Source: a phage. From it: 64,000 bases of DNA. Below the pieces are notes generated by a model. That model made no database searches and was not told where the DNA came from. It saw only the letters and a list, made by a program, of their open reading frames with translations. Below are positions 1 through 64,000 of the stretch, piece by piece. The stretch is taken from the sequence record PZ445551.1; one strand, 5' to 3'. The translations under genes and the position numbers were made by a program. Position 1 is the first letter of the stretch, and each line of letters opens with the position of its first letter.

Positions 1-30
1 GTGGATGCTATTGTTGCTAAACGCACATAA
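1..30 (+). CDS. 3' end of an upstream gene (partial; frame 1 runs from window edge to TAA at 28-30)
   Basis: Open frame entering from the window edge, followed directly by a terminator hairpin. Confidence 0.3.
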   Translation: MDAIVAKRT

Positions 31-33
31 TCA

Positions 34-58
34 AAGCCCCTTCGGGGGCTTATTGTTT
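34..58 (+). terminator. Rho-independent terminator (AGCCCC-ttcg-GGGGCT + T-rich tail)
   Basis: Perfect GC stem with UUCG tetraloop followed by TATTGTTT, sits just upstream of the RBS of the 70-2898 gene. Confidence 0.6.
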
Positions 59-69
59 AAGGAGATTAA

Positions 70-2898
70 ATGTATCCTATTCCTTTATTTATGTCAACAA
101 CATCAGCTTCAGTAGTAACAGCTACATCTATAACCACTTCCTCTATTGGTATTGCAATAGTTGGTAGTAAAAAACAACTGACATATACAGTTACACCCGA
201 AGATGGTGCGTTATTTGATATAGCTTTTTCATCTTCAGATAATACCAAAATGGTTATAGATAATAATGGTATGATGGAGTTTGTTGCTGAAGGTGGTTTT
301 GATGCAATAATGACAGCTAAAAATAATTTAGGTGCTGTCTTAACTGATCAATCTGGTGGTTATGCTTCAGAATTAAGTGTGTACACTGAAAGTCTATCGG
401 CTATGGATGTAGGCACTACTCAACAGTTGGTTGCTACAATCAGTCCAGAAGGTGCTAAAGACCTTCCAGACATGGTAATTACATACACCACAACAGATCC
501 AGAAGTAGCTACTGTAAGCCCTACAGGATTAATAACTGCTCTTAAAGATGGCAATTGCCGTATAGGTTGTACTGCAACGTATCAAGGAACAGTTGTGGCC
601 TCTGATAGTTCTTATTTAGGTGTTAATGCTATTCCTGTTATTTCTAATGTAACAGCCGTGGCAAACAGTTATGGAGACGTTCGTGTTGCTTGGGATGTAA
701 CTGATCCGCTAGACGGTGATACTTATACTGTAGAAGTATTAGATTTAAGTAATAACAGTGTCCAATGGACTACAACAACCACGAATACTTACGCCTACTT
801 TGATATCTCTGACTCTATTCCTCTTTATGGGTTTGCTCCAACATACCTTAAAATTAGCGTTAAGAGCACCAAAGCAGCAGCCGTTATCTTTAATAATTCA
901 ATAGCTACAGATGATTCATTCATTAAAGAAGTTATTGTCTTTGCTGGACAAGATAACGTAAATGCACACTTTACAGAACTATCTGGTGCAAATAAAGCAG
1001 CAATGAGTAGCACAACAGCCCGTAATGCATATGCTACGCAACGTGGTTTAGCAAATGCTGAAGTTCTTCCGTTAAATACAGCTTCTGGATCATCAGCAGC
1101 AGATAAATATGCAGATGATAAAGCTGGAACAGGTACACCAGACAACTACTGGTATGATCTGGATAACACAGCAGATGGGCCATGTTTAACTAACTTTATC
1201 ACTAAAGTCACACCTTATGCAAGTAAGGTTAAAGCAATTATTTGGGGACAAGGTGAAAATGATGCTGTATCAGCATCTTCAACTGTTGCAGGTAGGTACA
1301 GTAACACTACACGTTACCATGATGCCACGATAGCCATTTTTGATAAGATGCGTACAATAGTTCCTGCTTCTCAAGCAAAAATTGTTTGGCAGATCCTAGG
1401 ACGTTCTTATTTATATGGTGTAGAAGTTAATGGTGTGGATTGGCAGAAGTACAGAAATGTACAAAGAACCATCTCTACAGCACGTGATGATGTTATCATT
1501 GGTTCTTGGGTAGATGGTGCTGAACGTTACAGTGGCTATGTTTATGAAGAAGGTATTGATGGTCGTATCCATTATGTTTCTTCTGTATACCAAACAGCAG
1601 CTACAAAACTTGCTAAATCGGCAGCAGACGGTACAGACTTAACATCAACGTCACCTGTTTGGGTTGATATGGCTGTTCCAACTGGAGCAACAGCTACTTC
1701 CCAACCTAATCAAGATACAATTTTAGCATGGGATGCTCAAGGCTATAGTAAACACTACTTCCGTAATATTAACGTCTTAACCGCATCTGTATTAACTGAA
1801 CAAACGCTTAATACGAACAGTTATACGTTTACCTATGCAGATCAAGTAGAACAATATGGTTTTGCAGCAGGAACTACTATATTTGATGTTGCATATTATG
1901 ATGAAGCAAATGATGTGTTATCTCCTTTAGTACGTTTTAATGTTAACGTTACAGCAGGAACCGTAGAAGATAAACCTGTCGTGATGGACTATGATTTGAC
2001 GCAAGAAACTCTTCCAGCAGATGTGCGCGTAAACAGGAGCAACCATTATGCTAGGGCTTCTGGAGATATCCTTGTACCGACAGAGGTTTCTGCTCCTATA
2101 GCACCTTTAGAATATATTGGTACAACGCCACAAGGTAGACGTGTTGTAGCAGCCAGCCGTACATATATCTTTGTCAACAATAACTTGACAACAGCTTCCC
2201 CGTGGTTGAAGACGAACTTGACAGTTACAGCATCAACAATCAACTCTCCGGTTGGAACTACAGCTAACACTTACAAGTTAACACCTTCTACAACTTCAGG
2301 ACAACATATTTTATCAGCGGTGAATACAGCTTCTGATATTACAGCAGGTAAACAATGGGCTGCATCTGTATTCTTGAAGCCAGACGGGATCACTAAAGTG
2401 AAGCTCAAATTGACTTCAGGAGATGAGGTTAACGAAGGGACTTATGATCTTGAAGCTGGAACATTTACAGGCACAGATGCAAATATGATCGACATGGGGA
2501 ATGGTTGGTATCGTGTAATCTTACATAAAGTAACGATTGCTAAACAAGCCTCTATGACTTATGAGATTATAGCTTTGAATGCCAGTGGATCAGACACTTT
2601 TGCAGGAGACGGCACTGGAGGTCTTATTGCTTGGGTTCCACAACTTGAAATGGGTGATATGACAAACCCAGTTTGGGCGGGGACACCATTTGTTTGTACT
2701 TATGCACGAGACACAGATAGTGCTGCCACCTTCACTATTCCTAAGAACGGACACACTGGCGTGGATATTTACCACACAGATGGAACTGTGCAAAGAGAGA
2801 TTTTCACTGGCACAGCTACTACTTGGATGTTGTCATTCAACGCCGCAAGTGCGGATTGGGGATCGAAATTCATTTCTGGTTTGAAATATTACGACTAA
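70..2898 (+). CDS. Tail fibre / receptor-binding protein with Ig-like (BIG2-type) domain and a possible carbohydrate-esterase (sialate-O-acetylesterase/SGNH-like) domain
   Basis: 942-aa ORF with SD aaggag upstream; Thr/Ser-rich N-terminus; BIG2-like motif (TGLITALKDGNCRIGCTATYQG); W-QGEND esterase-like motif in the middle; terminator immediately downstream. Confidence 0.65.
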   Translation: MYPIPLFMSTTSASVVTATSITTSSIGIAIVGSKKQLTYTVTPEDGALFDIAFSSSDNTKMVIDNNGMMEFVAEGGFDAIMTAKNNLGAVLTDQSGGYASELSVYTESLSAMDVGTTQQLVATISPEGAKDLPDMVITYTTTDPEVATVSPTGLITALKDGNCRIGCTATYQGTVVASDSSYLGVNAIPVISNVTAVANSYGDVRVAWDVTDPLDGDTYTVEVLDLSNNSVQWTTTTTNTYAYFDISDSIPLYGFAPTYLKISVKSTKAAAVIFNNSIATDDSFIKEVIVFAGQDNVNAHFTELSGANKAAMSSTTARNAYATQRGLANAEVLPLNTASGSSAADKYADDKAGTGTPDNYWYDLDNTADGPCLTNFITKVTPYASKVKAIIWGQGENDAVSASSTVAGRYSNTTRYHDATIAIFDKMRTIVPASQAKIVWQILGRSYLYGVEVNGVDWQKYRNVQRTISTARDDVIIGSWVDGAERYSGYVYEEGIDGRIHYVSSVYQTAATKLAKSAADGTDLTSTSPVWVDMAVPTGATATSQPNQDTILAWDAQGYSKHYFRNINVLTASVLTEQTLNTNSYTFTYADQVEQYGFAAGTTIFDVAYYDEANDVLSPLVRFNVNVTAGTVEDKPVVMDYDLTQETLPADVRVNRSNHYARASGDILVPTEVSAPIAPLEYIGTTPQGRRVVAASRTYIFVNNNLTTASPWLKTNLTVTASTINSPVGTTANTYKLTPSTTSGQHILSAVNTASDITAGKQWAASVFLKPDGITKVKLKLTSGDEVNEGTYDLEAGTFTGTDANMIDMGNGWYRVILHKVTIAKQASMTYEIIALNASGSDTFAGDGTGGLIAWVPQLEMGDMTNPVWAGTPFVCTYARDTDSAATFTIPKNGHTGVDIYHTDGTVQREIFTGTATTWMLSFNAASADWGSKFISGLKYYD

Positions 2899-2900
2899 TA

Positions 2901-2930
2901 AAAAAGGAGCCTATTGGCTCCTTTTCTTTT
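2901..2930. terminator. Bidirectional intrinsic terminator (AGGAGCC-tatt-GGCTCCT flanked by A-run and T-run)
   Basis: Perfect 7-bp stem between convergent genes, with T tracts on both strands. Confidence 0.6.
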
Positions 2931-2933
2931 ATC

Positions 2934-3314
2934 TTAATCAGTGAAAATTACGCTTACATCTTCTTTAGAAAAGAGTTTATGATCTTCACCTTTTGTCTCA
3001 AGAGTTTCATACAGGTTAAGAAGTTCTGAAACATCTTTCTCTACCAGTTTCTTCAATGTTGCAATTTTCTGTTTGCGACTCTTAATACGTTCAGCTACAA
3101 CCTTACGTTGGTATCCAGCAGTACGATAACCTGAGAAAGTTACACCAGTGAGACTTGCAGTTACAGGATCGTAATGACGTTCAATCTGAAATTTATTAAA
3201 AGGTACAGCGTCATCACGAATAATCTTCCCGCCATTACTTACTTGACGAAGACCAGTAACTTGTTCTAGTCGTGCCATAGAAATCTTTGGAGACAGACCA
3301 GAGTCCAGGTTCAT
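2934..3314 (-). CDS. Hypothetical protein (longest ORF extends to 3365; start uncertain)
   Basis: ORF on the same strand as neighbours; internal ATG at 3314 avoids a 44-nt overlap with the upstream methyltransferase gene. Confidence 0.55.
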   Translation of the reverse strand: MNLDSGLSPKISMARLEQVTGLRQVSNGGKIIRDDAVPFNKFQIERHYDPVTASLTGVTFSGYRTAGYQRKVVAERIKSRKQKIATLKKLVEKDVSELLNLYETLETKGEDHKLFSKEDVSVIFTD

Positions 3315-3321
3315 ACCATTG

Positions 3322-4053
3322 TTAATCAGTGCTTTCAGGGTGATTTTGCTGTTCAGTGTACTCATTTAGTCGTTCCTCCGCTTGCTTAAAAATATTTACA
3401 TCGGCTTCACAGCCTAAGTATTCTCTACCTGTTAAAAGTGCCGCAACTTGTGTTGTTGCACTTCCAGAGAAGAAGTCTAAGACTACATCTCCTTCGTTGG
3501 TGTGTATATTAATAAGGTCACAAAACAAAGTCAAGTGTTTTTGTGTTGGATGAAAACGATCTGCTCCTTGATAGATAGGATACTCAAACACACCCTTATG
3601 GTAGGAAGCATTGAAGGTTGGCTTAGAACCTTTAACACAAACAATAGCCATTTCTTTAGCGTTACTAAGATAGTTAACACCACTGTTGATGGGTACAGGG
3701 TTTGTTTTAATCCATTCGATAGTACGGAACATACGAAAACCAAGCGGTTCAAGGATTTCACGTAGCTCCTGGATCTTCCAGATATCATACCAAACTATGC
3801 AAGTACCACCTTTTCTAAGCACCCTATAGGCTTCTTTGAATACTTCTTTAAAGTAAGGAATATCTACAACATCCCAATCACCAAAGTTGTAAGATACACG
3901 GAATCTATCCGTATCTTTTCCAGTAGGCTCTCCAGACTGAAAATTTGTGTCACGAGAAATAGCATATGGTGGGTCAGTAAGAATCAAATCTACACTATTG
4001 CTTTCGAGGGTTTGCAGGTAGTTTAATGCAGTGTTGTTTACAAATTCGCTCAT
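3322..4053 (-). CDS. DNA methyltransferase (beta-class N6-adenine / N4-cytosine, DPPY motif)
   Basis: Motif IV DLILTDPPY precedes motif I FFSGSATT; SD GGAG upstream of ATG. Confidence 0.8.
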   Translation of the reverse strand: MSEFVNNTALNYLQTLESNSVDLILTDPPYAISRDTNFQSGEPTGKDTDRFRVSYNFGDWDVVDIPYFKEVFKEAYRVLRKGGTCIVWYDIWKIQELREILEPLGFRMFRTIEWIKTNPVPINSGVNYLSNAKEMAIVCVKGSKPTFNASYHKGVFEYPIYQGADRFHPTQKHLTLFCDLINIHTNEGDVVLDFFSGSATTQVAALLTGREYLGCEADVNIFKQAEERLNEYTEQQNHPESTD

Positions 4054-4063
4054 TATATCTCCT

Positions 4064-4091
4064 TCAAAGAAAAGGAGCCGTTAGGCTCCTT
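4064..4091 (-). terminator. Intrinsic terminator (AAGGAGCC-taac-GGCTCCTT + U-tract on minus strand)
   Basis: GC stem-loop followed by TTTTCTTT on the minus strand, between 4114-5061 and the methyltransferase start. Confidence 0.5.
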
Positions 4092-4113
4092 ATATTCACA
4101 CAATACTTAACTA

Positions 4114-5061
4114 TTAGAAACAGTGCAGGAAGTTTCGACCATACTGCAAACCAATAGGAGCAAATGGGATATCATCATCGAAATCTTGAACAACAGGTTC
4201 TGGTTCTTTCGGTGCTGGCTCTTTCTTCTCTACTTTTTTAGTTTCTTTCTTAACTTCTTGTACTGGGGTAGACATTCCACGGATAGCAGCAGCTACTTTA
4301 TCAGACAAAGCAAGAACTTCACGAGCAGCTTCAATAATCTCTTCTGCCGTTACAGTTTTACCTGTATGATCACGACAAGCGTTAAGAATTGCGTGTCCAA
4401 CTGAAGCACCAAGATCATAGTCAGTCACATCAACGCCACGATCTTTAGCAATTTCTGCTTTCAGAGTAACAGTTGCAGATTGTACCACACCAGCCAAGTC
4501 GAAAGCATCACCTTTCACACCAGCACGTAGAAGCTCCAGAGCGCCGTTTACAGCGTGTCCTGTTTCAATCCCTACGGTATCACGTTTTTTGTAGTTAGGC
4601 TTGCTACCTTCGTTATTAGATGGCTTATTTCCACCTTTTGAAGAAGATTGTGCTTGCTGAACACCTTCTGTTGAAAGAATAGTGATTTTACCTTTAGAGG
4701 AATTGTAGTATGTTTTGCCATTCCATTCAGAAGGTTTAACATCCATAGTTAGTTCTACACCTTTTTCGATAGTAACCCACTTGTCACCATCTTTAACTTG
4801 CAGGTTTTCATGTTCTGGATGCAGCTTAACTTCACCTAGGCTAACCCAAACACCTTTATCATCAGCACTAGCACCTTTCTCTTTAATAAGCAGAGATGCT
4901 TTGTGAGTTGATTCAATTTTCTTATCTGGCTGACCTGCAACCTTAATATAAGAGACTTTCATTTCATCAAACTTATCCAGTTTGACATATTCAACGATAC
5001 CTTCAGCCCAGAATGCTTCTTTTTTAGTACGACGGTCGATTTCAGAATTAATTACTGGCAT
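4114..5061 (-). CDS. Putative DNA-binding protein carrying an E. coli SSB C-terminal-tip motif (DFDDDIPF) 15 residues from its end
   Basis: 315-aa ORF; Gly/Ser/Asn-rich linker; Lys/Glu-rich tail; exact DFDDDIPF octapeptide followed by APIGLQYGRNFLHCF (frame re-checked by hand). Confidence 0.65.
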   Translation of the reverse strand: MPVINSEIDRRTKKEAFWAEGIVEYVKLDKFDEMKVSYIKVAGQPDKKIESTHKASLLIKEKGASADDKGVWVSLGEVKLHPEHENLQVKDGDKWVTIEKGVELTMDVKPSEWNGKTYYNSSKGKITILSTEGVQQAQSSSKGGNKPSNNEGSKPNYKKRDTVGIETGHAVNGALELLRAGVKGDAFDLAGVVQSATVTLKAEIAKDRGVDVTDYDLGASVGHAILNACRDHTGKTVTAEEIIEAAREVLALSDKVAAAIRGMSTPVQEVKKETKKVEKKEPAPKEPEPVVQDFDDDIPFAPIGLQYGRNFLHCF

Positions 5062-5077
5062 AAATTCTCCTCTATAA

Positions 5078-5476
5078 TTACATTACTTTAACACAAAACT
5101 CTCGTAAAAGAGTAGCGTCAGTTTCTTCCAACAGGTATTTACCAAGACCAATACCAAATCCTATTTCACCACTTTCGAAATGGAGGATTTGTATCTTTTC
5201 TCCACCAAGGTTAATTACTTTTGCTTTTCCAGGATTATCCAAAACATCTCGTATTGTATCCTGTAGTAGCATTAGTTCACGTTTTGTGATAGTGGTTTCA
5301 GATATCTCTTTGTTTTCTACTCTCACTGTTAAACGGTTGTATCCACCAAAGAGACATAGTATTTGAATAAAAAAGGTATTATCTTGAGGTTCAACATCTT
5401 TTTTAGTTAGCTCAAGACGATTAGTTTCTCTACTATAGAACGTCTCGACTAAGATTTTAGAACGATTATCTGTCAT
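5078..5476 (-). CDS. Hypothetical protein
   Basis: 132-aa ORF in the replication-gene operon, tightly spaced with neighbours. Confidence 0.55.
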   Translation of the reverse strand: MTDNRSKILVETFYSRETNRLELTKKDVEPQDNTFFIQILCLFGGYNRLTVRVENKEISETTITKRELMLLQDTIRDVLDNPGKAKVINLGGEKIQILHFESGEIGFGIGLGKYLLEETDATLLREFCVKVM

Positions 5477-5519
5477 TCAAGTCCTCATAATAACACATAA
5501 TTATAATGTTTGTCAACAC

Positions 5520-6113
5520 TTAAATTTTAAATTCTTCACTGTTAAATGAATCCAGTGTACGTACTTCTGGTTCTTTGGGAATGAAAACGTCTTTTACAAA
5601 GCGGAACATAGGGAAACGTTCTGCCATTTTACGGACGTGTGCTTCTTTACCTGTGTATCGGTGATTAATAGTACAAATATTAGTTTTCAGTGCAAATTCA
5701 AAGTCTGGATGATATACATAATTTTGACCATCCCAGTAACACAAGCAAATAGCTACATCAAAGTTCCATACGATTTCACTGCGTACACCCTCTTCCATGA
5801 TCATAAAGTTAAACTTAAGATCTTTATAGTATGCTTCAAATACCCATTTCAAATGTGGTAGTTCGGCATAAGTGTGTTCTGTTTGCTTAGTAAGTTGTTT
5901 AACATTACGTGCACCAACACCCAACATCAAAAATTTCTCTACTAATACGAGTGTATTGTGGTTAGGCATACGCAAGTAAATGTCAATATCTTGCGCAGGT
6001 TTCTCTAATCGCCAATCACGTACAGCGCCGCCAGCTACAATTGCAAACGGATCTACCAGTTGGCACATACGTAATACTTCTAAAGCTCGTACTTTTTGAT
6101 CTTCAATATTCAT
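5520..6113 (-). CDS. Minimal nucleotidyltransferase (Pol-beta superfamily, GGAVRD head motif as in CCA-adding enzymes / poly(A) polymerases)
   Basis: N-terminal AIVAGGAVRDWRL...DIDIY matches the class II tRNA-nucleotidyltransferase head signature; 197 aa. Confidence 0.6.
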   Translation of the reverse strand: MNIEDQKVRALEVLRMCQLVDPFAIVAGGAVRDWRLEKPAQDIDIYLRMPNHNTLVLVEKFLMLGVGARNVKQLTKQTEHTYAELPHLKWVFEAYYKDLKFNFMIMEEGVRSEIVWNFDVAICLCYWDGQNYVYHPDFEFALKTNICTINHRYTGKEAHVRKMAERFPMFRFVKDVFIPKEPEVRTLDSFNSEEFKI

Positions 6114-6250
6114 ATTTTCTCCTATCTCTTATGGTCTTTGCGTTATTCTAGATGTTCAAACATCTAATTATGAAATGGTTTAAAAGTGCGGAACAACCTT
6201 GGCAATTACAGATTGTTCCACATAAAAACTCCTTTAAAATCAAAGATTTG

Positions 6251-8830
6251 TCAATGACAACTAGCCCATGAGTTACCAACATCGTAACCAGCAGTTAGAG
6301 GTACATTAAGATTGTAATACTCACCAGCTTTATTAACAGCGATAGATGCTAATTCTCCAGCACGACTGTAGGCTGTAAACCAACCACCTTTTGGAGACTC
6401 ATGTACGTTAGCCCAAATCTTGCCAGTACGTTTCTCTTCCTCTTCTTTCCAGGCATTAACTTTATCCAAACATTCTTTATCAATTTTCTTTTGTTCTTCT
6501 GGATCATCAACTTGAGTCCAACCTAAAGATTCTTTAGAGAACCATTTAAAATGCACCAGATCACGAGTTACTTCAAGCTGTGCTTCATCGTGATATGCAA
6601 TCATTTGTTGAACGAATGACTTATTTTTCCAGTCATCAACAAAAAAGTCAACAGCTAATCCTTCTTCTTCGATAAGATCGTCGTAGATAACCATTGCTCT
6701 TTTTGCACAAATAACACCACCGCTCTGGAACAGGGAGTTAAGTATTGCGTGTGCAGATCGTGTAGGTACTTTCCTACCATCAATACCAAGAATGTATTTC
6801 TTACCTGTTTTAACCCAAAAGTCATGCAGACGTTCTTTAAGAAGAGCAAGAGGCTTTGCAGCTTCCCAGAAAGCATCGTATACAAGCTGTCCTGTATACA
6901 TATCACTACCAATGGTTTTTGCTACTTTTGCAGCTTGAGCACCATAAGTAATACCATACTTAACAGATTTAGCAGGGCTTCGTTCAAACTTACGACCAAT
7001 AGTATCAGAAATACGTCGAGCCATCATTGTATGAACATCATTAGGTTTTTCCAACAATAGAGCATTACAATATTCGTGTGGTTCCTGCTCGTACCGCCAA
7101 CAGTAGTGTGATTCTATTTTTGCCTCAAGAGAATCAAAGTCATAACCAATTTGGAAGTATTTTGGAACTTCTACACCAAATAAGTTACGCATTTCATATC
7201 CGTACAGAGATGTTACACGTGGGATATTTGCTACTAACCTATGTTTCATACGAGATGTAGCTGCATCACACGTTGCAGCAGGAGTTGGTATACGACCATC
7301 AGCCCTTACTGCTGCCAGATAACCCTTATCGTAATCCTCTTCATCTTCTTCCCAATCAGCACCACCCCCTAGAATAGAGTTCCTACGGTGTTTATACGTA
7401 AGATACTGCACAATCTGCGTAGCATAAGGAAACTTTTCACCTAGTGCTTCCAAGTTAGGACAAATATCCTTCTCTTGCCCTTTTGTAAAGGAAGGGTTAG
7501 TAAGCACTTTAACACCACGACCTTTAGCTTTAGCAATACGATCTCTTAGTTTCCATTCCAAAGTTTCTGGTGTGCACTCCAGATGATCACATCTATCCTG
7601 GCAGAAGTTAGATGCTAATGTTTGATCAACATAGTCACGAATAGCTTTCTCCATTTGTGCTTCATCTTTCTTAATCTTAGTGCCAGATTTAAGAGTGATA
7701 TCTTTATCTTTATATTCAGATGGACTCCAACCTAAACCAACTAACCAATTTTTAATATGTGTAGTGTCATCTAAAGTAGCAGGTACTGTAGGATCACAAA
7801 TAGGTTCTTCTGCTGGAATAGGTAGTTTAAACTCTTTACCTAATGCAAATAACCACCAACCATCTTCTTTTTGTACAAGTTCACCAGAATGTTTCTCTGC
7901 AAACTTTATCATGTTACTTGAAGGTTCACCATTCTTTTTAAACTGTAGTTTAGGTGGAATGAATGATTTCAAATAACCTTTAGTAGCAGGTTTAGGAGGT
8001 AGTACAGGTTCTGCCTCTAAACGACATGCTTCCATTCGAGCATCCAGATCACGAATATTATCTTCTGCTTGTTTCATATTGAAAGCAAAGCCACGGTGCT
8101 CTTGACGTGTAATAATATCAGCTACACGTTGTTCTAAGTTAAATGGTTCAGACCACTTATTATAATCACCCCACTCTTCCATCAAATAACGGAACACTGC
8201 GGTGTTAGCTTTGTTATCGTAAATACAGTAATACAGCATATCTGCTGCAAATGTTCTAAATCTTTCAGTTTCAGGGATGTTTTTTCTGAAATCAATTTTA
8301 ACATCCCCTCCAGCTTTCTTAGATAACTCTGCCAGACTATGACCACCGAAGCGATCAGGGTTTAGTGTCTTACTTAAGATCATAGTATCACAAATTTCAA
8401 TGTTACTATTACCCCAAGTATTGTACTTAATACTGTAGTTGAGTTTAAAAAATAATTTAATTGCCAGTAAGTCGAAGTTAATGATGTTGTGTCCAACTAC
8501 TTTGGTAATTTTATAGTTTGAATTACCTTTAAATTTACCTGTTCCATTTACAAAATCAGGAAAATCTTTAAGAGGGAAATGGGTATATTCTAAATGCTCA
8601 TATTCCTCCAGTCGGTATTCATACTTTCCGTCAGTCTCAATATACGGACGACCATCGAAAAGATATTTATCACCATCATGGAAAGCAATAATCTCTCCAG
8701 TATCATGACTTTCGCACACAATACAGTGCATTGCAAAACTATCTTTTAAACGATATGGACTTGCCAAGTAATCTACACTTTCGTCATTAAGCAAGTTGTT
8801 ACTTTCAATGTCGAAAGTAAAAGCTCCCAT
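6251..8830 (-). CDS. DNA polymerase, family A (T7 gp5-like) with 3'-5' exonuclease domain
   Basis: Exo I motif FDIES at N-terminus; Pol motif B (RSPAKSVKYGITYG) and motif C (YHDE); 859 aa. Confidence 0.9.
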   Translation of the reverse strand: MGAFTFDIESNNLLNDESVDYLASPYRLKDSFAMHCIVCESHDTGEIIAFHDGDKYLFDGRPYIETDGKYEYRLEEYEHLEYTHFPLKDFPDFVNGTGKFKGNSNYKITKVVGHNIINFDLLAIKLFFKLNYSIKYNTWGNSNIEICDTMILSKTLNPDRFGGHSLAELSKKAGGDVKIDFRKNIPETERFRTFAADMLYYCIYDNKANTAVFRYLMEEWGDYNKWSEPFNLEQRVADIITRQEHRGFAFNMKQAEDNIRDLDARMEACRLEAEPVLPPKPATKGYLKSFIPPKLQFKKNGEPSSNMIKFAEKHSGELVQKEDGWWLFALGKEFKLPIPAEEPICDPTVPATLDDTTHIKNWLVGLGWSPSEYKDKDITLKSGTKIKKDEAQMEKAIRDYVDQTLASNFCQDRCDHLECTPETLEWKLRDRIAKAKGRGVKVLTNPSFTKGQEKDICPNLEALGEKFPYATQIVQYLTYKHRRNSILGGGADWEEDEEDYDKGYLAAVRADGRIPTPAATCDAATSRMKHRLVANIPRVTSLYGYEMRNLFGVEVPKYFQIGYDFDSLEAKIESHYCWRYEQEPHEYCNALLLEKPNDVHTMMARRISDTIGRKFERSPAKSVKYGITYGAQAAKVAKTIGSDMYTGQLVYDAFWEAAKPLALLKERLHDFWVKTGKKYILGIDGRKVPTRSAHAILNSLFQSGGVICAKRAMVIYDDLIEEEGLAVDFFVDDWKNKSFVQQMIAYHDEAQLEVTRDLVHFKWFSKESLGWTQVDDPEEQKKIDKECLDKVNAWKEEEEKRTGKIWANVHESPKGGWFTAYSRAGELASIAVNKAGEYYNLNVPLTAGYDVGNSWASCH

Positions 8831-8900
8831 TCTCCCTCCTTAAAATATTTCTAAAGTCTTAATTTGTTAATACTGTACCATAAATTAATTGTTTTGTAAA

Positions 8901-8914
8901 GGGGCTTTCGCCCC
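8901..8914. other. GC stem-loop (GGGGC-tttc-GCCCC) between a small gene and the polymerase gene
   Basis: Perfect 5-bp GC stem; weak U-tract in the minus (coding) direction, so function (attenuator, RNA stability or processing) is unclear. Confidence 0.35.
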
Positions 8915-8920
8915 TTCTTG

Positions 8921-9316
8921 TTATTTATTGTCAGCACTTAATTGTACTTTAATAAGGCAATTAGGGACACCATTGGTATTTCTCAAGCCTACACGTTCAA
9001 TTTTAACTGTCCCTGTTAAGCCACTAAAAGTGGAAACAATGTTATTAATGTTTTCATCCTTACTAGTGATATCAAGAACAACTTTATCACTAACATTTTT
9101 CAACATACGATCTACAAGCTCTCCCACAAAACCACTGGTAGTTTGAATGAGAAGGTATAGACAACCATCCTCAAACCACAAATGTTCACCATAAGCATAA
9201 CCGTATGGTTCTAATTCTGATCCGTCTTGAAATTTAAACTTAGCAATAGTTTTCGTATAATCATACGCTAAAGCAGAAGGGCATACCCCATAGAGGATAT
9301 TTTCATTGTCTTTCAT
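8921..9316 (-). CDS. Hypothetical protein (start set at internal ATG with strong SD)
   Basis: SD AAGGAG 8 nt upstream of ATG at 9316; the longest ORF would overlap the primase gene by 119 nt. Confidence 0.55.
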   Translation of the reverse strand: MKDNENILYGVCPSALAYDYTKTIAKFKFQDGSELEPYGYAYGEHLWFEDGCLYLLIQTTSGFVGELVDRMLKNVSDKVVLDITSKDENINNIVSTFSGLTGTVKIERVGLRNTNGVPNCLIKVQLSADNK

Positions 9317-9326
9317 ATTTTTCTCC

Positions 9327-11099
9327 TTAATAAGAACCAGCAGAAATATTTTCTGGGTTACTTGTGTATTGATCGTAATCGTGAAGTGTAGCTGTTTTAA
9401 TCTCATAGAAGAAACTACCTGCTGCACCAGTCTCTGAGAACTCACGGTTCTTTAGAATGTAGCAATATGTGCGGTTACGTTCCATAGGATCTTCAGCTTG
9501 TTTATCACGCTCCAGCGCAATTGTGATACCAGCACCTTTAGCAAGGAAGCTACTACCCATTGCATCATCTTCTACAATATGTTCATTACTATTGTTAGAA
9601 GACTTTTTAACGTGTGAAATTACAACAATGGTTATTGCATACTCTTTCATAATGCGTTTCAGCCACGTCGCAAGTTCCTCTTGTTGTGACACGTCCATAC
9701 CAGAAAGCAAATCAGAATAAGGGTCGATAACAAGAATGGTTACTCCGAAATAAATAATCATTTCCAGAACCTTCTCTTTAATCACATCTACGTTAGCTCC
9801 ACGATCATCACAAACATAGAAACGTGGTGTTCCATCTTCCCGTTCGTAAAAATCACGAATCTTTTCTTCATTATCTTTTAAAATCTTTTCCTTCTCTTCT
9901 TTCGTTTTACGGTGAAGAGGGATATGCAAGAATGAAGACAGTAAGTTACGAGAATACTTCTTATACGTTGCCTCCAAAGATAAAATACCAAGAGTATGTT
10001 CTGGGTGTGCAAGAATAATGTGTTTCGTAATCTCGTTAACCAACAGTGTCTTACCGATACTTGTTTTTGCAAGTATAACAGTAATTTCTTCTTCTACCAA
10101 GCCTCCACCTAACATATTAGAAGCAACACGCATGAATGGAGGAAGGGTAATCATTTTAGCTTCCAGGCATTCCAAGGCTGCTTCATACAGTACGTTAGAA
10201 GCGTAAACACCAGCAGGTGTGTATAGTTTAGCTTTGAAAAAGCGATCAATAAAATGATCAATTTTTCCTTCTACTAGTGCCTGGTTAGGATCTTTAACAT
10301 CAGTTAGTTCCATCACGTAAACTTTATTACGTGGTAAGATTTTAACACATTTCTCAACTGCTGCACGTCCAGCTTCATCATTATCCATACATAGAACAAT
10401 CTTTTTAAATTGATCTAAGAATTTATAACGATGTTGAAGCTGCTTATGCAGAGATGTTTCGCCACAAGTACCAGATACTACAGCAGGAACAGGATATTTA
10501 CCACCCTTGTTATAATCTTTTAGCATCTGTGTTGCAGCCAGCATATCGTGTTCACCACCAACGATTAGAATAGTACCGCTGTGGTTACGATATTTAAACT
10601 CCCCAAAAAGATCACAATCCTTTCCTGTTTCACCGATAGGATGTGAGAAATCTTTTGGATCGATACGTTGTTTATACCCAGCAATATTGTAATCTTTAGT
10701 TGTAGGGTATAGTGTTGAAATTACTTCGCCAGTAGCTTCATCGTACATATAGCGTACACCGAAAGGCTTAGAGATATCTTCACGAATACCGCGATAACCT
10801 TTTGGATTAGTTCCAGTGCTGGCTTTTAGTTTATCATGTACTTCTGGATTAAACTCACTACCCAAGATATCCTCCTCTTCAATTTCTTCGCCGTGTGCAT
10901 TTAACCATTTTTGATCAGGGATAGTAAAGCCACAAGAAAAACAATGTGCGCCTCGATGGTCTTCATCGGCATCTAAGCCATATACCATCAAATTGTTTTG
11001 TGATCGATCACGCCCTCCTTTCATACAACGAGGACACCCAGTATGTCCTTCTTGACTTAGATCAATGTTATACCCATATTTATTTACAACATAAGACAC
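9327..11099 (-). CDS. Bifunctional DNA primase-helicase (T7 gp4-like: zinc ribbon, TOPRIM, DnaB-type helicase)
   Basis: N-terminal Cys4 zinc motif (CPRC...CFSCGF), TOPRIM DxD (CMDNDEAG), Walker A AKTSIGKT; 590 aa. Confidence 0.9.
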   Translation of the reverse strand: MSYVVNKYGYNIDLSQEGHTGCPRCMKGGRDRSQNNLMVYGLDADEDHRGAHCFSCGFTIPDQKWLNAHGEEIEEEDILGSEFNPEVHDKLKASTGTNPKGYRGIREDISKPFGVRYMYDEATGEVISTLYPTTKDYNIAGYKQRIDPKDFSHPIGETGKDCDLFGEFKYRNHSGTILIVGGEHDMLAATQMLKDYNKGGKYPVPAVVSGTCGETSLHKQLQHRYKFLDQFKKIVLCMDNDEAGRAAVEKCVKILPRNKVYVMELTDVKDPNQALVEGKIDHFIDRFFKAKLYTPAGVYASNVLYEAALECLEAKMITLPPFMRVASNMLGGGLVEEEITVILAKTSIGKTLLVNEITKHIILAHPEHTLGILSLEATYKKYSRNLLSSFLHIPLHRKTKEEKEKILKDNEEKIRDFYEREDGTPRFYVCDDRGANVDVIKEKVLEMIIYFGVTILVIDPYSDLLSGMDVSQQEELATWLKRIMKEYAITIVVISHVKKSSNNSNEHIVEDDAMGSSFLAKGAGITIALERDKQAEDPMERNRTYCYILKNREFSETGAAGSFFYEIKTATLHDYDQYTSNPENISAGSY

Positions 11100-11111
11100 A
11101 TGATTCTCCTA

Positions 11112-11381
11112 CTAAAATGATTCGTTTGTCTCCATAATATATTGCATTTCCAAATCTTCCATATGTTTCTTAAATTGGTAAACAATTTCCGATGGGGAAA
11201 TATCTATATCAAAAAGTTCTTTTGTACCAGAATAAAACCTAATACCATCAACAATAAGACCACCATAATAATCCCAATCACTTTCTCGTGAGAAAGGGTT
11301 AGGTTCTTCATAATAGTAATCTACTTCAACAATAATAGGTTCTTTATTATCTTGTTTATACTCAAAATCAAAAGTGTTCAT
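11112..11381 (-). CDS. Hypothetical protein (acidic, 89 aa)
   Basis: ORF in operon context, start adjacent to the upstream stop. Confidence 0.5.
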   Translation of the reverse strand: MNTFDFEYKQDNKEPIIVEVDYYYEEPNPFSRESDWDYYGGLIVDGIRFYSGTKELFDIDISPSEIVYQFKKHMEDLEMQYIMETNESF

Positions 11382-12325
11382 TATAAATCCTCGATAAGCA
11401 GTCTGCGGGTTTCATTTAAATCATCAATATTGTAGTTATCTCTTACATACTTAGCAAGAGCCAATCCTTTCTCAATACAAACATCAGGAGATTCGATTAA
11501 GTATTCTACAATATCTTTCCACTCTTTAACTGAATCAGCAAAGAAGATTAGATCTTTAAATTCTTCAGTATAATAGTTCTCTCGTGGCGAACAAACGAGT
11601 GGCAAACCTTTAGCACCAGCTTCAAGAATTTTTAAATTACTTTTGGCATTATTAAAATGATTATTTACTAATGGAGCTATGGAGATTTGATGACCATCAT
11701 ACGCTTCCATATAACACTCATAAGGACGAATACCTTCATAAACACAATCTGGTTGAATATCTTCTTTAATTTGCAACCATTGAGCACTACTTAACTCTTC
11801 GTGATCTCTACGAAATCCACATAAAGTTAAATCTTTACCAAAATCAGGAAGAATTGCTAAATCATGTTTATGTGTTTCACTTCCCGCCCAAACCAGTGGA
11901 CTTTTAGAATAACGGTCTTTCGTAAGAACAAACTGTCCTTCATCAAAAGGTAGTCCGTTAGGCACAATATGTACATTATCATTGTATTGGCTTAATTCAA
12001 CCTTTAATGCCGGAGTTGTTGTAGTTACAAGATCGCTTCTTTCAAGGAACCATTTTAGGTCATCTCGGATTTGATTTTCAAATAGTCCTTCAAGCATGTG
12101 CCCTTCAGGAATAATTAAAGAATCATCCAGATCCATTACCAATTTAAACCCAAGTTGTTTAAGAGCCAGGAAACCTGGCTTTCCACGTGTTGGTACTCCA
12201 TTGAACACAAAAATATTATGCTTAGGATTAATGGTCAGTTTGCGTTTATATGGCAAAATGATTCTATGAAAATCACATACACTATACTTTTCATTTCCGC
12301 GTGTGTCAAGAATAATATTAGGCAT
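11381..12325 (-). CDS. Glycosyltransferase (GT-B-like), paralog of 12337-13311
   Basis: Shares LTKDRYS...WAG and SNLKILEAGAKGLP motifs with the adjacent paralog; 314 aa. Confidence 0.65.
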   Translation of the reverse strand: MPNIILDTRGNEKYSVCDFHRIILPYKRKLTINPKHNIFVFNGVPTRGKPGFLALKQLGFKLVMDLDDSLIIPEGHMLEGLFENQIRDDLKWFLERSDLVTTTTPALKVELSQYNDNVHIVPNGLPFDEGQFVLTKDRYSKSPLVWAGSETHKHDLAILPDFGKDLTLCGFRRDHEELSSAQWLQIKEDIQPDCVYEGIRPYECYMEAYDGHQISIAPLVNNHFNNAKSNLKILEAGAKGLPLVCSPRENYYTEEFKDLIFFADSVKEWKDIVEYLIESPDVCIEKGLALAKYVRDNYNIDDLNETRRLLIEDL

Positions 12326-12336
12326 ATAACTCCTTG

Positions 12337-13311
12337 TTAAAGACTTTCAATAACTTGACGACGCAGTTCATTGGCATCTGCAAGATTATAATTAAGACGA
12401 ACGTGTTCTGCAAGCATCATACCACGATCTTCTGTGTATCTAGGGTTCCTCATTAGCTTGACAACTTCATAATGCCAAGATGCTTTAGAGTCTGCATAGA
12501 TAACAGCCTTTGCATCTACCGGATTGAAGTACGGCAGCACAGGAGAACAGATAATAGGAAGACCCTTTGCACCTGCTTCCAAAATCTTCAAATTGCTTTT
12601 ACAGTTGTTGAAGTCATTATCTACCAGAGGAGCAATTGCAATACTGTGACCGTCATACACAGACATATACTCACCTAAATTTTTAATAGCTGGTTTATAC
12701 TGTGCATTTGGAATTTTACGTTTTACTTTAACCCACTCCGCAGTAGTTAGATACTGACTATTATTTCCAACAGGTGCAGAAGGATACACTTCATACCCTG
12801 CAATTGTCAATAGCGTATCATCAAATGTATTAGCTACAAGAGATAAATCAGGTTCATGGCTTGCTCCTCCCGCCCAAATAATAGGCGTGTCAGAATAACG
12901 GTCTTTTGTCAAAGTAAATTGACCTTCGTCGTAAGGTAGTGCGTTTCTAACAACGACAACATTACGATTTAAATGACGAATTTTGTAAGCTAGGTATTCT
13001 GTTGTTACAGTAACCACATCTGCTAACTTAATCATCTCTACAATAGTCTTTGAGTGATTAGTAAATACGCCAGCCATATAATGTTCAGGATTAAGCGAAT
13101 AAAAATCATCTAAATCAACAATAATCTTAACACCTTGTGCCTTCAGGCGTTTAACTTCGTCTGATCCACGAGAATACACTCTATTAAAAACTAAAACGTC
13201 TTTCTTAGGTTTAAACGTATTTCCAGCAAATGGCATTACAATACGATGGTAATCACAACCACTGCCTAACTTATTATCACACTTAAGTACAGGAGTATTA
13301 GGATTTACCAT
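12337..13311 (-). CDS. Glycosyltransferase (GT-B-like), paralog of 11381-12325
   Basis: Start set at ATG 13311 (SD GGAGG upstream; N-terminus then aligns with the paralog); longest ORF runs to 13350. Confidence 0.65.
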   Translation of the reverse strand: MVNPNTPVLKCDNKLGSGCDYHRIVMPFAGNTFKPKKDVLVFNRVYSRGSDEVKRLKAQGVKIIVDLDDFYSLNPEHYMAGVFTNHSKTIVEMIKLADVVTVTTEYLAYKIRHLNRNVVVVRNALPYDEGQFTLTKDRYSDTPIIWAGGASHEPDLSLVANTFDDTLLTIAGYEVYPSAPVGNNSQYLTTAEWVKVKRKIPNAQYKPAIKNLGEYMSVYDGHSIAIAPLVDNDFNNCKSNLKILEAGAKGLPIICSPVLPYFNPVDAKAVIYADSKASWHYEVVKLMRNPRYTEDRGMMLAEHVRLNYNLADANELRRQVIESL

Positions 13312-13984
13312 ATTTTTGAGCCTCCTCATAAGAGATAAAAGTTTTACCATTGCGAAGATCCTCCAGTGATTGTTTATATTGTTCCCAGTTTACACCAATC
13401 CCCTGTTCTTTCTCTTCTTTTGACAGATTCGCAAAAGGTAAAGGATTGTCTCCAAACACATCGTCAGGATGGATAAACGCCATAATTCGAATAGGACATG
13501 GTACGCCGTGAATACCTCGGTTCAAACCTGCCAGTGGAACGCGCTGAATCCACTCTGCATCTTCATATCCATAACCGTGGGTGTATGAGCGGAAATAGCC
13601 AGCTTTCTCAATAACTGCACGGGAATACATACCAAACTGGCACATGCCTAGCTCCCAAATAACCACTTCTCCTTCAATACCTTTTACTTTATCTTTAAAG
13701 TATTCAGGCATACCAAAGAAATCCCAACCATTTTCCTTCGCCTGTTTTACAAAATATGTTTCCCAACCTGGAACAACAGGATAGCAATCATCATCAAAAA
13801 TAAACCAGTAGTCATACCCTTCATCATAAAACTTTTTCATCAGTTCATTACGGGCATATGCAACACCTTTTCGTTCACGATCATACTGTACAACAAAAGT
13901 AGCATTAGGATCAGTCACAAGATAATCTTTAAGAGGACGCTTACCTACAGTAATAACACCAACACCAATTTTTGTATTTTCCAA
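13298..13984 (-). CDS. Glycosyltransferase, GT-A fold (family 2-like, DxD motif)
   Basis: GVGVITVGKR N-terminus and FIFDDDCYP DxD-type motif; 228 aa. Confidence 0.6.
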   Translation of the reverse strand: MENTKIGVGVITVGKRPLKDYLVTDPNATFVVQYDRERKGVAYARNELMKKFYDEGYDYWFIFDDDCYPVVPGWETYFVKQAKENGWDFFGMPEYFKDKVKGIEGEVVIWELGMCQFGMYSRAVIEKAGYFRSYTHGYGYEDAEWIQRVPLAGLNRGIHGVPCPIRIMAFIHPDDVFGDNPLPFANLSKEEKEQGIGVNWEQYKQSLEDLRNGKTFISYEEAQKYGKS

Positions 13985-13993
13985 AATAACTCC

Positions 13994-14557
13994 TTAAATA
14001 ATTTTATTCATGTCTTGACAATGTAAAAGGTGTGAAACAGCTTTTCTAGGATCATCATTACCTAAACGGTATGTGTGAAATAAATATAACCCACGTAGTA
14101 AACCTAGCCTTTTATTGTTAGCGTGCAATGCTTTAGAGAAAATTATATCAAACTGTATTGATCTTTCCTCAAAAGGCATTTCATTCCACAGACTCTTACG
14201 AAAGAGAAGAAAGAATCCTGCTAAGATAGCATCTGTAGGTACTTCCTCTATTGAGTTTCCCCATTCTAGATGTGCTCTTTTTGCAATCTCAATGTGGTGT
14301 AATATATTCGGATCTTCACTTCTTTCATTATTAAATAATTGATATGTTGATCCCAATCTGTTACAAGATGCACCAAGAACATCAAAATCAGGATTTGAAC
14401 GGACAATTGATTCCAGCCAAGCAGGTTGTTCTGGAAGAAGAAACATTGTATCAATGTCTCTTAGGCAAATCCAACTATCTTCTGGTAAGACACTTATTGT
14501 GTCATTGATACCTTTTCCAATATCTCCAGAAAGATAGGGAGTTATGTGAAATATCAT
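13994..14557 (-). CDS. Hypothetical protein, possible nucleotide-sugar transferase
   Basis: 187-aa ORF co-operonic with the glycosyltransferases; LRDIDTMF DxD-like motif. Confidence 0.5.
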   Translation of the reverse strand: MIFHITPYLSGDIGKGINDTISVLPEDSWICLRDIDTMFLLPEQPAWLESIVRSNPDFDVLGASCNRLGSTYQLFNNERSEDPNILHHIEIAKRAHLEWGNSIEEVPTDAILAGFFLLFRKSLWNEMPFEERSIQFDIIFSKALHANNKRLGLLRGLYLFHTYRLGNDDPRKAVSHLLHCQDMNKII

Positions 14558-14614
14558 ACTCCCTCCGTATTATTACTTTAGCATTTTTAGACTAAAAAGT
14601 CCAAATGGTTTTAC

Positions 14615-14809
14615 CTATTGATTACGTTTTGCGAGTTCCATTTGGATAGCTAAACTGTGATCTCGTGCTTCCATATACTCTTTATATGTTTCATTAAGAT
14701 GATCACGACAAACATCACGCAGTTTAATCAGTTTATCTGTAGGGATACCACTAAGATCATCCCAAGATTTTACAACTTCACCAGTATCATTGATCCCAAT
14801 GGTTTTCAT
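14615..14809 (-). CDS. Hypothetical small protein
   Basis: 64-aa ORF. Confidence 0.45.
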   Translation of the reverse strand: MKTIGINDTGEVVKSWDDLSGIPTDKLIKLRDVCRDHLNETYKEYMEARDHSLAIQMELAKRNQ

Positions 14810-15017
14810 CTACAACCTCCTTAATTGCTACAGCACAGTTTTTGCAGATACACTGCCCTTTACCTTTAGAAATCTGGATGTAAGGTTCATTTTCATTTTC
14901 GCCCTTACGTGAGTCATATATTACAGAATTGAAGCACACAACGCAAATATTTTTTAAGATTGTATACTTATCAACTTTCTTTTTTGTTTTAAAGTTAACT
15001 TCAATAACATCAGCCAT
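14787..15017 (-). CDS. Small zinc-ribbon protein (CxxC...CxxC)
   Basis: Two CxxC pairs (CVVCF...CICKNC); start set at ATG 15017 forming an ATGA overlap with the upstream stop. Confidence 0.5.
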   Translation of the reverse strand: MADVIEVNFKTKKKVDKYTILKNICVVCFNSVIYDSRKGENENEPYIQISKGKGQCICKNCAVAIKEVVDENHWDQ

Positions 15018-15295
15018 CAGTGTAACACTCCCAGTATGTTGCTTTGTGACATAACCATAGAACATTCAACATTATCGTGACTACGTGAAAAACGTTCCCA
15101 AACATCTTCATCGACTCGTAAAGCTATACAAGGATAGACGTTATCATTGATCATTTCAATTGAATAAACATCCACATTGTCTTCGTCTTCGATGAACATC
15201 ATTGCAAACTGTTCTAAATGTTTCCTAATGTAATGTACATCCTCTTCTGTAAGACCAATAACAAGATAACTTGCAACGATAACGCCATCTTTCAT
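15017..15295 (-). CDS. Hypothetical protein
   Basis: 92-aa ORF. Confidence 0.5.
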   Translation of the reverse strand: MKDGVIVASYLVIGLTEEDVHYIRKHLEQFAMMFIEDEDNVDVYSIEMINDNVYPCIALRVDEDVWERFSRSHDNVECSMVMSQSNILGVLH

Positions 15296-15305
15296 CTATA
15301 TCTCC

Positions 15306-15815
15306 TTAGCGATAGAATTGATGTTCTTTGTAGCGGTACACTAGAACCATATCTTTTTCCCAGTGTGCTCTTATTGTAGATTTTTTAAAGTATAATGCTC
15401 CTTTTGTAATATCTAATGCAATTCGTAATTCTGGAAAATGCGTATCGAGATAAAGTAGACGTTCTGCTATAGCCTTAGCTTCCTTCCACTTATCACGTTC
15501 CATAACGTTGAATGTCTTTGTGTAAGAGAATTGTCCTTTTTGAAACAAAACTTCTTTTATAGTATCAGGGAAATATGAATCTCTAGCCCTATTCAATACT
15601 ACATTACCAACAGCAGACATACCGCGCTTTCCTTGATTACGACTTTCTGCATAGATTGCACAAGCTAATAGATTTTCTTTACTATCACGCTTTGTACACT
15701 TGTGAACTACTTTAGCAGTTTTTACGTTTGCAGCTTCGGCTTGCGCCACAACAGGTGTAAATGTAAAAGCAGTTAAGGATAGTAACGCAATTGCGACAAA
15801 GGTTTTTATTGACAA
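15306..15815 (-). CDS. Secreted cell-wall hydrolase (SleB/CwlJ Hydrolase_2-like), candidate endolysin
   Basis: N-terminal signal peptide (AFTFTPVVAQA); Hydrolase_2 signature CAIYAESRNQ...AVGNVVLNR. Confidence 0.7.
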   Translation of the reverse strand: MSIKTFVAIALLSLTAFTFTPVVAQAEAANVKTAKVVHKCTKRDSKENLLACAIYAESRNQGKRGMSAVGNVVLNRARDSYFPDTIKEVLFQKGQFSYTKTFNVMERDKWKEAKAIAERLLYLDTHFPELRIALDITKGALYFKKSTIRAHWEKDMVLVYRYKEHQFYR

Positions 15816-15878
15816 ACTTGCCTCCTATTTTGTTAAACGAACTTTTATTGTAACACAGAAGAGGCTGTTTTGCAAGTG

Positions 15879-15897
15879 GAGGGGGATTATCCCCCTC
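15879..15897. other. Perfect palindromic stem-loop (GAGGGGGA-tta-TCCCCCTC)
   Basis: 8-bp G/C stem in an intergenic position; no clear U-tract. Confidence 0.35.
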
Positions 15898-15907
15898 TTA
15901 CACTCTG

Positions 15908-16510
15908 TTAGATATTGTAAACCTTCGTATGAGTTACTACACCATCTTCTACAAAATCAATACGTTCTTGATCCGTAACTAGTGCAGACAACACTTTAAA
16001 TTTAATTTTTACACGTTCAAAAGCTGGTTGACCATCTTTAAGATAATTATGTTCGGTTGTCACTGTCTTGTTTACAAAATCAACTTTCGCTTTACCGTTT
16101 TCGCGTAGGTGGAATGTTTTTCCTGCTTTGTACACAATTTCAACATTACCTTCGAGAATAATTCCTTCAAAAAGTTCACCCTCTTCTTCATTTTCTTCAC
16201 TTTTGAACAGACGACGAAACTCTTCCATATCAAGATAAACAACATCTTCAGAATAACTATCAGTAAGGTATGTCTTACCATCCATTAACCCGAAATATTG
16301 CCAGATCGCAGAATAAACATCACTAGTTGATCCAAGGGTTTCTCTGAGTTTAGTTCCACGGATTACTTCATAAACTTCAAAATTGAAACCAGACTGCAAA
16401 GCATCAAACAGTACATCACTAACTTCTACAGCATAATCTTGATTGTTGTCAACATCCACAAGAAAATTGCCGCTACGAATAAGTTTTTGACCTTCTAAAG
16501 TAATACCCAT
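15908..16510 (-). CDS. Hypothetical protein (possibly a divergent TerD-like paralog)
   Basis: 200-aa ORF immediately downstream of the TerD gene; weak N-terminal resemblance only. Confidence 0.55.
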   Translation of the reverse strand: MGITLEGQKLIRSGNFLVDVDNNQDYAVEVSDVLFDALQSGFNFEVYEVIRGTKLRETLGSTSDVYSAIWQYFGLMDGKTYLTDSYSEDVVYLDMEEFRRLFKSEENEEEGELFEGIILEGNVEIVYKAGKTFHLRENGKAKVDFVNKTVTTEHNYLKDGQPAFERVKIKFKVLSALVTDQERIDFVEDGVVTHTKVYNI

Positions 16511-16535
16511 TGTTTTCTCCTCTTTTATTTAAAAT

Positions 16536-16556
16536 ATGCGCCCCGAAGGGCGCTAT
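16536..16556 (-). terminator. Intrinsic terminator (GCGCCC-UUCG-GGGCGC + AU-rich tail)
   Basis: Perfect stem and tetraloop between the TerD stop and the RBS of the next gene. Confidence 0.5.
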
Positions 16557-16562
16557 GATTTA

Positions 16563-17159
16563 TTACTCGAACCAATCGTCGCCAGCGCCAAACGCTTTAA
16601 CTACATCGTAAATGTCAAGCCCAGCTTTACCCACACCATACGCTTTCAGTTTCCATTCGCTATCTTCTCGCACCAGGGAGGCAACGTGGCAAATGGTGTT
16701 ACCTGCAAGTTCTGGAGCCAAGAAGTCAAAGTCCAGCAGTTCAACATTACGTTCATCATCGAAGATTTTAAGGAAACCTTCGGTAGCGTGACCAAGGCGT
16801 TTCTTACCCGTTTCGTCATCAATAGTAATTACGAATGCAATTTCCTGTGCTTCAGCAGAGATATTATCCAGTGTAACATCAATCTGCTCCATCTGTCCTA
16901 CACCATCACGAACATCTTCACCTGCAAAAGTAGAACGTTCAGGATCAAATTTCTGCGCGTAGCACACCAGGTGACGAGGAGACAACAGTTCCGGCAGACC
17001 AGATGCATTGTGTCGGCAAATCAGAGCACTAACATCCAGATCCAGTTTTTCGTTAGATTTCCAAGAGAATTCCAGACGAATGCGTTTCAGTGCTGGTGCA
17101 ATCTTTTTCAGAGAAACTTTTTCGCTAGAACCTTTTTTCAGGGAAATTTTCTGAGTCAT
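16563..17159 (-). CDS. TerD-domain protein (tellurite-resistance / stress-response TerD family)
   Basis: N-terminal ISLKKG...VSLKK, LDLDVSA, GEDVRDG and C-terminal GxGKAG pattern typical of TerD; 198 aa. Confidence 0.8.
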   Translation of the reverse strand: MTQKISLKKGSSEKVSLKKIAPALKRIRLEFSWKSNEKLDLDVSALICRHNASGLPELLSPRHLVCYAQKFDPERSTFAGEDVRDGVGQMEQIDVTLDNISAEAQEIAFVITIDDETGKKRLGHATEGFLKIFDDERNVELLDFDFLAPELAGNTICHVASLVREDSEWKLKAYGVGKAGLDIYDVVKAFGAGDDWFE

Positions 17160-17231
17160 AATTTATTATCTCCTTTGTTGTTAATTTACGTTGTCTATTT
17201 TACTAATCTTTTCTACAAAGTCAAGCGTTTT

Positions 17232-18026
17232 TTACGCTTTTGCTCCAAATTTTTTAACCCACTCACCAAACTCTTCGGATAGCAGTTTATCGTAAAGTTC
17301 TTCGTCAGACAAGGACAAATCTGCAATACCGATAAAATCAACATTATCGTATTCTTTTGCCAAGTCTTTCAGGAATTTAAAGTTTGCATTACCTACACCA
17401 ACCATAAACCAGTAAACAGGTGTATTGCGGTGTTTGTTCAGTAAGCTACGTACTGCTGAAGTATCCATGTTCTCCCCGTCAGTTTGGAAGAAAATCATTG
17501 CAGGAGTACGATCAACTTGTGCATCAGTATCTACAACCTGTTCTACAACAGTACGTGTTACTTCTACAAGTTCTTTTTTACCAGTTAGTTTAGCAAGGAA
17601 ACCTTTAGCCGGAACTTCTTCATACTCAACGACTTCGCGTGTAATATTTTTCATAGGTACACTACCGAAGTATGTATCATAGATCTCTTGCATTACTGGA
17701 GCATAAGCAGTACCACCGTTGATGCAAACATTAGACATGCAAGAGCCGACATAATCATCATACACATCAGCCGTTGCAGGAGGCAGTTCAAAAGAAGAAC
17801 TATTGAAAGCCCACATGTCAATCTGTGCATTATCATCAAACTTCATACCAAACGGCAGCAGTTTACCTACAAAATCGCTAACAGTGCCATCACGATACAG
17901 CTCACACATACTACCCGAAATATCTAAGGCGCTACCTACACGAAGAACAACATCGTTAATCTTTTTCTTACGCAGGGATACAGTAAGAGTTTCTTGACGT
18001 TTTTTAAGACTGATTTTATTGGACAT
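17232..18026 (-). CDS. von Willebrand factor A (vWA) domain protein, TerY-like
   Basis: MIDAS motif DISGSM; sits next to TerD as in Ter operons. Confidence 0.7.
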   Translation of the reverse strand: MSNKISLKKRQETLTVSLRKKKINDVVLRVGSALDISGSMCELYRDGTVSDFVGKLLPFGMKFDDNAQIDMWAFNSSSFELPPATADVYDDYVGSCMSNVCINGGTAYAPVMQEIYDTYFGSVPMKNITREVVEYEEVPAKGFLAKLTGKKELVEVTRTVVEQVVDTDAQVDRTPAMIFFQTDGENMDTSAVRSLLNKHRNTPVYWFMVGVGNANFKFLKDLAKEYDNVDFIGIADLSLSDEELYDKLLSEEFGEWVKKFGAKA

Positions 18027-18027
18027 A

Positions 18028-18297
18028 TTATTTCTCCTTTCTGACTGTAATGTTAGTAACTTCTAAATCCACTTCTACCACTTCTGTATCATATAAAATA
18101 CAGTTAAGTTGACCTCTTTGTGAACCGTTAAGACACATTGCTTGGTTTGTATTAACCTTAATAAACACTAAGTTTCTGAACGTATCTAAACCAGCATCTT
18201 GATAGGCAACATAATATACGAATGTATCACCTGTGTCAAGTTCTCCAAAACATTTAGGTTCATCTGATTTGTCGTCTTTGATATTAAATTTAAGCAC
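18028..18297 (-). CDS. Hypothetical protein
   Basis: 89-aa ORF. Confidence 0.5.
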   Translation of the reverse strand: MLKFNIKDDKSDEPKCFGELDTGDTFVYYVAYQDAGLDTFRNLVFIKVNTNQAMCLNGSQRGQLNCILYDTEVVEVDLEVTNITVRKEK

Positions 18298-18853
18298 TGT
18301 TTTCTCCTTTACCTGCTCTCAAGCCTAAATAGAAAGCCTCTCTAGTGATTTTTTGCAACTCGTTTAAAGAGATAGTTACAACTAAATCATCTTCAATTTC
18401 TAGCTTTGAGTCTTCTTCTGTCTCAATGCAAGTATTATGCACTTTGTGGTAAGGATTGTCAACACGTTTAAATTTATTATTTTCAGTGCTGAAGAAGCAA
18501 TCTGGATCTTCTTCTCCATCACCCCAACCCTGGTTAGGGTCTTCTTCAGATCTTTCTGTTGGGATCTCACCTGTAAAGTGTTCTTCTAATACCAGAGCAA
18601 TCCCATCTCCAAGATCGGAAGAGAACATCAAATTACAAACTTCTTCCCAAGGCATAGACCACTTGAATCTTTTACGATTGCCATGTTTATCTTCTTCGTT
18701 AGAGAAAACACTACCATAGCTATCATAATTCCCATACATCTCTTCGACAACCTTACCACCTTTCAAAAGAAATAGGTAGCAAGGAGAGCCATCGAAAGAG
18801 GTAGAAAGAGCAGCATTACCAGACTCTTTGCACAAGAAACTAAAACACCCCAT
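18290..18853 (-). CDS. Hypothetical protein (acidic C-terminal half)
   Basis: 187-aa ORF. Confidence 0.55.
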   Translation of the reverse strand: MGCFSFLCKESGNAALSTSFDGSPCYLFLLKGGKVVEEMYGNYDSYGSVFSNEEDKHGNRKRFKWSMPWEEVCNLMFSSDLGDGIALVLEEHFTGEIPTERSEEDPNQGWGDGEEDPDCFFSTENNKFKRVDNPYHKVHNTCIETEEDSKLEIEDDLVVTISLNELQKITREAFYLGLRAGKGENSA

Positions 18854-19053
18854 TATACACCAGCCTTAAGATCAATTAAAGCCAAAGTTGTTTCAGAGTG
18901 TGTTTGCTCGTCTACAGGTGCAGTCATATGATAATACAAAAAATCTTCGGCATCATACCAATCTGATTCTTGACCTTGTTTCCAACCATCAATGAAAGCA
19001 TCTTCCATAATGGTTTGCAATTCTTCACGAGTTAAGTGAATATCTTTACTCAT
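18853..19053 (-). CDS. Hypothetical small acidic protein
   Basis: 66-aa ORF with ATGA-type overlap to its neighbour. Confidence 0.5.
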   Translation of the reverse strand: MSKDIHLTREELQTIMEDAFIDGWKQGQESDWYDAEDFLYYHMTAPVDEQTHSETTLALIDLKAGV

Positions 19054-19259
19054 TACACATTCTCCTCTTTTACCAATTCCATCGTTGAACTATCAAAACC
19101 ATCTTTAGAAGAATAGGTATAGACAGAACGTAGTTCTCGCAGGACAGTGAATACATTAGGATCATCTAACCAAGCATCCTGGAGGAGAACATAACGATCT
19201 TCATTGTCATACTGAACAGCAATCATAGAACCAGACAGTTTGTAAATTTTAATATTCAT
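19053..19259 (-). CDS. Hypothetical small protein
   Basis: Start set at ATG 19259 with SD AAGGAG upstream; longest ORF runs to 19286. Confidence 0.5.
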   Translation of the reverse strand: MNIKIYKLSGSMIAVQYDNEDRYVLLQDAWLDDPNVFTVLRELRSVYTYSSKDGFDSSTMELVKEENV

Positions 19260-19272
19260 AATATATTTCTCC

Positions 19273-20376
19273 TTAAAGTAGACCACGTTTAACAGTTTGA
19301 ATCATACCATCTTCAAGAGATTGCACTTCTTGAATGTAATCAATACGCGCAGCACGGGCTTCAGTGTTTATTCGGTTAGTTTCTTCCAACATTTTAACTA
19401 AGTTTTCTTGATCGCGACGTAATGTTTCAATATCCAATACTTGACGATTAGCAAGTTGTGTAGCTTCAATTTGGTTTTGTGCAGCCAGATCACTACCCAT
19501 TGCAATAGCAGCATTAAATTCATTCAGCACATTGTTCTGTGTATCGGCTGCTTTCTTCTGGCGTAGACTTTCAATATACATAGAAAAGTTTGCAGAGTAA
19601 GCAGGGATAACATTATTCACAATATTACGGGCTGATCGCATCAAACTTGTAGATACTTTCTGCATACTTTGTACACGTGGCCCCATCTGAACACACAGTA
19701 AACGCAAGGCTTTCAGGTCTGCAATACGAATTTCAAGCAGATCCATAGTATCACGAGTACGTTGACGCTCTTCTACTTCATTTTCAGGTAGTGTATTAAG
19801 GCGAACTTCTTCTTTTTCATAAGTAGCTGTTAGAAGCTCTATATCCCTGTTTAAGCTAAGAGCATATTTTGCAATAGCCTCTTCTAAACGTTGCAGATAT
19901 CGTAAAGAATCTTCTTCTTTTTTCAAGTCTGTTTGTAGTGTCTTTACCAAACCTTCAATACGATTATTGATGGTGTCAAATTCACCAAACAAATCTTCTT
20001 TCATACCTAATACTTTCTTAACTAGTTTACCTAAGCCTTTAGATTGTTTAATAGAGTTAGGATCAAGTTGCTTTGCTTGCTTAATAAGTGCAGTTAAACG
20101 TTCACTCATTTCATCCCCCTGAGATGAACGCTGGTGTTTAAGCACTTCAGCATTAAGGTTACGAAGAGTAAGTCCTGCATCAGCACCAACTTGTTCAATC
20201 TCTTCACGAGACATTGGAGGCAGCATTTGTACAGGTCGTGCAACAGCAGGGGCATATACAGGGCTTGCATCCATAGCACTTGGAGCAAACAAAGACTTAC
20301 TTTTTTCTGTTGTTGCCGTGAATACACTCATTTCAGACGGTTTGCTTTTTACGGCACTGATAAAAGGACTGGACAT
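19273..20376 (-). CDS. TelA/KlaA-like toxic-anion-resistance family protein
   Basis: 367-aa, mostly alpha-helical, repeated heptad-like segments consistent with TelA; clusters with TerD, vWA and TerC. Confidence 0.6.
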   Translation of the reverse strand: MSSPFISAVKSKPSEMSVFTATTEKSKSLFAPSAMDASPVYAPAVARPVQMLPPMSREEIEQVGADAGLTLRNLNAEVLKHQRSSQGDEMSERLTALIKQAKQLDPNSIKQSKGLGKLVKKVLGMKEDLFGEFDTINNRIEGLVKTLQTDLKKEEDSLRYLQRLEEAIAKYALSLNRDIELLTATYEKEEVRLNTLPENEVEERQRTRDTMDLLEIRIADLKALRLLCVQMGPRVQSMQKVSTSLMRSARNIVNNVIPAYSANFSMYIESLRQKKAADTQNNVLNEFNAAIAMGSDLAAQNQIEATQLANRQVLDIETLRRDQENLVKMLEETNRINTEARAARIDYIQEVQSLEDGMIQTVKRGLL

Positions 20377-20444
20377 TCAATTTCCTCCATATTCTTTAGT
20401 AGATGGTGATACCTCTGTACCACCATCATAACACAAATTAAGTA

Positions 20445-21296
20445 TTAAACAAACATATCTAAATAATTTGTAGTAATAAATGCTCCATCTGCTTCCAGAT
20501 TAACATAACCAGTAGCATTAGTGGTTAAGAAATCCAGATCGAAGGACTCTTTAACACCCCGTACCTCAACACGAGAGATATCGAATACAGGTAGTGTAAC
20601 AGCCTCTTCGTGCAATACCGTACCTTTGTAGGTTGCCTTAATGATAAACTTGATATTACCCGTTCCAGCATCATACAAAACACTTTCAAACCCTTTGAGA
20701 GTATACTTATCACCAGAAGTGAAGTGCAAAGTTGCTTTGTTTACAGTACGTTTTTTACGAGGAGTTCCTTTCACACGTTTATGATCACTACGTTTTTTGT
20801 ATTTAGGAATGAATACAAACGATACATTGTGAAGAAAGGTATCAACATCAAGGATTTTAATATCCTCTGTTGCAGCAAATTTTGAAGTTGTTGCATCAAA
20901 ATGCTTTTCCCGGCGATCATACATAAAGATATCAAACCGATCTTCTAAATCAAACAAATTATGTATTTTAATTTCAGAATGCTTGCGCATTGCAGCAACC
21001 TTGAACTCTTCAAAACGTGGGTGTTCTACAAGTTCTTCAAGTTTTACACCAAAGACAGTATATTGCTTCGGAGTTTTTTCTGGTGTTGGCATTACAGAAG
21101 CATAATCACCGATTGCGCTTTTAAAGCAAAATTGTTCTTGACCTGTATTTTTACCAACGAATTTACAGTATTCGTCATCGTGCATACTTTCCTGGGTAGT
21201 ATCAACAAACTCAAAACCATCTTTATTCTTCTCAAGAATTTCTTGATTAAAGATCCAACCTTCCAGGCGATATACTTTACCAACTTCTAGTTTCAT
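20445..21296 (-). CDS. Hypothetical protein
   Basis: 283-aa ORF. Confidence 0.6.
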   Translation of the reverse strand: MKLEVGKVYRLEGWIFNQEILEKNKDGFEFVDTTQESMHDDEYCKFVGKNTGQEQFCFKSAIGDYASVMPTPEKTPKQYTVFGVKLEELVEHPRFEEFKVAAMRKHSEIKIHNLFDLEDRFDIFMYDRREKHFDATTSKFAATEDIKILDVDTFLHNVSFVFIPKYKKRSDHKRVKGTPRKKRTVNKATLHFTSGDKYTLKGFESVLYDAGTGNIKFIIKATYKGTVLHEEAVTLPVFDISRVEVRGVKESFDLDFLTTNATGYVNLEADGAFITTNYLDMFV

Positions 21297-21331
21297 CTGT
21301 TTCTCCTTCTTATTTAATCTGTATTAAATTA

Positions 21332-21922
21332 TTAACGACGACGTGAGCTACTAAAACTACGTTTCGACGAAGAATAACTTTTCGAAGACTTACTATAAGA
21401 GCTAATAGGGCTTGAGTAAGACTTACGAGCAGAGTAATTACTATTCACTTTTGTTGTTGATGGGCGTGAATACGTTTGTACACTTTGCTGCTTAATTGTG
21501 TTTTGTTTAGTGGTTGTATATGTATTTCCTTGTTTATCATAAAAACTATGCTTTTGTGTTGTATATGCTTTACTATTAGTTGTAGGAGCAGCGTTGTTAT
21601 TGATAATTGTTGTATTGCTACCGCCATCTCTATAACCACCACCGCCACTATTACCACTCAACATATGACCAAGGAGCATACCTGTAGCAAATTCACCTAC
21701 ACCAGAAGAACCACTACCGCCTCCTTGCACAACAACTGTTGAAGGTTGTGCAGGTGCTGCTTGAACAACTTGAGGTGCAGGTTGATTTACATATTGTTCA
21801 TCTACCATCTGATTTGGTGTTTGTTGGTAACGTTGATTTTGTACATTTTCAGAATCATCACAACCTACCAGCAATACACTACCTAAAACAACTGCAACAA
21901 TAAAAGATTTAATGTTTTTCAT
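21332..21922 (-). CDS. Lipoprotein with Gly-rich middle and Ser/Tyr/Lys-rich C-terminus
   Basis: Signal peptide with lipobox LLVGC after start MKNIKSF; low-complexity tail SYSKSSKSYSSSKRS. Confidence 0.55.
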   Translation of the reverse strand: MKNIKSFIVAVVLGSVLLVGCDDSENVQNQRYQQTPNQMVDEQYVNQPAPQVVQAAPAQPSTVVVQGGGSGSSGVGEFATGMLLGHMLSGNSGGGGYRDGGSNTTIINNNAAPTTNSKAYTTQKHSFYDKQGNTYTTTKQNTIKQQSVQTYSRPSTTKVNSNYSARKSYSSPISSYSKSSKSYSSSKRSFSSSRRR

Positions 21923-22115
21923 TTGTAACCCTCTCATTTAAAGTCTCAACACAATTTTTAAAATCCCTAGAGAAACAATACATCTGTTCTCCGTTCCTGT
22001 TGATAGTAATTGTATGGTTATCAATATATGTTGTCAAGATAAAAATCAAACAAAACAACCCTAGAGCAAAACAAATATTTTCAAACAGAATCCAAAGAAC
22101 ACGTAAAACCACCAT
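21909..22115 (-). CDS. Small membrane protein
   Basis: 68-aa hydrophobic ORF; SD GAGGTGA upstream. Confidence 0.45.
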   Translation of the reverse strand: MVVLRVLWILFENICFALGLFCLIFILTTYIDNHTITINRNGEQMYCFSRDFKNCVETLNERVTNEKH

Positions 22116-22127
22116 CAGATCACCTCA

Positions 22128-22150
22128 ATAAAGCCCCCGAAGGGGCTTAA
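22128..22150 (-). terminator. Intrinsic terminator (GCCCC-UUCG-GGGGC + UUUAUU)
   Basis: Stem-loop plus U-rich tract on the minus strand after the TerC gene. Confidence 0.5.
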
Positions 22151-22166
22151 TGAATTAAGCAACAGC

Positions 22167-23132
22167 CTAGTCTTCTTTTTCAGGGAAGATTAAACTTGCA
22201 ATAACACCCAGCCCAAGAGTACCTAACACAATATACATACTGATCGTCGGATCAATGTGTGCTGGCAGGAAACTCACTTTTGCGTGCAGAGTTTCTGCAA
22301 ACGGGTGATACATCAGTTTTACACCCACAAATACCAGGACTACGATAACTGCTTTCTCCAGATGAACCAAATACTTCAGTGCAACACTAAGAACAAAGAA
22401 CAGAGCACGTAAACCTAAGATTGCACAGAGCATCGAAGAGAACACCAGCAGAGGTTCTTGTGTCACTGCAATTACTGCTGGAACAGAGTCTACTGCAAAG
22501 ATTACGTCAACCATTTCCATTACAAACACACAAACCAGAGCCGGAGTTGCTACACGAACACCATTTTTGATTGTGAAGAACTTCTCACCATCCATCTGAT
22601 CAGATACAGGGAACAGCTTACGAACAATGCGAGTAGCCCAGTGTTTAGAGTAATCAACTTCTGCATCATTATCTCCAGCGAATACCATTTTAGCCGCACA
22701 GAAAAGGATGACAGCACCGAAGAAGATATTAACATACCAGCCCAAACTCAACAAGTAAGTACCTACTGCTACAAACACACCTCGGAAGACAATCGCACCT
22801 GCAATACCCCAAAGTAGAATCTTGTGTTGCAAGTGTGTGCTTTTAATACCAAAACTTGCGAATACTGCCACAAATACTACTAAGTTATCTACAGAAAGAG
22901 ATTTCTCCAACACATACCCACTCAAGAACAAGCTCGCAAAATCAGCACCGTGTTGGAAGTATACAAAACCATAGTAGGCTAATGATACCCCAATCCAGAA
23001 AATTGACCAACCAACTGCCGATTTAAATGAAATCTCTTTGTTTTCTCTGTGTCCAAAGAAATCAATACAAATCGACAACACTAAAATACCCACTAAAACA
23101 ACCACATCAATAATTGGGAAACCCAGTTGCAT
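22167..23132 (-). CDS. TerC-family integral membrane protein
   Basis: Multi-pass membrane protein with TerC signatures (EKSLSVDNLVVF, DSVPAVIAVTQ, ILGLRALFF). Confidence 0.85.
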   Translation of the reverse strand: MQLGFPIIDVVVLVGILVLSICIDFFGHRENKEISFKSAVGWSIFWIGVSLAYYGFVYFQHGADFASLFLSGYVLEKSLSVDNLVVFVAVFASFGIKSTHLQHKILLWGIAGAIVFRGVFVAVGTYLLSLGWYVNIFFGAVILFCAAKMVFAGDNDAEVDYSKHWATRIVRKLFPVSDQMDGEKFFTIKNGVRVATPALVCVFVMEMVDVIFAVDSVPAVIAVTQEPLLVFSSMLCAILGLRALFFVLSVALKYLVHLEKAVIVVLVFVGVKLMYHPFAETLHAKVSFLPAHIDPTISMYIVLGTLGLGVIASLIFPEKED

Positions 23133-23150
23133 TCTTTTCTCCTCTTTAAT

Positions 23151-23169
23151 GCGGAGGACAATCCTCCGC
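23151..23169. other. Palindromic stem-loop (GCGGAGGA-caa-TCCTCCGC) upstream of the TerC RBS
   Basis: Perfect 8-bp stem in the intergenic region. Confidence 0.4.
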
Positions 23170-23209
23170 TCTATGTCTTATACTATAAACTGTTTTTAAA
23201 GAAAGTCAA

Positions 23210-23458
23210 CTAGTTCAGTTCTGTAATTTTAAGTTTATCTTCTTTGTTAATGATAGGGAAAGCTACAGCATCACCTACGTCATCAATAAAGCAAATAGCA
23301 ATACCACCTTCCACTTTGCTAATCTGACCATTAAAGGCGTGATACGGGGCAGGAACTTGATCTCCATCTTCAAGGAGAATAGCCTCGTAAACCTTGCCGA
23401 TAGTACAATCACGAGTGTTTCTAAATTTTTCAAGCACTTCAACATTTACTTTACGCAT
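23210..23458 (-). CDS. Hypothetical protein
   Basis: 82-aa ORF. Confidence 0.5.
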   Translation of the reverse strand: MRKVNVEVLEKFRNTRDCTIGKVYEAILLEDGDQVPAPYHAFNGQISKVEGGIAICFIDDVGDAVAFPIINKEDKLKITELN

Positions 23459-23472
23459 ATAAAAATCCTCTC

Positions 23473-23679
23473 TTATTTGTTAGATTGAAAGATACCACGA
23501 AGTACCGCAAGAATGAACGTCACACAGACTACACTCCAAAACGTTACAGGAACATGATGCCAGTCTAAGCCGATAATGTCAATCATATAGTTGTATGCTA
23601 AAAGCAGTAGCCAACTAGGGATTAACACAATCAAGAACACAACAATAAAACAACCTAATACTGCTAAAACACCTGCCAT
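23473..23679 (-). CDS. Small membrane protein
   Basis: 68-aa ORF with two hydrophobic helices. Confidence 0.5.
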   Translation of the reverse strand: MAGVLAVLGCFIVVFLIVLIPSWLLLLAYNYMIDIIGLDWHHVPVTFWSVVCVTFILAVLRGIFQSNK

Positions 23680-23688
23680 ACTTTCTCC

Positions 23689-24405
23689 TTATTTCAGTTT
23701 GTAAACAATTACATTTAAACCTTTGTTTACTAGAGTTTCTTCGATCATAAGTTTTACAATATTCCAAGAACCTCCAGCCAAACCACAACCAAGCATTGGT
23801 AAACCTACAATTTTACCGCCTGAAGATACAACATCGTCTCCCATACTATCTAACGCATTATAGATAGCTTCATAATTCAGGTCACGCTTACCTTCCTCAC
23901 GACGACTATAACCATATTGTCCATATAAATTATAAATTGTCAAATTGTTTTCTGTATACTTGGTAAACGTACCTAATTTTTTATAATCACCACGTTTAGT
24001 GGCACAGTCTGCTTTAAACGCCCCAGGCCACTTACTTTTAATTTTTGGTGCAATACCACTACCCATAGTGCAAAAACAGTTACAGCAGTGTGCTATAGCG
24101 TCTATATCGCCTCTCTCGGCTGCTGCTAAAAGATCACCGTATACCTCAATGATACCTGCTGGATAACTTGTTACAATTTCATCTTCCCAGTACATTTTCT
24201 CTACACCACCGATCAGTGCAAAGTTTTGTGTAATGCGATCATCAATATAGTTAAGACCTGAAACATACACAGCATATTCATCCTGTGCTGTAATACCTTG
24301 TACACGAATTCTTAAGACACCATCTTTATCTGTTGCTACACGCCCAAAATCTTTTTCTGTAATATTGGTGATAGGATCTCCGAAAGTCATTACTTTATTA
24401 GACAT
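23689..24405 (-). CDS. Macro-domain protein of the TARG1/DarG type (ADP-ribose hydrolase) with an N-terminal extension
   Basis: C-terminal half matches TARG1/DarG macro signatures (AHCCNCFCTMGSGIA ... LGCGLAGGSW ... VIVYK); start at ATG 24405 with SD AGGGG. Confidence 0.65.
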   Translation of the reverse strand: MSNKVMTFGDPITNITEKDFGRVATDKDGVLRIRVQGITAQDEYAVYVSGLNYIDDRITQNFALIGGVEKMYWEDEIVTSYPAGIIEVYGDLLAAAERGDIDAIAHCCNCFCTMGSGIAPKIKSKWPGAFKADCATKRGDYKKLGTFTKYTENNLTIYNLYGQYGYSRREEGKRDLNYEAIYNALDSMGDDVVSSGGKIVGLPMLGCGLAGGSWNIVKLMIEETLVNKGLNVIVYKLK

Positions 24406-25255
24406 AATAATCCCCTTTAACATTAGATTTGTCGATAATGTTGCTTTCAAAAAATTGACGTAAGAAATCAAAATTCTCTTTGTATTTTTCAATATTATTG
24501 TAACCTTCTGCAAGGCAACCAAAGAACAGTTGTTCTACATAATACAAAGGAAGTTGTGAAAGTGCAATTTTAAAGTCAACTTCGCTTTGACTCATTAGAT
24601 ACTTAATAGGACGAACCAAACATTTAGCATCAGTTTCTTGCTTAATCATTTTAATAAAAGCTGCCAGATTATTAATATAGTTGAAGTTAAGTGCAGCTTC
24701 GGTATTGGCTTCTGTACCTTCATACTTTGCAAAGTACAGGAAAAACGTATCGTTTTCAACACCTTCTTTGTCTAAAATTTCAATAAGTTTTTCTTCGTGT
24801 GTTCCTGTAATATTAACATCATCAATGAAAATCAGAGTTTTATTACCCCAGAAATCACGATTGATAGAGAAAGTGTCACCATCGATCAAAGCCTTACGAT
24901 CTTCTTTGCTAAGAAATCCATAATCATTGATATAGCTCACTTTACGATGAACGATATCCCACTCCACTGCTTTACCTCCTTTGATAGAGATTAGGTAGTT
25001 GATGTGATCTACAAAATGTTCAGATAACACTGTAGCTGCATTTTTCACATAGTTATATGGAGATGGAATAACAACAAAACTTTCATTTACCAGTCGTTCT
25101 TCATACTTAGAAAAGAAACTTTCAGCCAGAATGCGCCCCATTCTTTTTGCTGCCTGGTTACTACCAAACTTTAACTTGGAATAATCTGCAATGTTAAATT
25201 TTGCTTCCTTCAGGTTAGTAAAAGTATTAGCAAAATGTTGAATTTGATTACGCAT
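24398..25255 (-). CDS. Phosphoribosyltransferase (PRTase type I) domain protein
   Basis: PRPP-binding motif TLIFIDDVNITGTHEEK; 285 aa. Confidence 0.7.
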   Translation of the reverse strand: MRNQIQHFANTFTNLKEAKFNIADYSKLKFGSNQAAKRMGRILAESFFSKYEERLVNESFVVIPSPYNYVKNAATVLSEHFVDHINYLISIKGGKAVEWDIVHRKVSYINDYGFLSKEDRKALIDGDTFSINRDFWGNKTLIFIDDVNITGTHEEKLIEILDKEGVENDTFFLYFAKYEGTEANTEAALNFNYINNLAAFIKMIKQETDAKCLVRPIKYLMSQSEVDFKIALSQLPLYYVEQLFFGCLAEGYNNIEKYKENFDFLRQFFESNIIDKSNVKGDYYV

Positions 25256-25904
25256 TAATAAGTTCCTCTTTTTTAAGTTTAGCCAACAAGTCTTCTGGAT
25301 TAATAATATGACAGAACTTCATCCCTATGTCAACAGCTTTTCCATCATAAATCAAACTATCTCCAACGTGTAAAATCTCCTCTGGTGCGAGATCAAACGT
25401 CACCATTTCATCAAAAGAGAGTTTAAAAAACCTAGGATCTGGTTTACACAAGCAAAACTCGTCAGAAAAATGCATAAAGTCGAATGGTAATTTTGTTAAA
25501 CCAGAATATACAGCTAAGAAACTACCTGGTACAAAATTAGTATTACTCTTAATACTCAAAGAGTAGGTTGAACTTAGCTCTTCCAACTTCTTGCAAAGTT
25601 CAGGATTCAATGTTGGAGGATGTTTTATAAACATTGCTAAACAGTCTCTTTTTAACCCATCCACTTTATCAAGATCAATGTTCAAATGAGCAGAAAGTGT
25701 TACCCAAGCATCCTTAGACGTTCCACAAATGCCTTTTTCTGCTTTTAAATCCAAGAGAGTTTTTACCTCTTTATATACGGTAGCTGCTTCTGCCTCAGAA
25801 CAAGAGGCATACTCGGCAATAACCTTGTTGCGCTCTTCTGCATACAAAGGGTTAGCAGTAATAAGAGTATTCCATACATCAAAAGAAATATGCTTAACAG
25901 TCAT
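25248..25904 (-). CDS. HAD-superfamily hydrolase (haloacid-dehalogenase-like phosphatase)
   Basis: Motif I ISFDVWNTL and motif IV HVGDSLIYDG; start at ATG 25904 with SD GGAGG. Confidence 0.65.
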   Translation of the reverse strand: MTVKHISFDVWNTLITANPLYAEERNKVIAEYASCSEAEAATVYKEVKTLLDLKAEKGICGTSKDAWVTLSAHLNIDLDKVDGLKRDCLAMFIKHPPTLNPELCKKLEELSSTYSLSIKSNTNFVPGSFLAVYSGLTKLPFDFMHFSDEFCLCKPDPRFFKLSFDEMVTFDLAPEEILHVGDSLIYDGKAVDIGMKFCHIINPEDLLAKLKKEELINA

Positions 25905-26073
25905 TTTTAATCCTCCGTCCAAAAGAATATCATCTGCTTAATTTTATTGATTTCTTGATGTAGTAACTTTCCAGCATGTGATTGATCTTTAATATTGACA
26001 GCAAGAATTTCAAGTTCCGTTAGTTTTTCTTGGATAGTTTTATATTCATCATCTGTAAGCATTTTCTTCCCCT

Positions 26074-26277
26074 TTAGAATGGTAATCTTTGTATGTCACT
26101 TATCCCCACACCAAGAAGTCTAGCAATATCCTTATCTAAAAGCAACTCTTTTTGTTCTAAAATGTTAATCAGATCTCCTAATACTTCTTTAATGTCACGA
26201 TCATTTTTAGCAACGTGACCACCTGCTGTATCAACTTTATCTTTAAAAACAAAGTAATGATCCATAATACCCTCCAT
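26074..26277 (-). CDS. Hypothetical small protein
   Basis: 67-aa ORF; SD GGAGG upstream. Confidence 0.5.
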   Translation of the reverse strand: MEGIMDHYFVFKDKVDTAGGHVAKNDRDIKEVLGDLINILEQKELLLDKDIARLLGVGISDIQRLPF

Positions 26278-26282
26278 ATAAA

Positions 26283-26306
26283 TAAAGGAGGCTTTCGCCT
26301 CCTTTT
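26283..26306 (-). terminator. Intrinsic terminator (AAGGAGGC-gaaa-GCCTCCTT + U-rich)
   Basis: Perfect 8-bp stem with GNRA-type loop after the ATPase gene. Confidence 0.5.
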
Positions 26307-26311
26307 ATCAC

Positions 26312-27472
26312 TTAGTAAGAACGACCACCAAACACATACTCTGTGTAGTTTTTACGTTCTTTGTTTTTAATAACAACTTCAATGTTGTTGCCTTTATCAT
26401 CGGTGAACACAAAGTGATAACCGTCACCACCCATTGTACGGATGTGTTTTTCATCATACGTCAGCAAGATACGGTCTACACCCCAGTAGTAGTCACCTTC
26501 TTCATCTTTGTCTTCTACTGTAACGACTCCTTCCATTTCAGGAAGATGCTCTTCTCCTGACTTATGATCTACAGCTACAACATAACGATTACCGCTAAAC
26601 AAACCTTGTGCTGTCATACCGTCAATATCGGTATCTGACGAAACATCTCCTGTACGATCTACACCGTTAACTTTCAGGAGTTTAACTTCTTTTGCAGCAT
26701 AGCGGTGTTCAGTGATACTGATACCCATTAATGCAAGTGCATCAGAGAATTTGTCATTAGGGTAACGGTTAAGTTCTTCTACTAATGACTGAACAATATC
26801 AAAGTTCAAGTCCACGGACAGATTATAAAGCGTTTCAAAATCTGGTAAAAAGGCTTTGTTCTCCAGATTTTTAGCCAGATAATCATCCATAGTAGCTTTA
26901 GGTAGTTTCTTATAGCTAAAACTGTAGAAAATACGGCTAGGACGATTACGCAAAAATTCTGATACATAACCATCATTTTTAGTCAATACAAACAGCTTGT
27001 CGTAGCCACCAACACCATCCAGCAGGGTAAGCAAACCATCTTGTGCATCTTTTTCAGCATACAGTTTATCAAATTCATCGATCATAATCATCACAGGTTG
27101 TGTGATTTTAGACATAAAATTGATAAAGCCTTCACCATTAAAAGCACTACCGATAGAAATAGTAGGAATACCCATTTCACGAAGAGCAGAAGACAGCATT
27201 TTAGCTTGCAAAGTTTTACCGCTACCTTTCGTACCCTCAAGGAGAACACCTGTGTTTTTACCTTTGCGGCTAAGGAACGTCTTGATAATACGTTCTGATT
27301 TATCATCAGTATCACCGTATGTTACTGAAGGGACTTCCATATCGTTTTTAGGATACAGGAAGAACTCACCACTTTGAGTAACACCTACACCAAAAGTTCC
27401 TGCTGGAATTTCTTCGATATCTGTACCAGACTTCTGACGCAGGAAGATTTGATTGCCGAATACTGTAAACAT
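26312..27472 (-). CDS. P-loop NTPase (AAA-like ATPase), paralog of 41452-42579
   Basis: Walker A GTKGSGKT, Walker B IMIDEFDK; long collinear similarity to the plus-strand paralog. Confidence 0.8.
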   Translation of the reverse strand: MFTVFGNQIFLRQKSGTDIEEIPAGTFGVGVTQSGEFFLYPKNDMEVPSVTYGDTDDKSERIIKTFLSRKGKNTGVLLEGTKGSGKTLQAKMLSSALREMGIPTISIGSAFNGEGFINFMSKITQPVMIMIDEFDKLYAEKDAQDGLLTLLDGVGGYDKLFVLTKNDGYVSEFLRNRPSRIFYSFSYKKLPKATMDDYLAKNLENKAFLPDFETLYNLSVDLNFDIVQSLVEELNRYPNDKFSDALALMGISITEHRYAAKEVKLLKVNGVDRTGDVSSDTDIDGMTAQGLFSGNRYVVAVDHKSGEEHLPEMEGVVTVEDKDEEGDYYWGVDRILLTYDEKHIRTMGGDGYHFVFTDDKGNNIEVVIKNKERKNYTEYVFGGRSY

Positions 27473-27492
27473 AGTTTTCTCCTCTATTTAAT

Positions 27493-27963
27493 TTAGTCAG
27501 ATTCCCAAATGTTGTCTTTCTTAACCCACATTCGTTGATTATCTGAACCTCTATAACGTTTCGTTGTTGGTTGATTCATATCATACTTACCATCTATCAC
27601 TATGTCAACCAGTTTTTTAATTTTTTCTGGAATTTCTTCAAAAAGATATCCTGTATATAAGACAATATCTTTTTTGTTTCCAAAACAATCTCTTACCTTT
27701 TCAAGAACATACTCTACAGTGTCAATGTTCTCTTTGTCAAGAGGTTCACCACCTAAAACTGTTAATCCTTTAATGAAAGGTCGAGATAAATCTTTCAAGA
27801 TAAGATCTAATGTTTCAGTAGTGAACTCTTGTCCGTAGTTATACGACCAGGCTTTCTGGTTAAAGCAGCCACGGCAACCGTGGCTACAACCGCTCACCCA
27901 CAAAGAGCATCTTACACCGTCACCGTTGAGCATGTCAACAGGTTCATATCCGGCGTAATTCAA
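27493..27963 (-). CDS. nrdG: Anaerobic ribonucleoside-triphosphate reductase activating protein (radical SAM)
   Basis: Cys cluster CSLWVSGCSHGCRGCFN; lies immediately downstream of nrdD with a 4-nt overlap. Confidence 0.85.
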   Translation of the reverse strand: MNYAGYEPVDMLNGDGVRCSLWVSGCSHGCRGCFNQKAWSYNYGQEFTTETLDLILKDLSRPFIKGLTVLGGEPLDKENIDTVEYVLEKVRDCFGNKKDIVLYTGYLFEEIPEKIKKLVDIVIDGKYDMNQPTTKRYRGSDNQRMWVKKDNIWESD

Positions 27964-29759
27964 AAATGTTTCTCCCTTTCTAATACTTCTTGCATTTTAC
28001 CTTTATTATAAGGGCGAGAGTTAGGGGCAGAAAGGTATCCTGACACTCTTCTGATCACAGATATGGATTCTTCTTCATGATTGCCACAACTTGGACACTC
28101 GAAGCCTTTAGCCGTTGCTTTAAATTCACCATGAAAACCACATTTGAAACACTGATCTACAGGTTGGTTCACACCAAAATAAGGAATTTTGTTGTAGGCA
28201 TAATCTACAAGAGTTTCCAGTGCTTGCAAGTTATTTTTAAGGTTTGGTGTTTCTACATAACCTATGTTCCCACCATTACTGATTTGTGCAAAACCTTCCT
28301 CATAATCCCACTTTTGGAACGGGGTAGTGTGCATCCATACAGGTTGATGGAAAGAGTTTGTCAAGTAGTCACGATCAATAGAACCAGGATAGCGATCATT
28401 TAATGCTTTGGCAAATTTATAGCACAAGGATTCTGCTGGTGTTCCATACAAACTAAAAGCTAAACCAGAACGTTCTTTAAATGTGCCACAGATATCCTTC
28501 ATATATTGAAGGATGTTTTTACCCATTGCTTTTGGATTGGTGTTACCTGGGTATAAAATCTCCATAGCTTCTGCTAAACCTACATAACCGATACTAATAG
28601 AGGCATAACCACCTTCGAATAGTTTACCAATCTCTTCATTAGCTTCTAGTCGAGCTAAAGCCCCTTCCATAAACAATGTAGGGTTTTGAGATGCTTTGGT
28701 ATGTCTAATACGGTTAACACGTAGCATATGTGCCTTATACGCCATCTCCATATGTTGTTCCAACAGTTCAGTAAATAAGATGCCCTTTTCACGGGACTCT
28801 GCTGCAATGATAGGTAAGTTTAAAGAAACTACGCCTAAGTTGAAACGACCATCATATTTTTCACCTTGCTCTGTTGCATAGTATGACAAGAAGCTACGGC
28901 AACCCATGCTTGTGACGCGACCATCTGAAGATCCTGTAACTTCTTTGTTTAAAGGTACAGAGATAAAATCAGGATAAATGCGTTCAGCACAACACTCCAT
29001 CGCCAGTTGCTTCAGATCATAATTTGGATCGCCAGCTTTCATGTTAACACCATCTTCCAAGAAGAAGATAACTTTAGGAAACACAGGAGTTACCCTATCT
29101 TTTCCTAATCCTTGTTTGTGCACCATTAGGTAGTTTTTAGTGATCATTCTACCAAAAGCAGAGGTATCCAAACCTAAACTAATTGTTATAAAAGGTGACT
29201 GACCATTTACACTCATTAGAGTGTTCACCTGGTAGATTAAAGTTTGCATTGCATCATAGACCTGTTTATCTACCATACGCATAGCAATATCATAATCGCC
29301 AACATCGGCATATATTTTATTAAAACTTGCTTTAACGTATTGACTAAGCCCAGTATCAACATGTGCACAAGTTTGTCCACCATATTGGCTAGAAGCTACT
29401 GCTTGAATAATTTGAGTTAGGACAGTAGTCGCCACACCGATAGATTTTGGTTTTTCAATATGTGCATTACCAATACGGAAACCGTTCTCAAGCATATCTT
29501 GGTAATTTACTAGGCAACAATTAGTTAAAGGTGAGAGTAAATAATCTAAATCGTGGATGTGACCATACCCACTTTTATGCCATTCTGCTAAATCTTCAGG
29601 TAAAATATGGGTCATTGCCATGTGCTTGCTTAGGATACCTGCTAGTAAATCTCGGTGAGTATTAACAATCATTGCAGGTTTGTTTGCATTTTCACGAGTA
29701 AATTCTTCGGATGTTTGTTCGAGGAATCCGATTACATCCTCATATAGTTTTTGGGTCAT
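27960..29759 (-). CDS. nrdD: Anaerobic ribonucleoside-triphosphate reductase (class III RNR)
   Basis: C-terminal glycyl-radical motif RVSGYL and Zn motif CFKCG...CPSCG; 599 aa. Confidence 0.9.
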   Translation of the reverse strand: MTQKLYEDVIGFLEQTSEEFTRENANKPAMIVNTHRDLLAGILSKHMAMTHILPEDLAEWHKSGYGHIHDLDYLLSPLTNCCLVNYQDMLENGFRIGNAHIEKPKSIGVATTVLTQIIQAVASSQYGGQTCAHVDTGLSQYVKASFNKIYADVGDYDIAMRMVDKQVYDAMQTLIYQVNTLMSVNGQSPFITISLGLDTSAFGRMITKNYLMVHKQGLGKDRVTPVFPKVIFFLEDGVNMKAGDPNYDLKQLAMECCAERIYPDFISVPLNKEVTGSSDGRVTSMGCRSFLSYYATEQGEKYDGRFNLGVVSLNLPIIAAESREKGILFTELLEQHMEMAYKAHMLRVNRIRHTKASQNPTLFMEGALARLEANEEIGKLFEGGYASISIGYVGLAEAMEILYPGNTNPKAMGKNILQYMKDICGTFKERSGLAFSLYGTPAESLCYKFAKALNDRYPGSIDRDYLTNSFHQPVWMHTTPFQKWDYEEGFAQISNGGNIGYVETPNLKNNLQALETLVDYAYNKIPYFGVNQPVDQCFKCGFHGEFKATAKGFECPSCGNHEEESISVIRRVSGYLSAPNSRPYNKGKMQEVLEREKHF

Positions 29760-29775
29760 TAATCCTCCGTGGAAA

Positions 29776-29803
29776 ATAAAAGCCAGCTTAATGCTGGCTT
29801 TAG
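29776..29803 (-). terminator. Intrinsic terminator (AAAGCCAGC-loop-GCTGGCTTT + UUUUAUUUU)
   Basis: Stem-loop and U-tract on the minus strand, immediately before the nrdD RBS. Confidence 0.55.
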
Positions 29804-29848
29804 GGTGGATCTTTATTTTAAATCTTTTTCGTAAGATTGTCCTTGATC

Positions 29849-30799
29849 TTAGTCAAGGTTTTTGGTAATACGTGTACAACCGTCAGAAGTCAAACCGTCA
29901 ACTTGAGTTTCCCAAGTGCCATGAATATTTCGGAACAATGTTGTTACACCTTTTGGTTCATTAATAATGATTGCCATAACAAGTTTAGGATCGATAACAG
30001 ACATAATCTTTTCCTCAATACCCTCTGTAATAACATTATTGCGCACAATATTAATTGCATCTTCTTGTACAGTAAGAACACTTACGTTCTTAAGAGTATA
30101 TACCTGCTGTGTAGTGTAAATGATACGAACATAACTTACAGAACGAGTAGGCACAGGTTTACGCGGTCGGCGAAAACGTGGTTTTGGTGAAGATTCAGTC
30201 TTACTTTCATTTTTTGAATAATACTCCTCAAACAGTTTAGTAAATGTTTTTACATCAACTACAAACCGATCTTTCCTATATGGAGAATTCTTATGTGCAC
30301 CATTAATACCACTGTTTTCATCGAAGAAAGTAATGTTTTCTTCAGTTGAATACATTAGATAATGATCTGCATTTTTCCAATGTGGTTGTGGACAACGAGG
30401 ATTACAAACGGAAAGCAGATAACTAATATCTTCTTCCGTGGCATCAGTATCCAGGAAACACGTATTATGCACAGTCAGTTGTACTTTTTCAGCCATATCT
30501 TTTTCTTTATCCTCTTTAGCAAGATATTCAGTACGAATAATCTCCAGAAAACCTTCAGGTGTTACTTCCATAAATTTATATTCAGGATGAAGCTCCATAT
30601 ATTCAAATCCACAACCATCTAATTGCTGTAGGAAGTTAGGGTAGAAGAACAAATCATTAACACTGTGAATCAGATCATTGATTTCTGCTTCAGTTGTGTA
30701 ACCAAAACTCTTGTGAATTGCTTCGTTAAGAATATGCAGGATACCCATCTCTTCTGCTGCTTTTTTAACTTCCAGTTTATTAGCGTAAAATGCAATCAT
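29849..30799 (-). CDS. Hypothetical protein
   Basis: 316-aa ORF. Confidence 0.6.
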   Translation of the reverse strand: MIAFYANKLEVKKAAEEMGILHILNEAIHKSFGYTTEAEINDLIHSVNDLFFYPNFLQQLDGCGFEYMELHPEYKFMEVTPEGFLEIIRTEYLAKEDKEKDMAEKVQLTVHNTCFLDTDATEEDISYLLSVCNPRCPQPHWKNADHYLMYSTEENITFFDENSGINGAHKNSPYRKDRFVVDVKTFTKLFEEYYSKNESKTESSPKPRFRRPRKPVPTRSVSYVRIIYTTQQVYTLKNVSVLTVQEDAINIVRNNVITEGIEEKIMSVIDPKLVMAIIINEPKGVTTLFRNIHGTWETQVDGLTSDGCTRITKNLD

Positions 30800-30816
30800 T
30801 ATGTTCTCCTTCTAAA

Positions 30817-31251
30817 TTAGTTTAAAATTTCTTTTGCAATGGTAGAAGCAAGTTTTCCATCATATTGATTCGGATACTCTGCTTTAAGGTGTTTCATCAT
30901 ATCTGGCATTTTCTTGCCTGTCAAGGCAAATTCTTCAGCAATAGCTCGAAGATCATCTTCAGATAGCATTTCTGGCAAATATTTTTCCAGAGTGGTGATA
31001 TCACGCATAGCTCGCTCACACTTGCTAATGGAGGCATTAACTTTCTTAAGCGAGTCTAGTTCCTCTTTAGCGTGTGCAATACCAATCTTAACAATGTTAA
31101 TCATAATATCGTCTTCTGATTTATTCAGATTTGCCTTTTGAGTACGAGCAAGGTCAAACTCACCAATAATATTAGTTAACAAAGCAAAAGCACCCTTATC
31201 GGTTGTACGTGCTAAGATACGATCTGCTTTCATTTGTGTCACAATAGACAT
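30817..31251 (-). CDS. Hypothetical protein
   Basis: 144-aa helical ORF. Confidence 0.55.
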   Translation of the reverse strand: MSIVTQMKADRILARTTDKGAFALLTNIIGEFDLARTQKANLNKSEDDIMINIVKIGIAHAKEELDSLKKVNASISKCERAMRDITTLEKYLPEMLSEDDLRAIAEEFALTGKKMPDMMKHLKAEYPNQYDGKLASTIAKEILN

Positions 31252-31263
31252 TCTATTCTCCTC

Positions 31264-31836
31264 TTATTTGCTAATGCTTTGAATCTTATTTACAACACGG
31301 TTTATTGCCAGTGAAGCCCTAGGCTCCGCAATACCTGTTGCATAGATATAAGGATGACCTTTTGGAGACTCCCTCATACCGAATGAACCTAATTCTAAAC
31401 CATATTCATCCTCTACGTCAACCCCAATATTAGTGGGTACTAAATATGTTTTAACTCCATAATAAGTAGAGAAGAAACAGCGCATAGAGTTAGCATACTC
31501 TTCAATTGTAGCATCAGGGTAGAACTCAATCAACTCCAATTTCAAGAAAATATTAAAATGGGTATCATCTAAATTTTCTTCTGTGCGGTAACATGGTGTT
31601 AGTGCCATATACGGATTACCTACTGCAAATTCAAAACCATCCTTCTCCATTTGCAGGAAAGATTGTTCTGCACTAGCTACATAGTATTTACCGTTAGGAT
31701 GCCCTAATGGGCGATCCTCTTTATTTTCTGGTAGTGTGTACGCCAGTATATCAGCATCCACGAGATATGGAACTTCCAACATTTGTGCAAACCGACCATA
31801 GTAATCAATAGCTTGAGCTATTACTGCAACATTCAT
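31264..31836 (-). CDS. Hypothetical protein
   Basis: 190-aa ORF. Confidence 0.55.
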   Translation of the reverse strand: MNVAVIAQAIDYYGRFAQMLEVPYLVDADILAYTLPENKEDRPLGHPNGKYYVASAEQSFLQMEKDGFEFAVGNPYMALTPCYRTEENLDDTHFNIFLKLELIEFYPDATIEEYANSMRCFFSTYYGVKTYLVPTNIGVDVEDEYGLELGSFGMRESPKGHPYIYATGIAEPRASLAINRVVNKIQSISK

Positions 31837-32084
31837 GATCGACCTCCATTGCGGAATGCACGTTTAGTAATGTTTGACATAGTGATCAAATCTTGAAGCG
31901 TCATACCAGGAAAATGCTGTTCAAGAACACCTTCAACAGCGCCTACAATATCTGATAACTCAATAAGTTGCATCAGCTTGCAATCTTGATCAATAGCATC
32001 TTGAAGTTCATAAAGCTCTTCTTGAATCTTAGCAACAGAACCATATTCCTCTTTGCTAATCTCCTTCAAATGATACCCTGCCAC
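31833..32084 (-). CDS. Possible MazG/HisE-like nucleotide pyrophosphohydrolase (small all-alpha)
   Basis: 83 aa with EExxE-like acidic helix (IQEELYELQDAI); weak assignment. Confidence 0.4.
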   Translation of the reverse strand: MAGYHLKEISKEEYGSVAKIQEELYELQDAIDQDCKLMQLIELSDIVGAVEGVLEQHFPGMTLQDLITMSNITKRAFRNGGRS

Positions 32085-32094
32085 TTTAACCCCC

Positions 32095-33831
32095 TTAGTT
32101 TACCAGTTTATTTATATCTGGTAAAAGATTTATTTCACCTAAGAAATCACCTTCACCTTCCTCTAGCCAACTCTCATATGCTTGTGCATGATTATAGTTA
32201 CCATCAAAAGAATCTGCAACAAATTTTTCTACAGTTTTTCGAGATGTGCCAGCACCAAATACACCAAGTTTAATACCATTGATCGGTAAAGTGGTACTTG
32301 TGGGTACTTTCTCTGTTGCAACACGGTTGATATCTATAATCTCCTGTACGGTTGTGTTCCATTGTAAGCATTTAACACAACGGGTATGCGCTACATACAG
32401 TAGGTTTCGCTCTGCCTCTTCCAGTCCTACCCATTCACCAGTCTTTTTATCATAGTTGGAAGGAAAATCATTAGCAACAATAACCTGATCCCACTCCAAA
32501 CCTTTAGACTTGTGTGCTGTAGTCAGTGTGACTTTTGCTGTAGGAGAATTTCTATGCGTTCTAAGTGTATGTGCTATAGTGTTTGCCTTACCAGAAACTA
32601 CGATGTTTAACAAGCGTTTAGCATCTGGATCAGCCTCTGCACACTCAACAAATTCATCCCAGTCTGCGTAAGGTAATACAGTTTCATGTTTTACTTTCTC
32701 AATATCTCCTCTACGAAGAGCATTAACACTATCTACCATAGAGATAAAATCCCTGGTATCTACGTTAATAATAATTTCTTCCCCATCTGCAATACGATCC
32801 ATTGCCTCCATAAGCAAGGTTAAATTCTTGCGAAAGATGATAGTGTAAGGTTTTGTATAGTCTACAACATCTGATTTGTAGCTACCTACTACAGTATCAA
32901 AGCCTTTACCAACCAAAGGGTGACGCAAAGGTTCTTTATCGCTTAAAATCATATTGGCAATGTTTGCCACTTTGGGGCCAAAACGGAAGCAAGCAGTTAA
33001 TGGAAGCTCTGCCCCATATGTAGATGTTTCCTTCATCATATTTTGGCTTCCACGGAACTGGTAGATGCTCTGATATTCGTCACCCACCACTACTACTTGT
33101 TTTGCAGATTTAGCATTTCGCAGAATAGACAAGAATGCAGGGTTAACATCCTGGAATTCATCACCAAAAATAATATCATAACCAAGATCAGCACCAGACA
33201 ATTCAAACAATTTTACATAGGTGTCATGCGTCATCAAAGTATCTGTGTTAGGATCGATGCGCTCTCGCCACAATTGTTTTGCATACTTAACTACTTCTGT
33301 AATTAGTTTGTGTTCGTTAATACCTTTTCTTTTAATATCTGCAAGATGTACACCAGGAAAATGTTTACGGCTGATAAAAGGATCATCCGAAAATTCAAAC
33401 TTACCTACGGTTTGTTTGATCATTAAACCAATCATAGCACGAGTTAACAGTGTTTTCCCTCGTTTATCAATAAGATTATTAATCTTAAATTTCTTTGCTA
33501 TTTCGCTACCTGTACCTGCAACGTTAACATACTGTCCTTCTGGTCGTGACAGTTTTGCACGTAAACGATGATCCAGGAATTGATAGCAAATAGAATGCAA
33601 TGTACGGCATTCTACATTTAGTGGCATCTTACGCCGTGCTTCTTCTGCCATGCTTTTATTGAAAGCTAAGTAAAGAATGCGATCTTCTGTACTGTTAGCC
33701 AGCAAATAAAGTGTTGACGTTTTGCCTGATCCAGATTTAGCTTGGATAGTTAAAAAGCGATGGTCTGGAAAAGCCTCCTTAATAGCTGTTTGCTCTTCTG
33801 TTGGAGTGAAGCTCAACTCTTTCTTAGCCAT
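32095..33831 (-). CDS. Superfamily-1 DNA helicase (UvrD/PcrA-like)
   Basis: Walker A AKSGSGKTST, motif TLHSICYQ, Walker B GDEFQD; start at ATG 33831 with SD AAGAGAGG. Confidence 0.75.
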   Translation of the reverse strand: MAKKELSFTPTEEQTAIKEAFPDHRFLTIQAKSGSGKTSTLYLLANSTEDRILYLAFNKSMAEEARRKMPLNVECRTLHSICYQFLDHRLRAKLSRPEGQYVNVAGTGSEIAKKFKINNLIDKRGKTLLTRAMIGLMIKQTVGKFEFSDDPFISRKHFPGVHLADIKRKGINEHKLITEVVKYAKQLWRERIDPNTDTLMTHDTYVKLFELSGADLGYDIIFGDEFQDVNPAFLSILRNAKSAKQVVVVGDEYQSIYQFRGSQNMMKETSTYGAELPLTACFRFGPKVANIANMILSDKEPLRHPLVGKGFDTVVGSYKSDVVDYTKPYTIIFRKNLTLLMEAMDRIADGEEIIINVDTRDFISMVDSVNALRRGDIEKVKHETVLPYADWDEFVECAEADPDAKRLLNIVVSGKANTIAHTLRTHRNSPTAKVTLTTAHKSKGLEWDQVIVANDFPSNYDKKTGEWVGLEEAERNLLYVAHTRCVKCLQWNTTVQEIIDINRVATEKVPTSTTLPINGIKLGVFGAGTSRKTVEKFVADSFDGNYNHAQAYESWLEEGEGDFLGEINLLPDINKLVN

Positions 33832-33832
33832 T

Positions 33833-34309
33833 TCAACCTCTCTTAATTTGTTTAACAAGCATAGGAACAAAATCTCGTTTTAAAATTTGTTCAATAATAT
33901 GATCAGGTAGCTGTTGGAAATTATAATTAAAAGCTACTGTCTCACCTTTAGGTGTTTCTACCCGCACATATAACATGTTACGAAGTTTATCCACTTGTGC
34001 TGTGTATTCTAAACCATGTAATTGATGTAATGCAAACATCAAATCATCAGTTTCAGTTTGGAATCTATCCCTTCCCTGCATCAAGGACAAGGAAAAAGGT
34101 AGATTTTCCCTAAGAGCCACCTTCTTAGGCACTAGTGAAGGGAAATACTCCCCAATAACTTCCTGTGTAAGCTGAATACACTCTTTTTCAAGCTGGTTTT
34201 GTTCCTTGAGTTCACAAACACTCTTTTGTAAAGTGTTAACCTCTTTTTGCAAAGCTGCTAGTTGAGCACTTAACTTTCTTTTTTGATTACGACCAAAACG
34301 TTTAGACAT
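33833..34309 (-). CDS. Hypothetical protein (coiled-coil N-terminus)
   Basis: 158-aa ORF. Confidence 0.55.
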   Translation of the reverse strand: MSKRFGRNQKRKLSAQLAALQKEVNTLQKSVCELKEQNQLEKECIQLTQEVIGEYFPSLVPKKVALRENLPFSLSLMQGRDRFQTETDDLMFALHQLHGLEYTAQVDKLRNMLYVRVETPKGETVAFNYNFQQLPDHIIEQILKRDFVPMLVKQIKRG

Positions 34310-34317
34310 ATTTCCCC

Positions 34318-34833
34318 CTAGTAAAACCCTTTAACAATCTGTATTAACTCGGCACAACGGTTGACCAACTTTTCCTCATACAATACACGTTGTGGCATAT
34401 GTTGTATAATATACTCCATTTGCTCATGCCATGTCCACTTTTCTTTTTTGTCTGGGATAACATCACTAGCACGAGAATTATCTTTTAATGTTTGTATAAT
34501 CCAATTGCTTGGAAAGTGCTCTCCACCTTTCTTAAATGGTTTATAGTGGCCTAGAGTGAATTGAGAATCCCCTGTTAGAGCACCCAATTTATTTAGATGG
34601 ATAATCAAACTACGAAACACATAGTATTCATAGATGTTATCCACCGTATAGCAAGCATAATATTTCAAGATGCCCTTATCTCGCGGATACTTACCAACAT
34701 CCAGATTGCACCAGTTGACATTTTCTGGATCATAGTGGTGTTCCTTAAGCCATATTTCTCTTTCATCAAAGTCTGGATATATTACCGCTCTGCTTACAGA
34801 GTCAACAAGTGGAGATTGAGCATCAAAAAACAT
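34318..34833 (-). CDS. Hypothetical protein
   Basis: 171-aa ORF. Confidence 0.55.
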   Translation of the reverse strand: MFFDAQSPLVDSVSRAVIYPDFDEREIWLKEHHYDPENVNWCNLDVGKYPRDKGILKYYACYTVDNIYEYYVFRSLIIHLNKLGALTGDSQFTLGHYKPFKKGGEHFPSNWIIQTLKDNSRASDVIPDKKEKWTWHEQMEYIIQHMPQRVLYEEKLVNRCAELIQIVKGFY

Positions 34834-34854
34834 TATATTTTCCTTATTGGTTTG

Positions 34855-35220
34855 TTAAACGTTTTCTAAATCTTTTAAGGCATTACCCAACGTTAGAACA
34901 ATAACATCGTTTGCTGCCTCTTCCCCATTGATATTGGTGAAATTTGGTGTGACAAAAGTAACCATATAAAACTCGTCCACCTGGAAGATAGCAATAACAC
35001 CATCCATCTTAACATCTTGACGAAAGGAAAAACCAATCATCTTCTCTTGCAAAGGCATATCCCCTTCCTTCATTACCGCTAGGGAGTTTTCAGGAATGTT
35101 ATATTTATCTGCTCCGATGTAGATGTACGTAATGTTATCTTTATCGTGATGATACAGGGTTGCTTTTTCCATATCTAAACCTGACAGATCAAATACGTTA
35201 ATTTCTTGTGTAGTCTTCAT
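34855..35220 (-). CDS. Hypothetical protein
   Basis: Start at ATG 35220 with SD GGAGG; longest ORF runs to 35295. Confidence 0.5.
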   Translation of the reverse strand: MKTTQEINVFDLSGLDMEKATLYHHDKDNITYIYIGADKYNIPENSLAVMKEGDMPLQEKMIGFSFRQDVKMDGVIAIFQVDEFYMVTFVTPNFTNINGEEAANDVIVLTLGNALKDLENV

Positions 35221-35584
35221 AAATATCCTCCCAAATCCAATAATCATCTGTGTAAGTAGGATGCCTTTTATCCCACTCTGTTCTAGCCCAAGCAACCGCT
35301 GCTACCAACACATCACCATGACAAGGTTGAGGTGAGCAGAAGCAAACTAAGTCTTTCCCTTCTAATTCTAACAAATCCTCAAGAGTGATTTTACCACAAC
35401 GAATTTGTTCCCACAACCACTCTTTATATCTTTGTATAGTTGATCCTCGTGGTTCATCATCCTTTAACTTAAAAGGATTTGCAAACTTTGAGGCTTTTAA
35501 CCCCATATGAGGCATAGCTCTGCCAATGTACACTGCACCTTCAGGTATTACTTTACCTAAGTGGTAAAAATTTAATACTTTCAT
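35198..35584 (-). CDS. Hypothetical protein with CxC...CHGD motif
   Basis: Start at ATG 35584 abutting the upstream stop; Cys/His cluster DLVCFCSPQPCHGD. Confidence 0.5.
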   Translation of the reverse strand: MKVLNFYHLGKVIPEGAVYIGRAMPHMGLKASKFANPFKLKDDEPRGSTIQRYKEWLWEQIRCGKITLEDLLELEGKDLVCFCSPQPCHGDVLVAAVAWARTEWDKRHPTYTDDYWIWEDIYEDYTRN

Positions 35585-35585
35585 A

Positions 35586-35936
35586 TTAACCCAAACACAT
35601 TTGTGCAATCAAGCCCTGTATAAATTTATTAGCTTCTTTACTGTCGTAGTCAGTCTCTTCTGGATATCCATCTTCATCGTACACAACTGTACCTTCAATA
35701 TACCCTGCCTCAATTAAGGCGCGGATCATATCAAATTGCCAGCATGAGTTACCAAATGGACGTTTACCATTAAAACACTCTTCTTCTCTCCATAACGTAG
35801 AGAGTAGTTGTCGGAAATATTCCCGTACAGTGACAGTACCAAGATCTGAATCCTCAAACATAACATCCAGGGCATCAGGATTGCTTTTCTCTACATAAGG
35901 GATATATTTAACACCATTAATAGTTACATCAAGCAT
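35586..35936 (-). CDS. Hypothetical protein
   Basis: 116-aa ORF. Confidence 0.55.
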   Translation of the reverse strand: MLDVTINGVKYIPYVEKSNPDALDVMFEDSDLGTVTVREYFRQLLSTLWREEECFNGKRPFGNSCWQFDMIRALIEAGYIEGTVVYDEDGYPEETDYDSKEANKFIQGLIAQMCLG

Positions 35937-36299
35937 TTATTTCTCCTTATCATCATATTCTAAGAACATATCTGCACGATATGCTTTACGCTCTTCAAAC
36001 TTAGCAGGATCTACAACAATAAGCAATACAAGGTTAACATCTAAATACTTCTTAACAAATAGAAATAAATCTTTTCCACAGTTAAAACCTACACCAGTAT
36101 AGGCATCCCCATATTGATCTACTGATTTAATCTTCTTACTAACCGTACACTCTATGCTATTCTTTTCTTCTTGGTATAAGGCTTTCCCACCCCAATATGT
36201 AAAGAATTTAGTACCGTCAGCACCAAGTTTAAAACCCTCTGTTGCATGTCCCGCAAATGAAAGTAAACATAACCAAGTGATCATCAGGTACTTTAGCAT
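35937..36299 (-). CDS. Secreted / periplasmic hypothetical protein
   Basis: Start at ATG 36299; signal peptide MLKYLMITWLCLLSFAGHA. Confidence 0.5.
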   Translation of the reverse strand: MLKYLMITWLCLLSFAGHATEGFKLGADGTKFFTYWGGKALYQEEKNSIECTVSKKIKSVDQYGDAYTGVGFNCGKDLFLFVKKYLDVNLVLLIVVDPAKFEERKAYRADMFLEYDDKEK

Positions 36300-36300
36300 T

Positions 36301-36783
36301 TTAACCACCCAATTGCAAATGTTTAGAAAGAACAATATCCCACTGATCACCACAACCGTTATCTATGCGGAACATAATGTACGTATCATCTTCTTCTACG
36401 ACATATAATACCTCATAGGAATTACAACAGCCTTCCCAATTTTTAACAGCCTCTGGTGTATCATGTGTAAAAATTTCATTACCATCATATGACCAAAACA
36501 AAGGGGTAAGGTTTTCGAAGGTCAGTGAAGTAGGGTTTACTTCATCTTTAACTGCTTCCTCATATTCTTTATGCGTTTGTACTGCTTTAGTTAGTGTACT
36601 CATGTCTATCTCCTTTTCTCCTTCTTGACTATGGAGGATAGCAAACTCTCTAAACTCCACTTCACGCCATGTTTTCAGGTAGTGCTTTATAATTTTATCA
36701 ACATCTGCCTGTTCAACATTACTTTTCAAGCAATAGTAATCATGGTCTTCGCCCATTCTACCCCATATGCTATACATTGTCAT
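36301..36783 (-). CDS. Hypothetical protein
   Basis: 160-aa ORF. Confidence 0.55.
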   Translation of the reverse strand: MTMYSIWGRMGEDHDYYCLKSNVEQADVDKIIKHYLKTWREVEFREFAILHSQEGEKEIDMSTLTKAVQTHKEYEEAVKDEVNPTSLTFENLTPLFWSYDGNEIFTHDTPEAVKNWEGCCNSYEVLYVVEEDDTYIMFRIDNGCGDQWDIVLSKHLQLGG

Positions 36784-37051
36784 CTGATTGATCCTTTACA
36801 TTGTTCTTGGCATACACAGGAATAACATCATTGTGATCTTTATTACTTTCATCTGTTAAAGCCCAAAACAACTTACCTGCTGGATGTTTAAAGATGTAAG
36901 CAATAGGTTCCTCTTCCTGGGCTTCTTTGCTACGGATACCATCCCGCCAGGCAAGCCAAGTGTAGATCATCACTTCTTGACGTTCTTCTTCGTTAGGCCA
37001 CATATGTGGTGGAAAGTTTTTATCAAACCATTGCTTAAATTCTTCAGTCAT
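36770..37051 (-). CDS. Hypothetical protein
   Basis: 93-aa ORF; SD GGAG upstream. Confidence 0.55.
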   Translation of the reverse strand: MTEEFKQWFDKNFPPHMWPNEEERQEVMIYTWLAWRDGIRSKEAQEEEPIAYIFKHPAGKLFWALTDESNKDHNDVIPVYAKNNVKDQSDDNV

Positions 37052-37061
37052 AGTCTACTCC

Positions 37062-37226
37062 TTAGCGTACAAAGTTAACTTCTGCTTCTTTCAGCTTTGA
37101 CACTTCTACATAACCACCATGATCATCTTTAATCCATTCTTTTCCTTTACGGATGATAACAGGATATGTAGAGTGAGTAAGTTTAGGTACAGATCTTTTT
37201 GTTTTAGTGATAGAAATGTTTTGCAT
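37062..37226 (-). CDS. Small hypothetical protein (54 aa, below the ORF-track threshold)
   Basis: ATG at 37226 preceded by SD AAGGAG; stop at 37062; hand-translated. Confidence 0.4.
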   Translation of the reverse strand: MQNISITKTKRSVPKLTHSTYPVIIRKGKEWIKDDHGGYVEVSKLKEAEVNFVR

Positions 37227-37286
37227 AGTAGTCTCCTTAGTAAATTTTACATAGAGTCTAGATTATTTAGTAGATAGAGTCAATAA

Positions 37287-37553
37287 CTAATTACTGTTAG
37301 ATCTGTATTCTGTCTTCCATTCACAATGGTAAACTTCAACAGGTTCTAACTTCCAATGTTCAGGAACTAATTCAGGGCAATATCTACAAAAGAGAAATAG
37401 ATAGATAACTAAGACAGGTATTAAATAGTAAAATGGTATACGATCATAACCATACTTACGAGATAACATGTAGACATATAGATAGGGTATAACAATTAAT
37501 CCTATAACTATAAGTAAGAAGAGAAGTATAAACCTTAGTGTAGTAACATCCAT
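37287..37553 (-). CDS. Small membrane protein
   Basis: 88 aa with two hydrophobic helices. Confidence 0.5.
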   Translation of the reverse strand: MDVTTLRFILLFLLIVIGLIVIPYLYVYMLSRKYGYDRIPFYYLIPVLVIYLFLFCRYCPELVPEHWKLEPVEVYHCEWKTEYRSNSN

Positions 37554-37717
37554 AGTATTCTCCTATACAGTAATATACTCTGTTCCTGCCCCTCCATGAG
37601 TGACAGGAACAATATCTATAGAGAATACTAACTCGCTTCGCTCGTCACCTTTCAGGTTTAGGGTAGCATGTTTTTCTGAAAAAGTCAATACTCTCCACAA
37701 AACTTTACAAAATACTT

Positions 37718-37990
37718 TTACATAGGTACAACAGAGTCTGTTTTGAAGTCGTACATATGATTTACACCTGTGATTTTTGACATAGAGATTGCACGTTTAG
37801 CACCTGCAATTACCTGGTCTGTCTTCTTAATCTCTTTACGGAACTTACGTACAGTTAAAGAGAAGAAACGATGATCCATCCATTGACGATTCACACGATC
37901 ACGCTTGAAGTGACGGAAATCTTCAATCTGTTTATTGCGCAATCGGCGCAGTACATGCAATAGTTGATAGTAAGGGTGTTTATTTTTCAT
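37718..37990 (-). CDS. Hypothetical basic protein
   Basis: 90-aa Arg/Lys-rich ORF. Confidence 0.5.
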   Translation of the reverse strand: MKNKHPYYQLLHVLRRLRNKQIEDFRHFKRDRVNRQWMDHRFFSLTVRKFRKEIKKTDQVIAGAKRAISMSKITGVNHMYDFKTDSVVPM

Positions 37991-37993
37991 AAT

Positions 37994-38422
37994 TTATTCT
38001 CCAAATCGAAAATCGTCAATATCATCAAACCATACACAATGGCGAGTCCTTTCTTTTTCTGTTGCAGACATTGTTTCAACAGCTTTAGGACTAAGTACAA
38101 CAGGAATGTAACGAACAGGTCGTTCATAATAGTAGCCATACTTTTCTGTATTAGCTGCCTCAAAGACTTTACGGCGTTCTTCAAGATCTTCTATGGTGAA
38201 TCCTACCATATAACCATCATGTTTGCTACCCCATCCTTCCTCACTTTCAACAATCGGGATATAAAAGCCGTTACGCGTCCCTGACGCTGGTTCTTCTTGA
38301 GCCTGAAGGCAAGCCTCCCATCCTGCTTTAAAGACGTTATAGAGCGATTTACGCACGTTATGAGTGCCGCTTTCGCTTGCTGGATAGAGTTCATTAAACT
38401 TGTCTTGGATTTGTTGTGTCAT
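37994..38422 (-). CDS. Hypothetical protein
   Basis: 142-aa ORF. Confidence 0.55.
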   Translation of the reverse strand: MTQQIQDKFNELYPASESGTHNVRKSLYNVFKAGWEACLQAQEEPASGTRNGFYIPIVESEEGWGSKHDGYMVGFTIEDLEERRKVFEAANTEKYGYYYERPVRYIPVVLSPKAVETMSATEKERTRHCVWFDDIDDFRFGE

Positions 38423-38565
38423 ACTCGCCCCTTAGTGATTATTTGACCAGCTAAACAAATAGCTTGTAGTACAATAAAGAAGTAGCCTAATTTTACACTA
38501 CCCAATACCCAGAATGCAATGTTTGCAAACAAACAAAAAGCAATATTAAGTCTAAAGAATAACAT

Positions 38566-38766
38566 TTAATCCCCTTCATATTTAGGTAAAGGCATATATG
38601 CCACAATGGGAGGGTAATCAAAGTGAAAATGATGGTTCACCACAATAATCTTACCAGACATACTTTTATGCACTTCACAATACCCTTTTCCACCATCTTC
38701 CATTACCACCACATACTCACCTAGTGGGATATCGTATGGGTCTTCTACTTTCACCCATTCTGTCAT
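38566..38766 (-). CDS. Hypothetical small protein
   Basis: Start at ATG 38766 (MTEWVKV) with SD GAGGAG and an ATGA overlap to the upstream small ORF. Confidence 0.5.
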   Translation of the reverse strand: MTEWVKVEDPYDIPLGEYVVVMEDGGKGYCEVHKSMSGKIIVVNHHFHFDYPPIVAYMPLPKYEGD

Positions 38767-38918
38767 TTTGTAAACTCCTCGTAGTAAGGTAAAGCCTTGA
38801 TTAGTTGTTCTGAAGTGCCATTTTGCACCCACGTAACACCATTGTCAACAGAAACATACCCTTTTTTGTCAATAAATTTACGCAGACAGCCAGTGAACTT
38901 ATTTTTGTAGATAGCCAT
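38763..38918 (-). CDS. Small hypothetical protein (51 aa, below the ORF-track threshold)
   Basis: ATG at 38918 preceded by SD AAGGAG; hand-translated; stop overlaps the next start. Confidence 0.45.
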   Translation of the reverse strand: MAIYKNKFTGCLRKFIDKKGYVSVDNGVTWVQNGTSEQLIKALPYYEEFTK

Positions 38919-38930
38919 GTTTACTCCTTG

Positions 38931-39284
38931 TTACATCCACAGATTATGAAAATACTTAGCAAACAAAATACGACCTTCTAAACGATCTTGCCGCTGTTTT
39001 TCATTAACTTCTTCTGGTGGAGTTGAGTCCTTAAAAGAAGACTCCATTTTTTCAAGAATTTCTAACCAGTGTTCTGCTGCTCGTTCTTCCATATAAGGTA
39101 GATAGTCACCTTTAGCGTGTGGGTACATCCGACGAAGTAACCCACTAGGAATTTTAACATTGTTTGTGGCTATCACTTTTGCACGATACGCAGAAAGTGC
39201 ATTGTAGATCAGTTTACTTAGTGTCACATCCAGATCAAGAAGATCACTCTCTTCAAATTGAATTTCATCGTGTACAATTTTCAT
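38931..39284 (-). CDS. Hypothetical protein
   Basis: 117-aa ORF; 4-nt overlap with the upstream gene. Confidence 0.55.
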   Translation of the reverse strand: MKIVHDEIQFEESDLLDLDVTLSKLIYNALSAYRAKVIATNNVKIPSGLLRRMYPHAKGDYLPYMEERAAEHWLEILEKMESSFKDSTPPEEVNEKQRQDRLEGRILFAKYFHNLWM

Positions 39285-39568
39285 CGTGCCTTCTCCCGAT
39301 CTGCATCTAATTTCAACAAGAAAGCTGTATACTCTTCCGAACCTTGGTGTAAAAACATGTGATAAGAGCTTACCAGTTTCTTCGTTGTTGTATAACGTTC
39401 CATTTCCCCAACAACACCTCCACCTAGTGTGTAGAGCACAATACCTTCAACTCCAACATAGGTTACTACTTCAACCAAGTCTGTGTTATCCCAATAGTAG
39501 TTAGGTGACACAATAAGATCGCCCACTGCCAGTTTAATGTTTGCTACTTCGTCTTGTGAATAATACAT
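39281..39568 (-). CDS. Hypothetical protein
   Basis: 95-aa ORF. Confidence 0.55.
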   Translation of the reverse strand: MYYSQDEVANIKLAVGDLIVSPNYYWDNTDLVEVVTYVGVEGIVLYTLGGGVVGEMERYTTTKKLVSSYHMFLHQGSEEYTAFLLKLDADREKAR

Positions 39569-39580
39569 TTGGTTCTCCTC

Positions 39581-39871
39581 TCACATTAAGACACGTTTTG
39601 TGTTGATGGGTGCATTATCAAACATGTTTATCACTTTGTCAAGTTTGTGTATTAACTCGTTCGTAATGTTCCACTCTTTGTATGATCTCCATTGTTTCTT
39701 ATTCTCACCTACCTGGTGTAAAACTTTGATTGGTGCATTCAAACGTACATTGCGTTCTTTGTCCTCTTCAAAAGAGGCTAACCATTTTTCGTTATGTCCA
39801 TGAACAGCAATAATAATGCCAAAACCATCAAAAGTTTCTGTAATATTCTTAGTTGCTAGTGTGATGTTCAT
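39581..39871 (-). CDS. Hypothetical protein (first gene of the minus-strand block)
   Basis: 96-aa ORF adjacent to the divergent intergenic region. Confidence 0.55.
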   Translation of the reverse strand: MNITLATKNITETFDGFGIIIAVHGHNEKWLASFEEDKERNVRLNAPIKVLHQVGENKKQWRSYKEWNITNELIHKLDKVINMFDNAPINTKRVLM

Positions 39872-39990
39872 ATCTAACCTCTTTTGTTACGATACACACA
39901 GAGTACCAGAAATTAATTTCAGATCAAGTATTGACATACTGTTTTATTGTGCTAATCTTAATGCATACACAAATGAGAGGAGATAAACGA
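39872..39990. promoter_or_regulatory. Divergent intergenic control region (strand switch; TTGACA -35-like box for the plus-strand block)
   Basis: Genes to the left are all minus-strand, genes to the right all plus-strand; TTGACA about 50 nt upstream of the 39991 start. Confidence 0.4.
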
Positions 39991-40542
39991 ATGCAAAACA
40001 CCGATCTGACTTGGATAGAAGCCAAAGAAGCAATGTTAAAAGGCAAACGCGTTAAACATAAATACTTTTGCGAAGGAGAATGGTTTGAAATGCGTAACCG
40101 ATCCCTTGTAGATGAAAAAGGGAATGACATGCAACAATGGTTCAAAAATGAAATTTGGCAGGGAACAGGTTGGTCTGTAGTTGAAGAGCAGCCTAGCTCA
40201 AGCGCACTGTTTAGCCCTATTATGTATCGCGTTATCGGTGCTTTAGTTGTTGATCACAGGATTGCAGTGGAAAAAGAATGCTGGGAAGAGGTATCTTTTT
40301 TCAACCTGGCTTCTTATGCAAAAAGCCATATGCACTTGTTTGAAGAAGGGGATGAATTTGTTCTTCGTATGCGCTATGGCAAAGAATTCAGATTATCACT
40401 TGATAATGATGTAGACACTGTTGTAAAATGGTTAGCAGAGCATTACGCTTACGATGCAATTTGTGGTCGCAGCTTCGGCAACGAACGCTGGGACATGATT
40501 TGTGAAAAATATGATTTTGAGCCGGAGTACGGAGTTTTATAA
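39991..40542 (+). CDS. Hypothetical protein
   Basis: Start at ATG 39991 with SD GAGAGGAG; longest ORF from 39931 lacks an RBS. Confidence 0.6.
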   Translation: MQNTDLTWIEAKEAMLKGKRVKHKYFCEGEWFEMRNRSLVDEKGNDMQQWFKNEIWQGTGWSVVEEQPSSSALFSPIMYRVIGALVVDHRIAVEKECWEEVSFFNLASYAKSHMHLFEEGDEFVLRMRYGKEFRLSLDNDVDTVVKWLAEHYAYDAICGRSFGNERWDMICEKYDFEPEYGVL

Positions 40543-40793
40543 TGTTAAGTATCAAACCTAAAATGATAACAGAAGACGAAGCAGACTTTATTTTCAAATG
40601 TGGACGTGTATGGAGAGAATTCACAAAAGGAAATGAAGTGGTGGTTGTTGTTGAACACAAGATATCTATTCAGGATCTGTTTGGACAATATGTTGATGTT
40701 ATTAAATTAGGTATTGACAAGGGTTTAGTTGAGGTGTTAACATTAGATCAAGTTGAAGCAGAGCACCTCAATAAAGTAGTGGTTGAATTTTAA
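40542..40793 (+). CDS. Hypothetical protein
   Basis: 83-aa ORF, translationally coupled to its neighbour. Confidence 0.55.
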   Translation: MLSIKPKMITEDEADFIFKCGRVWREFTKGNEVVVVVEHKISIQDLFGQYVDVIKLGIDKGLVEVLTLDQVEAEHLNKVVVEF

Positions 40794-40813
40794 AATACAG
40801 ACGGGAGAAAGGT

Positions 40814-40987
40814 ATGAGTTTCTTTGTTACAGTATTTATGGCTATCTGGATTGTAGTCTCACTCGTTCTTTTCCTGGTGGGTTGTCTGGAAGAGATTAAG
40901 AAAGCGGTTATTTGCGGTTTCTTTGGCTTTATTATCTCTCCTGCCTGGATGTGGTTCTTCATTATTATTGGTTTCCTTAAAAGGTAA
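40814..40987 (+). CDS. Small membrane protein (57 aa, below the ORF-track threshold)
   Basis: ATG 40814 after GGGAGAAAGG; two hydrophobic segments; hand-translated. Confidence 0.45.
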   Translation: MSFFVTVFMAIWIVVSLVLFLVGCLEEIKKAVICGFFGFIISPAWMWFFIIIGFLKR

Positions 40988-41001
40988 GTGAGGAATAAAG
41001 A

Positions 41002-41439
41002 ATGAGTAAAACAAACGCAATCGCAGATAAAGCAACTGATGTACTTCTGAACATGGTTAACGTCACTATTCAAACAATGAGTGATGTTGTAGAGTTTGGA
41101 AAACAACAAATTCCAGAAGTAATTCATCAATTATTAGTGTGGAAAGCAGTATCCGCAGGTTTATGGCAACTTTTTAGTATTTGCTTTATGTTTATTACTT
41201 TTATTGCTGTGCGGAACCTCGTAAAAGCAATTAAAGATAAAGAATGCCTGTGGTCACGAGATCGCTATGGTGAAGTATCTGCTTTACCTATTGTTGGCCT
41301 TGTTGTCTGTGCTTTCTTTTTCTTTTTAGGATTTGTTATTTTCTTTTCGAATTTTGATTGGCTAAAAATCATTATTGCACCAAAAGTGTATCTGATTGAA
41401 TTTGCTGCTGATTTAATTCGTTCATCTCAACAAAAATAA
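41002..41439 (+). CDS. Membrane protein
   Basis: 145 aa with several hydrophobic helices. Confidence 0.6.
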   Translation: MSKTNAIADKATDVLLNMVNVTIQTMSDVVEFGKQQIPEVIHQLLVWKAVSAGLWQLFSICFMFITFIAVRNLVKAIKDKECLWSRDRYGEVSALPIVGLVVCAFFFFLGFVIFFSNFDWLKIIIAPKVYLIEFAADLIRSSQQK

Positions 41440-41451
41440 AAGGGGTTTAAA

Positions 41452-42579
41452 ATGAAATACACGATTTATGGTGATATTGTAAGTGTAAATAAAGATATGG
41501 GCGTGGAATCTAACTATCTTCCACCAGGATTCTATACTGTTAGTCGTGATCCCCTTGGCAATTATTTTTTAAGCCGTGGTAATCTGACAGGTGTACCGGA
41601 TGTTTTGTATGGTGAAACAGAAAAACGAGCAAATCACGTTATCCGTACATTCCATCGCCGGAGTGCACAAGGTAAAAACACAGGCTTGCTTCTGACAGGA
41701 ACTAAGGGCAGTGGTAAAACTATGTTAGCCAAACTCATTAGTCGTGACCTTGTAGAAGAAGGTATTCCAACTATTATGGTTACTCAAGCCTATAGTGATG
41801 CTAATTTCATTGAACTTATTAGCAAGATCACCGACAAAGCAGTGATTATTTTTGACGAGTTTGATAAAGTATATGAGAAGAAACAAGATCAAGAAGCACT
41901 TCTCACTTTGTTAGATGGTACTGGCAGTGGTAATAAACTGTTTATTCTGACTAAAAACAGTGGTTTTATCTCTGAATTCTTTTTAAATCGTCCTAGTCGT
42001 GTGTTTTATAATTTTAATTATGATAAAATCTCACTAGAAACTATGATTGACTATTTAGATAAAAACCTGGATAACAAAGCACACTTTGATAATTTCCAAA
42101 GACTTTGGGATGTAAGTTTAGAGTTGTCCTTTGATGTGATCCAAGGTATAGTAGAAGAACTTAATTTCTACCCTGATTTATCCTTTAAAGAATGTATCTC
42201 TATGATGGGCGTTTCTTTAGGTGGTGGTAATAAATGGGATATCAGCAGTGTTGTTATTAATGGGAAACTTCAGAAAGTTAGCTGGGTATCTAGTTGGCAT
42301 AACTTTACACCTGCAATCTTTTTAGGTGGCTCGTGCACACTAGACGTGTACTTGTCATCTCCAAGTGATGCAGACTCTAAAGAAGCCCTTGCTAATAGCT
42401 CTTACGTGGTTTTTGATGATGAAGGAGATGCTCGAATTCCATTGAATGCGACAAAAATGAAAGCAGATCTTATTACAGGCGGTAAAATCGTTGTGTTTAG
42501 TGATGATCCAGAAGATTCTTTCCGTATTGTTCTGGAACCAACTATCACCAATGGTGCAACTTTGGCAAGTGTGTTTTAA
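41452..42579 (+). CDS. P-loop NTPase (AAA-like ATPase), paralog of 26312-27472
   Basis: Walker A GTKGSGKT, Walker B IIFDEFDK; collinear with the minus-strand paralog over about 250 residues. Confidence 0.8.
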   Translation: MKYTIYGDIVSVNKDMGVESNYLPPGFYTVSRDPLGNYFLSRGNLTGVPDVLYGETEKRANHVIRTFHRRSAQGKNTGLLLTGTKGSGKTMLAKLISRDLVEEGIPTIMVTQAYSDANFIELISKITDKAVIIFDEFDKVYEKKQDQEALLTLLDGTGSGNKLFILTKNSGFISEFFLNRPSRVFYNFNYDKISLETMIDYLDKNLDNKAHFDNFQRLWDVSLELSFDVIQGIVEELNFYPDLSFKECISMMGVSLGGGNKWDISSVVINGKLQKVSWVSSWHNFTPAIFLGGSCTLDVYLSSPSDADSKEALANSSYVVFDDEGDARIPLNATKMKADLITGGKIVVFSDDPEDSFRIVLEPTITNGATLASVF

Positions 42580-42593
42580 GTAAGCCAGCAAAT

Positions 42594-42620
42594 AAAAACC
42601 CGCTCCGGCGGGTTTTCTTG
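42594..42620 (+). terminator. Rho-independent terminator (AACCCGC-tccg-GCGGGTT + TTCTTG)
   Basis: Stem-loop and T-tract immediately after the ATPase stop. Confidence 0.65.
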
Positions 42621-42653
42621 TATTGATACCAGATTTAATAAGAGGAGTAATAG

Positions 42654-43826
42654 ATGACAGCACCAAAATCATGGGAACAATATAAAGAAGAATTAACACC
42701 CCTTGCTAAAAATCACAATATTCAAATCCTGGGTTATGTTGGTGAATGGAAAGGGAACAAGACTAAACTTAAGCTATCTTGCCCTAAACATGGAGAGTGG
42801 AACACCACGAACATTAATGATTTTAAGAAGGGACGTGGTTGTCCTATCTGTTCTGGTAAGAAGCCGTTAACATGGGAAACAGAATTGCCGATCTTGGAAG
42901 AGATAGCACAGAAGAGGGGGTATCAGGTGTTAGGGTACGTGGGAGAATGGAAAGGGAATAAAACAAAACTTGATTTGTTGTGTCATTGTGGTAATAAATG
43001 GGATACTACAAGTATTAACAATTTTAAACGTGGTAGCGGTTGTCCACAATGTAAGAGGGAGAGACAAACAATGTCCGACGATCAACATATTGCAGATTTC
43101 TTTTCTACAGGGGAATTTAAGGAAGGCACTATCTTCACCAATACAGGGAAACGTAACAAGCGTGATGCAGTATGGATGGTTGAGTGTCCTGTTTGCTCCC
43201 ATGATGAATATGTTCAAGCAGGTGTTTGTGATGGTAAATTTTACTCTGCAGGACATAACCTTAAACAAGGGTATATTCCGTGTCGTTGTGGGAACTATCA
43301 GTATACAGAAGACCAGATCACCTATAGGGTAAAAAAGGAAGTAGAAGGGAAAGGGTATGTCTGGGTAGATTGGATTACCAAACCCTCTTCTATAGGTAAG
43401 TTTAAATATCTTTGTCTTGTGCATGGTGAGCAGATAGGGAGTGCTCGTAATTTATTAAGCCTCGGTCAAGGTTGTCCACAGTGTGCTGGTCATAATCAAC
43501 AGCAATTATATATTAATATTGTTAAAGATAATGATATTATAGTTGCCCTTAAGTTTGGTATATCTAAAGATAGCGATAGACGATTAAACGGTCAAAATAG
43601 CCGTAATCTGTTTTTTATGGAGCGTATTTGTTTATATGATTTTAGCACAGTGAAACAATGTAGGGCTGCTGAAAGAGCTATAAAGAAAAAATTAAAAACT
43701 GGTATTTTAACGGCAAGAGAGTTGAAAGATGGTTATACAGAAACAGTAAGTGTTTCTGATTTGGAAAATCTTCAAAAAATTATTACACAATATGGTGGCA
43801 AATTAGTATACAGTAAGGAGATGTAA
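42654..43826 (+). CDS. Protein with three zinc-ribbon-type repeats (GCPxC) and a C-terminal T5orf172/GIY-YIG-like domain
   Basis: Tandem repeats LGYVGEWKGNKTKL...GCPICSG / ...GCPQCK / ...GCPQCAG; C-terminus IVALKFGISKDSDRRL resembles T5orf172. Confidence 0.55.
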   Translation: MTAPKSWEQYKEELTPLAKNHNIQILGYVGEWKGNKTKLKLSCPKHGEWNTTNINDFKKGRGCPICSGKKPLTWETELPILEEIAQKRGYQVLGYVGEWKGNKTKLDLLCHCGNKWDTTSINNFKRGSGCPQCKRERQTMSDDQHIADFFSTGEFKEGTIFTNTGKRNKRDAVWMVECPVCSHDEYVQAGVCDGKFYSAGHNLKQGYIPCRCGNYQYTEDQITYRVKKEVEGKGYVWVDWITKPSSIGKFKYLCLVHGEQIGSARNLLSLGQGCPQCAGHNQQQLYINIVKDNDIIVALKFGISKDSDRRLNGQNSRNLFFMERICLYDFSTVKQCRAAERAIKKKLKTGILTARELKDGYTETVSVSDLENLQKIITQYGGKLVYSKEM

Positions 43827-44378
43827 ATGCGGATTACTGATAAGTATGTGTTCTTCTTCTCGGCAAAAGATGAATTTAGCAACTGGTATCTATCATCTTT
43901 TATTGAACCTTTAGCTCCCAAGTATAATAATTCTATTACAAGTTCTGTTGAATTTACTTGTGTGGAACAATATATGATGTGGAGAAAAGCATGTTTGTTT
44001 TATGATTACAACATTGCATCTTCTATTTTAACCGGAGATCTAAGATATACAGGAGAAAAAGAACAAGCATATTATAAGCGACTAGGCAGATTAGTTAAAG
44101 ATTATGATGAAGATACCTGGACTTCTTTACGGGAGAAGATTGTCAAACGTGGTTTGTATCTTAAATACACACAAAATGAAGATCTCAAAAATAAACTTAT
44201 AGCCTACGCAGATAAGGAGTTCGTAGAGGCAAGCCCTTATGATTCTATTTATGGTATCAAAATGGGGATGTGGGATCGGGACGTGGAAAATAAGGATTGT
44301 TGGAAAGGACAAAATCTTTTAGGAAAATGGCATACAGACCTTGCTGTTTATCTAAAAGCACAATCTGATATTTCCTGA
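43827..44378 (+). CDS. NADAR-domain protein (YbiA-like; candidate DNA ADP-ribosyl-guanine hydrolase)
   Basis: Motifs FFFSAKDEFSNW, CVEQYMMWRKA, W-KGQNLLGKW agree with the NADAR/YbiA pattern; 183 aa. Confidence 0.55.
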   Translation: MRITDKYVFFFSAKDEFSNWYLSSFIEPLAPKYNNSITSSVEFTCVEQYMMWRKACLFYDYNIASSILTGDLRYTGEKEQAYYKRLGRLVKDYDEDTWTSLREKIVKRGLYLKYTQNEDLKNKLIAYADKEFVEASPYDSIYGIKMGMWDRDVENKDCWKGQNLLGKWHTDLAVYLKAQSDIS

Positions 44379-44596
44379 TATTTTGAAAATTTTTATTTTT
44401 ATAAAAAGGGGTGTGGGTTTCATGTACGGAAATTCACCCTCTGCACAGTATATCCAGAGTAAGTAGTATTCTATACCCTGTTAATAAAGTATTTAATTTG
44501 TTTGTTGGACTATGGTATCTGATCTTTAAAAGGCATACTATCTCTTAACTACTACTTATAACAGAACAGTAAAATCATTTTTATAAAAAGTACAAA

Positions 44597-44800
44597 ATTA
44601 TTTAAAGTTTTTACAGATTTTTGGGTACAAATTTTGAAAATGAAAAGTTCAAGTTTGGTCAAAATTATTTAAAGTTTTTGTACGTATTTCTATTCAGATT
44701 TTGAAAATGAAAACTTCAATTTTTTAAAAATTCCCCAGTTTATTTAAAGTTTTTTTGCCTTTTTCCGTAGAAAAATCAAAAATGAAAAGTTCAATTTCGT
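44597..44800. repeat. Three tandem direct repeats (about 65-75 bp units: TATTTAAAGTTTTT ... GAAAATGAAAAGTTCAA)
   Basis: Repeated unit read directly in an AT-rich non-coding stretch. Confidence 0.6.
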
Positions 44801-44817
44801 GTTTTTATAGGTGTGTT

Positions 44818-44928
44818 AATGAGAATCATTTTCGTTTGTAAATGAGAATCATTATCATTTAACTATGTAAGTGATAATCATTCTCAGTAAGAGAATGAGA
44901 ATCCTTAGCAAATGAGAATTTTCTCATT
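44818..44928. promoter_or_regulatory. Cluster of five AATGAGAATCATT / GATAATCATTCTC iteron-like sites (Fur-box-like), including the perfect 18-bp palindrome AATGAGAATTTTCTCATT
   Basis: Repeated half-sites resembling the GATAAT hexamer of the Fur box; non-coding. Confidence 0.45.
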
Positions 44929-45044
44929 TAGAGAATAACGCGCAGGGGTGGTGTTTGTCTCGCGCTCCCGTGTCCCCTCGCCATACAATAAGAATAGCAT
45001 AACCAACAACAAAAGCAAGCGATTATTTTTATCTTTACATTTCT

Positions 45045-45458
45045 TTACAAATTTATTTTAGACGAGCTACCGGCGATCAACCTTCCAACCAGTGCCCCCT
45101 GGTATGTTAGCCCCGCCTTTACGCCGTGGGGGTGGCGCTTCCTCTTCTGTATGTAAAACAGTATAAGCCCGATCCCTGGGCTTGTCAAGATTATTTTTTG
45201 TTTTCTTGCCAGGATAGGACACCTAACCAAAAATACATGTCGCCCCGCGCCCCCTGGTGGGATCTTGCTTTCCCCGCCGCCACTGCAAGCCCATAGATAA
45301 CCATTTGCGAACGTATCAAAATGATCTATTTCTTCCACCTTATGATCGCCCAGGTTGAGAACGGTTTCAACCTTTAAGCCCGTTGCGCTTGCTACCTGGT
45401 GCACCGTGCCGCCTTGCCAGCCTAATGAGTGCATGAGGTGTGAAGTAGTATTTGTCAT
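45045..45458 (-). CDS. Hypothetical ORF inside a GC-rich island (coding status uncertain)
   Basis: 137-aa ORF on the opposite strand from flanking genes; region is visibly GC-richer than its surroundings; no clear SD. Confidence 0.25.
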   Translation of the reverse strand: MTNTTSHLMHSLGWQGGTVHQVASATGLKVETVLNLGDHKVEEIDHFDTFANGYLWACSGGGESKIPPGGAGRHVFLVRCPILARKQKIILTSPGIGLILFYIQKRKRHPHGVKAGLTYQGALVGRLIAGSSSKINL

Positions 45459-45829
45459 GGTATCGCCCTTTCTTTGATGTGTGCCCTGGTTGGCGCGGTA
45501 GAAAGATAATAGCCCTTTCCTTTATAGATAGCAAGCAAAAAAGAAATGAAAAAAAGATTAAAAAAGGGGTTGACGTTCCTCACCTGGTAGCGTATTATTC
45601 ATCTTGTCGAGGGGGGCGAGGCACAACGACAATAAACAAAAGGAGGGCGCAATGTAGGACGGGCAAAGGTGAGGATCTCCACAATCCACCGTCACAATAA
45701 CATTACTTATAAAAGGTTGATAACGATGATCAAGAAAGAAAACAGCTTGACGGTTGGAACGATTAACGCTATCATTTTCGCCGTTCCATTTTGGGTTGTA
45801 GTAGCGGTTATTATCTTTTAAAAATATTC

Positions 45830-45887
45830 TTGACAACGTTTTTTAATCTGATAAGATGTATCACATAGGGCGGCAATAGTGCCGCTC
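45830..45887 (+). promoter_or_regulatory. sigma70-like promoter (TTGACA -35) + 5' GC stem-loop cassette
   Basis: TTGACA at 45830; stem-loop GGGCGGC-aatagt-GCCGCTC; ATG at 45910. Confidence 0.55.
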
Positions 45888-45909
45888 ATAACAGAAGAGA
45901 GAAATAATC

Positions 45910-46182
45910 ATGGCATCATATAGCGCATCAATGATCGTAACGGGCATCACTGGTAAACCTATGCGCGGTGGCGGATCTTTCGCTAACATCAATATTGATG
46001 GGCGTTTATCCCTGGACGCAGCGATCACAGTGGCACGGGAAACGTTTAAAAAAGAATGTAATTTCAATAAACAAGATTATCTCGGTTTCGCTATTGAAAA
46101 AACCGCGCGCTTTGTTGATTATAAAAGCCCGAAAATGGTTGATACTACACTAAAAGCGCAAGATGTAGCATTTTTGCTTTAA
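45910..46182 (+). CDS. Hypothetical early protein
   Basis: 90-aa ORF behind a promoter/stem-loop cassette. Confidence 0.6.
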   Translation: MASYSASMIVTGITGKPMRGGGSFANINIDGRLSLDAAITVARETFKKECNFNKQDYLGFAIEKTARFVDYKSPKMVDTTLKAQDVAFLL

Positions 46183-46185
46183 GGC

Positions 46186-46246
46186 TTGACACTGAAAAAT
46201 AATTTGGTAATATATACTACATAGGGCGGGGAAATGGTTTCCCGCC
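46186..46246 (+). promoter_or_regulatory. sigma70-like promoter + 5' GC stem-loop cassette
   Basis: TTGACA at 46186; stem-loop GGGCGGGG-aaatggttt-CCCGCC; ATG at 46269. Confidence 0.55.
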
Positions 46247-46268
46247 AAATCAAAGAAAGGGTAACACA

Positions 46269-46631
46269 ATGAGCAAGCAAATCAATACTATCATGTTAAA
46301 CCTGGTATCTTTCCGCGATGACGTGAAAAATCTTTCGCGTGATGCAGTGGATGCACGGATCGAAAGCTATCGCTCACAGATCGCAACATTACCGCTAAAA
46401 CGTGATCAACATGCCGCTAATATGATGCTTAATGCTATGCTTAAAAAGATGATTCAATGTGATCTTACCCTGGCTTATGAATATGCTGGCGATCTCTTTG
46501 TAACATACAATAAGCCCGTTCCAGGTATGAGCACAACCGAAGAATTGCATGCCTTAAATCTGCGACAAGATGCATGGGATAATATGCGCCGCGTTATGGT
46601 ATGGGTAGAAAGCGGCAAAATTTACGCATAA
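46269..46631 (+). CDS. Hypothetical early protein
   Basis: 120-aa ORF behind a cassette. Confidence 0.6.
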   Translation: MSKQINTIMLNLVSFRDDVKNLSRDAVDARIESYRSQIATLPLKRDQHAANMMLNAMLKKMIQCDLTLAYEYAGDLFVTYNKPVPGMSTTEELHALNLRQDAWDNMRRVMVWVESGKIYA

Positions 46632-46670
46632 AGGCTTTACATTACACGAAAACCTGATAAGCTATCTTAA

Positions 46671-46690
46671 AGCGGGAATAGTTCCCGCTT
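46671..46690 (+). promoter_or_regulatory. 5' GC stem-loop (GCGGGAA-tag-TTCCCGC); upstream promoter weak or unclear
   Basis: Same class of stem-loop as the other cassettes, about 18 nt before ATG 46708. Confidence 0.4.
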
Positions 46691-46707
46691 TCATAGGATA
46701 AAACTTT

Positions 46708-46854
46708 ATGAAACAATATGTAATGAGTATTCACACCAAAAACGGCGCTACTGTTACGACTCCGGCACGGTTTGCACTTGTAAACCGTTGCAAGAGACTA
46801 AAACGAGAGTTAAAAAATAACCGTGCAACGGGCTTTAAACGCTGGGGAGGATAA
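46708..46854 (+). CDS. Small basic protein (48 aa, below the ORF-track threshold)
   Basis: ATG 46708 directly after the stem-loop; Lys/Arg-rich; hand-translated. Confidence 0.45.
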   Translation: MKQYVMSIHTKNGATVTTPARFALVNRCKRLKRELKNNRATGFKRWGG

Positions 46855-46856
46855 TC

Positions 46857-47117
46857 TTGTTTTTTCTAAAAGTTTTTGATAATGTGATCGCTTTTGAACA
46901 TGCTACAACGTTCGACCTAGCGAGATACGCTATCAGGTTTAAAGATAATGTTTATCCCCGTGCTGGAGGCGGTTACACTATTTTTAATCATCGTAACGCT
47001 CAATTAACGGATATAACTAATCCAGATCCTGGAGTGTATCGCATAGGCTGGCTACCGTCAAAAGACGCGGCAAGCATGTTTAAGGTGTGTAAACTACTAA
47101 CAGAAGAGGCAAATTAG
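46857..47117 (+). CDS. Hypothetical early protein (TTG start)
   Basis: 86-aa ORF; SD GGGGAGG 5 nt upstream of TTG. Confidence 0.5.
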   Translation: MFFLKVFDNVIAFEHATTFDLARYAIRFKDNVYPRAGGGYTIFNHRNAQLTDITNPDPGVYRIGWLPSKDAASMFKVCKLLTEEAN

Positions 47118-47118
47118 C

Positions 47119-47664
47119 ATGGGGCGTGAGTATGTGATCCAGTCCTGGGTAAAGCATGACGCTAATGATCCGCGCATAATACCAGATGACATGATCGATC
47201 ACATGGTAGGGTATAGCGGGGAGCAGATAGGAAATCGAGCGGCAAAGAGCAACGGCAACACAAAGGCGCGATCCGTTCGCCCTGGTTGGCTGGCAAATGG
47301 TAACGCTGACATTGCAAGCGCCGCAGATCCAAGCGATGACGCTAAAAATAATCCCTTATACAGCATTGATCCGGCTTTTAAGGTGTTAGAAGAGTATCCC
47401 GCTAAATTAGCCGCACTAGATAAGGCATACGAAGAAAAGCGCATGGCATGGACGGTATACAACACCGCTAAAATGGTGCTAGATGCAAAATTGATTAAAG
47501 CCCAGGAGAAGATCAATAAACTTGTTGCAGTAGCGCAAGAGGAAGACCAGGAGGAAGAGGAAGAAATCATGCCTACCCTGGAAGAGGAAGAGATCCAGCC
47601 ATACATGCCGACGGAAGAGGAAAAAAGACAAGCCCTAAAAAATTATGAAAATTGCATTGTGTAA
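47119..47664 (+). CDS. Hypothetical early protein with strongly acidic C-terminus
   Basis: 181-aa ORF; C-terminal QEEDQEEEEEIMPTLEEEE. Confidence 0.6.
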   Translation: MGREYVIQSWVKHDANDPRIIPDDMIDHMVGYSGEQIGNRAAKSNGNTKARSVRPGWLANGNADIASAADPSDDAKNNPLYSIDPAFKVLEEYPAKLAALDKAYEEKRMAWTVYNTAKMVLDAKLIKAQEKINKLVAVAQEEDQEEEEEIMPTLEEEEIQPYMPTEEEKRQALKNYENCIV

Positions 47665-47667
47665 GGC

Positions 47668-47723
47668 TTGACATATGCAAACAAGCCCCGTAATATGTAC
47701 CACATAAAGCGGGGCAACGCCCC
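47668..47723 (+). promoter_or_regulatory. sigma70-like promoter (TTGACA...TAATAT) + GC stem-loop GGGGC-aac-GCCCC
   Basis: Boxes and stem-loop read directly. Confidence 0.5.
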
Positions 47724-47745
47724 ATAAGGTGAAATAAAAAATCAC

Positions 47746-47773
47746 TTGACACCTGAAATCAGTAAGCTATAAT
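47746..47773 (+). promoter_or_regulatory. Consensus sigma70 promoter (TTGACA-N16-TATAAT)
   Basis: Exact -35 and -10 hexamers with a 16-nt spacer, 37 nt upstream of ATG 47811. Confidence 0.65.
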
Positions 47774-47810
47774 GCTTATATAGATTGAAACATTACTAAG
47801 GAATAAAAGC

Positions 47811-47990
47811 ATGGCTATTATTGCAAAAACTGAGATCGTAGGTTTAGATTCTATCATCCTGGCATATGAGGAAGCTATAGAAATGTATGTAGTGACCTAT
47901 GGTGATTATGTGCGTGAATACGAATACATTGATCTTGCTTTCGAATGTTACATTCGCCAGGTCAATAAAGCCTATGATGATTATCGTTAA
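47811..47990 (+). CDS. Small hypothetical protein (59 aa, below the ORF-track threshold)
   Basis: ATG 47811 after SD AAGGAATAA; hand-translated to TAA at 47988-47990. Confidence 0.5.
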   Translation: MAIIAKTEIVGLDSIILAYEEAIEMYVVTYGDYVREYEYIDLAFECYIRQVNKAYDDYR

Positions 47991-48085
47991 AAGTTTTAGT
48001 CTTGTGCTATTGACAACGAACGATAGTACAAGCATAATAACTTTTATCGGGAATACTCCTAACTAATCAAAAGAGATTAAAGACT

Positions 48086-48451
48086 ATGGCTAAAAATATC
48101 AATGTTTCTGCTTATGCTACCCTGGCTAACACTGCTAAAATTGAACTATCCAGCATTGAAGCGGTACATATTAGCGCCCGTCGCTGGTTTCAAAAGTCTT
48201 ATGGTAATACTTATTTCTCTTTGATGGTTGACGTTGAGATCGGCGGTAAACTGATTGAAGTCGTTAACGTTCCGTTTCACTATGGCTACGGGGATCATTT
48301 TGATACCGTTGCCCTAGAAGAGTTTAGCAAGGTTGTCAACCTGGAAGGTAAAGAGTTTTCAAATTATGCCTACCTTTCCCGTTTTTGCCGTGATAATGGG
48401 ATCGCTGTATACAGTCATGCAAGCGATGTTAAACGTAAAAAAGATTTATAA
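48086..48451 (+). CDS. Hypothetical early protein
   Basis: 121-aa ORF. Confidence 0.6.
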   Translation: MAKNINVSAYATLANTAKIELSSIEAVHISARRWFQKSYGNTYFSLMVDVEIGGKLIEVVNVPFHYGYGDHFDTVALEEFSKVVNLEGKEFSNYAYLSRFCRDNGIAVYSHASDVKRKKDL

Positions 48452-48457
48452 AAAGCA

Positions 48458-48516
48458 TTGACAGCACGAATAAAAAGCATATAATACTTATATCGAGAGC
48501 GGGAATAGTTCCCGCC
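48458..48516 (+). promoter_or_regulatory. Consensus sigma70 promoter (TTGACA-N16-TATAAT) + 5' stem-loop GCGGGAA-tag-TTCCCGC
   Basis: Boxes and stem-loop read directly; ATG at 48541. Confidence 0.6.
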
Positions 48517-48540
48517 TCACTGAAAAAAGAGATTAACATC

Positions 48541-48780
48541 ATGGCTAAATCTAAAATGTTCTTAGGTCACAAAAACAAAACTCATTGGAATGTAAGCCTT
48601 TGGATCAACAACGATGAAGGTTTTTATAATCTTGCGCGTGAATTTATCGCAGCTAACACCAATAAGAATGACGCAGCGCGTGATATGATGTTATTTCTTG
48701 AAAGTATGGATCAAGATAAAACGCCAGACGGTTACAAGTTCAGTAAAACTGCGATCCGCGCCGCGATGGTTGGAATGTAA
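48541..48780 (+). CDS. Hypothetical early protein
   Basis: 79-aa ORF. Confidence 0.55.
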   Translation: MAKSKMFLGHKNKTHWNVSLWINNDEGFYNLAREFIAANTNKNDAARDMMLFLESMDQDKTPDGYKFSKTAIRAAMVGM

Positions 48781-48885
48781 AGGAGACATAAAAATGAAAC
48801 ATCGTTCGACCTATCTCACAAAACGTTTTAGCTTAGATCATAAATTGGGCTATTACGGAAGAAATAGAAAATAATTTGACACTGT

Positions 48886-48935
48886 TTAAAATTCTGGTAT
48901 AGTTTATCACATAGGGCGGGAAATGGTTTCCCGCC
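48886..48935 (+). promoter_or_regulatory. sigma70-like promoter + 5' GC stem-loop cassette
   Basis: TTGACA at 48886; -10 TATAGT; stem-loop GGGCGGG-aaatggttt-CCCGCC; ATG at 48958. Confidence 0.55.
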
Positions 48936-48957
48936 AAATGAAAGAAAGGTTATCATT

Positions 48958-49185
48958 ATGGCTATCGTTATTGTTCGCGTATCCGGCACGGTTGGAATCT
49001 CCCAGGTAGTAGCAGTTATCACCGAGAAGAAAGGGGATGATCTTCACTCTTCCTTGAATAGCTGGGCGGTCGCTAACTTCGGGCAATGGTCGAGCGTTGA
49101 GTACATCGAATCCTACCAGGTGCCAACGATTAGCCTAACCGATCTAAATGTTGATCGCTTGTTGTGCCTGGATCAATTAAACTAA
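48958..49185 (+). CDS. Hypothetical early protein
   Basis: 75-aa ORF. Confidence 0.55.
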   Translation: MAIVIVRVSGTVGISQVVAVITEKKGDDLHSSLNSWAVANFGQWSSVEYIESYQVPTISLTDLNVDRLLCLDQLN

Positions 49186-49193
49186 AAATAATA

Positions 49194-49252
49194 TTGACAA
49201 GATAACTAAAATCAGTAAAATGTAATGCATAGGGCGGCAATAGTGCCGCTCC
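49194..49252 (+). promoter_or_regulatory. sigma70-like promoter + 5' GC stem-loop cassette
   Basis: TTGACA at 49194; -10 TAAAAT; stem-loop GGGCGGC-aatagt-GCCGCTC. Confidence 0.55.
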
Positions 49253-49272
49253 TAGTGAGAGAGATTATCAAG

Positions 49273-49488
49273 ATGGCTAATATCCGCACACTGTTAAAAA
49301 ATGCAAGTCAAGTTTTATTTTCAGATGACGAGTATTTCAACAAAGACATTACAGGCGTGAAAAATTTAAAAGACGTGAAGGATGTTATCGGTATTCGTGG
49401 ATCTTTACGTAAAGGTGACATATACGGTAACAAGGTGCAATATAAACTGTCAAAAGATTATGATTTTACTTTGACATTTATTTCATAA
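49273..49488 (+). CDS. Hypothetical early protein
   Basis: Start at ATG 49273 (MANIRTL) downstream of the stem-loop; 71 aa. Confidence 0.55.
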   Translation: MANIRTLLKNASQVLFSDDEYFNKDITGVKNLKDVKDVIGIRGSLRKGDIYGNKVQYKLSKDYDFTLTFIS

Positions 49489-49494
49489 AACCGC

Positions 49495-49555
49495 TTGCAA
49501 TACTACAAAAATAAAGTAAACTGTATTCATCAAGGCGGTGGAATAGCCCACCGCC
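49495..49555 (+). promoter_or_regulatory. Promoter-like boxes (TTGCAA...TAAACT) + stem-loop GGCGGTGG-aatagc-CCACCGCC
   Basis: Perfect 8-bp stem; promoter boxes are weaker than in the other cassettes. Confidence 0.45.
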
Positions 49556-49579
49556 TAACAAAGAGAAGAGGAAAACATC

Positions 49580-49750
49580 ATGATCACTTTTGCTACCCGT
49601 GAAGCCGCTCGCAACGTTGCACGTAAAGTTAACGCCGCCAACCTGGGCGCTACGCTTAAAGCCCCGGTAAAAGATGAATCAGGGAAATGGATCTTCCCTG
49701 GTCTGCGTCACGCTGATAAGCTGGGAACATTAACGTTAAAAAATAAATAA
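49580..49750 (+). CDS. Small hypothetical protein (56 aa, below the ORF-track threshold)
   Basis: ATG 49580 after SD GAGAAGAGGAAAA; hand-translated. Confidence 0.45.
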   Translation: MITFATREAARNVARKVNAANLGATLKAPVKDESGKWIFPGLRHADKLGTLTLKNK

Positions 49751-49757
49751 TATCCGC

Positions 49758-49816
49758 TTGACAGTAGCATGATTTATAAGTAAAGTAACAACAACGGCGG
49801 GAAATGGTTTCCCGCC
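49758..49816 (+). promoter_or_regulatory. sigma70-like promoter + 5' GC stem-loop cassette
   Basis: TTGACA at 49758; stem-loop GGCGGG-aaatggttt-CCCGCC; ATG at 49837. Confidence 0.55.
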
Positions 49817-49836
49817 ATCAATAAAGAGATAAGATT

Positions 49837-50196
49837 ATGAAATCAGTAAAAGCAATTAAAACTTACATTTTGTCGGCTATTTCTTTTGATGGTACTACAA
49901 CCGAAAAAGAAAAAATCACCGAACTGATGCGCCGTTTTAACTCTGAATACTGGTATCCCGATAATCAAAAACGTTACAATTATAACGTGATTAAGGCGAT
50001 AGCCTCATGGTTACAAGGTTTACCGTCAGAAATCAATATTGCTTTTGATTATAACGAGATCGATCACTTGTTAATTGAATGGAAGTACATAAAAGAAACA
50101 AGCAAAGAAACAACCGTTACCCGTGAGCGGGAAAATTATTGGTTATATATTGCAAGCATGATCGTAATCCTGGCAAAACAGCATAACGTGGCGTAA
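49837..50196 (+). CDS. Hypothetical early protein
   Basis: 119-aa ORF. Confidence 0.6.
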   Translation: MKSVKAIKTYILSAISFDGTTTEKEKITELMRRFNSEYWYPDNQKRYNYNVIKAIASWLQGLPSEINIAFDYNEIDHLLIEWKYIKETSKETTVTRERENYWLYIASMIVILAKQHNVA

Positions 50197-50211
50197 TTAA
50201 GAGGAAGAAAC

Positions 50212-50349
50212 ATGAACGCATCACAGCAGATCGAAAAATTCAACCGCAGCAAGGCGCGTAAAGATTGGAACGAAGAGATCACCAAAAAAGGCGACAAGCG
50301 GAACAAAACAAAGAGAGATCGCAGCACAAAAAGATACTGGAACGAATAA
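50212..50349 (+). CDS. Small basic protein (45 aa, below the ORF-track threshold)
   Basis: ATG 50212 after SD AAGAGGAAG; Lys/Arg-rich; followed by a terminator. Confidence 0.45.
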   Translation: MNASQQIEKFNRSKARKDWNEEITKKGDKRNKTKRDRSTKRYWNE

Positions 50350-50351
50350 CA

Positions 50352-50378
50352 AAAAGGGCGCAATAAGCGCCCTTTTAG
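50352..50378 (+). terminator. Rho-independent terminator (GGGCGC-aataa-GCGCCC + TTTT)
   Basis: Perfect stem followed by a T run. Confidence 0.6.
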
Positions 50379-50466
50379 CTTATATAGAGGCTTGTTACCC
50401 ATAGGCAATGGTAACGCCAGGATAAGCCTATAAACCACGTTAGACAGCTTTACAGGAGCTTTAAAA

Positions 50467-50649
50467 ATGAAATTAGACGAAATAAGCAAGGCACTAGCCC
50501 AGGGGCAAAGGTTATGCGCCCGATATCGTGATCAATATGGCTTCATAACTAGCGGCGTGATCCTGGGGATTGAAGGCAATAAGATTTTTATTGACACGTT
50601 GAAAAACGTTGTATATAGTGACAATATAATCTCAATAAAACATATATGA
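50467..50649 (+). CDS. Hypothetical small protein
   Basis: 60-aa ORF; SD AGGAG upstream. Confidence 0.5.
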   Translation: MKLDEISKALAQGQRLCARYRDQYGFITSGVILGIEGNKIFIDTLKNVVYSDNIISIKHI

Positions 50650-50657
50650 GGCAAGAA

Positions 50658-51059
50658 ATGAAAAAATTATTGATCGCTGGTTTAATCTCTTTTGGCATGG
50701 TTGGAACATCTAGCGCGGCGATATCCTCCACAGTAGCAGAATTAAGCGCCGTTGATGCAATGGAAAACGTCATGCTTATTAATAACGCGATCCCCGATGA
50801 AATCATGGAGGATTCACACATGATCGCTTATGGTGCTGTTACACAACTAACGGCAAAAATAGATAAATCTATTGTTAACGGCTTAAATGAAGATGTGCCA
50901 TGTGAAATTATTACCAGTGTGCTGACTACTCAAAATTTTACGCCGTGGTTAAAAAGTATTCAAAAAGTACACAGTACAGCCGCAGATCGTAGCAATGAAA
51001 AACTAGTGTCAGCACTTGCAACGTATACCCTAGCAAAATGCACCGAGATAAAAGATTGA
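50658..51059 (+). CDS. Secreted / periplasmic hypothetical protein
   Basis: Signal peptide MKKLLIAGLISFGMVGTSSA; start at ATG 50658. Confidence 0.55.
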   Translation: MKKLLIAGLISFGMVGTSSAAISSTVAELSAVDAMENVMLINNAIPDEIMEDSHMIAYGAVTQLTAKIDKSIVNGLNEDVPCEIITSVLTTQNFTPWLKSIQKVHSTAADRSNEKLVSALATYTLAKCTEIKD

Positions 51060-51084
51060 CAACATAGAAAGCACGTTATAAGAT
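51056..51084 (+). promoter_or_regulatory. sigma70-like promoter (TTGACA-N17-TAAGAT), no stem-loop
   Basis: Hexamers read directly upstream of ATG 51107. Confidence 0.45.
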
Positions 51085-51106
51085 ACACACAACAAAGGAG
51101 AACTAC

Positions 51107-51409
51107 ATGAACGGCATAGCTAAAACGTTTTTTCTTTTTTCTGGTGTAAATGATCCATCAATAAAAGTCGATAGTGTAAAAGAAAACAATACTATCACCG
51201 CTAAATTGTTTCAAGATGAAACAAATAACGTGCTAATCATTAATCTTAAAGAAGTAACTAAAGGTTATTATACTATTGCTTACCATGCGATTTATCATGC
51301 TGGTACTAGTGAGGAAGTGCAAACAAGCAACAACGAAAGCGCGGCGCTACCTGGTGATCTGGTGCTGGGCGTTATCAGTTTAATTGTCAATGATTTTTTT
51401 AAGGAGTAA
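51107..51409 (+). CDS. Hypothetical protein
   Basis: 100-aa ORF; SD AAAGGAG. Confidence 0.55.
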   Translation: MNGIAKTFFLFSGVNDPSIKVDSVKENNTITAKLFQDETNNVLIINLKEVTKGYYTIAYHAIYHAGTSEEVQTSNNESAALPGDLVLGVISLIVNDFFKE

Positions 51410-51738
51410 AACCATGCCCTATTTACATTTATTTTTCGGTATCTTATTGACAGGATCTTTTTTCTTCTGTATGCTTGTTTCTATTGTAAACCACGTTTTA
51501 AGACATTAAGGAAACAGCATGAAAATTATTCCCGTACAATATAGCGTAATAAATCCAGCATACGAGGAAGGAAGGAAAACAAGCATGGCTTTATGTTGTA
51601 TTGCTACTATAGCCATGTTGTTATATATTGTGTTTTAATAGGTTTTATAGTTGTACGCTTTAAGGGCTTGACAATTTTTTGTTATGCTTTAAACTATATC
51701 TTGAAAACGGCAAAGGCCGCAAACAAAAGGGTAAAATT

Positions 51739-52062
51739 ATGAAATCTGTGATCGGTGTTTATTTGGATAACTCTGATTTTTTCTATCATCGCGCTCGTTT
51801 CCTTGATGCGATTGAAATGATAGAATCAGGCTTTAAAGAGTATCGCCTTGCACATGATGACCTGGAAGCATTACAGGGCAATAGTGTTTTTACATTGCAA
51901 GCTAAAGCACTATGCAAAAGCCGGATCGACATTGCGAGCAAAAAGATAGAACGCGGCATGTCCTGGTTGCGCACCGCAGAAATCAACATGGGGCAATGGT
52001 ACGGCGAAAACTTAGAAAATAAACATACTTTTGTCAATGTAGAAAATATTGAAGATTATTGA
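51739..52062 (+). CDS. Hypothetical protein
   Basis: Start at ATG 51739 (MKSVIGV); TTGACA at 51668 upstream; 107 aa. Confidence 0.55.
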   Translation: MKSVIGVYLDNSDFFYHRARFLDAIEMIESGFKEYRLAHDDLEALQGNSVFTLQAKALCKSRIDIASKKIERGMSWLRTAEINMGQWYGENLENKHTFVNVENIEDY

Positions 52063-52125
52063 TTGACAGCACACCTAACGGGTAGTATATTGTATCTCAT
52101 AGAGCGGGGAAATGGTTTCCCCGCC
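52063..52125 (+). promoter_or_regulatory. sigma70-like promoter + 5' GC stem-loop cassette
   Basis: TTGACA at 52063; -10 TATATT; stem-loop GAGCGGGG-aaatggttt-CCCCGCC. Confidence 0.55.
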
Positions 52126-52144
52126 TTAAAAGAAGAGATAAGCT

Positions 52145-52429
52145 ATGAAGATCACAAAAGCACTTTCCAACTATGCAGCACGTCGCGGATTATGTTTAAC
52201 CGTTGAAAATTTAGGGAAAGAAGATTTTTTGTGCTTTTGGGAGCTTGAGAATGATAATGAGTGGATCTTCTCTTATTCTATCTGCGAAGATCAAAACGGT
52301 TGTTTATTAACCTGGCGCGGTAATATCTATTTACCGGAAGAAATCAAAGAAGAATTACCAGGCACGATCATGACTGAGAAACAGCTTAAGGAAGTGATCA
52401 ATTTTGTAGGGCAAAACATTAAAAAATAA
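52145..52429 (+). CDS. Hypothetical early protein
   Basis: 94-aa ORF. Confidence 0.55.
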   Translation: MKITKALSNYAARRGLCLTVENLGKEDFLCFWELENDNEWIFSYSICEDQNGCLLTWRGNIYLPEEIKEELPGTIMTEKQLKEVINFVGQNIKK

Positions 52430-52430
52430 T

Positions 52431-52489
52431 TTGACACTAGGCAAACAACGTAGTAAAGTTTATCACATAGGGCGGCAATAGTGCCGCTC
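52431..52489 (+). promoter_or_regulatory. sigma70-like promoter + 5' GC stem-loop cassette
   Basis: TTGACA at 52431; -10 TAAAGT; stem-loop GGGCGGC-aatagt-GCCGCTC. Confidence 0.55.
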
Positions 52490-52510
52490 ATAACAGAAGA
52501 GAAACAAATC

Positions 52511-52681
52511 ATGATCCCGACTATGTTTTATGTATCGCGCAAAGGTCACAATATTTTTTGGTCTGAAGATTTAAATGAAGCTATGACGTTTGCCCGTGAT
52601 CGTGTCGCTATCGGTGGCGTTAACATCACTGTAACCGATGAAAACGGCATTGAATACTATAACGGCGACGATGAAGAGTAA
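52511..52681 (+). CDS. Small hypothetical protein
   Basis: Start at ATG 52511 downstream of the stem-loop; 56 aa. Confidence 0.5.
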   Translation: MIPTMFYVSRKGHNIFWSEDLNEAMTFARDRVAIGGVNITVTDENGIEYYNGDDEE

Positions 52682-52688
52682 TCAACAA

Positions 52689-52706
52689 GGCGGGATTAAT
52701 CCCGCC
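52689..52706 (+). promoter_or_regulatory. GC stem-loop GGCGGGAT-ta-ATCCCGCC preceding a small ORF
   Basis: Perfect palindrome; no clear promoter hexamers upstream. Confidence 0.35.
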
Positions 52707-52725
52707 TGTATTAAAGGGTAATATA

Positions 52726-52863
52726 ATGAAAACTTTCAACGCAACAGCCTCGACAATTGGTTATATTATTACAGTGCAAGCCGTTGACCTGGTAGCGGCA
52801 GCAAACAAGATTAAAAAGATGATCCCAACAGGCAGCGAATTTTCCGTTTGGGAAGTAAAATAA
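52726..52863 (+). CDS. Small hypothetical protein (45 aa, below the ORF-track threshold)
   Basis: ATG 52726 after AAAGGGTAATATA; hand-translated. Confidence 0.4.
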   Translation: MKTFNATASTIGYIITVQAVDLVAAANKIKKMIPTGSEFSVWEVK

Positions 52864-52866
52864 ATC

Positions 52867-52924
52867 TTGACAATAGTTTATTACTTGATAGAATGTATTT
52901 CGTAGGGCGGCAATAGTGCCGCTC
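52867..52924 (+). promoter_or_regulatory. sigma70-like promoter + 5' GC stem-loop cassette
   Basis: TTGACA at 52867; -10 TAGAAT; stem-loop GGGCGGC-aatagt-GCCGCTC. Confidence 0.55.
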
Positions 52925-52945
52925 ACAACTAAAAGAGAAATCATC

Positions 52946-53140
52946 ATGGCGCTTAAAAAATTAACAAGCAATACTCGTTGGGATGAAATCGACGGGGAAG
53001 TATACATTTTCGCCCGTAAACCAGGTGATCAAAAATGGTCAAAGGCTTTTACTTGCCACCCTGCAACAATAGATCTAATAAAAAGTAAAGGTTTACGTGA
53101 AGCAGTAGCGAGAAGTTTACTGATCCCTTATAAAAAATAG
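52946..53140 (+). CDS. Small hypothetical protein
   Basis: Start at ATG 52946 (MALKKL); 64 aa. Confidence 0.5.
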   Translation: MALKKLTSNTRWDEIDGEVYIFARKPGDQKWSKAFTCHPATIDLIKSKGLREAVARSLLIPYKK

Positions 53141-53141
53141 T

Positions 53142-53203
53142 TTGACAATATGCTGTTATCTGGTAAAGTGTACGACATAGGGCGGGGCAATAAGGCAACG
53201 CCC
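53142..53203 (+). promoter_or_regulatory. sigma70-like promoter + 5' GC stem-loop cassette
   Basis: TTGACA at 53142; -10 TAAAGT; stem-loop GGGCGGGGC ... GCAACGCCC. Confidence 0.5.
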
Positions 53204-53221
53204 ATTAATGAGGGTAGAATC

Positions 53222-53326
53222 ATGTTAGAGAAAATTTTCACGGTTGTAGTAGTTGGCCTGGCGTTATCGGTTGGATTGGTTGCAACTATGGCTAACATGA
53301 TCCTATCTTCCCACGGTATTGGATAA
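53222..53326 (+). CDS. Small hydrophobic peptide (34 aa)
   Basis: ATG 53222 after GAGGGTAGAATC; one transmembrane-like segment; hand-translated. Confidence 0.35.
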   Translation: MLEKIFTVVVVGLALSVGLVATMANMILSSHGIG

Positions 53327-53336
53327 GGTGAATCAA

Positions 53337-53552
53337 ATGATCACGAATAAGACAGGTAAAACAGAATTTTTACGCGGCTTGCAAATAGGTAAACCTGAGA
53401 TCTGGCATTGCACTAAATCCGCGCATAATGAAATGAAAGATTTTACCGCTACTTTACAACGTGTTAAAATATCTATCACGCAGAAAAAAGCCTTGTTAGT
53501 AGTAGAAAACGAGATACCGCAAACCATTATTATTGTCGAGCGTACAGCATGA
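53337..53552 (+). CDS. Hypothetical small protein
   Basis: Start at ATG 53337 with SD AAGGTGA; 71 aa. Confidence 0.5.
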   Translation: MITNKTGKTEFLRGLQIGKPEIWHCTKSAHNEMKDFTATLQRVKISITQKKALLVVENEIPQTIIIVERTA

Positions 53553-53935
53553 AAACTGAAATCATTATTGAAATCATCAACGGTTATAAAGAAGCCTTTA
53601 TTTTTGCTGAATCAGCCAGGGATCATGAAGGCTATTTTATTGATAACTTAGACGATTATGATTTTTCAGATCAAGCCCATCAGCGGATCATTCATGACGT
53701 AGCGGCTTATTGTGATGCCAATGATGCTGCTATCTCTGAGGCAATGAGCGACGGCGCTACAGCAAACCAGATCGGGAATGATTTACATTTTACCCGTAAC
53801 GGTCACGGCGTAGGCTTTTGGGATCGCCCTGAAATATACACTACTAACACCGCCAACCGCCTAACAAATGCAGCTAAATTAATGCCATCGGTGCATGCTT
53901 ACATTGGTGAAGATAATTTGATTTATATTGAATAA
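53549..53935 (+). CDS. Hypothetical acidic protein
   Basis: 128-aa ORF, Asp/Glu-rich; 4-nt overlap with the upstream gene. Confidence 0.6.
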   Translation: MKTEIIIEIINGYKEAFIFAESARDHEGYFIDNLDDYDFSDQAHQRIIHDVAAYCDANDAAISEAMSDGATANQIGNDLHFTRNGHGVGFWDRPEIYTTNTANRLTNAAKLMPSVHAYIGEDNLIYIE

Positions 53936-53941
53936 AAAGTA

Positions 53942-54000
53942 TTGACACCGATCCCCCATATGGTATTATTTACCACGTAGGCGGGAAATGGTTTCCCGCC
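53942..54000 (+). promoter_or_regulatory. sigma70-like promoter + 5' GC stem-loop cassette
   Basis: TTGACA at 53942; -10 TATTAT; stem-loop GGCGGG-aaatggttt-CCCGCC. Confidence 0.55.
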
Positions 54001-54023
54001 AGGTAATCAAAAAGGTAAATACT

Positions 54024-54413
54024 ATGCGCAACCTGGTTTCTGTTTCTAACGTTGAAAAATTTCAATCCTTGCAGGGTATCGTTAACAACGTAGCGCCTTT
54101 TTTAGTCAATGGCTTGATTGCAAAGATGAAAAATAAACATCATGCGGCATGGTCTGCTTACTGCTTTGATAATGATGAAAAAGCGGCTGAAATGATGTTA
54201 GATATGCTGTTAAATAGTGTAGAAACATCTTTACCGGAAAACATCGCAGAAGAGATCACCTATCGTTATAATATGGCGATCACTTACCAGGAGGTTGCGC
54301 AATTTAATATGATGGATGATGACGAACAACAGGATCAGGAAATGTTTTGGGAGTATGCAGATCGTCAATCGGCTTTTGATGAAAAGTTAGCGATGTATTA
54401 TAACGAATATTAA
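54024..54413 (+). CDS. Hypothetical acidic protein (candidate DNA mimic)
   Basis: Start at ATG 54024; 129 aa; C-terminal MMDDDEQQDQEMFWEY. Confidence 0.55.
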   Translation: MRNLVSVSNVEKFQSLQGIVNNVAPFLVNGLIAKMKNKHHAAWSAYCFDNDEKAAEMMLDMLLNSVETSLPENIAEEITYRYNMAITYQEVAQFNMMDDDEQQDQEMFWEYADRQSAFDEKLAMYYNEY

Positions 54414-54423
54414 TACACGGTAA

Positions 54424-54455
54424 AAGAAAGGGGCGCACTAAGCGCCCTTTTTTGT
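54424..54455 (+). terminator. Rho-independent terminator (GGGCGC-actaa-GCGCCC + TTTTTT)
   Basis: Perfect stem with a T6 run. Confidence 0.7.
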
Positions 54456-54799
54456 ATTCTTTTTTCACGATGGAAGTAACACGTAAAGAATAAACGTAAA
54501 AGGTGGTGTAAAACAGCCTAAAACCGATTATAACCGCTTAAACAAGGTAGTAATGACTAATCACCTTGCCAGGATGAAAAAGCTGTTATAAAGCTATTTA
54601 GAGCGTTTAAAGCACATAGGAAATAATTTGCTTTTTATCTTGCCTTTTATCCTGCTTTTGATTATTATTATGGAACGGGCGGCACCTGGGGACAGGGGAA
54701 GGTAATCACCGGAAGATCCCGCTATATATTGATAGCTAATATCTATTAAACAACAAAACATCAAAGGAATAAACTATCAAATCTTTACAATTCTACCTA

Positions 54800-54859
54800 T
54801 TGACACAGGATCACCCTTATAATAAGATGTATCCAGTAGGGCGGGAAATGGTTTCCCGC
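54800..54859 (+). promoter_or_regulatory. sigma70-like promoter + 5' GC stem-loop cassette
   Basis: TTGACA at 54800; -10 TAAGAT; stem-loop GGGCGGG-aaatggttt-CCCGC. Confidence 0.55.
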
Positions 54860-54878
54860 TTGATATAGGAATCATACC

Positions 54879-55112
54879 ATGATCGAACAAATTAAAAGCA
54901 CTACACCAAATGTTAACGGCAATGTTTCACACTTTATCGGGGATAATGAAAGGGGTACACCATACGCCGCCGTAACCGTGCAACCTAATGGCGATTATTG
55001 GTTTACCGTGTACGGATCATATTCTTTCGGACGCCCGGCACATGATAAGATCTTGCAAGCGGTTAAGCCTACTGGGAAGAATATCACAGCAGAAAAATTT
55101 TATAAAAAATAG
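54879..55112 (+). CDS. Hypothetical early protein
   Basis: 77-aa ORF. Confidence 0.55.
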   Translation: MIEQIKSTTPNVNGNVSHFIGDNERGTPYAAVTVQPNGDYWFTVYGSYSFGRPAHDKILQAVKPTGKNITAEKFYKK

Positions 55113-55113
55113 C

Positions 55114-55142
55114 TTGCTTTATAGTCTCTGTTAATTTATAGT
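55114..55142 (+). promoter_or_regulatory. sigma70-like promoter (TTGCTT-N17-TATAGT)
   Basis: Hexamers read directly upstream of ATG 55188. Confidence 0.45.
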
Positions 55143-55187
55143 TATCGTGTAGGGCAAACAATTTTAAACGGTAAACGAGGAATCACC

Positions 55188-55571
55188 ATGAGCAATATCA
55201 GCAACCTGGCGGCTACTGTAAACGGTAAAGATTTTAACGGCGCTGTAGATCGTGATCCTATGTGGTGCTTATCAGTGTTTAAAGGCGATCTGGTTGAAGT
55301 TAGAACAACCGAAGGGTATAGCGATGATTATAAATGCGAGATCCATTTACACAACTGGTACACGGGTAAAACTTATGCGCTGAATCATGCGTTTATCGGC
55401 AAGGTTGAATATAGAGAAATGATCGACGAAGAAACGGGGCAAGATTTTAGCGAGCATGTTTATATTCGTTCCGAGACATTAGCCGAACGTTTGATCGAGA
55501 AAATGAAAGCAAAAAATAAAATTAATTTATCTCATTGGATTGATATAACAAACGATCCAGCTTATCAGTAA
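55188..55571 (+). CDS. Hypothetical early protein
   Basis: 127-aa ORF; SD GAGGAATCACC. Confidence 0.6.
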   Translation: MSNISNLAATVNGKDFNGAVDRDPMWCLSVFKGDLVEVRTTEGYSDDYKCEIHLHNWYTGKTYALNHAFIGKVEYREMIDEETGQDFSEHVYIRSETLAERLIEKMKAKNKINLSHWIDITNDPAYQ

Positions 55572-55583
55572 ATAACATTTCAT

Positions 55584-55613
55584 ACCAGGGCGCACAAAGC
55601 GCCCTTTCTTTTT
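55584..55613 (+). terminator. Rho-independent terminator (AGGGCGC-acaaa-GCGCCCT + TTCTTTTT)
   Basis: Perfect stem with T-tract right after the 55188-55571 stop. Confidence 0.7.
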
Positions 55614-55817
55614 ACCTAAATAAAGATGATAGCTTTTACCTATCAAAAACGTTCACCGAAAAAAGTGAATAGATCGCGGTATCGAGCTAATCAAGGAGCA
55701 GATGAACAACCATACCATGAAGATCATAAGGCGCTTACAACGTGTTTTAGACCGCTTATTTTTAATTTCTCAATGTAACTATCTGGCAAAAACAGCCTTT
55801 TTCTTGTCTTTCCTCTT

Positions 55818-55893
55818 AAATGATAATCATTCTTATTTATAGCTGATTATTTATGCAATAAACTGAATAATGCAATAATGATAATCATTCTTA
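55818..55893. promoter_or_regulatory. Two Fur-box-like sites (AATGATAATCATTCTTA)
   Basis: Two copies, each matching most of the E. coli Fur consensus GATAATGATAATCATTATC. Confidence 0.45.
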
Positions 55894-56250
55894 ACTTATG
55901 ACCATCTAACCTATAAAATAATAAGTTATCTAACTAAATTAAAACTAATTATCTCACCTTTATTTATAACTTACTGTTACTATCTCATTGATAACCTTAT
56001 ATTAAACAACAATAACCAATATAAATCATTACTAAGCTAAATATAATCTATCTAACCTTTAAAACTATAACTATAATCTATCGAATTGTTGCACAAAGTA
56101 ACTATTAAATTGTTAGTAACATTACTAAATAATTAATATCCTATCTATTTATGATCTAATCTTTATCTTCCTATCTATTACCTAAATAATCATTTCATAC
56201 AGTAATCATTTCATACAATAATTATAACAAGAAATATAATTCGCAAGCGT

Positions 56251-56430
56251 ATCATTAGCAGCCTATGCCGGACACATAGGCGGCTAATAATAACGCAACT
56301 ACACACCCCACATAATAACCATCACCGATAGTTATTATTTGTGCTTATGTAGCTTGCAACAATTGCAAGCGCAACAATATACATGGTATATTGTATCCCT
56401 TACATTGTTGCGGTGCGTTATTATTAGCTA
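56251..56430. repeat. Large imperfect inverted repeat with nested palindromes (CCTATG/CATAGG; CTTGCAA-caa-TTGCAAG; GCTAATAATAACGCAAC / GTTGCG..GTTATTATTAGC)
   Basis: Inverted-repeat arms read directly in an AT-rich non-coding region; could form a cruciform or hairpin. Confidence 0.5.
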
Positions 56431-56756
56431 ATGTTTAGAACATTGGCTATAATATAAGCTAAGTAATAAGCTATGCAATAATAAACATGGTGAATAATGA
56501 CATTGATGATCATAATGCGCCACCTTCCAGGGGGCGCTATGTGAACACAAAGAAATCTTTCTTGTCAAGAAAAAATATTGCCATTATTGCGCAAAATTAT
56601 TTATATCTGAATAGATGATTTTTCATACTATTGCCCCATATAACATACCTCATTTGTTGAGCATAGTTATAGCCTATTTGTTGAGCCTACTTTCTTAAAA
56701 GCGCAATAAATCAGAATTATCTTGATTTTTAGTCTGTTTTATAGTATAGAAAGTAT

Positions 56757-56778
56757 GCAAATGATAATCATTATCAGC
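56757..56778. promoter_or_regulatory. Fur-box-like site containing AATGATAATCATTATC (16/16 match to consensus positions 4-19)
   Basis: Direct match to the canonical Fur box core. Confidence 0.5.
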
Positions 56779-56940
56779 TATCTTCCACGGGTAGCACTAT
56801 TTCACGCCAGATCATTTCATTTGGCAAGGTGTATATAGATGTTTAGACTTGCCAAGCCATTGATTTACTTAGAATTTATCTGTTTTGTTGTGAGTAGAGC
56901 CTTTCTTGCTCAGAAAATAATCAAAAGTCTTATAAGTCAT

Positions 56941-56976
56941 TGAATGATAATGCAAATGATAATTATTCTCATTGAT
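56941..56976. promoter_or_regulatory. Fur-box-like repeats (TGAATGATAATGCAAATGATAATTATTCTCATTGAT)
   Basis: Tandem GATAAT-type hexamers. Confidence 0.4.
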
Positions 56977-57332
56977 ATTTGAGGGGGACGGTCGGCAGAA
57001 ATCGGGGGGCGCTGAAAATCGCGTTAAGCACCTCTCGCAAGCGAGCAGTATTTTGCGGCAAGTTATTGATATTATTGGCTTTACGCTTATGAAAAGGGGG
57101 TGTGTCGAAATAAATCGGGTATACCGGAAAATTTTTGTGGCATAGATATTTATTTGTCTATATTATGTACAAAAGGGTGTGTTAAAAATATTAGGTATAT
57201 ATAGAATAATTGATAGGGAAATCCTATACTAATTCCTCCATTAATGATGTTTCTATGTTACTGTTCTTGTAACAGATGAAAAGACGCTGTATGATGTGTG
57301 GCATGAAACGTAAATTTATAAAGGAGTCTGAT

Positions 57333-57692
57333 ATGTGTGTTCCTCTTAGCAGTCCACTGCTGTTAGAATTTTACAAAGCATGGATGGAAGATCATTCCTC
57401 AATGCATCGTGAGAATGTTGGTTTGTGTAATTGCCTTATGGATTACCTGGCAACCACTATGTCAAAGAAAAAACCTACGGAAGAAGATATAGAATATTTC
57501 AAGATGGTTCGTAGCAAAACGCTGGAAGAGATGAAACTGCAATTCACGTGTGCTGGGCTATCCTCCTTTCTACCCTTTAATTATGATCTTCTGTGTTATG
57601 AAGATGAAGGTAAGACACATTCTTGCCATACCAACCCAAAGAGATTGCAGTGGGTGAAAGATCGTATTGCCGATTCATGCAAGGGTGTGTAG
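57333..57692 (+). CDS. Cys/His-rich small protein, paralog family member 1
   Basis: Start at ATG 57333 with SD AAGGAG; motifs LLEFYKAW, GLCNCL, QFTCAGL, PFN, RLQWVKDRI shared with three paralogs. Confidence 0.6.
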   Translation: MCVPLSSPLLLEFYKAWMEDHSSMHRENVGLCNCLMDYLATTMSKKKPTEEDIEYFKMVRSKTLEEMKLQFTCAGLSSFLPFNYDLLCYEDEGKTHSCHTNPKRLQWVKDRIADSCKGV

Positions 57693-57693
57693 A

Positions 57694-57849
57694 ATGTTGG
57701 AATTGATTGGGATAGTTTGGTTAATGATAAAAGCAGGTTTCGTCGGTTTCGGACTTCTTATAATTTTGTGTATGTTCCTTAGTGCAATACAGGCATTCTT
57801 TTATCTGCTAGGTAGAATACTTAAGTTGGGAGGTGATAATGAAAAGTAA
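57694..57849 (+). CDS. Small membrane protein (51 aa)
   Basis: Hydrophobic helix IGIVWLMIKAGFVGFGLLIILCMFL; longest ORF from 57667. Confidence 0.45.
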   Translation: MLELIGIVWLMIKAGFVGFGLLIILCMFLSAIQAFFYLLGRILKLGGDNEK

Positions 57850-58207
57850 TATTCCGTTGAGTAGTGCAGCTTTAATACGATTCTATAAAGCATGGATTGC
57901 CAACCATCCTGCAATGAATCGCACAACGAGTGGCTTATGTGGTTGTCTGGTAGATTATGTAGATGATTTTGTTGGTGAGATAACTAGAGAAGAAGATAAA
58001 AGATGGCGTGATCGTTTGTTGGATAGTTTGAAATACGAAATGAGGAAACAATTTACATGTGCAGGACTGGACTACAATCTTCCGTTCAATGCAGATTGCA
58101 TGGATTACCTTTCAGAGTGTATAGACTTGGCGTGTCATACCAACACGTTACGTCTTCAATGGGTGAAAGACAGAATCGAAGATGCAAATAATGCTTGCAT
58201 TGAATAG
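57839..58207 (+). CDS. Cys/His-rich small protein, paralog family member 2
   Basis: SD GGGAGGTGATA; motifs LIRFYKAW, GLCGCL, QFTCAGL, PFN, RLQWVKDRI. Confidence 0.6.
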   Translation: MKSNIPLSSAALIRFYKAWIANHPAMNRTTSGLCGCLVDYVDDFVGEITREEDKRWRDRLLDSLKYEMRKQFTCAGLDYNLPFNADCMDYLSECIDLACHTNTLRLQWVKDRIEDANNACIE

Positions 58208-58277
58208 AAATGTCTGTACACTGTGTTCCATAAGATATACAATATCGCGCATAACAAACTACTAATGAGAGGTGTAA

Positions 58278-58736
58278 ATGAAAACTGTATCTTTGTATCT
58301 TGCTAACACGGAGCGTGTACATAATCTTGTAAAAGAATGCGGTGTGAGTGTTCAATTTAATACAGGAAAGCCTTCCGTGGTGACAGGCAGTGAGATATGT
58401 GTTATTGATTTCCTCAATGAATATTTTCGTGGAAAACCTATTGCTCGTCACTTCATTCAAGAAATGCGAGATGTACTACAGGCTTATGAATTCTACCCTG
58501 AAGTTTGTGAACGCTATGAAACGATTCTTAGCTCTGTAGAAGATCCAGATACTAGTGAAACAGGTGCTTCCCACTTGCTGTGGATGTTGAATGAAATTCA
58601 GGATGGGTGTAATGGTATGTCTGAAACCAAACGCCATCGTTGGCTAGGCTATATTCAGGGTGTTATGGTTATGAAAAACCTTATTACAGTGAATGATGAA
58701 CGTAACGCTACACGCCCAGTCTTTAATGGAGCATAA
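58278..58736 (+). CDS. Hypothetical protein
   Basis: 152-aa ORF; SD GAGAGGTG. Confidence 0.6.
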   Translation: MKTVSLYLANTERVHNLVKECGVSVQFNTGKPSVVTGSEICVIDFLNEYFRGKPIARHFIQEMRDVLQAYEFYPEVCERYETILSSVEDPDTSETGASHLLWMLNEIQDGCNGMSETKRHRWLGYIQGVMVMKNLITVNDERNATRPVFNGA

Positions 58737-58737
58737 C

Positions 58738-58953
58738 ATGAAAAGCATTAGGGTGTGTATCGAAAATAATTGTGGTTATCTGGGGTTGACACACGTCGCT
58801 TTCCCTCTTATATTGGATGCCGATATAGCTTACAGCGGAGTTGCTTATGTGTCATTCAAAACAATGAGCCAAGTACCTGGCTGGAATTGGGAAGTGGTTG
58901 ATGTTGTTGAAGGAGAAGACTATGTTTTCCTTCCACACGAATATACAGTTTAA
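58738..58953 (+). CDS. Hypothetical small protein
   Basis: Start at ATG 58738 with SD GGAGCATAAC; 71 aa. Confidence 0.5.
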   Translation: MKSIRVCIENNCGYLGLTHVAFPLILDADIAYSGVAYVSFKTMSQVPGWNWEVVDVVEGEDYVFLPHEYTV

Positions 58954-58967
58954 AAGAGGAAAAGAAG

Positions 58968-59144
58968 ATGGATAAACAAACTACTATGTACTTAGTAACA
59001 AAGAATACCCCAGGCTGGAGCCAATGCAGCACTGTTCCTTATAAGATCTGTGCAACATTAGAACTAGCACAACGTGCAGAAGCAGAAGTGAATGCCATGC
59101 AATACAGCTATGGTGAAATCATTCCTTTTACTCTTGAACAATAA
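58968..59144 (+). CDS. Small hypothetical protein (58 aa, below the ORF-track threshold)
   Basis: ATG 58968 after AAGAGGAAAAGAAG; hand-translated. Confidence 0.45.
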   Translation: MDKQTTMYLVTKNTPGWSQCSTVPYKICATLELAQRAEAEVNAMQYSYGEIIPFTLEQ

Positions 59145-59155
59145 GGATTTGTGTA

Positions 59156-59608
59156 ATGTTTGAAATTGGTAAAGTGTATCGTTTTAAGAACCCATCTTAT
59201 ATCCGTAAGTTTGCTAACGTGTCTGAGTGCAATAGCAGGATTGCTTCTTTCTTAGGTGATTCTTATTTTCGTGTATTAGATGTGGATGATTGGTATGGTG
59301 TCACTGCTTTGCAATCCTTGGCAGGAGAACAAGAAATTATCGCTCAAAATGAAGGAGACTTTCTTCAGTGTTACACGTTGCTTGCAAAAAGTGAGTTTGA
59401 GTATTTTGTAGAAGTCTTAGAGGAAGCACCAAAAAGTAAACACGAAGAGAAATACCTGCTTGTAGTGGATGGAGTTCCGATCATGGAAACCATCTCCCGT
59501 GAGGAAGTTGAAAAAGAGGCGAAACGTTACAAACTGGATCGTACACAGAGTGTAGTTGAAATCTATTCTCTTGTTGGTGTTGCAGATATTAGTGTGAACA
59601 TCGTATAA
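59156..59608 (+). CDS. Hypothetical protein
   Basis: 150-aa ORF. Confidence 0.6.
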   Translation: MFEIGKVYRFKNPSYIRKFANVSECNSRIASFLGDSYFRVLDVDDWYGVTALQSLAGEQEIIAQNEGDFLQCYTLLAKSEFEYFVEVLEEAPKSKHEEKYLLVVDGVPIMETISREEVEKEAKRYKLDRTQSVVEIYSLVGVADISVNIV

Positions 59609-59611
59609 TAT

Positions 59612-59824
59612 ATGTGTAATGACAGATACATTCTCCGTGTATCTGATAAGTCTCCTATGTTTGACTGGCGGGGCTGGTGGCTACTAGCTCCGATGCAAGG
59701 TCTGACAGACGTGGAAAAGGAGGCTTATGTGTATACAAAAGAAGAGATAGAAGATAGCCTTTATTTGACAGATAACATTAAGAATGGTATCTTTGAGTGT
59801 AAATTGAAAGGAGAGGAAGAATGA
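59612..59824 (+). CDS. Hypothetical small protein
   Basis: 70-aa ORF. Confidence 0.5.
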   Translation: MCNDRYILRVSDKSPMFDWRGWWLLAPMQGLTDVEKEAYVYTKEEIEDSLYLTDNIKNGIFECKLKGEEE

Positions 59825-60120
59825 CTATTACAGAAAAACTGCGCTGTATTGCAAAGCAAAGTGGAGAAGGTTTATGGTTTCCTATTGAGGAAATTATTCA
59901 GGACTGTTATGATCAGGCTAAGACTGGCAAATACTCCAAAGCATTTAAACCGTCTGTTTTCGGTTTGGATGACTATCCAAAAAATGAACAAGCAAAGAAA
60001 CGACAAGTTGATTTGATTGATCTTGCTATGGAAGCACTACGAGAGCATGGGCTTAGTAAGGTGTATGCTTTAAACACCAAAGAGGGCTTTGTAGATTCAG
60101 TGATCGTAGACTGGTATTAA
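59821..60120 (+). CDS. Hypothetical protein
   Basis: 99-aa ORF; 4-nt overlap with the upstream gene. Confidence 0.55.
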   Translation: MTITEKLRCIAKQSGEGLWFPIEEIIQDCYDQAKTGKYSKAFKPSVFGLDDYPKNEQAKKRQVDLIDLAMEALREHGLSKVYALNTKEGFVDSVIVDWY

Positions 60121-60129
60121 GGAGAAGCC

Positions 60130-60498
60130 ATGCAAGAAAATAATAAAGTGTGTAACATGAAAAGCAGCCCCTATTTGCTACAATTTTATGAGTGGTGGTT
60201 AGAACAAGAAGATACAAACTTTAGCAAAAAGCATTATGGTCTTTGCACGTGTCTTGTAGACTTCTTATACAATATTGCTTGGATAAAAGATGTTGAGAAT
60301 GTAGCAAACCTCCAGTCCTCTGTACGAGAGGAAATGAAGGAACAGTTTAAGAAAGCAGGTTTGAACCATTTACACCCATTTAATACAGATTTCTCACATT
60401 ACTTTACGGAAACAGAGTTAGGCATTGCACACCTTAACAAAGAACGTGTACAATGGGTGATTGATCGTATTCGTGATATGGAGGAATATAATGGTTAA
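60130..60498 (+). CDS. Cys/His-rich small protein, paralog family member 3
   Basis: Motifs LLQFYEWW, GLCTCL, QFKKAGL, PFN, RVQWVIDRI. Confidence 0.6.
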   Translation: MQENNKVCNMKSSPYLLQFYEWWLEQEDTNFSKKHYGLCTCLVDFLYNIAWIKDVENVANLQSSVREEMKEQFKKAGLNHLHPFNTDFSHYFTETELGIAHLNKERVQWVIDRIRDMEEYNG

Positions 60499-60700
60499 GT
60501 TTAAAACTTTCTGTGCAATCTCTGTTTGTCTTATTCTTGCATACGTGTTATTCTCTAGTATCATTCGTTTAGGTGAGTATATGGCAAGAGAAGCTCGTGA
60601 AAGTGAAGCTAAAAAAGAACAGTGCATCGTGTTAAAGCACCAAAGGGATGCTGAAAAATTTCTTGAACAGGATTGTGGGCGCTATGTGAATTATAATTAG
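60491..60700 (+). CDS. Small membrane-anchored protein
   Basis: Start at ATG 60491 with SD GGAGGAATATA; N-terminal transmembrane helix. Confidence 0.5.
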   Translation: MVKFKTFCAISVCLILAYVLFSSIIRLGEYMAREARESEAKKEQCIVLKHQRDAEKFLEQDCGRYVNYN

Positions 60701-60709
60701 GAGGGAAGT

Positions 60710-60958
60710 ATGTTAGATATTTTTACCTTTGATCGTGTTGGTACACCGATTACCGAAGAAGAACGTACCAAAATTGAACAAGAATTGGATGCTTTACGTG
60801 CGTCTCTTACAGACACAGCCTCACTACAACGTGAAGCTGCACATCTCACAGAGATCACTGGTATTCAGTGGAGCACGGAGTGGGTTGTAATTACAATTGA
60901 AGCGGATATTTGGGGACATGAAGAGACGCTACGTACCGGAGTAGTAACGGTTTGGTGA
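60710..60958 (+). CDS. Hypothetical small protein
   Basis: 82-aa ORF; SD GGAGGGAAG. Confidence 0.55.
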   Translation: MLDIFTFDRVGTPITEEERTKIEQELDALRASLTDTASLQREAAHLTEITGIQWSTEWVVITIEADIWGHEETLRTGVVTVW

Positions 60959-61004
60959 TAGATGTTATTCTTTTGTGTTTCTTGATATATAAATAGGAGG
61001 GTTT

Positions 61005-61229
61005 ATGGTAAAACGTCTGGAATGGGATGCGTGTACTGCTCACGCTTGTCACTGTAATATTGTGGAAGATCCTAATGGAGAAATGGTGTATTATGAGGAT
61101 TACGAAGCATTGCATAATGCTGTGATCGCTTTACTGGATGATATTAGCTCACGCTATCCAGGACAACAGTTTACGTGTCCACATATCCAACTATTAGCCA
61201 AACTTACGGAGTATCCAAGTGTTTCATAA
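61005..61229 (+). CDS. Hypothetical small protein
   Basis: 74-aa ORF; SD AGGAGGG. Confidence 0.55.
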   Translation: MVKRLEWDACTAHACHCNIVEDPNGEMVYYEDYEALHNAVIALLDDISSRYPGQQFTCPHIQLLAKLTEYPSVS

Positions 61230-61230
61230 T

Positions 61231-61398
61231 ATGGGTGTCCCTGAACAACTCCTCTTTATTGTAGGATTAGTGGGCTTATTAGCGGCTGGAGCCAAAGCCG
61301 CTTCTCACACGCATCACATAATGTTAAGATTTCTGTTCCTACTCCCTTCTATCCTTGTATTATTAGTCATATTGATTGATAACATTTTTCACAATTAA
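61231..61398 (+). CDS. Small membrane peptide (55 aa), weak RBS
   Basis: Hydrophobic ORF filling the gap between neighbouring genes; hand-translated; no clear SD. Confidence 0.3.
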   Translation: MGVPEQLLFIVGLVGLLAAGAKAASHTHHIMLRFLFLLPSILVLLVILIDNIFHN

Positions 61399-61407
61399 GG
61401 AGAGGTT

Positions 61408-61992
61408 ATGAGTAAAATTATACCAAGCAGTTATGAATTATTGCAGTTTTATGTATATTACTTAGACTGGGTTAATAGATCGAATGTTAAAGACAATGCG
61501 ATGTTTAGTAAAAACATCTGTTTAACAGAAAGTATCTTCCGTTATTGGCACACAGGCAGAAAGTGTACACACAGTGAAGCTATGCGTATTGTAGGTGAAT
61601 ACCTGGAGCAATTGCAAAAAGCAGAACTTCCTGTCCTTCACCCATTCAACGAATCTAAAGAAGAATTAGAACAAGAGTGTAGAGAAGGTAAGTGCCATTT
61701 AAATGAAAAACGTATCGAATGGGTGAGGCAACGTTTAGCCGATGCAGGAAAGACTCCTAGTGACTCTGACTATACGTGGTATGATGTAGAGGGTTTAGTT
61801 CAAGGTTTTGAGGCTTGTGCTATAGATAATACCAACTTTGCCAAAGTTTTATGTGAGGCTTATGATCTGGCAGATAAAATCCGAAATCACGGATGGAAAC
61901 AAGAGCATAAAGAATCATATGAACGCCTTGACAAGATTTTCAAACAGATCTATTCTAACCACAAGAAGATGTTCCAAATGGAGGATGTGTAA
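61408..61992 (+). CDS. Cys/His-rich protein, paralog family member 4 (extended C-terminus)
   Basis: Motifs LLQFYVYYL, PFN, RIEWVRQRL; SD AAGGAGAGG. Confidence 0.6.
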   Translation: MSKIIPSSYELLQFYVYYLDWVNRSNVKDNAMFSKNICLTESIFRYWHTGRKCTHSEAMRIVGEYLEQLQKAELPVLHPFNESKEELEQECREGKCHLNEKRIEWVRQRLADAGKTPSDSDYTWYDVEGLVQGFEACAIDNTNFAKVLCEAYDLADKIRNHGWKQEHKESYERLDKIFKQIYSNHKKMFQMEDV

Positions 61993-62678
61993 TGAAAGAG
62001 ATTATGTTTGAAGGGCATTGTTACGAAGTTCCAGACAATGCAAATTTCATGGCTCGTGATATCACTGGAGATGTGTTCTGGTTTGAAGATGAACCTATGT
62101 TTTCTTCGAACAAACACTGGTTTTCACAACAATCTTCTTCGGAAAATATGACTTTTGGCTACGTAGAGTCTAAAGTACGTTGCAAAGCAGCTTCTTCTTT
62201 GGTAAAAATTTCCCAAGATGACCAAGAAAATACTCAAGATGTTGTTAGTGCGCTACTGAAGTACATTGCAGAACTTGAGAAGAAAATTAAAGAAGCAGAA
62301 ACTAAGGTGAAAGCACGATCAGCAATCATCGAAACTATGTCTGAACGTATTTTAGAACTAGAAGATTTGTGTGGAGAGGCTTATCAAGTGGTTGGTGCGC
62401 TGGCGTGTGAAGCACAAATGTTTGAAACTTCAGAACAAGTTTCGCATATGTTAGATAATTTGAGTGAATGTAAAATGATTCATGATGATGTATTGCCATT
62501 TTGTTGCAATGTTAACAAAACAGAGCAAACACAAGATTCAGAAACAGTTTATGTTCCGCTAATGTGTGTTCCAGATCATCTAAAAGGTGTATTCTCTTGT
62601 AAATGGTCGCTGTTGAGCGTTACTAATTGTGGTGAAAACTATTCTGCCAACATTGAATTGCTAAAACACGTTAAATAA
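61992..62678 (+). CDS. Hypothetical protein (Cys-rich)
   Basis: 228-aa ORF. Confidence 0.6.
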   Translation: MKEIMFEGHCYEVPDNANFMARDITGDVFWFEDEPMFSSNKHWFSQQSSSENMTFGYVESKVRCKAASSLVKISQDDQENTQDVVSALLKYIAELEKKIKEAETKVKARSAIIETMSERILELEDLCGEAYQVVGALACEAQMFETSEQVSHMLDNLSECKMIHDDVLPFCCNVNKTEQTQDSETVYVPLMCVPDHLKGVFSCKWSLLSVTNCGENYSANIELLKHVK

Positions 62679-62688
62679 GGAGAGTAAT

Positions 62689-63093
62689 ATGTGGTCTGTT
62701 AAAATCAAATATAATGCGCAGTATTATGGTGGAAAGCCTTACGAAGTTGTTATTTGTGATTGTATCTCTAAAGAAGTTGCACAGCTTTGTGGCGCTGGTG
62801 TTAGTGAAGCTATGAACAAAATGCATAACTCTACTGTGCGTTACTTGGATCAAGATATTCCAGAAGATGTAAATGACTATGCTTACGAAGTTATTTACAG
62901 TGAAGGTAAGAAGCTCTCTATTGAAGATGCACTTAAAGCACTACCTGCTATGTGCAGCCCAACACCAAAAGCAGTTAAAGAGATTTTACCAGAATCCAAC
63001 CCCGATGAATATGCTGCTATGGTTGCTTCGGACATGTGGAATCTCTGTCGAGAAACTATGATTAAAAATCTGGTGGAAATGGCGCATGAGTAA
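62689..63093 (+). CDS. Hypothetical protein
   Basis: 134-aa ORF; SD AAGGAGAG. Confidence 0.6.
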   Translation: MWSVKIKYNAQYYGGKPYEVVICDCISKEVAQLCGAGVSEAMNKMHNSTVRYLDQDIPEDVNDYAYEVIYSEGKKLSIEDALKALPAMCSPTPKAVKEILPESNPDEYAAMVASDMWNLCRETMIKNLVEMAHE

Positions 63094-63304
63094 AACGCAC
63101 TTTATACATCCGTTTGATCCAAAGAACAAGGCGGTTATACACCGCCGTTGGACTGAAACGCGCATTACAAAATGTCCTGTGCCAGCAGCACAGGAATATA
63201 ACAAAACATATAAAGCAGAATTTGTGGAGTACACCTTTGTAAATAACAAAGGGAAGGAGGTTTATGTTCCAGAATACTGCCTTTGGATAAAATGGGAGGA
63301 ATAA
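63086..63304 (+). CDS. Hypothetical small protein
   Basis: 72-aa ORF; overlapping start/stop with neighbours. Confidence 0.5.
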   Translation: MSKTHFIHPFDPKNKAVIHRRWTETRITKCPVPAAQEYNKTYKAEFVEYTFVNNKGKEVYVPEYCLWIKWEE

Positions 63305-63471
63305 TGCAAACATTTTTTATCGACAAGTTCAATAAAAGTATGAACACGTGGATGGCAACATTCACTATGCAATTTGCGTCATTTAAAGAAGCTCAAGAAT
63401 GGTGCGATCAACACAAGGATTTTGATTTTTACTATCAAGTTAATGCAAACCTTTCTCCAGAGGAGAAATAA
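63304..63471 (+). CDS. Hypothetical small protein
   Basis: Start at ATG 63304 with SD GGGAGGAATA; 55 aa. Confidence 0.5.
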   Translation: MQTFFIDKFNKSMNTWMATFTMQFASFKEAQEWCDQHKDFDFYYQVNANLSPEEK

Positions 63472-63472
63472 T

Positions 63473-63817
63473 ATGTTGGCTGATATTGAAATCCTTATGT
63501 ACCGACAAGGTATGATCAAAATGTGGCTAGATTCTTTTAGCAACATATACTGCACAGTACGATCAGCAGACGAGCGTAAAACGCTTATTTTATCTGCTAT
63601 TGTTGATAAACAACGTTTCTTCAAAGAAATTTTGCAAACAGGCTTCTCCGATGCAGGAGTAGAGATTGCAACGCTTAGTCTTGGAGTGCTGTCTTACTTG
63701 GAATCCGTTGTTTTATATGTCTTCTCTTTAGAAGAACACTTGCAATTTGAAGCATTAAAACTTATCTTAGATGCTGCAATTGACATAGAACAAAATCGAA
63801 TTGATTCTTTTGAATAA
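63473..63817 (+). CDS. Hypothetical protein
   Basis: Start at ATG 63473 with SD GGAGAAATAAT; 114 aa. Confidence 0.55.
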   Translation: MLADIEILMYRQGMIKMWLDSFSNIYCTVRSADERKTLILSAIVDKQRFFKEILQTGFSDAGVEIATLSLGVLSYLESVVLYVFSLEEHLQFEALKLILDAAIDIEQNRIDSFE

Positions 63818-63833
63818 AAATAAGGAGGAAACT

Positions 63834-64000
63834 ATGCAAGAGGTTAAACATTATCCACATGGTCGTAGTTTTGTAGCTGTATGGCATGTTCCTGCTCGTA
63901 ATGAACTATTTTGCGCATCTTTTCATTACAAAGATGGACAATATTTCACCTATGACGAGACGATGGATGATTTCATCCCAGAGTGCGATCATGGGTATAC
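63834..64000 (+). CDS. Hypothetical protein (5' partial, runs off the window)
   Basis: ATG 63834 after SD AAGGAGGAAACT; open to the window end. Confidence 0.5.
   Translation, partial: MQEVKHYPHGRSFVAVWHVPARNELFCASFHYKDGQYFTYDETMDDFIPECDHGY

What the first reader, a model, noticed from the sequence alone, without database searches (positions are those of the whole stretch)
44597..44800. Three tandem ~65-75 bp direct repeats in AT-rich non-coding DNA (origin or packaging candidate)
Each unit carries TATTTAAAGTTTTT and, about 25 nt later, GAAAATGAAAAGTTCAA. Tandem iterons next to inverted-repeat clusters are typical of replication origins or pac sites; alternatively they are arrays of binding sites for a phage regulator.
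Basis: seen in the sequence. Interest (0 to 1): 0.5.

Follow-up and report, generated by a model that had tools for sequence, protein, structure and literature searches.

The report
Conserved three-unit DNA-binding repeat array
Three tandem 67-75-bp repeats in a gene-free stretch of a phi92-like coliphage are real, occur once in the genome and keep their layout across two phage subfamilies, so they are most likely docking sites for a phage protein, perhaps at the unmapped replication origin or an early-gene control region, and they are not the DNA-packaging site.

Summary
Three head-to-tail units start at 44594, 44661 and 44736. Each has box A (TTATTTAAAGTTTTT), a 24-nt variable spacer and box B (AAAATGAAAAGTTCAAGTTT). 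The window is a Justusliebigvirus (phi92-like) coliphage, and the array is the only such locus in the 146-kb genome. All 56 close relatives keep it. More distant Stephanstirmvirinae keep the same three units in register: A-to-B spacing is always 39 bp and the array spans 138-143 bp. Vequintavirinae carry three units of different sequence at the same place with the same span. Within the genus no box position varies, against about 11% of flanking positions. The DNA is 22% G+C, predicted bent and easily melted. The units hold no sigma-70 promoter, ORF or conserved RNA fold. The physical ends (342-bp terminal repeat, mapped in phage BME3) lie 12 kb away, which argues against the packaging reading. 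The array belongs to a conserved non-coding region that also holds Fur-box-like palindromes, a GTAAA-N5-GTAAA box and conserved leftward promoter-like sites aimed at the repeats. Best reading: binding sites for a co-evolving phage protein, most likely a transcription-activated replication origin (about 0.35-0.4). A transcriptional control element is nearly as likely. Function is untested.

The parts
44594..44660 (+). Unit 1 (67 bp): box A 44598-44612 TTATTTAAAGTTTTT, 24-nt spacer 44613-44636, box B 44637-44656 AAAATGAAAAGTTCAAGTTT
44661..44735 (+). Unit 2 (75 bp): box A 44665-44679, spacer 44680-44703, box B 44704-44723 AAAATGAAAACTTCAATTTT, then a 16-nt linker with the conserved AAAATTCCCCA
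44736..44813 (+). Unit 3: box A 44740-44754, spacer 44755-44778, box B 44779-44798 AAAATGAAAAGTTCAATTTC. The first palindrome follows 78 bp after box A3; this distance is 78-80 bp in all five Stephanstirmvirinae compared.
44815..44929 (.). Adjacent module: four Fur-box-like 19-mers (44815, 44838, 44867, 44891; 15-16 of 19 matches to GATAATGATAATCATTATC) and the palindrome AAATGAGAATTTTCTCATTT at 44910-44929
   Evidence: similar arrays in the T5-like LTR and before a siderophore operon
44991..45018 (-). Predicted leftward sigma-70 promoter P2 (TTGCTT-16-TATTCT, 8 of 12 here). The orthologous site scores 9-10 of 12 and is the best or joint-best minus-strand match in 8 of 10 relatives. It points through the palindromes into the repeats.
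   Evidence: prediction only
45034..45048 (-). GTAAA-N5-GTAAA box (matches the CpxR-box consensus as I recall it). It is the only one in the genome and is invariant in 10 phages. In 8 relatives it ends 5-6 bp upstream of the -35 of P2; in the window and phAPEC8 a roughly 10-nt insertion (ATTATTTTTA) widens the gap to about 15 bp.
45160..45188 (-). Second leftward promoter-like site, TTGACA-17-TATACT (11 of 12), with a G+C hairpin in its spacer. It is conserved in all relatives compared.
44402..44439 (-). Terminator-like hairpin plus U5 on the minus strand. It would end leftward transcripts just after they cross the repeats. It is clear here and in Tr1 and weaker in others.

Best explanation
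The three units are a single-copy array of bipartite protein-binding sites. Each unit is box A, a 24-nt variable spacer and box B, which gives six boxes in about 200 bp. They lie on very AT-rich DNA that is predicted to be intrinsically bent and easily melted.

The array is one module of a conserved non-coding control region of about 800 nt. This region sits at the inner border of the terminal early-gene block in phi92/rV5-like phages. Its order is: minus-strand terminator-like hairpin, three units, Fur-box-like palindromes, leftward promoter with a GTAAA-N5-GTAAA box, G+C-rich conserved block, second leftward promoter.

Inferred mechanism:
- A phage-encoded sequence-specific protein, whose specificity co-evolves with the boxes, occupies the boxes and wraps the bent DNA.
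- Host RNA polymerase transcribes in from the right-hand promoters and helps open or prime this weakest duplex.
- The phage's T7-type replisome (Pol I plus primase/helicase) loads there.

In short, this would be an iteron-type, transcription-activated replication origin.

What is shown: the repeats, their uniqueness, the conservation of layout and spacing, selection on the boxes, the predicted DNA physical properties, and the absence of a promoter, ORF or RNA fold. What is inferred: protein binding, the identity of the binder, transcription from the predicted promoters, and the origin function. My confidence that it is a protein-binding cis-element is about 0.75. My confidence that it is specifically the origin is about 0.35-0.4.
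For: - **Uniqueness.** There is one locus in the 146-kb genome. In the viral contig collection only two contigs carry three matches, and both are large.
- **Conservation.** The array is at least 95% identical in 56 Justusliebigvirus records. Tr1, KP2025, FKP3, phAPEC8 and ETEC-TG keep three units in register at about 70% identity. A-to-B spacing is exactly 39 bp in every unit in which both boxes were located. A1-A2 is 66-67 bp and A2-A3 is 72-76 bp. U1, U2 and U3 each keep their own orthologous features.
- **Co-evolution with a phage protein.** Box B changed in the same way in all three units of the window's clade. phAPEC8, which also infects E. coli, keeps the other box B type, so the change does not track the host.
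- **Parallel array in Vequintavirinae.** These phages have three units of different sequence at the same position. TCTCGATCG is followed by CGTA at a fixed offset of 26 bp, and most units hold two GATC. The span is 141-143 bp, and the same palindromes and G+C block follow.
- **Selection.** Among 6 genomes, 0 of 105 box positions vary, against 5 of 102 spacer or linker positions and 38 of 355 flank positions. Fisher p = 6e-5 for boxes against flanks.
- **DNA properties.** The array is 21.7% G+C and lies in the second least stable 400-bp stretch of the window. Predicted curvature stays above about the 96th percentile over 44580-44810 and peaks at the 99.9th. Curvature is also high in the other Stephanstirmvirinae arrays.
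- **Transcription aimed at the array.** Conserved leftward promoter-like sites lie at 45188-45160 and at the P2 position. A terminator-like hairpin lies beyond the array.
- **Replisome type.** The annotated replisome is T7-type: DNA polymerase I and primase/helicase. From established knowledge, the T7 primary origin is promoters followed by an AT-rich stretch.
Against: - There is no experimental datum of any kind.
- No initiator gene is recognisable nearby. The AAA+ ATPase two genes upstream is generic, and the flanking genes differ between subfamilies.
- The units are far longer than classical 17-22-bp iterons.
- There are no DnaA boxes or IHF consensus sites in 44300-45300.
- AT-richness and curvature are weak in the Vequintavirinae arrays, so these are not the universally conserved properties.
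- A second non-coding region (55.6-57.3 kb) is even less stable and has its own short TATCT repeats. It is a competing origin candidate.
- The T5 region that shares the palindromes is thought not to be an origin (Davison preprint).
- All promoters and the terminator are consensus predictions, and P2 scores only 8 of 12 in this window.
- The curvature parameters were recalled from memory.
Confidence: 0.38

Rival explanations
1. Transcriptional control element. The units would be operator- or enhancer-like sites for a phage regulator, or part of a regulated leftward non-coding transcript of about 580 nt. Together with host Fur and a CpxR-type regulator bound next door, they would set early-to-middle timing or couple phage development to host iron or envelope status.
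For: - The array keeps a fixed distance (78-80 bp) to the first Fur-like palindrome in five phages.
- The palindromes match the Fur consensus at 15-16 of 19 positions and resemble a siderophore-operon operator.
- An invariant GTAAA-N5-GTAAA box lies just upstream of a conserved leftward promoter.
- The units lie inside the predicted leftward transcription unit, which ends at a terminator-like hairpin.
- The region heads a block of small early genes, each with a strong sigma-70 promoter.
Against: - One locus cannot directly control the many individually promoted early genes.
- No promoter lies in or next to the units on either strand.
- There is no consensus RNA structure on either strand.
- No regulator gene is conserved alongside.
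Confidence: 0.3
2. DNA-entry checkpoint analogous to the T5 injection-stop region. The non-coding region would pause genome transfer after the terminal segment of about 12 kb (8% of the genome) that carries early genes.
For: - BLAST finds the adjacent palindrome array in the non-coding 'iss' region of T5-like left terminal repeats, beside DnaA and LexA boxes and other iterons.
- The array lies about 12 kb of 146 kb from the right physical end.
- The same order, units then early genes then terminal repeat, is found in KPP-1.
Against: - The similarity concerns the palindromes, not the three units.
- There are no DnaA boxes here.
- The terminal repeat is only 342 bp.
- Genes between the array and the right end are transcribed towards that end.
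- It is unknown which end enters first.
- Even in T5 the role of this region is a hypothesis.
Confidence: 0.07
3. Packaging (pac) or terminase recognition site, or a genome terminus.
For: Tandem repeats with flanking palindromes occur at some pac sites. A few relatives' records start within about 100 bp of the array (PP357458, PQ002170, OR786310).
Against: - The direct terminal repeat of BME3, 342 bp by PhageTerm, maps to 56757-57098.
- In KPP-1 the array is about 8.4 kb from the terminal repeat.
- The large terminase gene is about 70 kb away.
- Record starts at tandem repeats are expected assembly break points.
Confidence: 0.03
4. Functionless tandem duplication, or another sequence-level reading: tandem sigma-70 promoters, structured RNA repeats, a mini CRISPR-like array, or small ORFs.
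For: AT-rich intergenic DNA is prone to slippage duplications. Box B contains an ATG in this clade.
Against: - The triplication predates the split of the genera and is held in register with exact spacing.
- The boxes are invariant within the genus.
- There are no promoter hexamers.
- RNAalifold predicts 0 pairs on either strand.
- The ATG is absent in relatives.
- The linkers differ in length and the spacers are orthologously conserved, unlike CRISPR arrays.
Confidence: 0.04

Closest known systems
Iteron-type origins (phage lambda ori, plasmid and P1 oriR iterons)
   Same: Several direct repeats form a single-copy non-coding locus. The DNA is intrinsically bent, with the weakest duplex of the neighbourhood adjacent or overlapping. 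Repeat sequences co-vary with the replicon lineage. The Vequintavirinae version is rich in GATC, like oriC and P1 oriR.
   Different: The units are bipartite and about 59 bp long with 67 and 75 bp spacing, not 17-22 bp at about two helical turns. No initiator gene overlaps or adjoins the array. There are no DnaA or IHF sites. Binding and replication are untested.
Transcription-activated phage origins (T7 primary origin, T4 oriF/oriG)
   Same: Promoter-like sites are aimed into an AT-rich, easily unwound stretch. The phage has a T7-type Pol I plus primase/helicase replisome.
   Different: The promoters are host sigma-70 type and lie 180-550 nt upstream, with operator-like palindromes in between. 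T7 and T4 origins have no iteron array.
T5 left-terminal-repeat 'Repeat Region 3' (putative injection stop signal)
   Same: It is a long, highly conserved non-coding region at the border of the first-expressed gene block. It shares the AATGAGAATCATT-type palindrome arrays, has phage-specific direct repeats next to them, and lies about 8% of the genome length from an end.
   Different: T5 has paired DnaA boxes and a LexA box and lies within a 10-kb terminal repeat. The three units of this finding have no counterpart there. Neither region has a proven function.
Terminase recognition arrays (lambda cosB R1-R3, P1 pac hexamer repeats)
   Same: There are three or more repeated protein sites on bent DNA, and GATC-containing repeats in the Vequintavirinae version.
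   Different: The array is not at or near the genome ends or the terminase genes.

Membership tests
Iteron-type replication origin | Array of direct repeats at a single locus, conserved within the replicon lineage | tested here: met
   three units, unique in the genome, kept in register in six phages.
Iteron-type replication origin | Adjacent or overlapping AT-rich DNA-unwinding region | tested here: met
   21.7% G+C and the second least stable 400-bp stretch of the 64-kb window. This is weaker in Vequintavirinae.
Iteron-type replication origin | Short iterons (about 17-22 bp) phased at about two helical turns | tested here: not met
   bipartite 59-bp units, A-to-B 39 bp, periods 67 and 75 bp.
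Iteron-type replication origin | Initiator gene overlapping or next to the iterons | tested here: not met
   the neighbours are a generic AAA+ ATPase, a homing endonuclease and a NADAR protein. Neighbours differ between subfamilies.
Iteron-type replication origin | Host DnaA boxes or IHF sites | tested here: not met
   none in 44300-45300.
Iteron-type replication origin | Initiator binding and origin activity | not testable with these tools
   Needs footprinting, marker-frequency analysis or an ori-cloning assay.
Transcription-activated phage origin (T7/T4 type) | Promoter directed into an AT-rich region | tested here: inconclusive
   conserved leftward sigma-70-like sites at 45188-45160 and at the P2 position. 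They are predictions only and lie 180-550 nt from the array.
Transcription-activated phage origin (T7/T4 type) | T7-type replisome genes in the genome | tested here: met
   DNA polymerase I and primase/helicase are annotated in the record that matches the window.
pac / terminase recognition site | Lies at or next to the virion DNA ends or the terminase genes | tested here: not met
   the BME3 terminal repeat maps to 56757-57098; terL is about 70 kb away.
T5 injection-stop region | Paired DnaA boxes in large inverted repeats | tested here: not met
T5 injection-stop region | Conserved non-coding repeat region about 8% from an end, bordering the first-expressed genes | tested here: inconclusive
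   the palindromes are shared and the array is about 12 kb of 146 kb from the right end. The entry direction is unknown.
Tandem sigma-70 early promoters (as T7 A1-A3) | -35 and -10 hexamers at 16-18 bp in each unit | tested here: not met
   no conserved match in the units on either strand.
Structured RNA repeats | Conserved base-paired fold | tested here: not met
   0 predicted pairs on either strand; no Rfam match.
Sigma-54 enhancer (UAS) array | bEBP with a GAFTGA motif and a -24/-12 promoter downstream | tested here: not met
   neither is present.

The most novel reading that the evidence does not exclude
The repeats, Fur-like palindromes and GTAAA-N5-GTAAA box may form a host-signal-gated commitment switch. 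In one version it is an origin whose firing is licensed by host iron and envelope-stress regulators. In another it is a T5-iss-like checkpoint on the terminal 8% of the genome. Either would let these nominally virulent phages idle in the cell. That would help explain why rV5-like and phi92-like phages are among the commonest 'persistent virulent phages' found in bacterial isolates (bioRxiv 10.1101/2024.12.31.630880). The palindromes recur exactly at the terminal-repeat boundary (56757) and in T5-like terminal repeats, which suggests a module shared between unrelated lytic phages.
Probability: 0.1. Interest if true: 0.8.

Novelty: new variant of a known kind. Interest (0 to 1): 0.55.

Why it matters
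phi92-, phAPEC8- and rV5-like myoviruses are widely isolated and used as therapeutic or biocontrol phages, yet their origin of replication and early regulatory circuitry are unmapped. Public records mark this locus only as 'repeat_region' or overlay it with tiny hypothetical ORFs. If the array is a selected, single-copy protein-docking site in a conserved control region, it gives three things:
- a concrete target for origin mapping and phage engineering, such as safe insertion sites or conditional replication;
- a handle to fish out the unknown binding protein;
- a testable link between host iron or envelope-stress regulators and lytic phage development.

Tried and rejected
- **Sigma-70 promoters in the units.** The consensus scan and my own scan of nine relatives found no conserved hexamer pair in or just after the units on the plus strand. 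The minus strand has one unconserved 9-of-12 match in unit 2.
- **Structured RNA.** RNAalifold on 15 units, both strands, predicted 0 pairs. Rfam gave nothing relevant.
- **Coding.** There is no ORF of 40 aa or more. The ATG in box B is clade-specific.
- **Dispersed promoter motif.** The boxes occur nowhere else in the window or the genome.
- **Host-factor sites in the units.** DnaA, IHF and LexA consensus sites are absent in 44300-45300.
- **Sigma-54 enhancer read from the nearby AAA+ ATPase.** There is no GAFTGA motif and no -24/-12 promoter. A sequence search of solved structures gave only generic AAA+ hits.
- **Conserved neighbouring gene as binder.** The upstream genes differ between subfamilies, and the 270-290-aa Vequintavirinae protein has no homologue in this genome.
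- **Packaging site.** Rejected by the terminal-repeat mapping.
- **Plasmid origin or resident episome.** Plasmids match only at Fur-like boxes, and complete E. coli genomes give no match.
- **Wider sampling.** An IMG/VR pattern scan added only two related contigs.
- **Literature.** I found no description of these repeats. The phi92 genome paper is not held.
- **Curvature and AT-richness as the conserved property.** This holds in Stephanstirmvirinae but not in Vequintavirinae.

Full report
**1. What the window is.** The 801 bases around the finding are 100% identical to Escherichia phage VivaForever and 96-99% identical to about 55 other Justusliebigvirus (phi92-like, Stephanstirmvirinae) genomes. 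I joined the window to the rest of that record, whose overlapping ends matched exactly, to obtain the full 146,096-bp genome. In window coordinates:
- Genes on the minus strand from about 2.9 to 39.3 kb are the replication and nucleotide-metabolism block. They include DNA polymerase I, primase/helicase, a helicase and ribonucleotide reductases.
- A short plus-strand group (39.9-44.4 kb) encodes a generic AAA+ ATPase, a homing endonuclease and a NADAR protein.
- A gene-free stretch follows from 44379.
- From 45.5 kb onward there are dozens of small plus-strand genes, each behind a strong sigma-70 promoter.

Three head-to-tail units start at 44594, 44661 and 44736, with periods of 67 and 75 bp. 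Each unit is box A TTATTTAAAGTTTTT (identical three times), a 24-nt variable spacer and box B AAAATGAAAAGTTCAAGTTT with 0-3 differences. The boxes occur together nowhere else in the window or in the whole genome. No ORF of 40 aa or more overlaps the array. It is 21.7% G+C.

**3. Comparative anatomy is the strongest evidence.**
- More distant Stephanstirmvirinae are only about 70% identical here: Citrobacter phage Tr1, Klebsiella phages KP2025 and FKP3, and the Phapecoctavirus phages phAPEC8 and ETEC-TG. All have three units that align in register.
- Box A to box B is exactly 39 bp in every unit in which both boxes were located. A1-A2 is 66-67 bp and A2-A3 is 72-76 bp, so the array spans 138-143 bp.
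- Each of U1, U2 and U3 keeps its own orthologous peculiarities, for example the AAAATTCCCCA linker after U2. The triplication is therefore ancient and has been maintained, not recently generated.
- Box B of the window's clade differs from the AAAAcCAAAATTTAAAGTTT of the other genera at the same positions in all three units. phAPEC8, another E. coli phage, keeps the other type. The boxes thus change in concert and do not track the host.
- Vequintavirinae (KaOmega, KE22, LNA4, BIS47 and about 65 further records) carry three units of unrelated sequence at the equivalent place. TCTCGATCG is followed at a fixed offset of 26 bp by CGTATTTT and then by GAAAAAATTTTT, and most units hold two GATC. The periods are 74-78 and 63-67 bp, so the span is again 141-143 bp. 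The same downstream modules follow.
- Among six Justusliebigvirus genomes, 0 of 105 box positions vary, against 5 of 102 spacer or linker positions and 38 of 355 positions in the non-coding flanks. Fisher p = 2e-4 for the array against the flanks and 6e-5 for the boxes against the flanks.
- Exact spacing, concerted box change, lineage-specific sequence under a constant architecture and purifying selection are what one expects of sites for a sequence-specific, phage-encoded DNA-binding protein. That step is an inference, because no binding was tested.

**4. Physical properties.** A wedge-model calculation, using Bolshoy/Trifonov parameters recalled from memory, predicts curvature above about the 96th percentile continuously over 44580-44810, with a peak at the 99.9th. 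Nearest-neighbour stability puts 44482-44881 as the second least stable 400-bp stretch of the window. Curvature and AT-richness are shared by the other Stephanstirmvirinae arrays but are weak in Vequintavirinae. They are therefore a feature of this subfamily's version, not the universally conserved property.

**5. What it is not.**
- It is not a set of sigma-70 promoters.
- It is not a structured RNA: RNAalifold gives 0 pairs on both strands and there is no Rfam hit.
- It is not coding.
- It is not a sigma-54 enhancer.
- It is not a cluster of DnaA, IHF or LexA sites.
- It is not found in plasmids or complete E. coli genomes.
- It is not at the genome end. For the close relative BME3, PhageTerm gave 342-bp direct terminal repeats (PMC12210895). 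The annotated repeat maps at 96.5% identity to window 56757-57098, 12 kb to the right. In KPP-1 (Vequintavirinae) the terminal repeat is at 116316-116829 (PMC9862379) and the three-unit array at 125230-125470. The order units, then 8-12 kb of early genes, then terminal repeat is therefore conserved, and the array is not the terminus.

**6. The surrounding control region.**
- Immediately right of the units lie four 19-mers that match the Fur-box consensus (recalled from memory) at 15-16 of 19 positions, plus a perfect palindrome, within 44815-44929. Sites of that quality are otherwise concentrated in the other large non-coding region, including one that starts exactly at the terminal-repeat boundary, 56757.
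- BLAST of this stretch hits the non-coding 'injection stop' region of T5-like left terminal repeats, which holds the same palindromes beside DnaA and LexA boxes. It also hits the region just upstream of an IucA/IucC siderophore operon on Moraxella plasmids.
- Further right come an invariant GTAAA-N5-GTAAA box (the CpxR-box consensus as I recall it, and the only one in the genome) and a conserved minus-strand promoter-like site. In 8 of 10 phages that site starts 5-6 bp after the box. The window's orthologue is weaker and sits about 15 bp away because of a roughly 10-nt insertion.
- Next is a G+C-rich block that is about 83% identical across both subfamilies, with two plus-strand hairpins.
- Last is a second leftward site, TTGACA-17-TATACT.
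- Left of the units there is a minus-strand hairpin plus U5.
- Taken together, leftward host transcription is predicted to run through the palindromes and the three units and then stop. All of this is prediction.

**7. Interpretation.**
- I am fairly confident (about 0.75) that the array is a cis-acting protein-binding site.
- I rank a transcription-activated, iteron-type replication origin first (about 0.35-0.4). The array is single-copy, sits on the weakest and most bent DNA next to the replication gene block, and has promoters aimed at it. The phage has a T7-type replisome, and T7's own origin is promoters plus an AT-rich stretch (established knowledge).
- Against the origin reading: there is no initiator gene, the units are atypically long, and there are no DnaA or IHF sites. 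There is also a competing candidate at 55.6-57.3 kb, which is the least stable DNA of the window, carries many TATCT short repeats and is adjacent to the terminal repeat.
- A transcriptional control role is nearly as likely (about 0.3), given the fixed register with operator-like palindromes.
- A T5-like DNA-entry checkpoint is a low-probability but interesting reading.
- The packaging reading and the no-function reading are disfavoured.

**8. Novelty.** Public records only flag a 'repeat_region' (alia, inny) or overlay tiny hypothetical ORFs. The rV5 paper mentions an unexplained non-coding box and failed to find an origin by skew. I found no paper that describes these units. I class this as a new variant of a known kind, namely iteron-like binding arrays in phage control regions, with untested function.

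Noticed in passing
44815-44929; 55816-55892; 56757-56775; 56946-56976: Fur-box-like palindromes (15-17 of 19 matches to GATAATGATAATCATTATC) are concentrated in the two large non-coding regions. That is 7 of the 10 best sites in the 146-kb genome. One starts exactly at the boundary of the BME3-type terminal repeat (56757). The KPP-1 terminal repeat and T5-like left terminal repeats carry the same motif.
   Followed up: partly
56757-57098: The 342-bp direct terminal repeat annotated in phage BME3 maps here at 96.5% identity. The physical genome ends probably lie in this window, inside a 1.7-kb non-coding region (55572-57275).
   Followed up: partly
55900-56240: This is the least stable DNA of the window. 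It has about nine short TATCT(A/C)-type repeats and a 16-nt tandem repeat (56185-56222). It may be another binding-site array and a competing origin candidate.
   Followed up: no
45034-45048 (minus strand): GTAAAGAAATGTAAA fits GTAAA-N5-GTAAA, the CpxR-box consensus as I recall it. It is unique in the genome and invariant in 10 phages of two subfamilies. In 8 relatives it ends 5-6 bp upstream of a conserved leftward promoter-like site.
   Followed up: partly
45060-45150: A G+C-rich non-coding block is about 83% identical across Stephanstirmvirinae and Vequintavirinae. Its core CTACCGGCGATCAACCTTC is even found in Aeromonas phages. Two hairpins with G-U pairs are predicted on the plus strand, followed by a U-rich tail. 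There is no Rfam family. It could be an unknown RNA or a DNA element.
   Followed up: partly
45160-45188 (minus strand): A near-consensus TTGACA-17-TATACT site has a spacer that forms a G+C hairpin. The hairpin varies in sequence between phages. It appears to be a terminator of the small minus-strand ORF overlapping a promoter.
   Followed up: partly
45570-46240: Four strong plus-strand sigma-70 promoters lie at 45570, 45747, 45830 and 46186. At least three are followed by a conserved leader of the type ACATAGGGCGGCAATAGTGCC, which is annotated as a 'PHIRE promoter' in phAPEC8. It looks like a conserved 5' leader hairpin of early mRNAs.
   Followed up: no
45045-45458 (minus strand): The 137-aa ORF runs over the promoter-terminator and the conserved block. 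Only its first 76 or so residues match a phage family (phrog_19316), and relatives annotate 70-92 aa. The long ORF is probably an over-extension. The minus-strand ORFs at this position differ between related phages.
   Followed up: partly
42654-43826: A CapR/T5orf172-type homing endonuclease gene lies between the ATPase and NADAR genes. The gene at this position varies in size among relatives (1398 nt in alia), and other relatives have different genes there, which is consistent with a mobile insertion.
   Followed up: no
search results for 44560-44830: Four records named 'Campylobacter phage' (A150, A145, C3, A110a) are 99.3% identical to this coliphage locus. This suggests mislabelled hosts or contamination in those deposits.
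   Followed up: no

What the first reader, a model, noticed from the sequence alone, without database searches (positions are those of the whole stretch)
44818..44928. Fur-box-like iteron cluster upstream of the early-gene array
Five closely spaced sites built from GAGAAT/GATAAT hexamers, including the perfect palindrome AATGAGAATTTTCTCATT, resemble the E. coli Fur box (GATAATGATAATCATTATC). They lie in a non-coding stretch, and a second cluster of better-matching boxes lies at 55.8-57.0 kb, so the two clusters bracket the early-gene array. Possible roles: iron- or Fur-responsive control of phage genes, titration of host Fur, binding sites for a phage regulator, or origin iterons.
Basis: partly seen in the sequence, partly recalled or inferred. 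Interest (0 to 1): 0.6.

Follow-up and report, generated by a model that had tools for sequence, protein, structure and literature searches.

The report
Host Fur-box arrays in a lytic phage
A virulent E. coli phage of the phi92/rV5 group carries conserved clusters of DNA sites indistinguishable from the binding sites of the host's iron sensor Fur, in two gene-free control regions (one probably the genome's terminal repeat), which suggests that these phages read or manipulate the host's iron status.

Summary
Window 44818-44928 holds four 19-bp boxes and one 18-bp box of the type AATGA(G/T)AAT-N-ATT(C/A)TCATT. A second set lies at 55819-56973.

A Fur matrix learned only from eight E. coli Fur-controlled promoters puts 10 of its 11 best hits in the 146-kb phage genome into these two clusters. 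Four hits score above 20 bits, against 0.01 expected. In the reverse test, a matrix built from the phage boxes finds ryhB, fecI, entC, fhuA, fecA, cirA, entS and fepA promoters in 170 kb of E. coli DNA.

The boxes sit at fixed positions in 15 lineages inspected, from two subfamilies plus unclassified Klebsiella and Aeromonas phages. A search with the module they belong to matches 362 phage records. The boxes persist while the neighbouring AT-rich repeats have diverged beyond recognition.

They do not overlap the strong early promoters. Cluster 1 abuts a deeply conserved non-coding unit. Two box pairs of cluster 2 lie inside the inferred 342-bp terminal repeat.

Most likely the host's iron-loaded Fur binds these arrays. 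This would make transcription at or through the two hubs iron-dependent, and replicated phage genomes would also soak up Fur. No binding experiment exists, and I found no prior description.

The parts
44577..44797 (.). Three AT-rich direct repeats of 67-75 nt (GC about 20%), immediately left of the box array. Each has ATTATTTAAAGTTTTT...GATTTTGAAAATGAAAAGTTCAA.
   Evidence: family D1; GC 0.19-0.23. Repeats are present at the same place in relatives, but with unrelated sequence in Vequintavirinae.
44818..44836 (.). Fur-type box 1, AATGAGAATCATTTTCGTT
   Evidence: 21.4 bits with the E. coli-derived Fur matrix.
44841..44859 (.). Fur-type box 2, AATGAGAATCATTATCATT
   Evidence: 24.3 bits, the best site in the genome. 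Authentic E. coli operators score 20-27 bits.
44870..44888 (.). Fur-type box 3, AGTGATAATCATTCTCAGT (perfect 15-nt core)
   Evidence: 14.3 bits. 0 mismatches to TGAKAATNATTMTCA.
44891..44912 (.). Fur-type box 4, GAGAATGAGAATCCTTAGCAAA (two direct hexamers plus a degenerate inverted one)
   Evidence: 12.5 bits. 4 mismatches to the classical 19-mer. Relatives have CATTAGC here and score 17.5 bits.
44911..44928 (.). Box 5, AATGAGAATTTTCTCATT. This is an 18-mer, one T short of the 19-mer found in phi92, Eryne and PD06. Its position is fixed at -40 from the block A core in all lineages.
44929..44982 (.). Fixed spacer TAGAGAATAA (NNGAATRR in relatives) followed by block A (CGCGCAGGGG..GGTGTTTGTCTCGCG..CCCCTCGCC). 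Together with box 5 this is the most conserved non-coding piece of the region.
   Evidence: No Rfam family matches. RNA folding and covariation are inconclusive.
45067..45149 (.). Block B, the second conserved GC-rich non-coding block (CTACCGGCGATC ... GGTGGCGCTTCCTCTTCTG). One stem shows a compensatory change: CCCC/GGGG becomes CCAA/TTGG in Erwinia phage pEa56.
45160..45188 (-). Sigma-70 promoter TTGACA-17-TATACT pointing left, through block B and block A towards the boxes
   Evidence: 11 of 12 positions. The hexamers are kept in seven further lineages inspected despite different spacers (TTGACA/TATAAT, TTGCAA/TATAGT, TTGACG/TACAAT, TTGACA/CATAAT, TTGACA/CACAAT). Several of those hexamer assignments were read by eye.
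45570..45857 (+). Three strong sigma-70 promoter-like sites in front of the small-gene block 45910-55600. None overlaps a box.
   Evidence: 10 of 12 positions each.
55819..55895 (.). Cluster 2, left pair of boxes: 55819 AATGATAATCATTCTTATT and 55877 AATGATAATCATTCTTAAC. They lie 215-270 bp after the terminator-like hairpin at 55587-55605.
   Evidence: 22.1 and 15.1 bits. Hairpin. phAPEC8 has an equivalent box.
56684..57025 (.). Inferred direct terminal repeat (342 bp), that is, the physical genome ends
   Evidence: The BME3 paper reports a 342-bp repeat determined with PhageTerm. The first and last 342 nt of the BME3 record are identical and map to window 57025..56684. The VEcB and Klebsiella phi1_175008 records end at these same two positions. 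This is inferred by homology and was not shown for this phage.
56754..56778 (.). Two overlapping Fur-type sites in 6-bp register, TATGCAAATGATAATCATTATCAGC, inside the inferred terminal repeat
   Evidence: 15.2 bits each. Perfect 7-1-7 core. phAPEC8 has an equivalent site scoring 20.3 bits.
56943..56973 (.). Hexamer array GATAATGCAAATGATAATTATTCTCATT: two overlapping sites in 6-bp register, inside the inferred terminal repeat
   Evidence: 23.5 and 15.1 bits. phAPEC8 carries an identical box although its flanks have diverged.

Best explanation
These are operator-grade binding sites for the host's iron sensor Fur, kept by selection in two non-coding control hubs of the phage genome.

Proposed mechanism: as soon as phage DNA is in an iron-replete cell, Fe2+-loaded Fur dimers occupy the sites. 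They would cover about 110 bp at 44818-44928 and two double sites inside the inferred terminal repeat. Bound Fur would then act as a steric block to RNA polymerase. At cluster 1 that would stop the conserved leftward non-coding transcript, which starts at the 45188->45160 promoter, from running into the AT-rich repeats. It might also silence a weak rightward start embedded in the last box. When iron is scarce, Fur leaves and transcription at or through the hubs changes. Activity of these hubs would therefore be coupled to host iron status. As the genome is replicated, roughly ten strong sites per copy would also soak up Fur and derepress the host's iron-uptake genes.

Shown here: the sites exist, match Fur as well as the best host operators, are confined to the two hubs, and are conserved in position across subfamilies.

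Inferred: that Fur binds them in vivo, that it acts as a block to RNA polymerase, and which transcripts are affected.
For: Motif equivalence:
- A matrix from 21 phage boxes, scanned over 170 kb of E. coli K-12, places 9 of its 11 best hits in eight known Fur-controlled intergenic regions. Those regions total only 1.6 kb.
- De novo expectation-maximisation on those eight E. coli regions, with no phage input, converges on AATGATAATCATTATCATT.
- That matrix puts 10 of its 11 top hits in the 146-kb phage genome into the two clusters. Four hits score 21-24 bits, the same range as authentic operators at 20-27 bits.
- The two matrices correlate at r = 0.958.
- Sites in 6-bp register match the clustering rule reported for E. 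coli Fur (PMC2189734).

Evidence of selection:
- Boxes sit at -40, -69, -98 and -127 from the block A core in Phapecoctavirus and KP2025-like phages. They sit at -40, -57, -81, -110 and -133 in Justusliebigvirus.
- A box is present at -40 in Seunavirus, Henunavirus, Certrevirus, Vequintavirus, a Klebsiella phage and an Aeromonas phage.
- A search with this module (one box plus blocks A and B) matches 362 phage records.
- phAPEC8 and SSE121 keep boxes in their second non-coding hub although the flanks are only about 70% identical or unalignable.
- The adjacent AT-rich repeats differ completely between subfamilies while the box does not. That fits a binder supplied by the host.

Other points:
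- tblastn finds no Fur homologue in the phage (E > 2).
- High-copy DNA carrying one Fur box is enough to derepress a Fur-controlled reporter in E. coli (the FURTA assay, PMC3145626).
Against: - No binding, footprint or expression data exist.
- The boxes do not overlap any strong sigma-70 promoter.
- The only candidate promoter embedded in a box, TTGAAT-18-CAGAAT, is weak. Its -10 lacks the A at position 2 in several lineages.
- The regulated transcript is therefore unidentified. Neither strand of blocks A and B shows convincing RNA covariation.
- These phages plaque on iron-replete media, so Fur cannot be shutting off anything essential.
- The phage boxes prefer GAGAAT (G 0.58, T 0.38 at that position) where the E. 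coli set prefers GATAAT (T 0.60, G 0.19). A phage protein with a slightly shifted specificity is not excluded.
- The E. coli matrix rests on only eight regions.
Confidence: 0.5

Rival explanations
1. Fur decoy as the primary function. The boxes are not cis-regulators of phage transcription. They are a sink: replicated genomes, at about ten strong sites each, titrate Fur. That would derepress host iron uptake and RyhB, and supply iron for phage enzymes such as the di-iron ribonucleotide reductase.
For: - The sites are operator-grade.
- They do not overlap promoters.
- Titration by multicopy Fur boxes is an established effect (PMC3145626).
- The phage encodes NrdA and NrdB (annotation).
- From memory, unverified: E. 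coli has on the order of 100 Fur-bound regions and 5,000-10,000 Fur monomers. A hundred or more phage genomes would therefore outnumber the host sites.
Against: - A pure sink needs no fixed positions. Yet the last box keeps an exact 11-nt spacing to block A in the 15 lineages inspected's 362 matches, and boxes keep their places in the terminal repeat.
- Seunavirus and Henunavirus have one box in cluster 1, and SSE121 only a few more in its second hub. That makes a weak sink.
- A lytic cycle leaves little time for newly expressed uptake systems to deliver iron.
Confidence: 0.15
2. The boxes are sites for a phage-encoded DNA-binding protein, such as a replication initiator, a packaging or end-binding protein, or a regulator. 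That protein's specificity happens to resemble, or mimics, the Fur box. Cluster 1, with its adjacent AT-rich repeats and an inward-pointing promoter, would be a lambda-like origin.
For: - There are arrays of 4-5 dyad-symmetric 19-bp sites at 23-29 bp spacing, next to a 220-bp stretch of about 20% GC, with a strong promoter firing towards it.
- Two box pairs lie in the inferred terminal repeat, where packaging signals are expected.
- The preference for GAGAAT over GATAAT is consistent.
Against: - No Fur-like protein is found in the phage, and the neighbouring small genes have no recognisable DNA-binding family.
- gp224, the only nearby gene, is absent from SSE121 and pEa56, which keep the box.
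- The box is a single copy in three lineages.
- The site has not drifted between subfamilies whose other non-coding repeats are unrecognisable.
- Fur-specific details are reproduced: 6-bp register, GCAAAT hexamers and A/T flanks.
- DnaA boxes are not enriched.
Confidence: 0.2
3. The palindromes act as RNA or DNA hairpins, for example as bidirectional terminators at a zone of convergent transcription, and bind no protein.
For: - Each box can form an 8-bp hairpin.
- Cluster 1 lies between the end of the rightward operon (44378) and the end of the leftward non-coding unit.
- Boxes 55819 and 55877 follow the end of the early block.
Against: - Conservation is of sequence, not of pairing. Many boxes are asymmetric (GAGAAT paired with ATTATC...CATTCTTATT), which would break the stem.
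- No compensatory changes are seen.
- The stems are AT-rich with only 2 G-C pairs and lack proper U-tracts.
Confidence: 0.05
4. Host Fur is used as an architectural factor for DNA transactions rather than for transcription. Possible roles are arresting or staging DNA entry, bridging the two terminal repeats, or gating replication by iron. This would be analogous to the DnaA boxes of the phage T5 injection-stop region.
For: - Cluster 1 lies about 12.1 kb (8.3% of the genome) from the inferred right end. The small-gene block between them is transcribed towards that end.
- T5-like phages keep eight DnaA boxes in a conserved untranslated repeat region at 7.9% of the genome, proposed to stop injection (bioRxiv 10.1101/866236).
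- Boxes lie in both copies of the inferred terminal repeat.
Against: - The argument is purely positional.
- The terminal repeat is 342 bp, not the roughly 10 kb of T5.
- No two-step injection is known for these myoviruses.
- The direction of DNA entry is unknown.
- The T5 model is itself a hypothesis.
Confidence: 0.07

Closest known systems
E. coli Fur operators (ryhB, fhuA, fecI, fepB-entC, cirA)
   Same: - Same 19-bp dyad AATGAKAATNATTMTCATT.
- Same score range, 20-27 bits.
- The same GAGAAT/ATTCTC half-sites occur in ryhB (AATAATAATCATTCTCATT), fhuA and fecI.
- Both show overlapping sites in 6-bp register (PMC2189734).
   Different: - Host operators overlap the -35/-10/+1 of a promoter for an iron-related gene.
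- The phage sites lie in gene-free DNA and overlap no strong promoter.
- They form spaced arrays of 4-5 sites at 23-29 bp.
- Some lie inside the inferred terminal repeat.
Fur boxes in front of cargo genes of temperate phages (sitABCD in lambdoid coliphages; stx1, from memory)
   Same: A phage genome carrying a host-type Fur box, so that expression joins the host Fur regulon (PMC6969025).
   Different: - Those are single operators at the promoters of bacterial-type accessory genes in prophages.
- Here the phage is strictly lytic (no integrase among the annotated genes; no check was made here).
- The boxes are in core non-coding architecture conserved across subfamilies, not next to an iron gene.
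DnaA-box arrays in the injection-stop (iss) untranslated region of T5-like phages
   Same: - A conserved set of binding sites for a host DNA-binding protein.
- Both sit in a large, repeat-rich, untranslated region of a virulent coliphage.
- Both lie about 8% of the genome length from a terminus.
- Both are better conserved than the neighbouring genes (bioRxiv 10.1101/866236).
   Different: - A different host protein: DnaA rather than Fur.
- A different phage family and tail type.
- The T5 region lies inside a 10-kb terminal repeat, whereas the repeat here is 342 bp.
- The function is unproven in both.
Lambda-type origin iterons
   Same: Several dyad-symmetric sites of about 19 bp in tandem, next to an AT-rich stretch, with a nearby promoter firing towards them.
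   Different: - Iterons are bound by a replicon-encoded initiator and differ between related replicons.
- Here the site equals the host Fur box, is invariant across subfamilies, is a single copy in some lineages, and has no identified initiator.
Fur titration by multicopy Fur-box DNA (FURTA)
   Same: Many copies of a strong Fur box in one cell derepress the Fur regulon (PMC3145626). A replicating phage genome with about ten boxes should do the same.
   Different: FURTA is a laboratory artefact of plasmids. A natural, selected use by a virus has not been described in the literature searched.

Membership tests
Host Fur operator (Fur box) | 19-bp dyad matching GATAATGATAATCATTATC, or the 7-1-7 core TGATAATNATTATCA | tested here: met
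   Four sites have 0 mismatches and two have 1 mismatch to TGAKAATNATTMTCA. Site 56757 is 2 mismatches from the classical 19-mer.
Host Fur operator (Fur box) | Scores like authentic operators under a matrix learned independently from host Fur-controlled promoters, and the reverse test also holds | tested here: met
   Phage sites score 21-24 bits against 20-27 bits for host operators. 10 of the top 11 genome hits fall in the clusters. The phage matrix recovers 8 of 8 host Fur-controlled regions among its top hits. Matrix correlation r = 0.958.
Host Fur operator (Fur box) | Sites clustered or overlapping in a 6-bp register (hexamer arrays) | tested here: met
   Pairs 56754/56760, 56949/56955 and 55871/55877, and the hexamer run at 44891. 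The rule is from PMC2189734.
Host Fur operator (Fur box) | Overlap with the -35, -10 or +1 of a promoter that Fur represses | tested here: inconclusive
   No strong sigma-70 site overlaps a box. Only a weak TTGAAT-18-NAGAAT is embedded in the last box, and not in all lineages.
Host Fur operator (Fur box) | Metal-dependent binding of Fur in vitro or in vivo, and iron- or fur-dependent expression | not testable with these tools
   Needs EMSA or footprinting, FURTA, ChIP, and RNA-seq in fur-deleted hosts.
Replication-origin iterons | Three or more tandem copies in every member of the replicon family | tested here: not met
   There are 4-5 copies in Justusliebigvirus, Phapecoctavirus and Certrevirus, but one copy in SSE121, pEa56 and Aeromonas phage PhAER-4.
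Replication-origin iterons | Adjacent AT-rich unwinding region | tested here: met
   44550-44800 has GC 0.19-0.23 and carries three direct repeats.
Replication-origin iterons | A replicon-encoded initiator that binds the repeats, with the sites co-varying with the replicon | tested here: not met
   No candidate binder was found. The box sequence is invariant across subfamilies while the neighbouring repeats diverge. Absence of a binder is a weak negative.
T5-type injection-stop region | A conserved untranslated repeat region carrying host-factor boxes about 8% from a genome end | tested here: met
   The non-coding region 44380-45900 lies 12.1 kb (8.3%) from the inferred right end and carries conserved Fur-type boxes. 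Comparator.
T5-type injection-stop region | Location within a long terminal repeat that carries pre-early genes, and two-step DNA transfer | tested here: not met
   The terminal repeat is 342 bp and gene-free. Two-step transfer is not testable here.
Known RNA family (Rfam) for the adjacent conserved blocks | Match to a curated covariance model | tested here: not met
   No hit at gathering score in the window, and only noise at E > 0.2 in 44300-46000.

The most novel reading that the evidence does not exclude
rV5/phi92-like lytic phages have co-opted the host iron sensor Fur as a structural part of their own non-coding genome architecture. Fe-Fur bound at the terminal repeats and at an internal hub would act as an iron checkpoint on a DNA transaction such as staged genome entry, end bridging or circularisation, origin firing or packaging. 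It would not act as an ordinary repressor. This would be a Fur counterpart of the DnaA-box injection-stop region proposed for T5.
Probability: 0.12. Interest if true: 0.85.

Novelty: new variant of a known kind. Interest (0 to 1): 0.62.

Why it matters
Fur boxes are textbook elements, and single Fur-controlled cargo genes are known in prophages. A conserved set of operator-grade Fur sites in the core non-coding architecture of a large group of strictly lytic phages has not been described in the literature I could search. That architecture probably includes the terminal repeat.

These phages (phi92, phAPEC8, rV5, PVP-SE1 and relatives) are widely used as therapy and biocontrol candidates. They work in the gut, urine and blood, where iron is limiting and Fur is switched off.

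If Fur binds, infection dynamics would depend on host iron status. Infection would also rewire the host iron regulon. Both predictions can be tested within days using existing reagents: Fur protein, the FURTA strain, Keio fur mutants and iron chelators.

The work also marks out two conserved non-coding hubs whose function is unknown. Candidates include an origin, a small RNA or the genome ends.

Tried and rejected
- **Published Fur site lists.** I looked for them in PMC2189734, but the sequences are in supplements that are not held. I derived the matrix from fetched E. coli DNA instead.
- **gp224 as the binder.** This is the minus-strand ORF 45045-45458. It has no Pfam family and only function-unknown PHROGs. 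It is absent from SSE121 and pEa56, which keep the box. Rejected.
- **Neighbouring small proteins.** The 27 proteins tested have no DNA-binding or iron-related family.
- **Rfam.** Nothing.
- **RNA structure of blocks A and B.** On either strand the covariation term is about 0. Z-scores of the terminal hairpin range from -2.0 to +0.8. Inconclusive.
- **Host origin of the conserved blocks.** There is no match in 5,426 E. coli genomes. Similarity to the ryhB locus is limited to the Fur box itself.
- **DnaA boxes.** Not enriched.
- **The AAAAGGGGTGTG motif** seen at both hubs. Not enriched.
- **Extra copies of the block A core.** None in the window.
- **Widening the sequence set.** IMG/VR and metagenome scans added only nine true homologues.
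- **Fur as a host factor in published screens.** A large phage-host screen preprint does not mention fur.
Full report
**Identity of the window.** The window is 100% identical to Escherichia phage VivaForever (PP925843.1, minus strand). It is 96-99% identical to phi92, alia, JohannJBalmer and other Justusliebigvirus members. This genus belongs to the Stephanstirmvirinae, lytic myoviruses of about 146 kb. I rebuilt the whole genome from the window plus three fetched pieces.

**The observation.** Positions 44818-44928 hold five boxes:
- 44818 AATGAGAATCATTTTCGTT
- 44841 AATGAGAATCATTATCATT
- 44870 AGTGATAATCATTCTCAGT
- 44894 AATGAGAATCCTTAGCAAA, with a further GAGAAT at 44891
- 44911 AATGAGAATTTTCTCATT

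The last box is not a perfect palindrome. It has 8-nt arms around TT. It is also one base shorter than the 19-mer found at the same place in phi92, Eryne and a PD06-like contig.

The stretch is non-coding. It lies between a NADAR/YbiA-like gene ending at 44378 and the small + strand genes starting at 45910. The only ORF in between is a short minus-strand one, homologous to phi92 gp224.

The second cluster is real as well: 55819, 55877, 56754/56760 and 56949/56955.

**Is the motif Fur-like, and is it more than chance?** I avoided a consensus recalled from memory. Instead I fetched 170 kb of E. coli K-12 around the ent/fep, fhu, fec, cirA and ryhB loci and ran three tests.

1. A matrix built from 21 phage boxes places 9 of its 11 best hits in this E. 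coli DNA inside eight known Fur-controlled intergenic regions. Those regions add up to only 1.6 kb. The best hit is the ryhB promoter, AATAATAATCATTCTCATT.
2. A palindromic expectation-maximisation run on those eight regions alone converged from all of the best-scoring seeds printed on AATGATAATCATTATCATT. The authentic operators score 20-27 bits under it.
3. That host-only matrix, scanned over the 146-kb phage genome, puts 10 of its 11 best hits into the two clusters. Four hits score 21.4-24.3 bits. Expected counts in Markov-1 shuffles are 0.01 at 20 bits or more and 0.34 at 15 bits or more, against 4 and 9 observed.

Two further checks agree:
- Shuffling only the local AT-rich DNA gives 0.04 and 0.08 expected hits, against 4 and 6 observed.
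- The two matrices correlate at r = 0.958.

The sites also reproduce finer Fur traits. They occur as overlapping pairs in 6-bp register, the clustering rule reported for E. coli Fur (PMC2189734). They carry GCAAAT flanking hexamers, as in the fepA and cirA sites. They carry GAGAAT half-sites, as in the ryhB, fhuA and fecI sites.

**Conservation.** A distant-mode search showed that the best-conserved part of the region in remote phages is the last box plus the GC-rich DNA to its right.

I inspected 15 lineages. All share the same layout, in this order:
1. three or four AT-rich direct repeats
2. one to five Fur-type boxes
3. a fixed spacer of about 11 nt (NNGAATRRCG)
4. a conserved block A (CGGGCAGG...GGTG(A/T)TTGTCTC...)
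5. in most lineages, a second block B
6. a sigma-70 promoter pointing back towards the boxes

Box positions relative to the block A core:

| Lineage | Box positions |
|---|---|
| Phapecoctavirus and KP2025-like phages | -40, -69, -98, -127 (29-bp steps) |
| Justusliebigvirus | -40, -57, -81, -110, -133 |

Box number in the other lineages:

| Lineage | Boxes |
|---|---|
| Seunavirus SSE121 | one perfect box, AATGAGAATCATTCTCATT |
| Erwinia phage pEa56 | one perfect box, same sequence |
| Aeromonas phage PhAER-4 | one box, AATGATAATCATTCGCATT |
| Certrevirus P7_Pc | four |
| Klebsiella phage Iguana | two |
| Vequintavirus naam | two tandem modules |

A search with the SSE121 module matches 362 phage records.

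The AT-rich repeats next to the boxes are unrelated in sequence between subfamilies, whereas the box is constant. This is what one expects if the binder is a host protein shared by all these hosts. It is less expected for a co-evolving phage protein.

The second hub behaves the same way. phAPEC8 keeps boxes at the three equivalent places, one of them identical to the window's, although the flanks are about 70-76% identical. SSE121 has boxes of 19.6 and 16.0 bits in its own second long non-coding region, 8.5 kb downstream.

**Context: cluster 1.** The strong sigma-70 promoter-like sites in front of the small-gene block lie at 45570, 45747 and 45830. They do not overlap any box.

The strongest promoter in the region is on the minus strand: TTGACA-17-TATACT at 45188->45160. 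Its hexamers are kept in the seven other lineages in which I looked for it, although the spacers differ. It transcribes leftwards through block B and block A and reaches the boxes after about 220 nt.

A rightward promoter embedded in the last box (TTGAAT-18-CAGAAT) is weak at best. It is not conserved in Stephanstirmvirinae.

Further findings on blocks A and B:
- Neither block is a known RNA family.
- Neither strand shows convincing covariation, apart from one compensatory CCCC/GGGG to CCAA/TTGG change in block B.
- The blocks have no counterpart in 5,426 E. coli genomes.

**Context: cluster 2.** The BME3 paper reports direct terminal repeats of 342 bp, determined with PhageTerm (PMC12210895). 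The first and last 342 nt of the BME3 record are identical. They map to window 57025..56684. The VEcB and Klebsiella phi1_175008 records end at exactly these two positions.

By homology, then, the physical ends of this genome lie at about 56684 and 57025. The two double boxes at 56754-56778 and 56943-56973 lie inside the terminal repeat. Boxes 55819 and 55877 lie about 0.8 kb outside it, just after the terminator-like hairpin that closes the small-gene block.

No strong sigma-70 site was found in this 1.7-kb non-coding region. Cluster 1 is about 12.1 kb, or 8.3% of the genome, from the inferred right end.

**Who binds?**
- The neighbouring genes are ORFans in Pfam and PHROGs.
- gp224 is missing from lineages that keep the box.

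Sites of this quality entering a cell that contains active Fur should be occupied. This is the basis of the Fur titration assay, in which a single box on a high-copy plasmid derepresses fhuF::lacZ (PMC3145626).

I therefore consider host Fur the most likely binder. This is an inference, not a demonstration.

**Mechanism, with its limits.** The sites are not at the early promoters. They sit at boundaries of non-coding units. I therefore favour Fe-Fur acting as a steric block to RNA polymerase at or through the two hubs, making them iron-responsive. Fur titration by replicated genomes would be an unavoidable second effect.

The rivals, in order of weight:
- A phage-encoded binder, acting as origin iterons or a packaging signal.
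- A pure Fur decoy.
- A Fur-dependent DNA transaction analogous to the DnaA-box injection-stop region proposed for T5 (bioRxiv 10.1101/866236).
- Simple hairpins. This last rival is disfavoured because the sequence is conserved, not the pairing.

**Novelty.** Searches of the paper library returned three kinds of result:
- Fur boxes in front of the sit operon of lambdoid prophages.
- Other papers on bacterial Fur regulons or on unrelated phages.
- The rV5 genome paper, which shows a "non-coding" box but does not mention Fur.

Fur sites as such are ordinary. Their conserved placement in the non-coding core, and probably the terminal repeat, of a large group of lytic phages is a new variant. It is directly testable.

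**Caveats.**
- The host matrix rests on eight regions.
- The terminal repeat is inferred from relatives.
- Transcript starts and ends are predictions.
- Statements about Fur copy number and the number of host Fur sites come from memory.

Noticed in passing
window 44577-44797: Three AT-rich direct repeats of 67-75 nt lie just left of the boxes. Each contains a small dyad (TTGAAAATGAAAACTTCAA). Relatives have 3-4 repeats at the same place but with unrelated sequence, for example CTCGATCG..TTTTCGATTTCAAAATCG..GAAAAAATTTTTC in Vequintavirinae. These are better candidates than the boxes for sites of a phage-specific protein.
   Followed up: partly
window 44929-45188: A deeply conserved non-coding unit comprises block A (invariant GGTGTTTGTCTCGCG core), a TTTACA-N4-TTTACA repeat, block B, and a conserved leftward sigma-70 promoter. 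It may be a phage small RNA of about 220 nt. It has no Rfam family and no homologue in E. coli genomes. Vequintavirus naam carries two shorter tandem copies of the module, each ending at a Fur-type box.
   Followed up: partly
window 56684-57025: The inferred 342-bp direct terminal repeat (the genome ends) lies inside the window. The BME3 record has identical 342-nt ends mapping here, and the VEcB and Klebsiella phi1_175008 records end at the same positions. The 'DTR-L' feature in the BME3 record is offset by 73 nt from the true redundancy. The BME3 right end also carries an extra 585-nt partial duplicate of window 56266-56822.
   Followed up: partly
window 56497-56986: Three copies of a 37-nt unit consist of a Fur-like box, about 12 nt, and then CCAGGGG, CACGGG or GAGGGG. 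They start at 56497, 56755 and 56950. The first copy has a degenerate box (9.9 bits).
   Followed up: no
window 55900-56440: An extremely AT-rich stretch has about eight ATCTATC/TATCTAA-type short repeats and a tandem 16-mer (TAATCATTTCATACA, twice). It is followed by a GC-richer segment with a perfect 15-nt inverted repeat (56283-56297 and 56414-56428). Part of it (56220-56374) is conserved in Phapecoctavirus.
   Followed up: no
window 45045-45458 (minus strand): This ORF reads 137 aa here but 88 aa in phi92 (gp224, phrog_19316, function unknown). The extra C-terminal part runs through block B, where relatives differ by 1-2-nt changes in C/G runs. That part is unlikely to be coding.
   Followed up: partly
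window 44911-44928: A one-base length polymorphism in the T-run of the last box (TTTT here and in two metagenomic contigs, TTTTT in phi92, Eryne and PD06) changes the half-site spacing of an otherwise conserved box.
   Followed up: partly
phage records MG065645.1, MG065659.1 and MG065682.1: Several records named 'Campylobacter phage' (A145, C5, A112b) are 84-99% identical to these E. coli phage regions. They probably carry a mislabelled host or come from contaminating coliphages.
   Followed up: no
L017 3861 and L018 19740 (E. coli K-12, yeiS-preT and yrhD-yrhB intergenic regions): Two high-scoring Fur-type sites in E. coli lie outside the eight reference regions: ATTGAGAATAATTATTACT at 19.6 bits and AATAATATTTATTATAATT at 14.8 bits, both under the phage-derived matrix. 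I did not check whether they are known Fur targets.
   Followed up: no
window 42654-44378 and 55188-55571: The genes flanking the hubs are a CapR/HNH-type endonuclease (42654-43826), a NADAR (YbiA-like) protein (43827-44378) and a homologue of T4 gp30.8 (55188-55571). All other small genes tested are ORFans.
   Followed up: no
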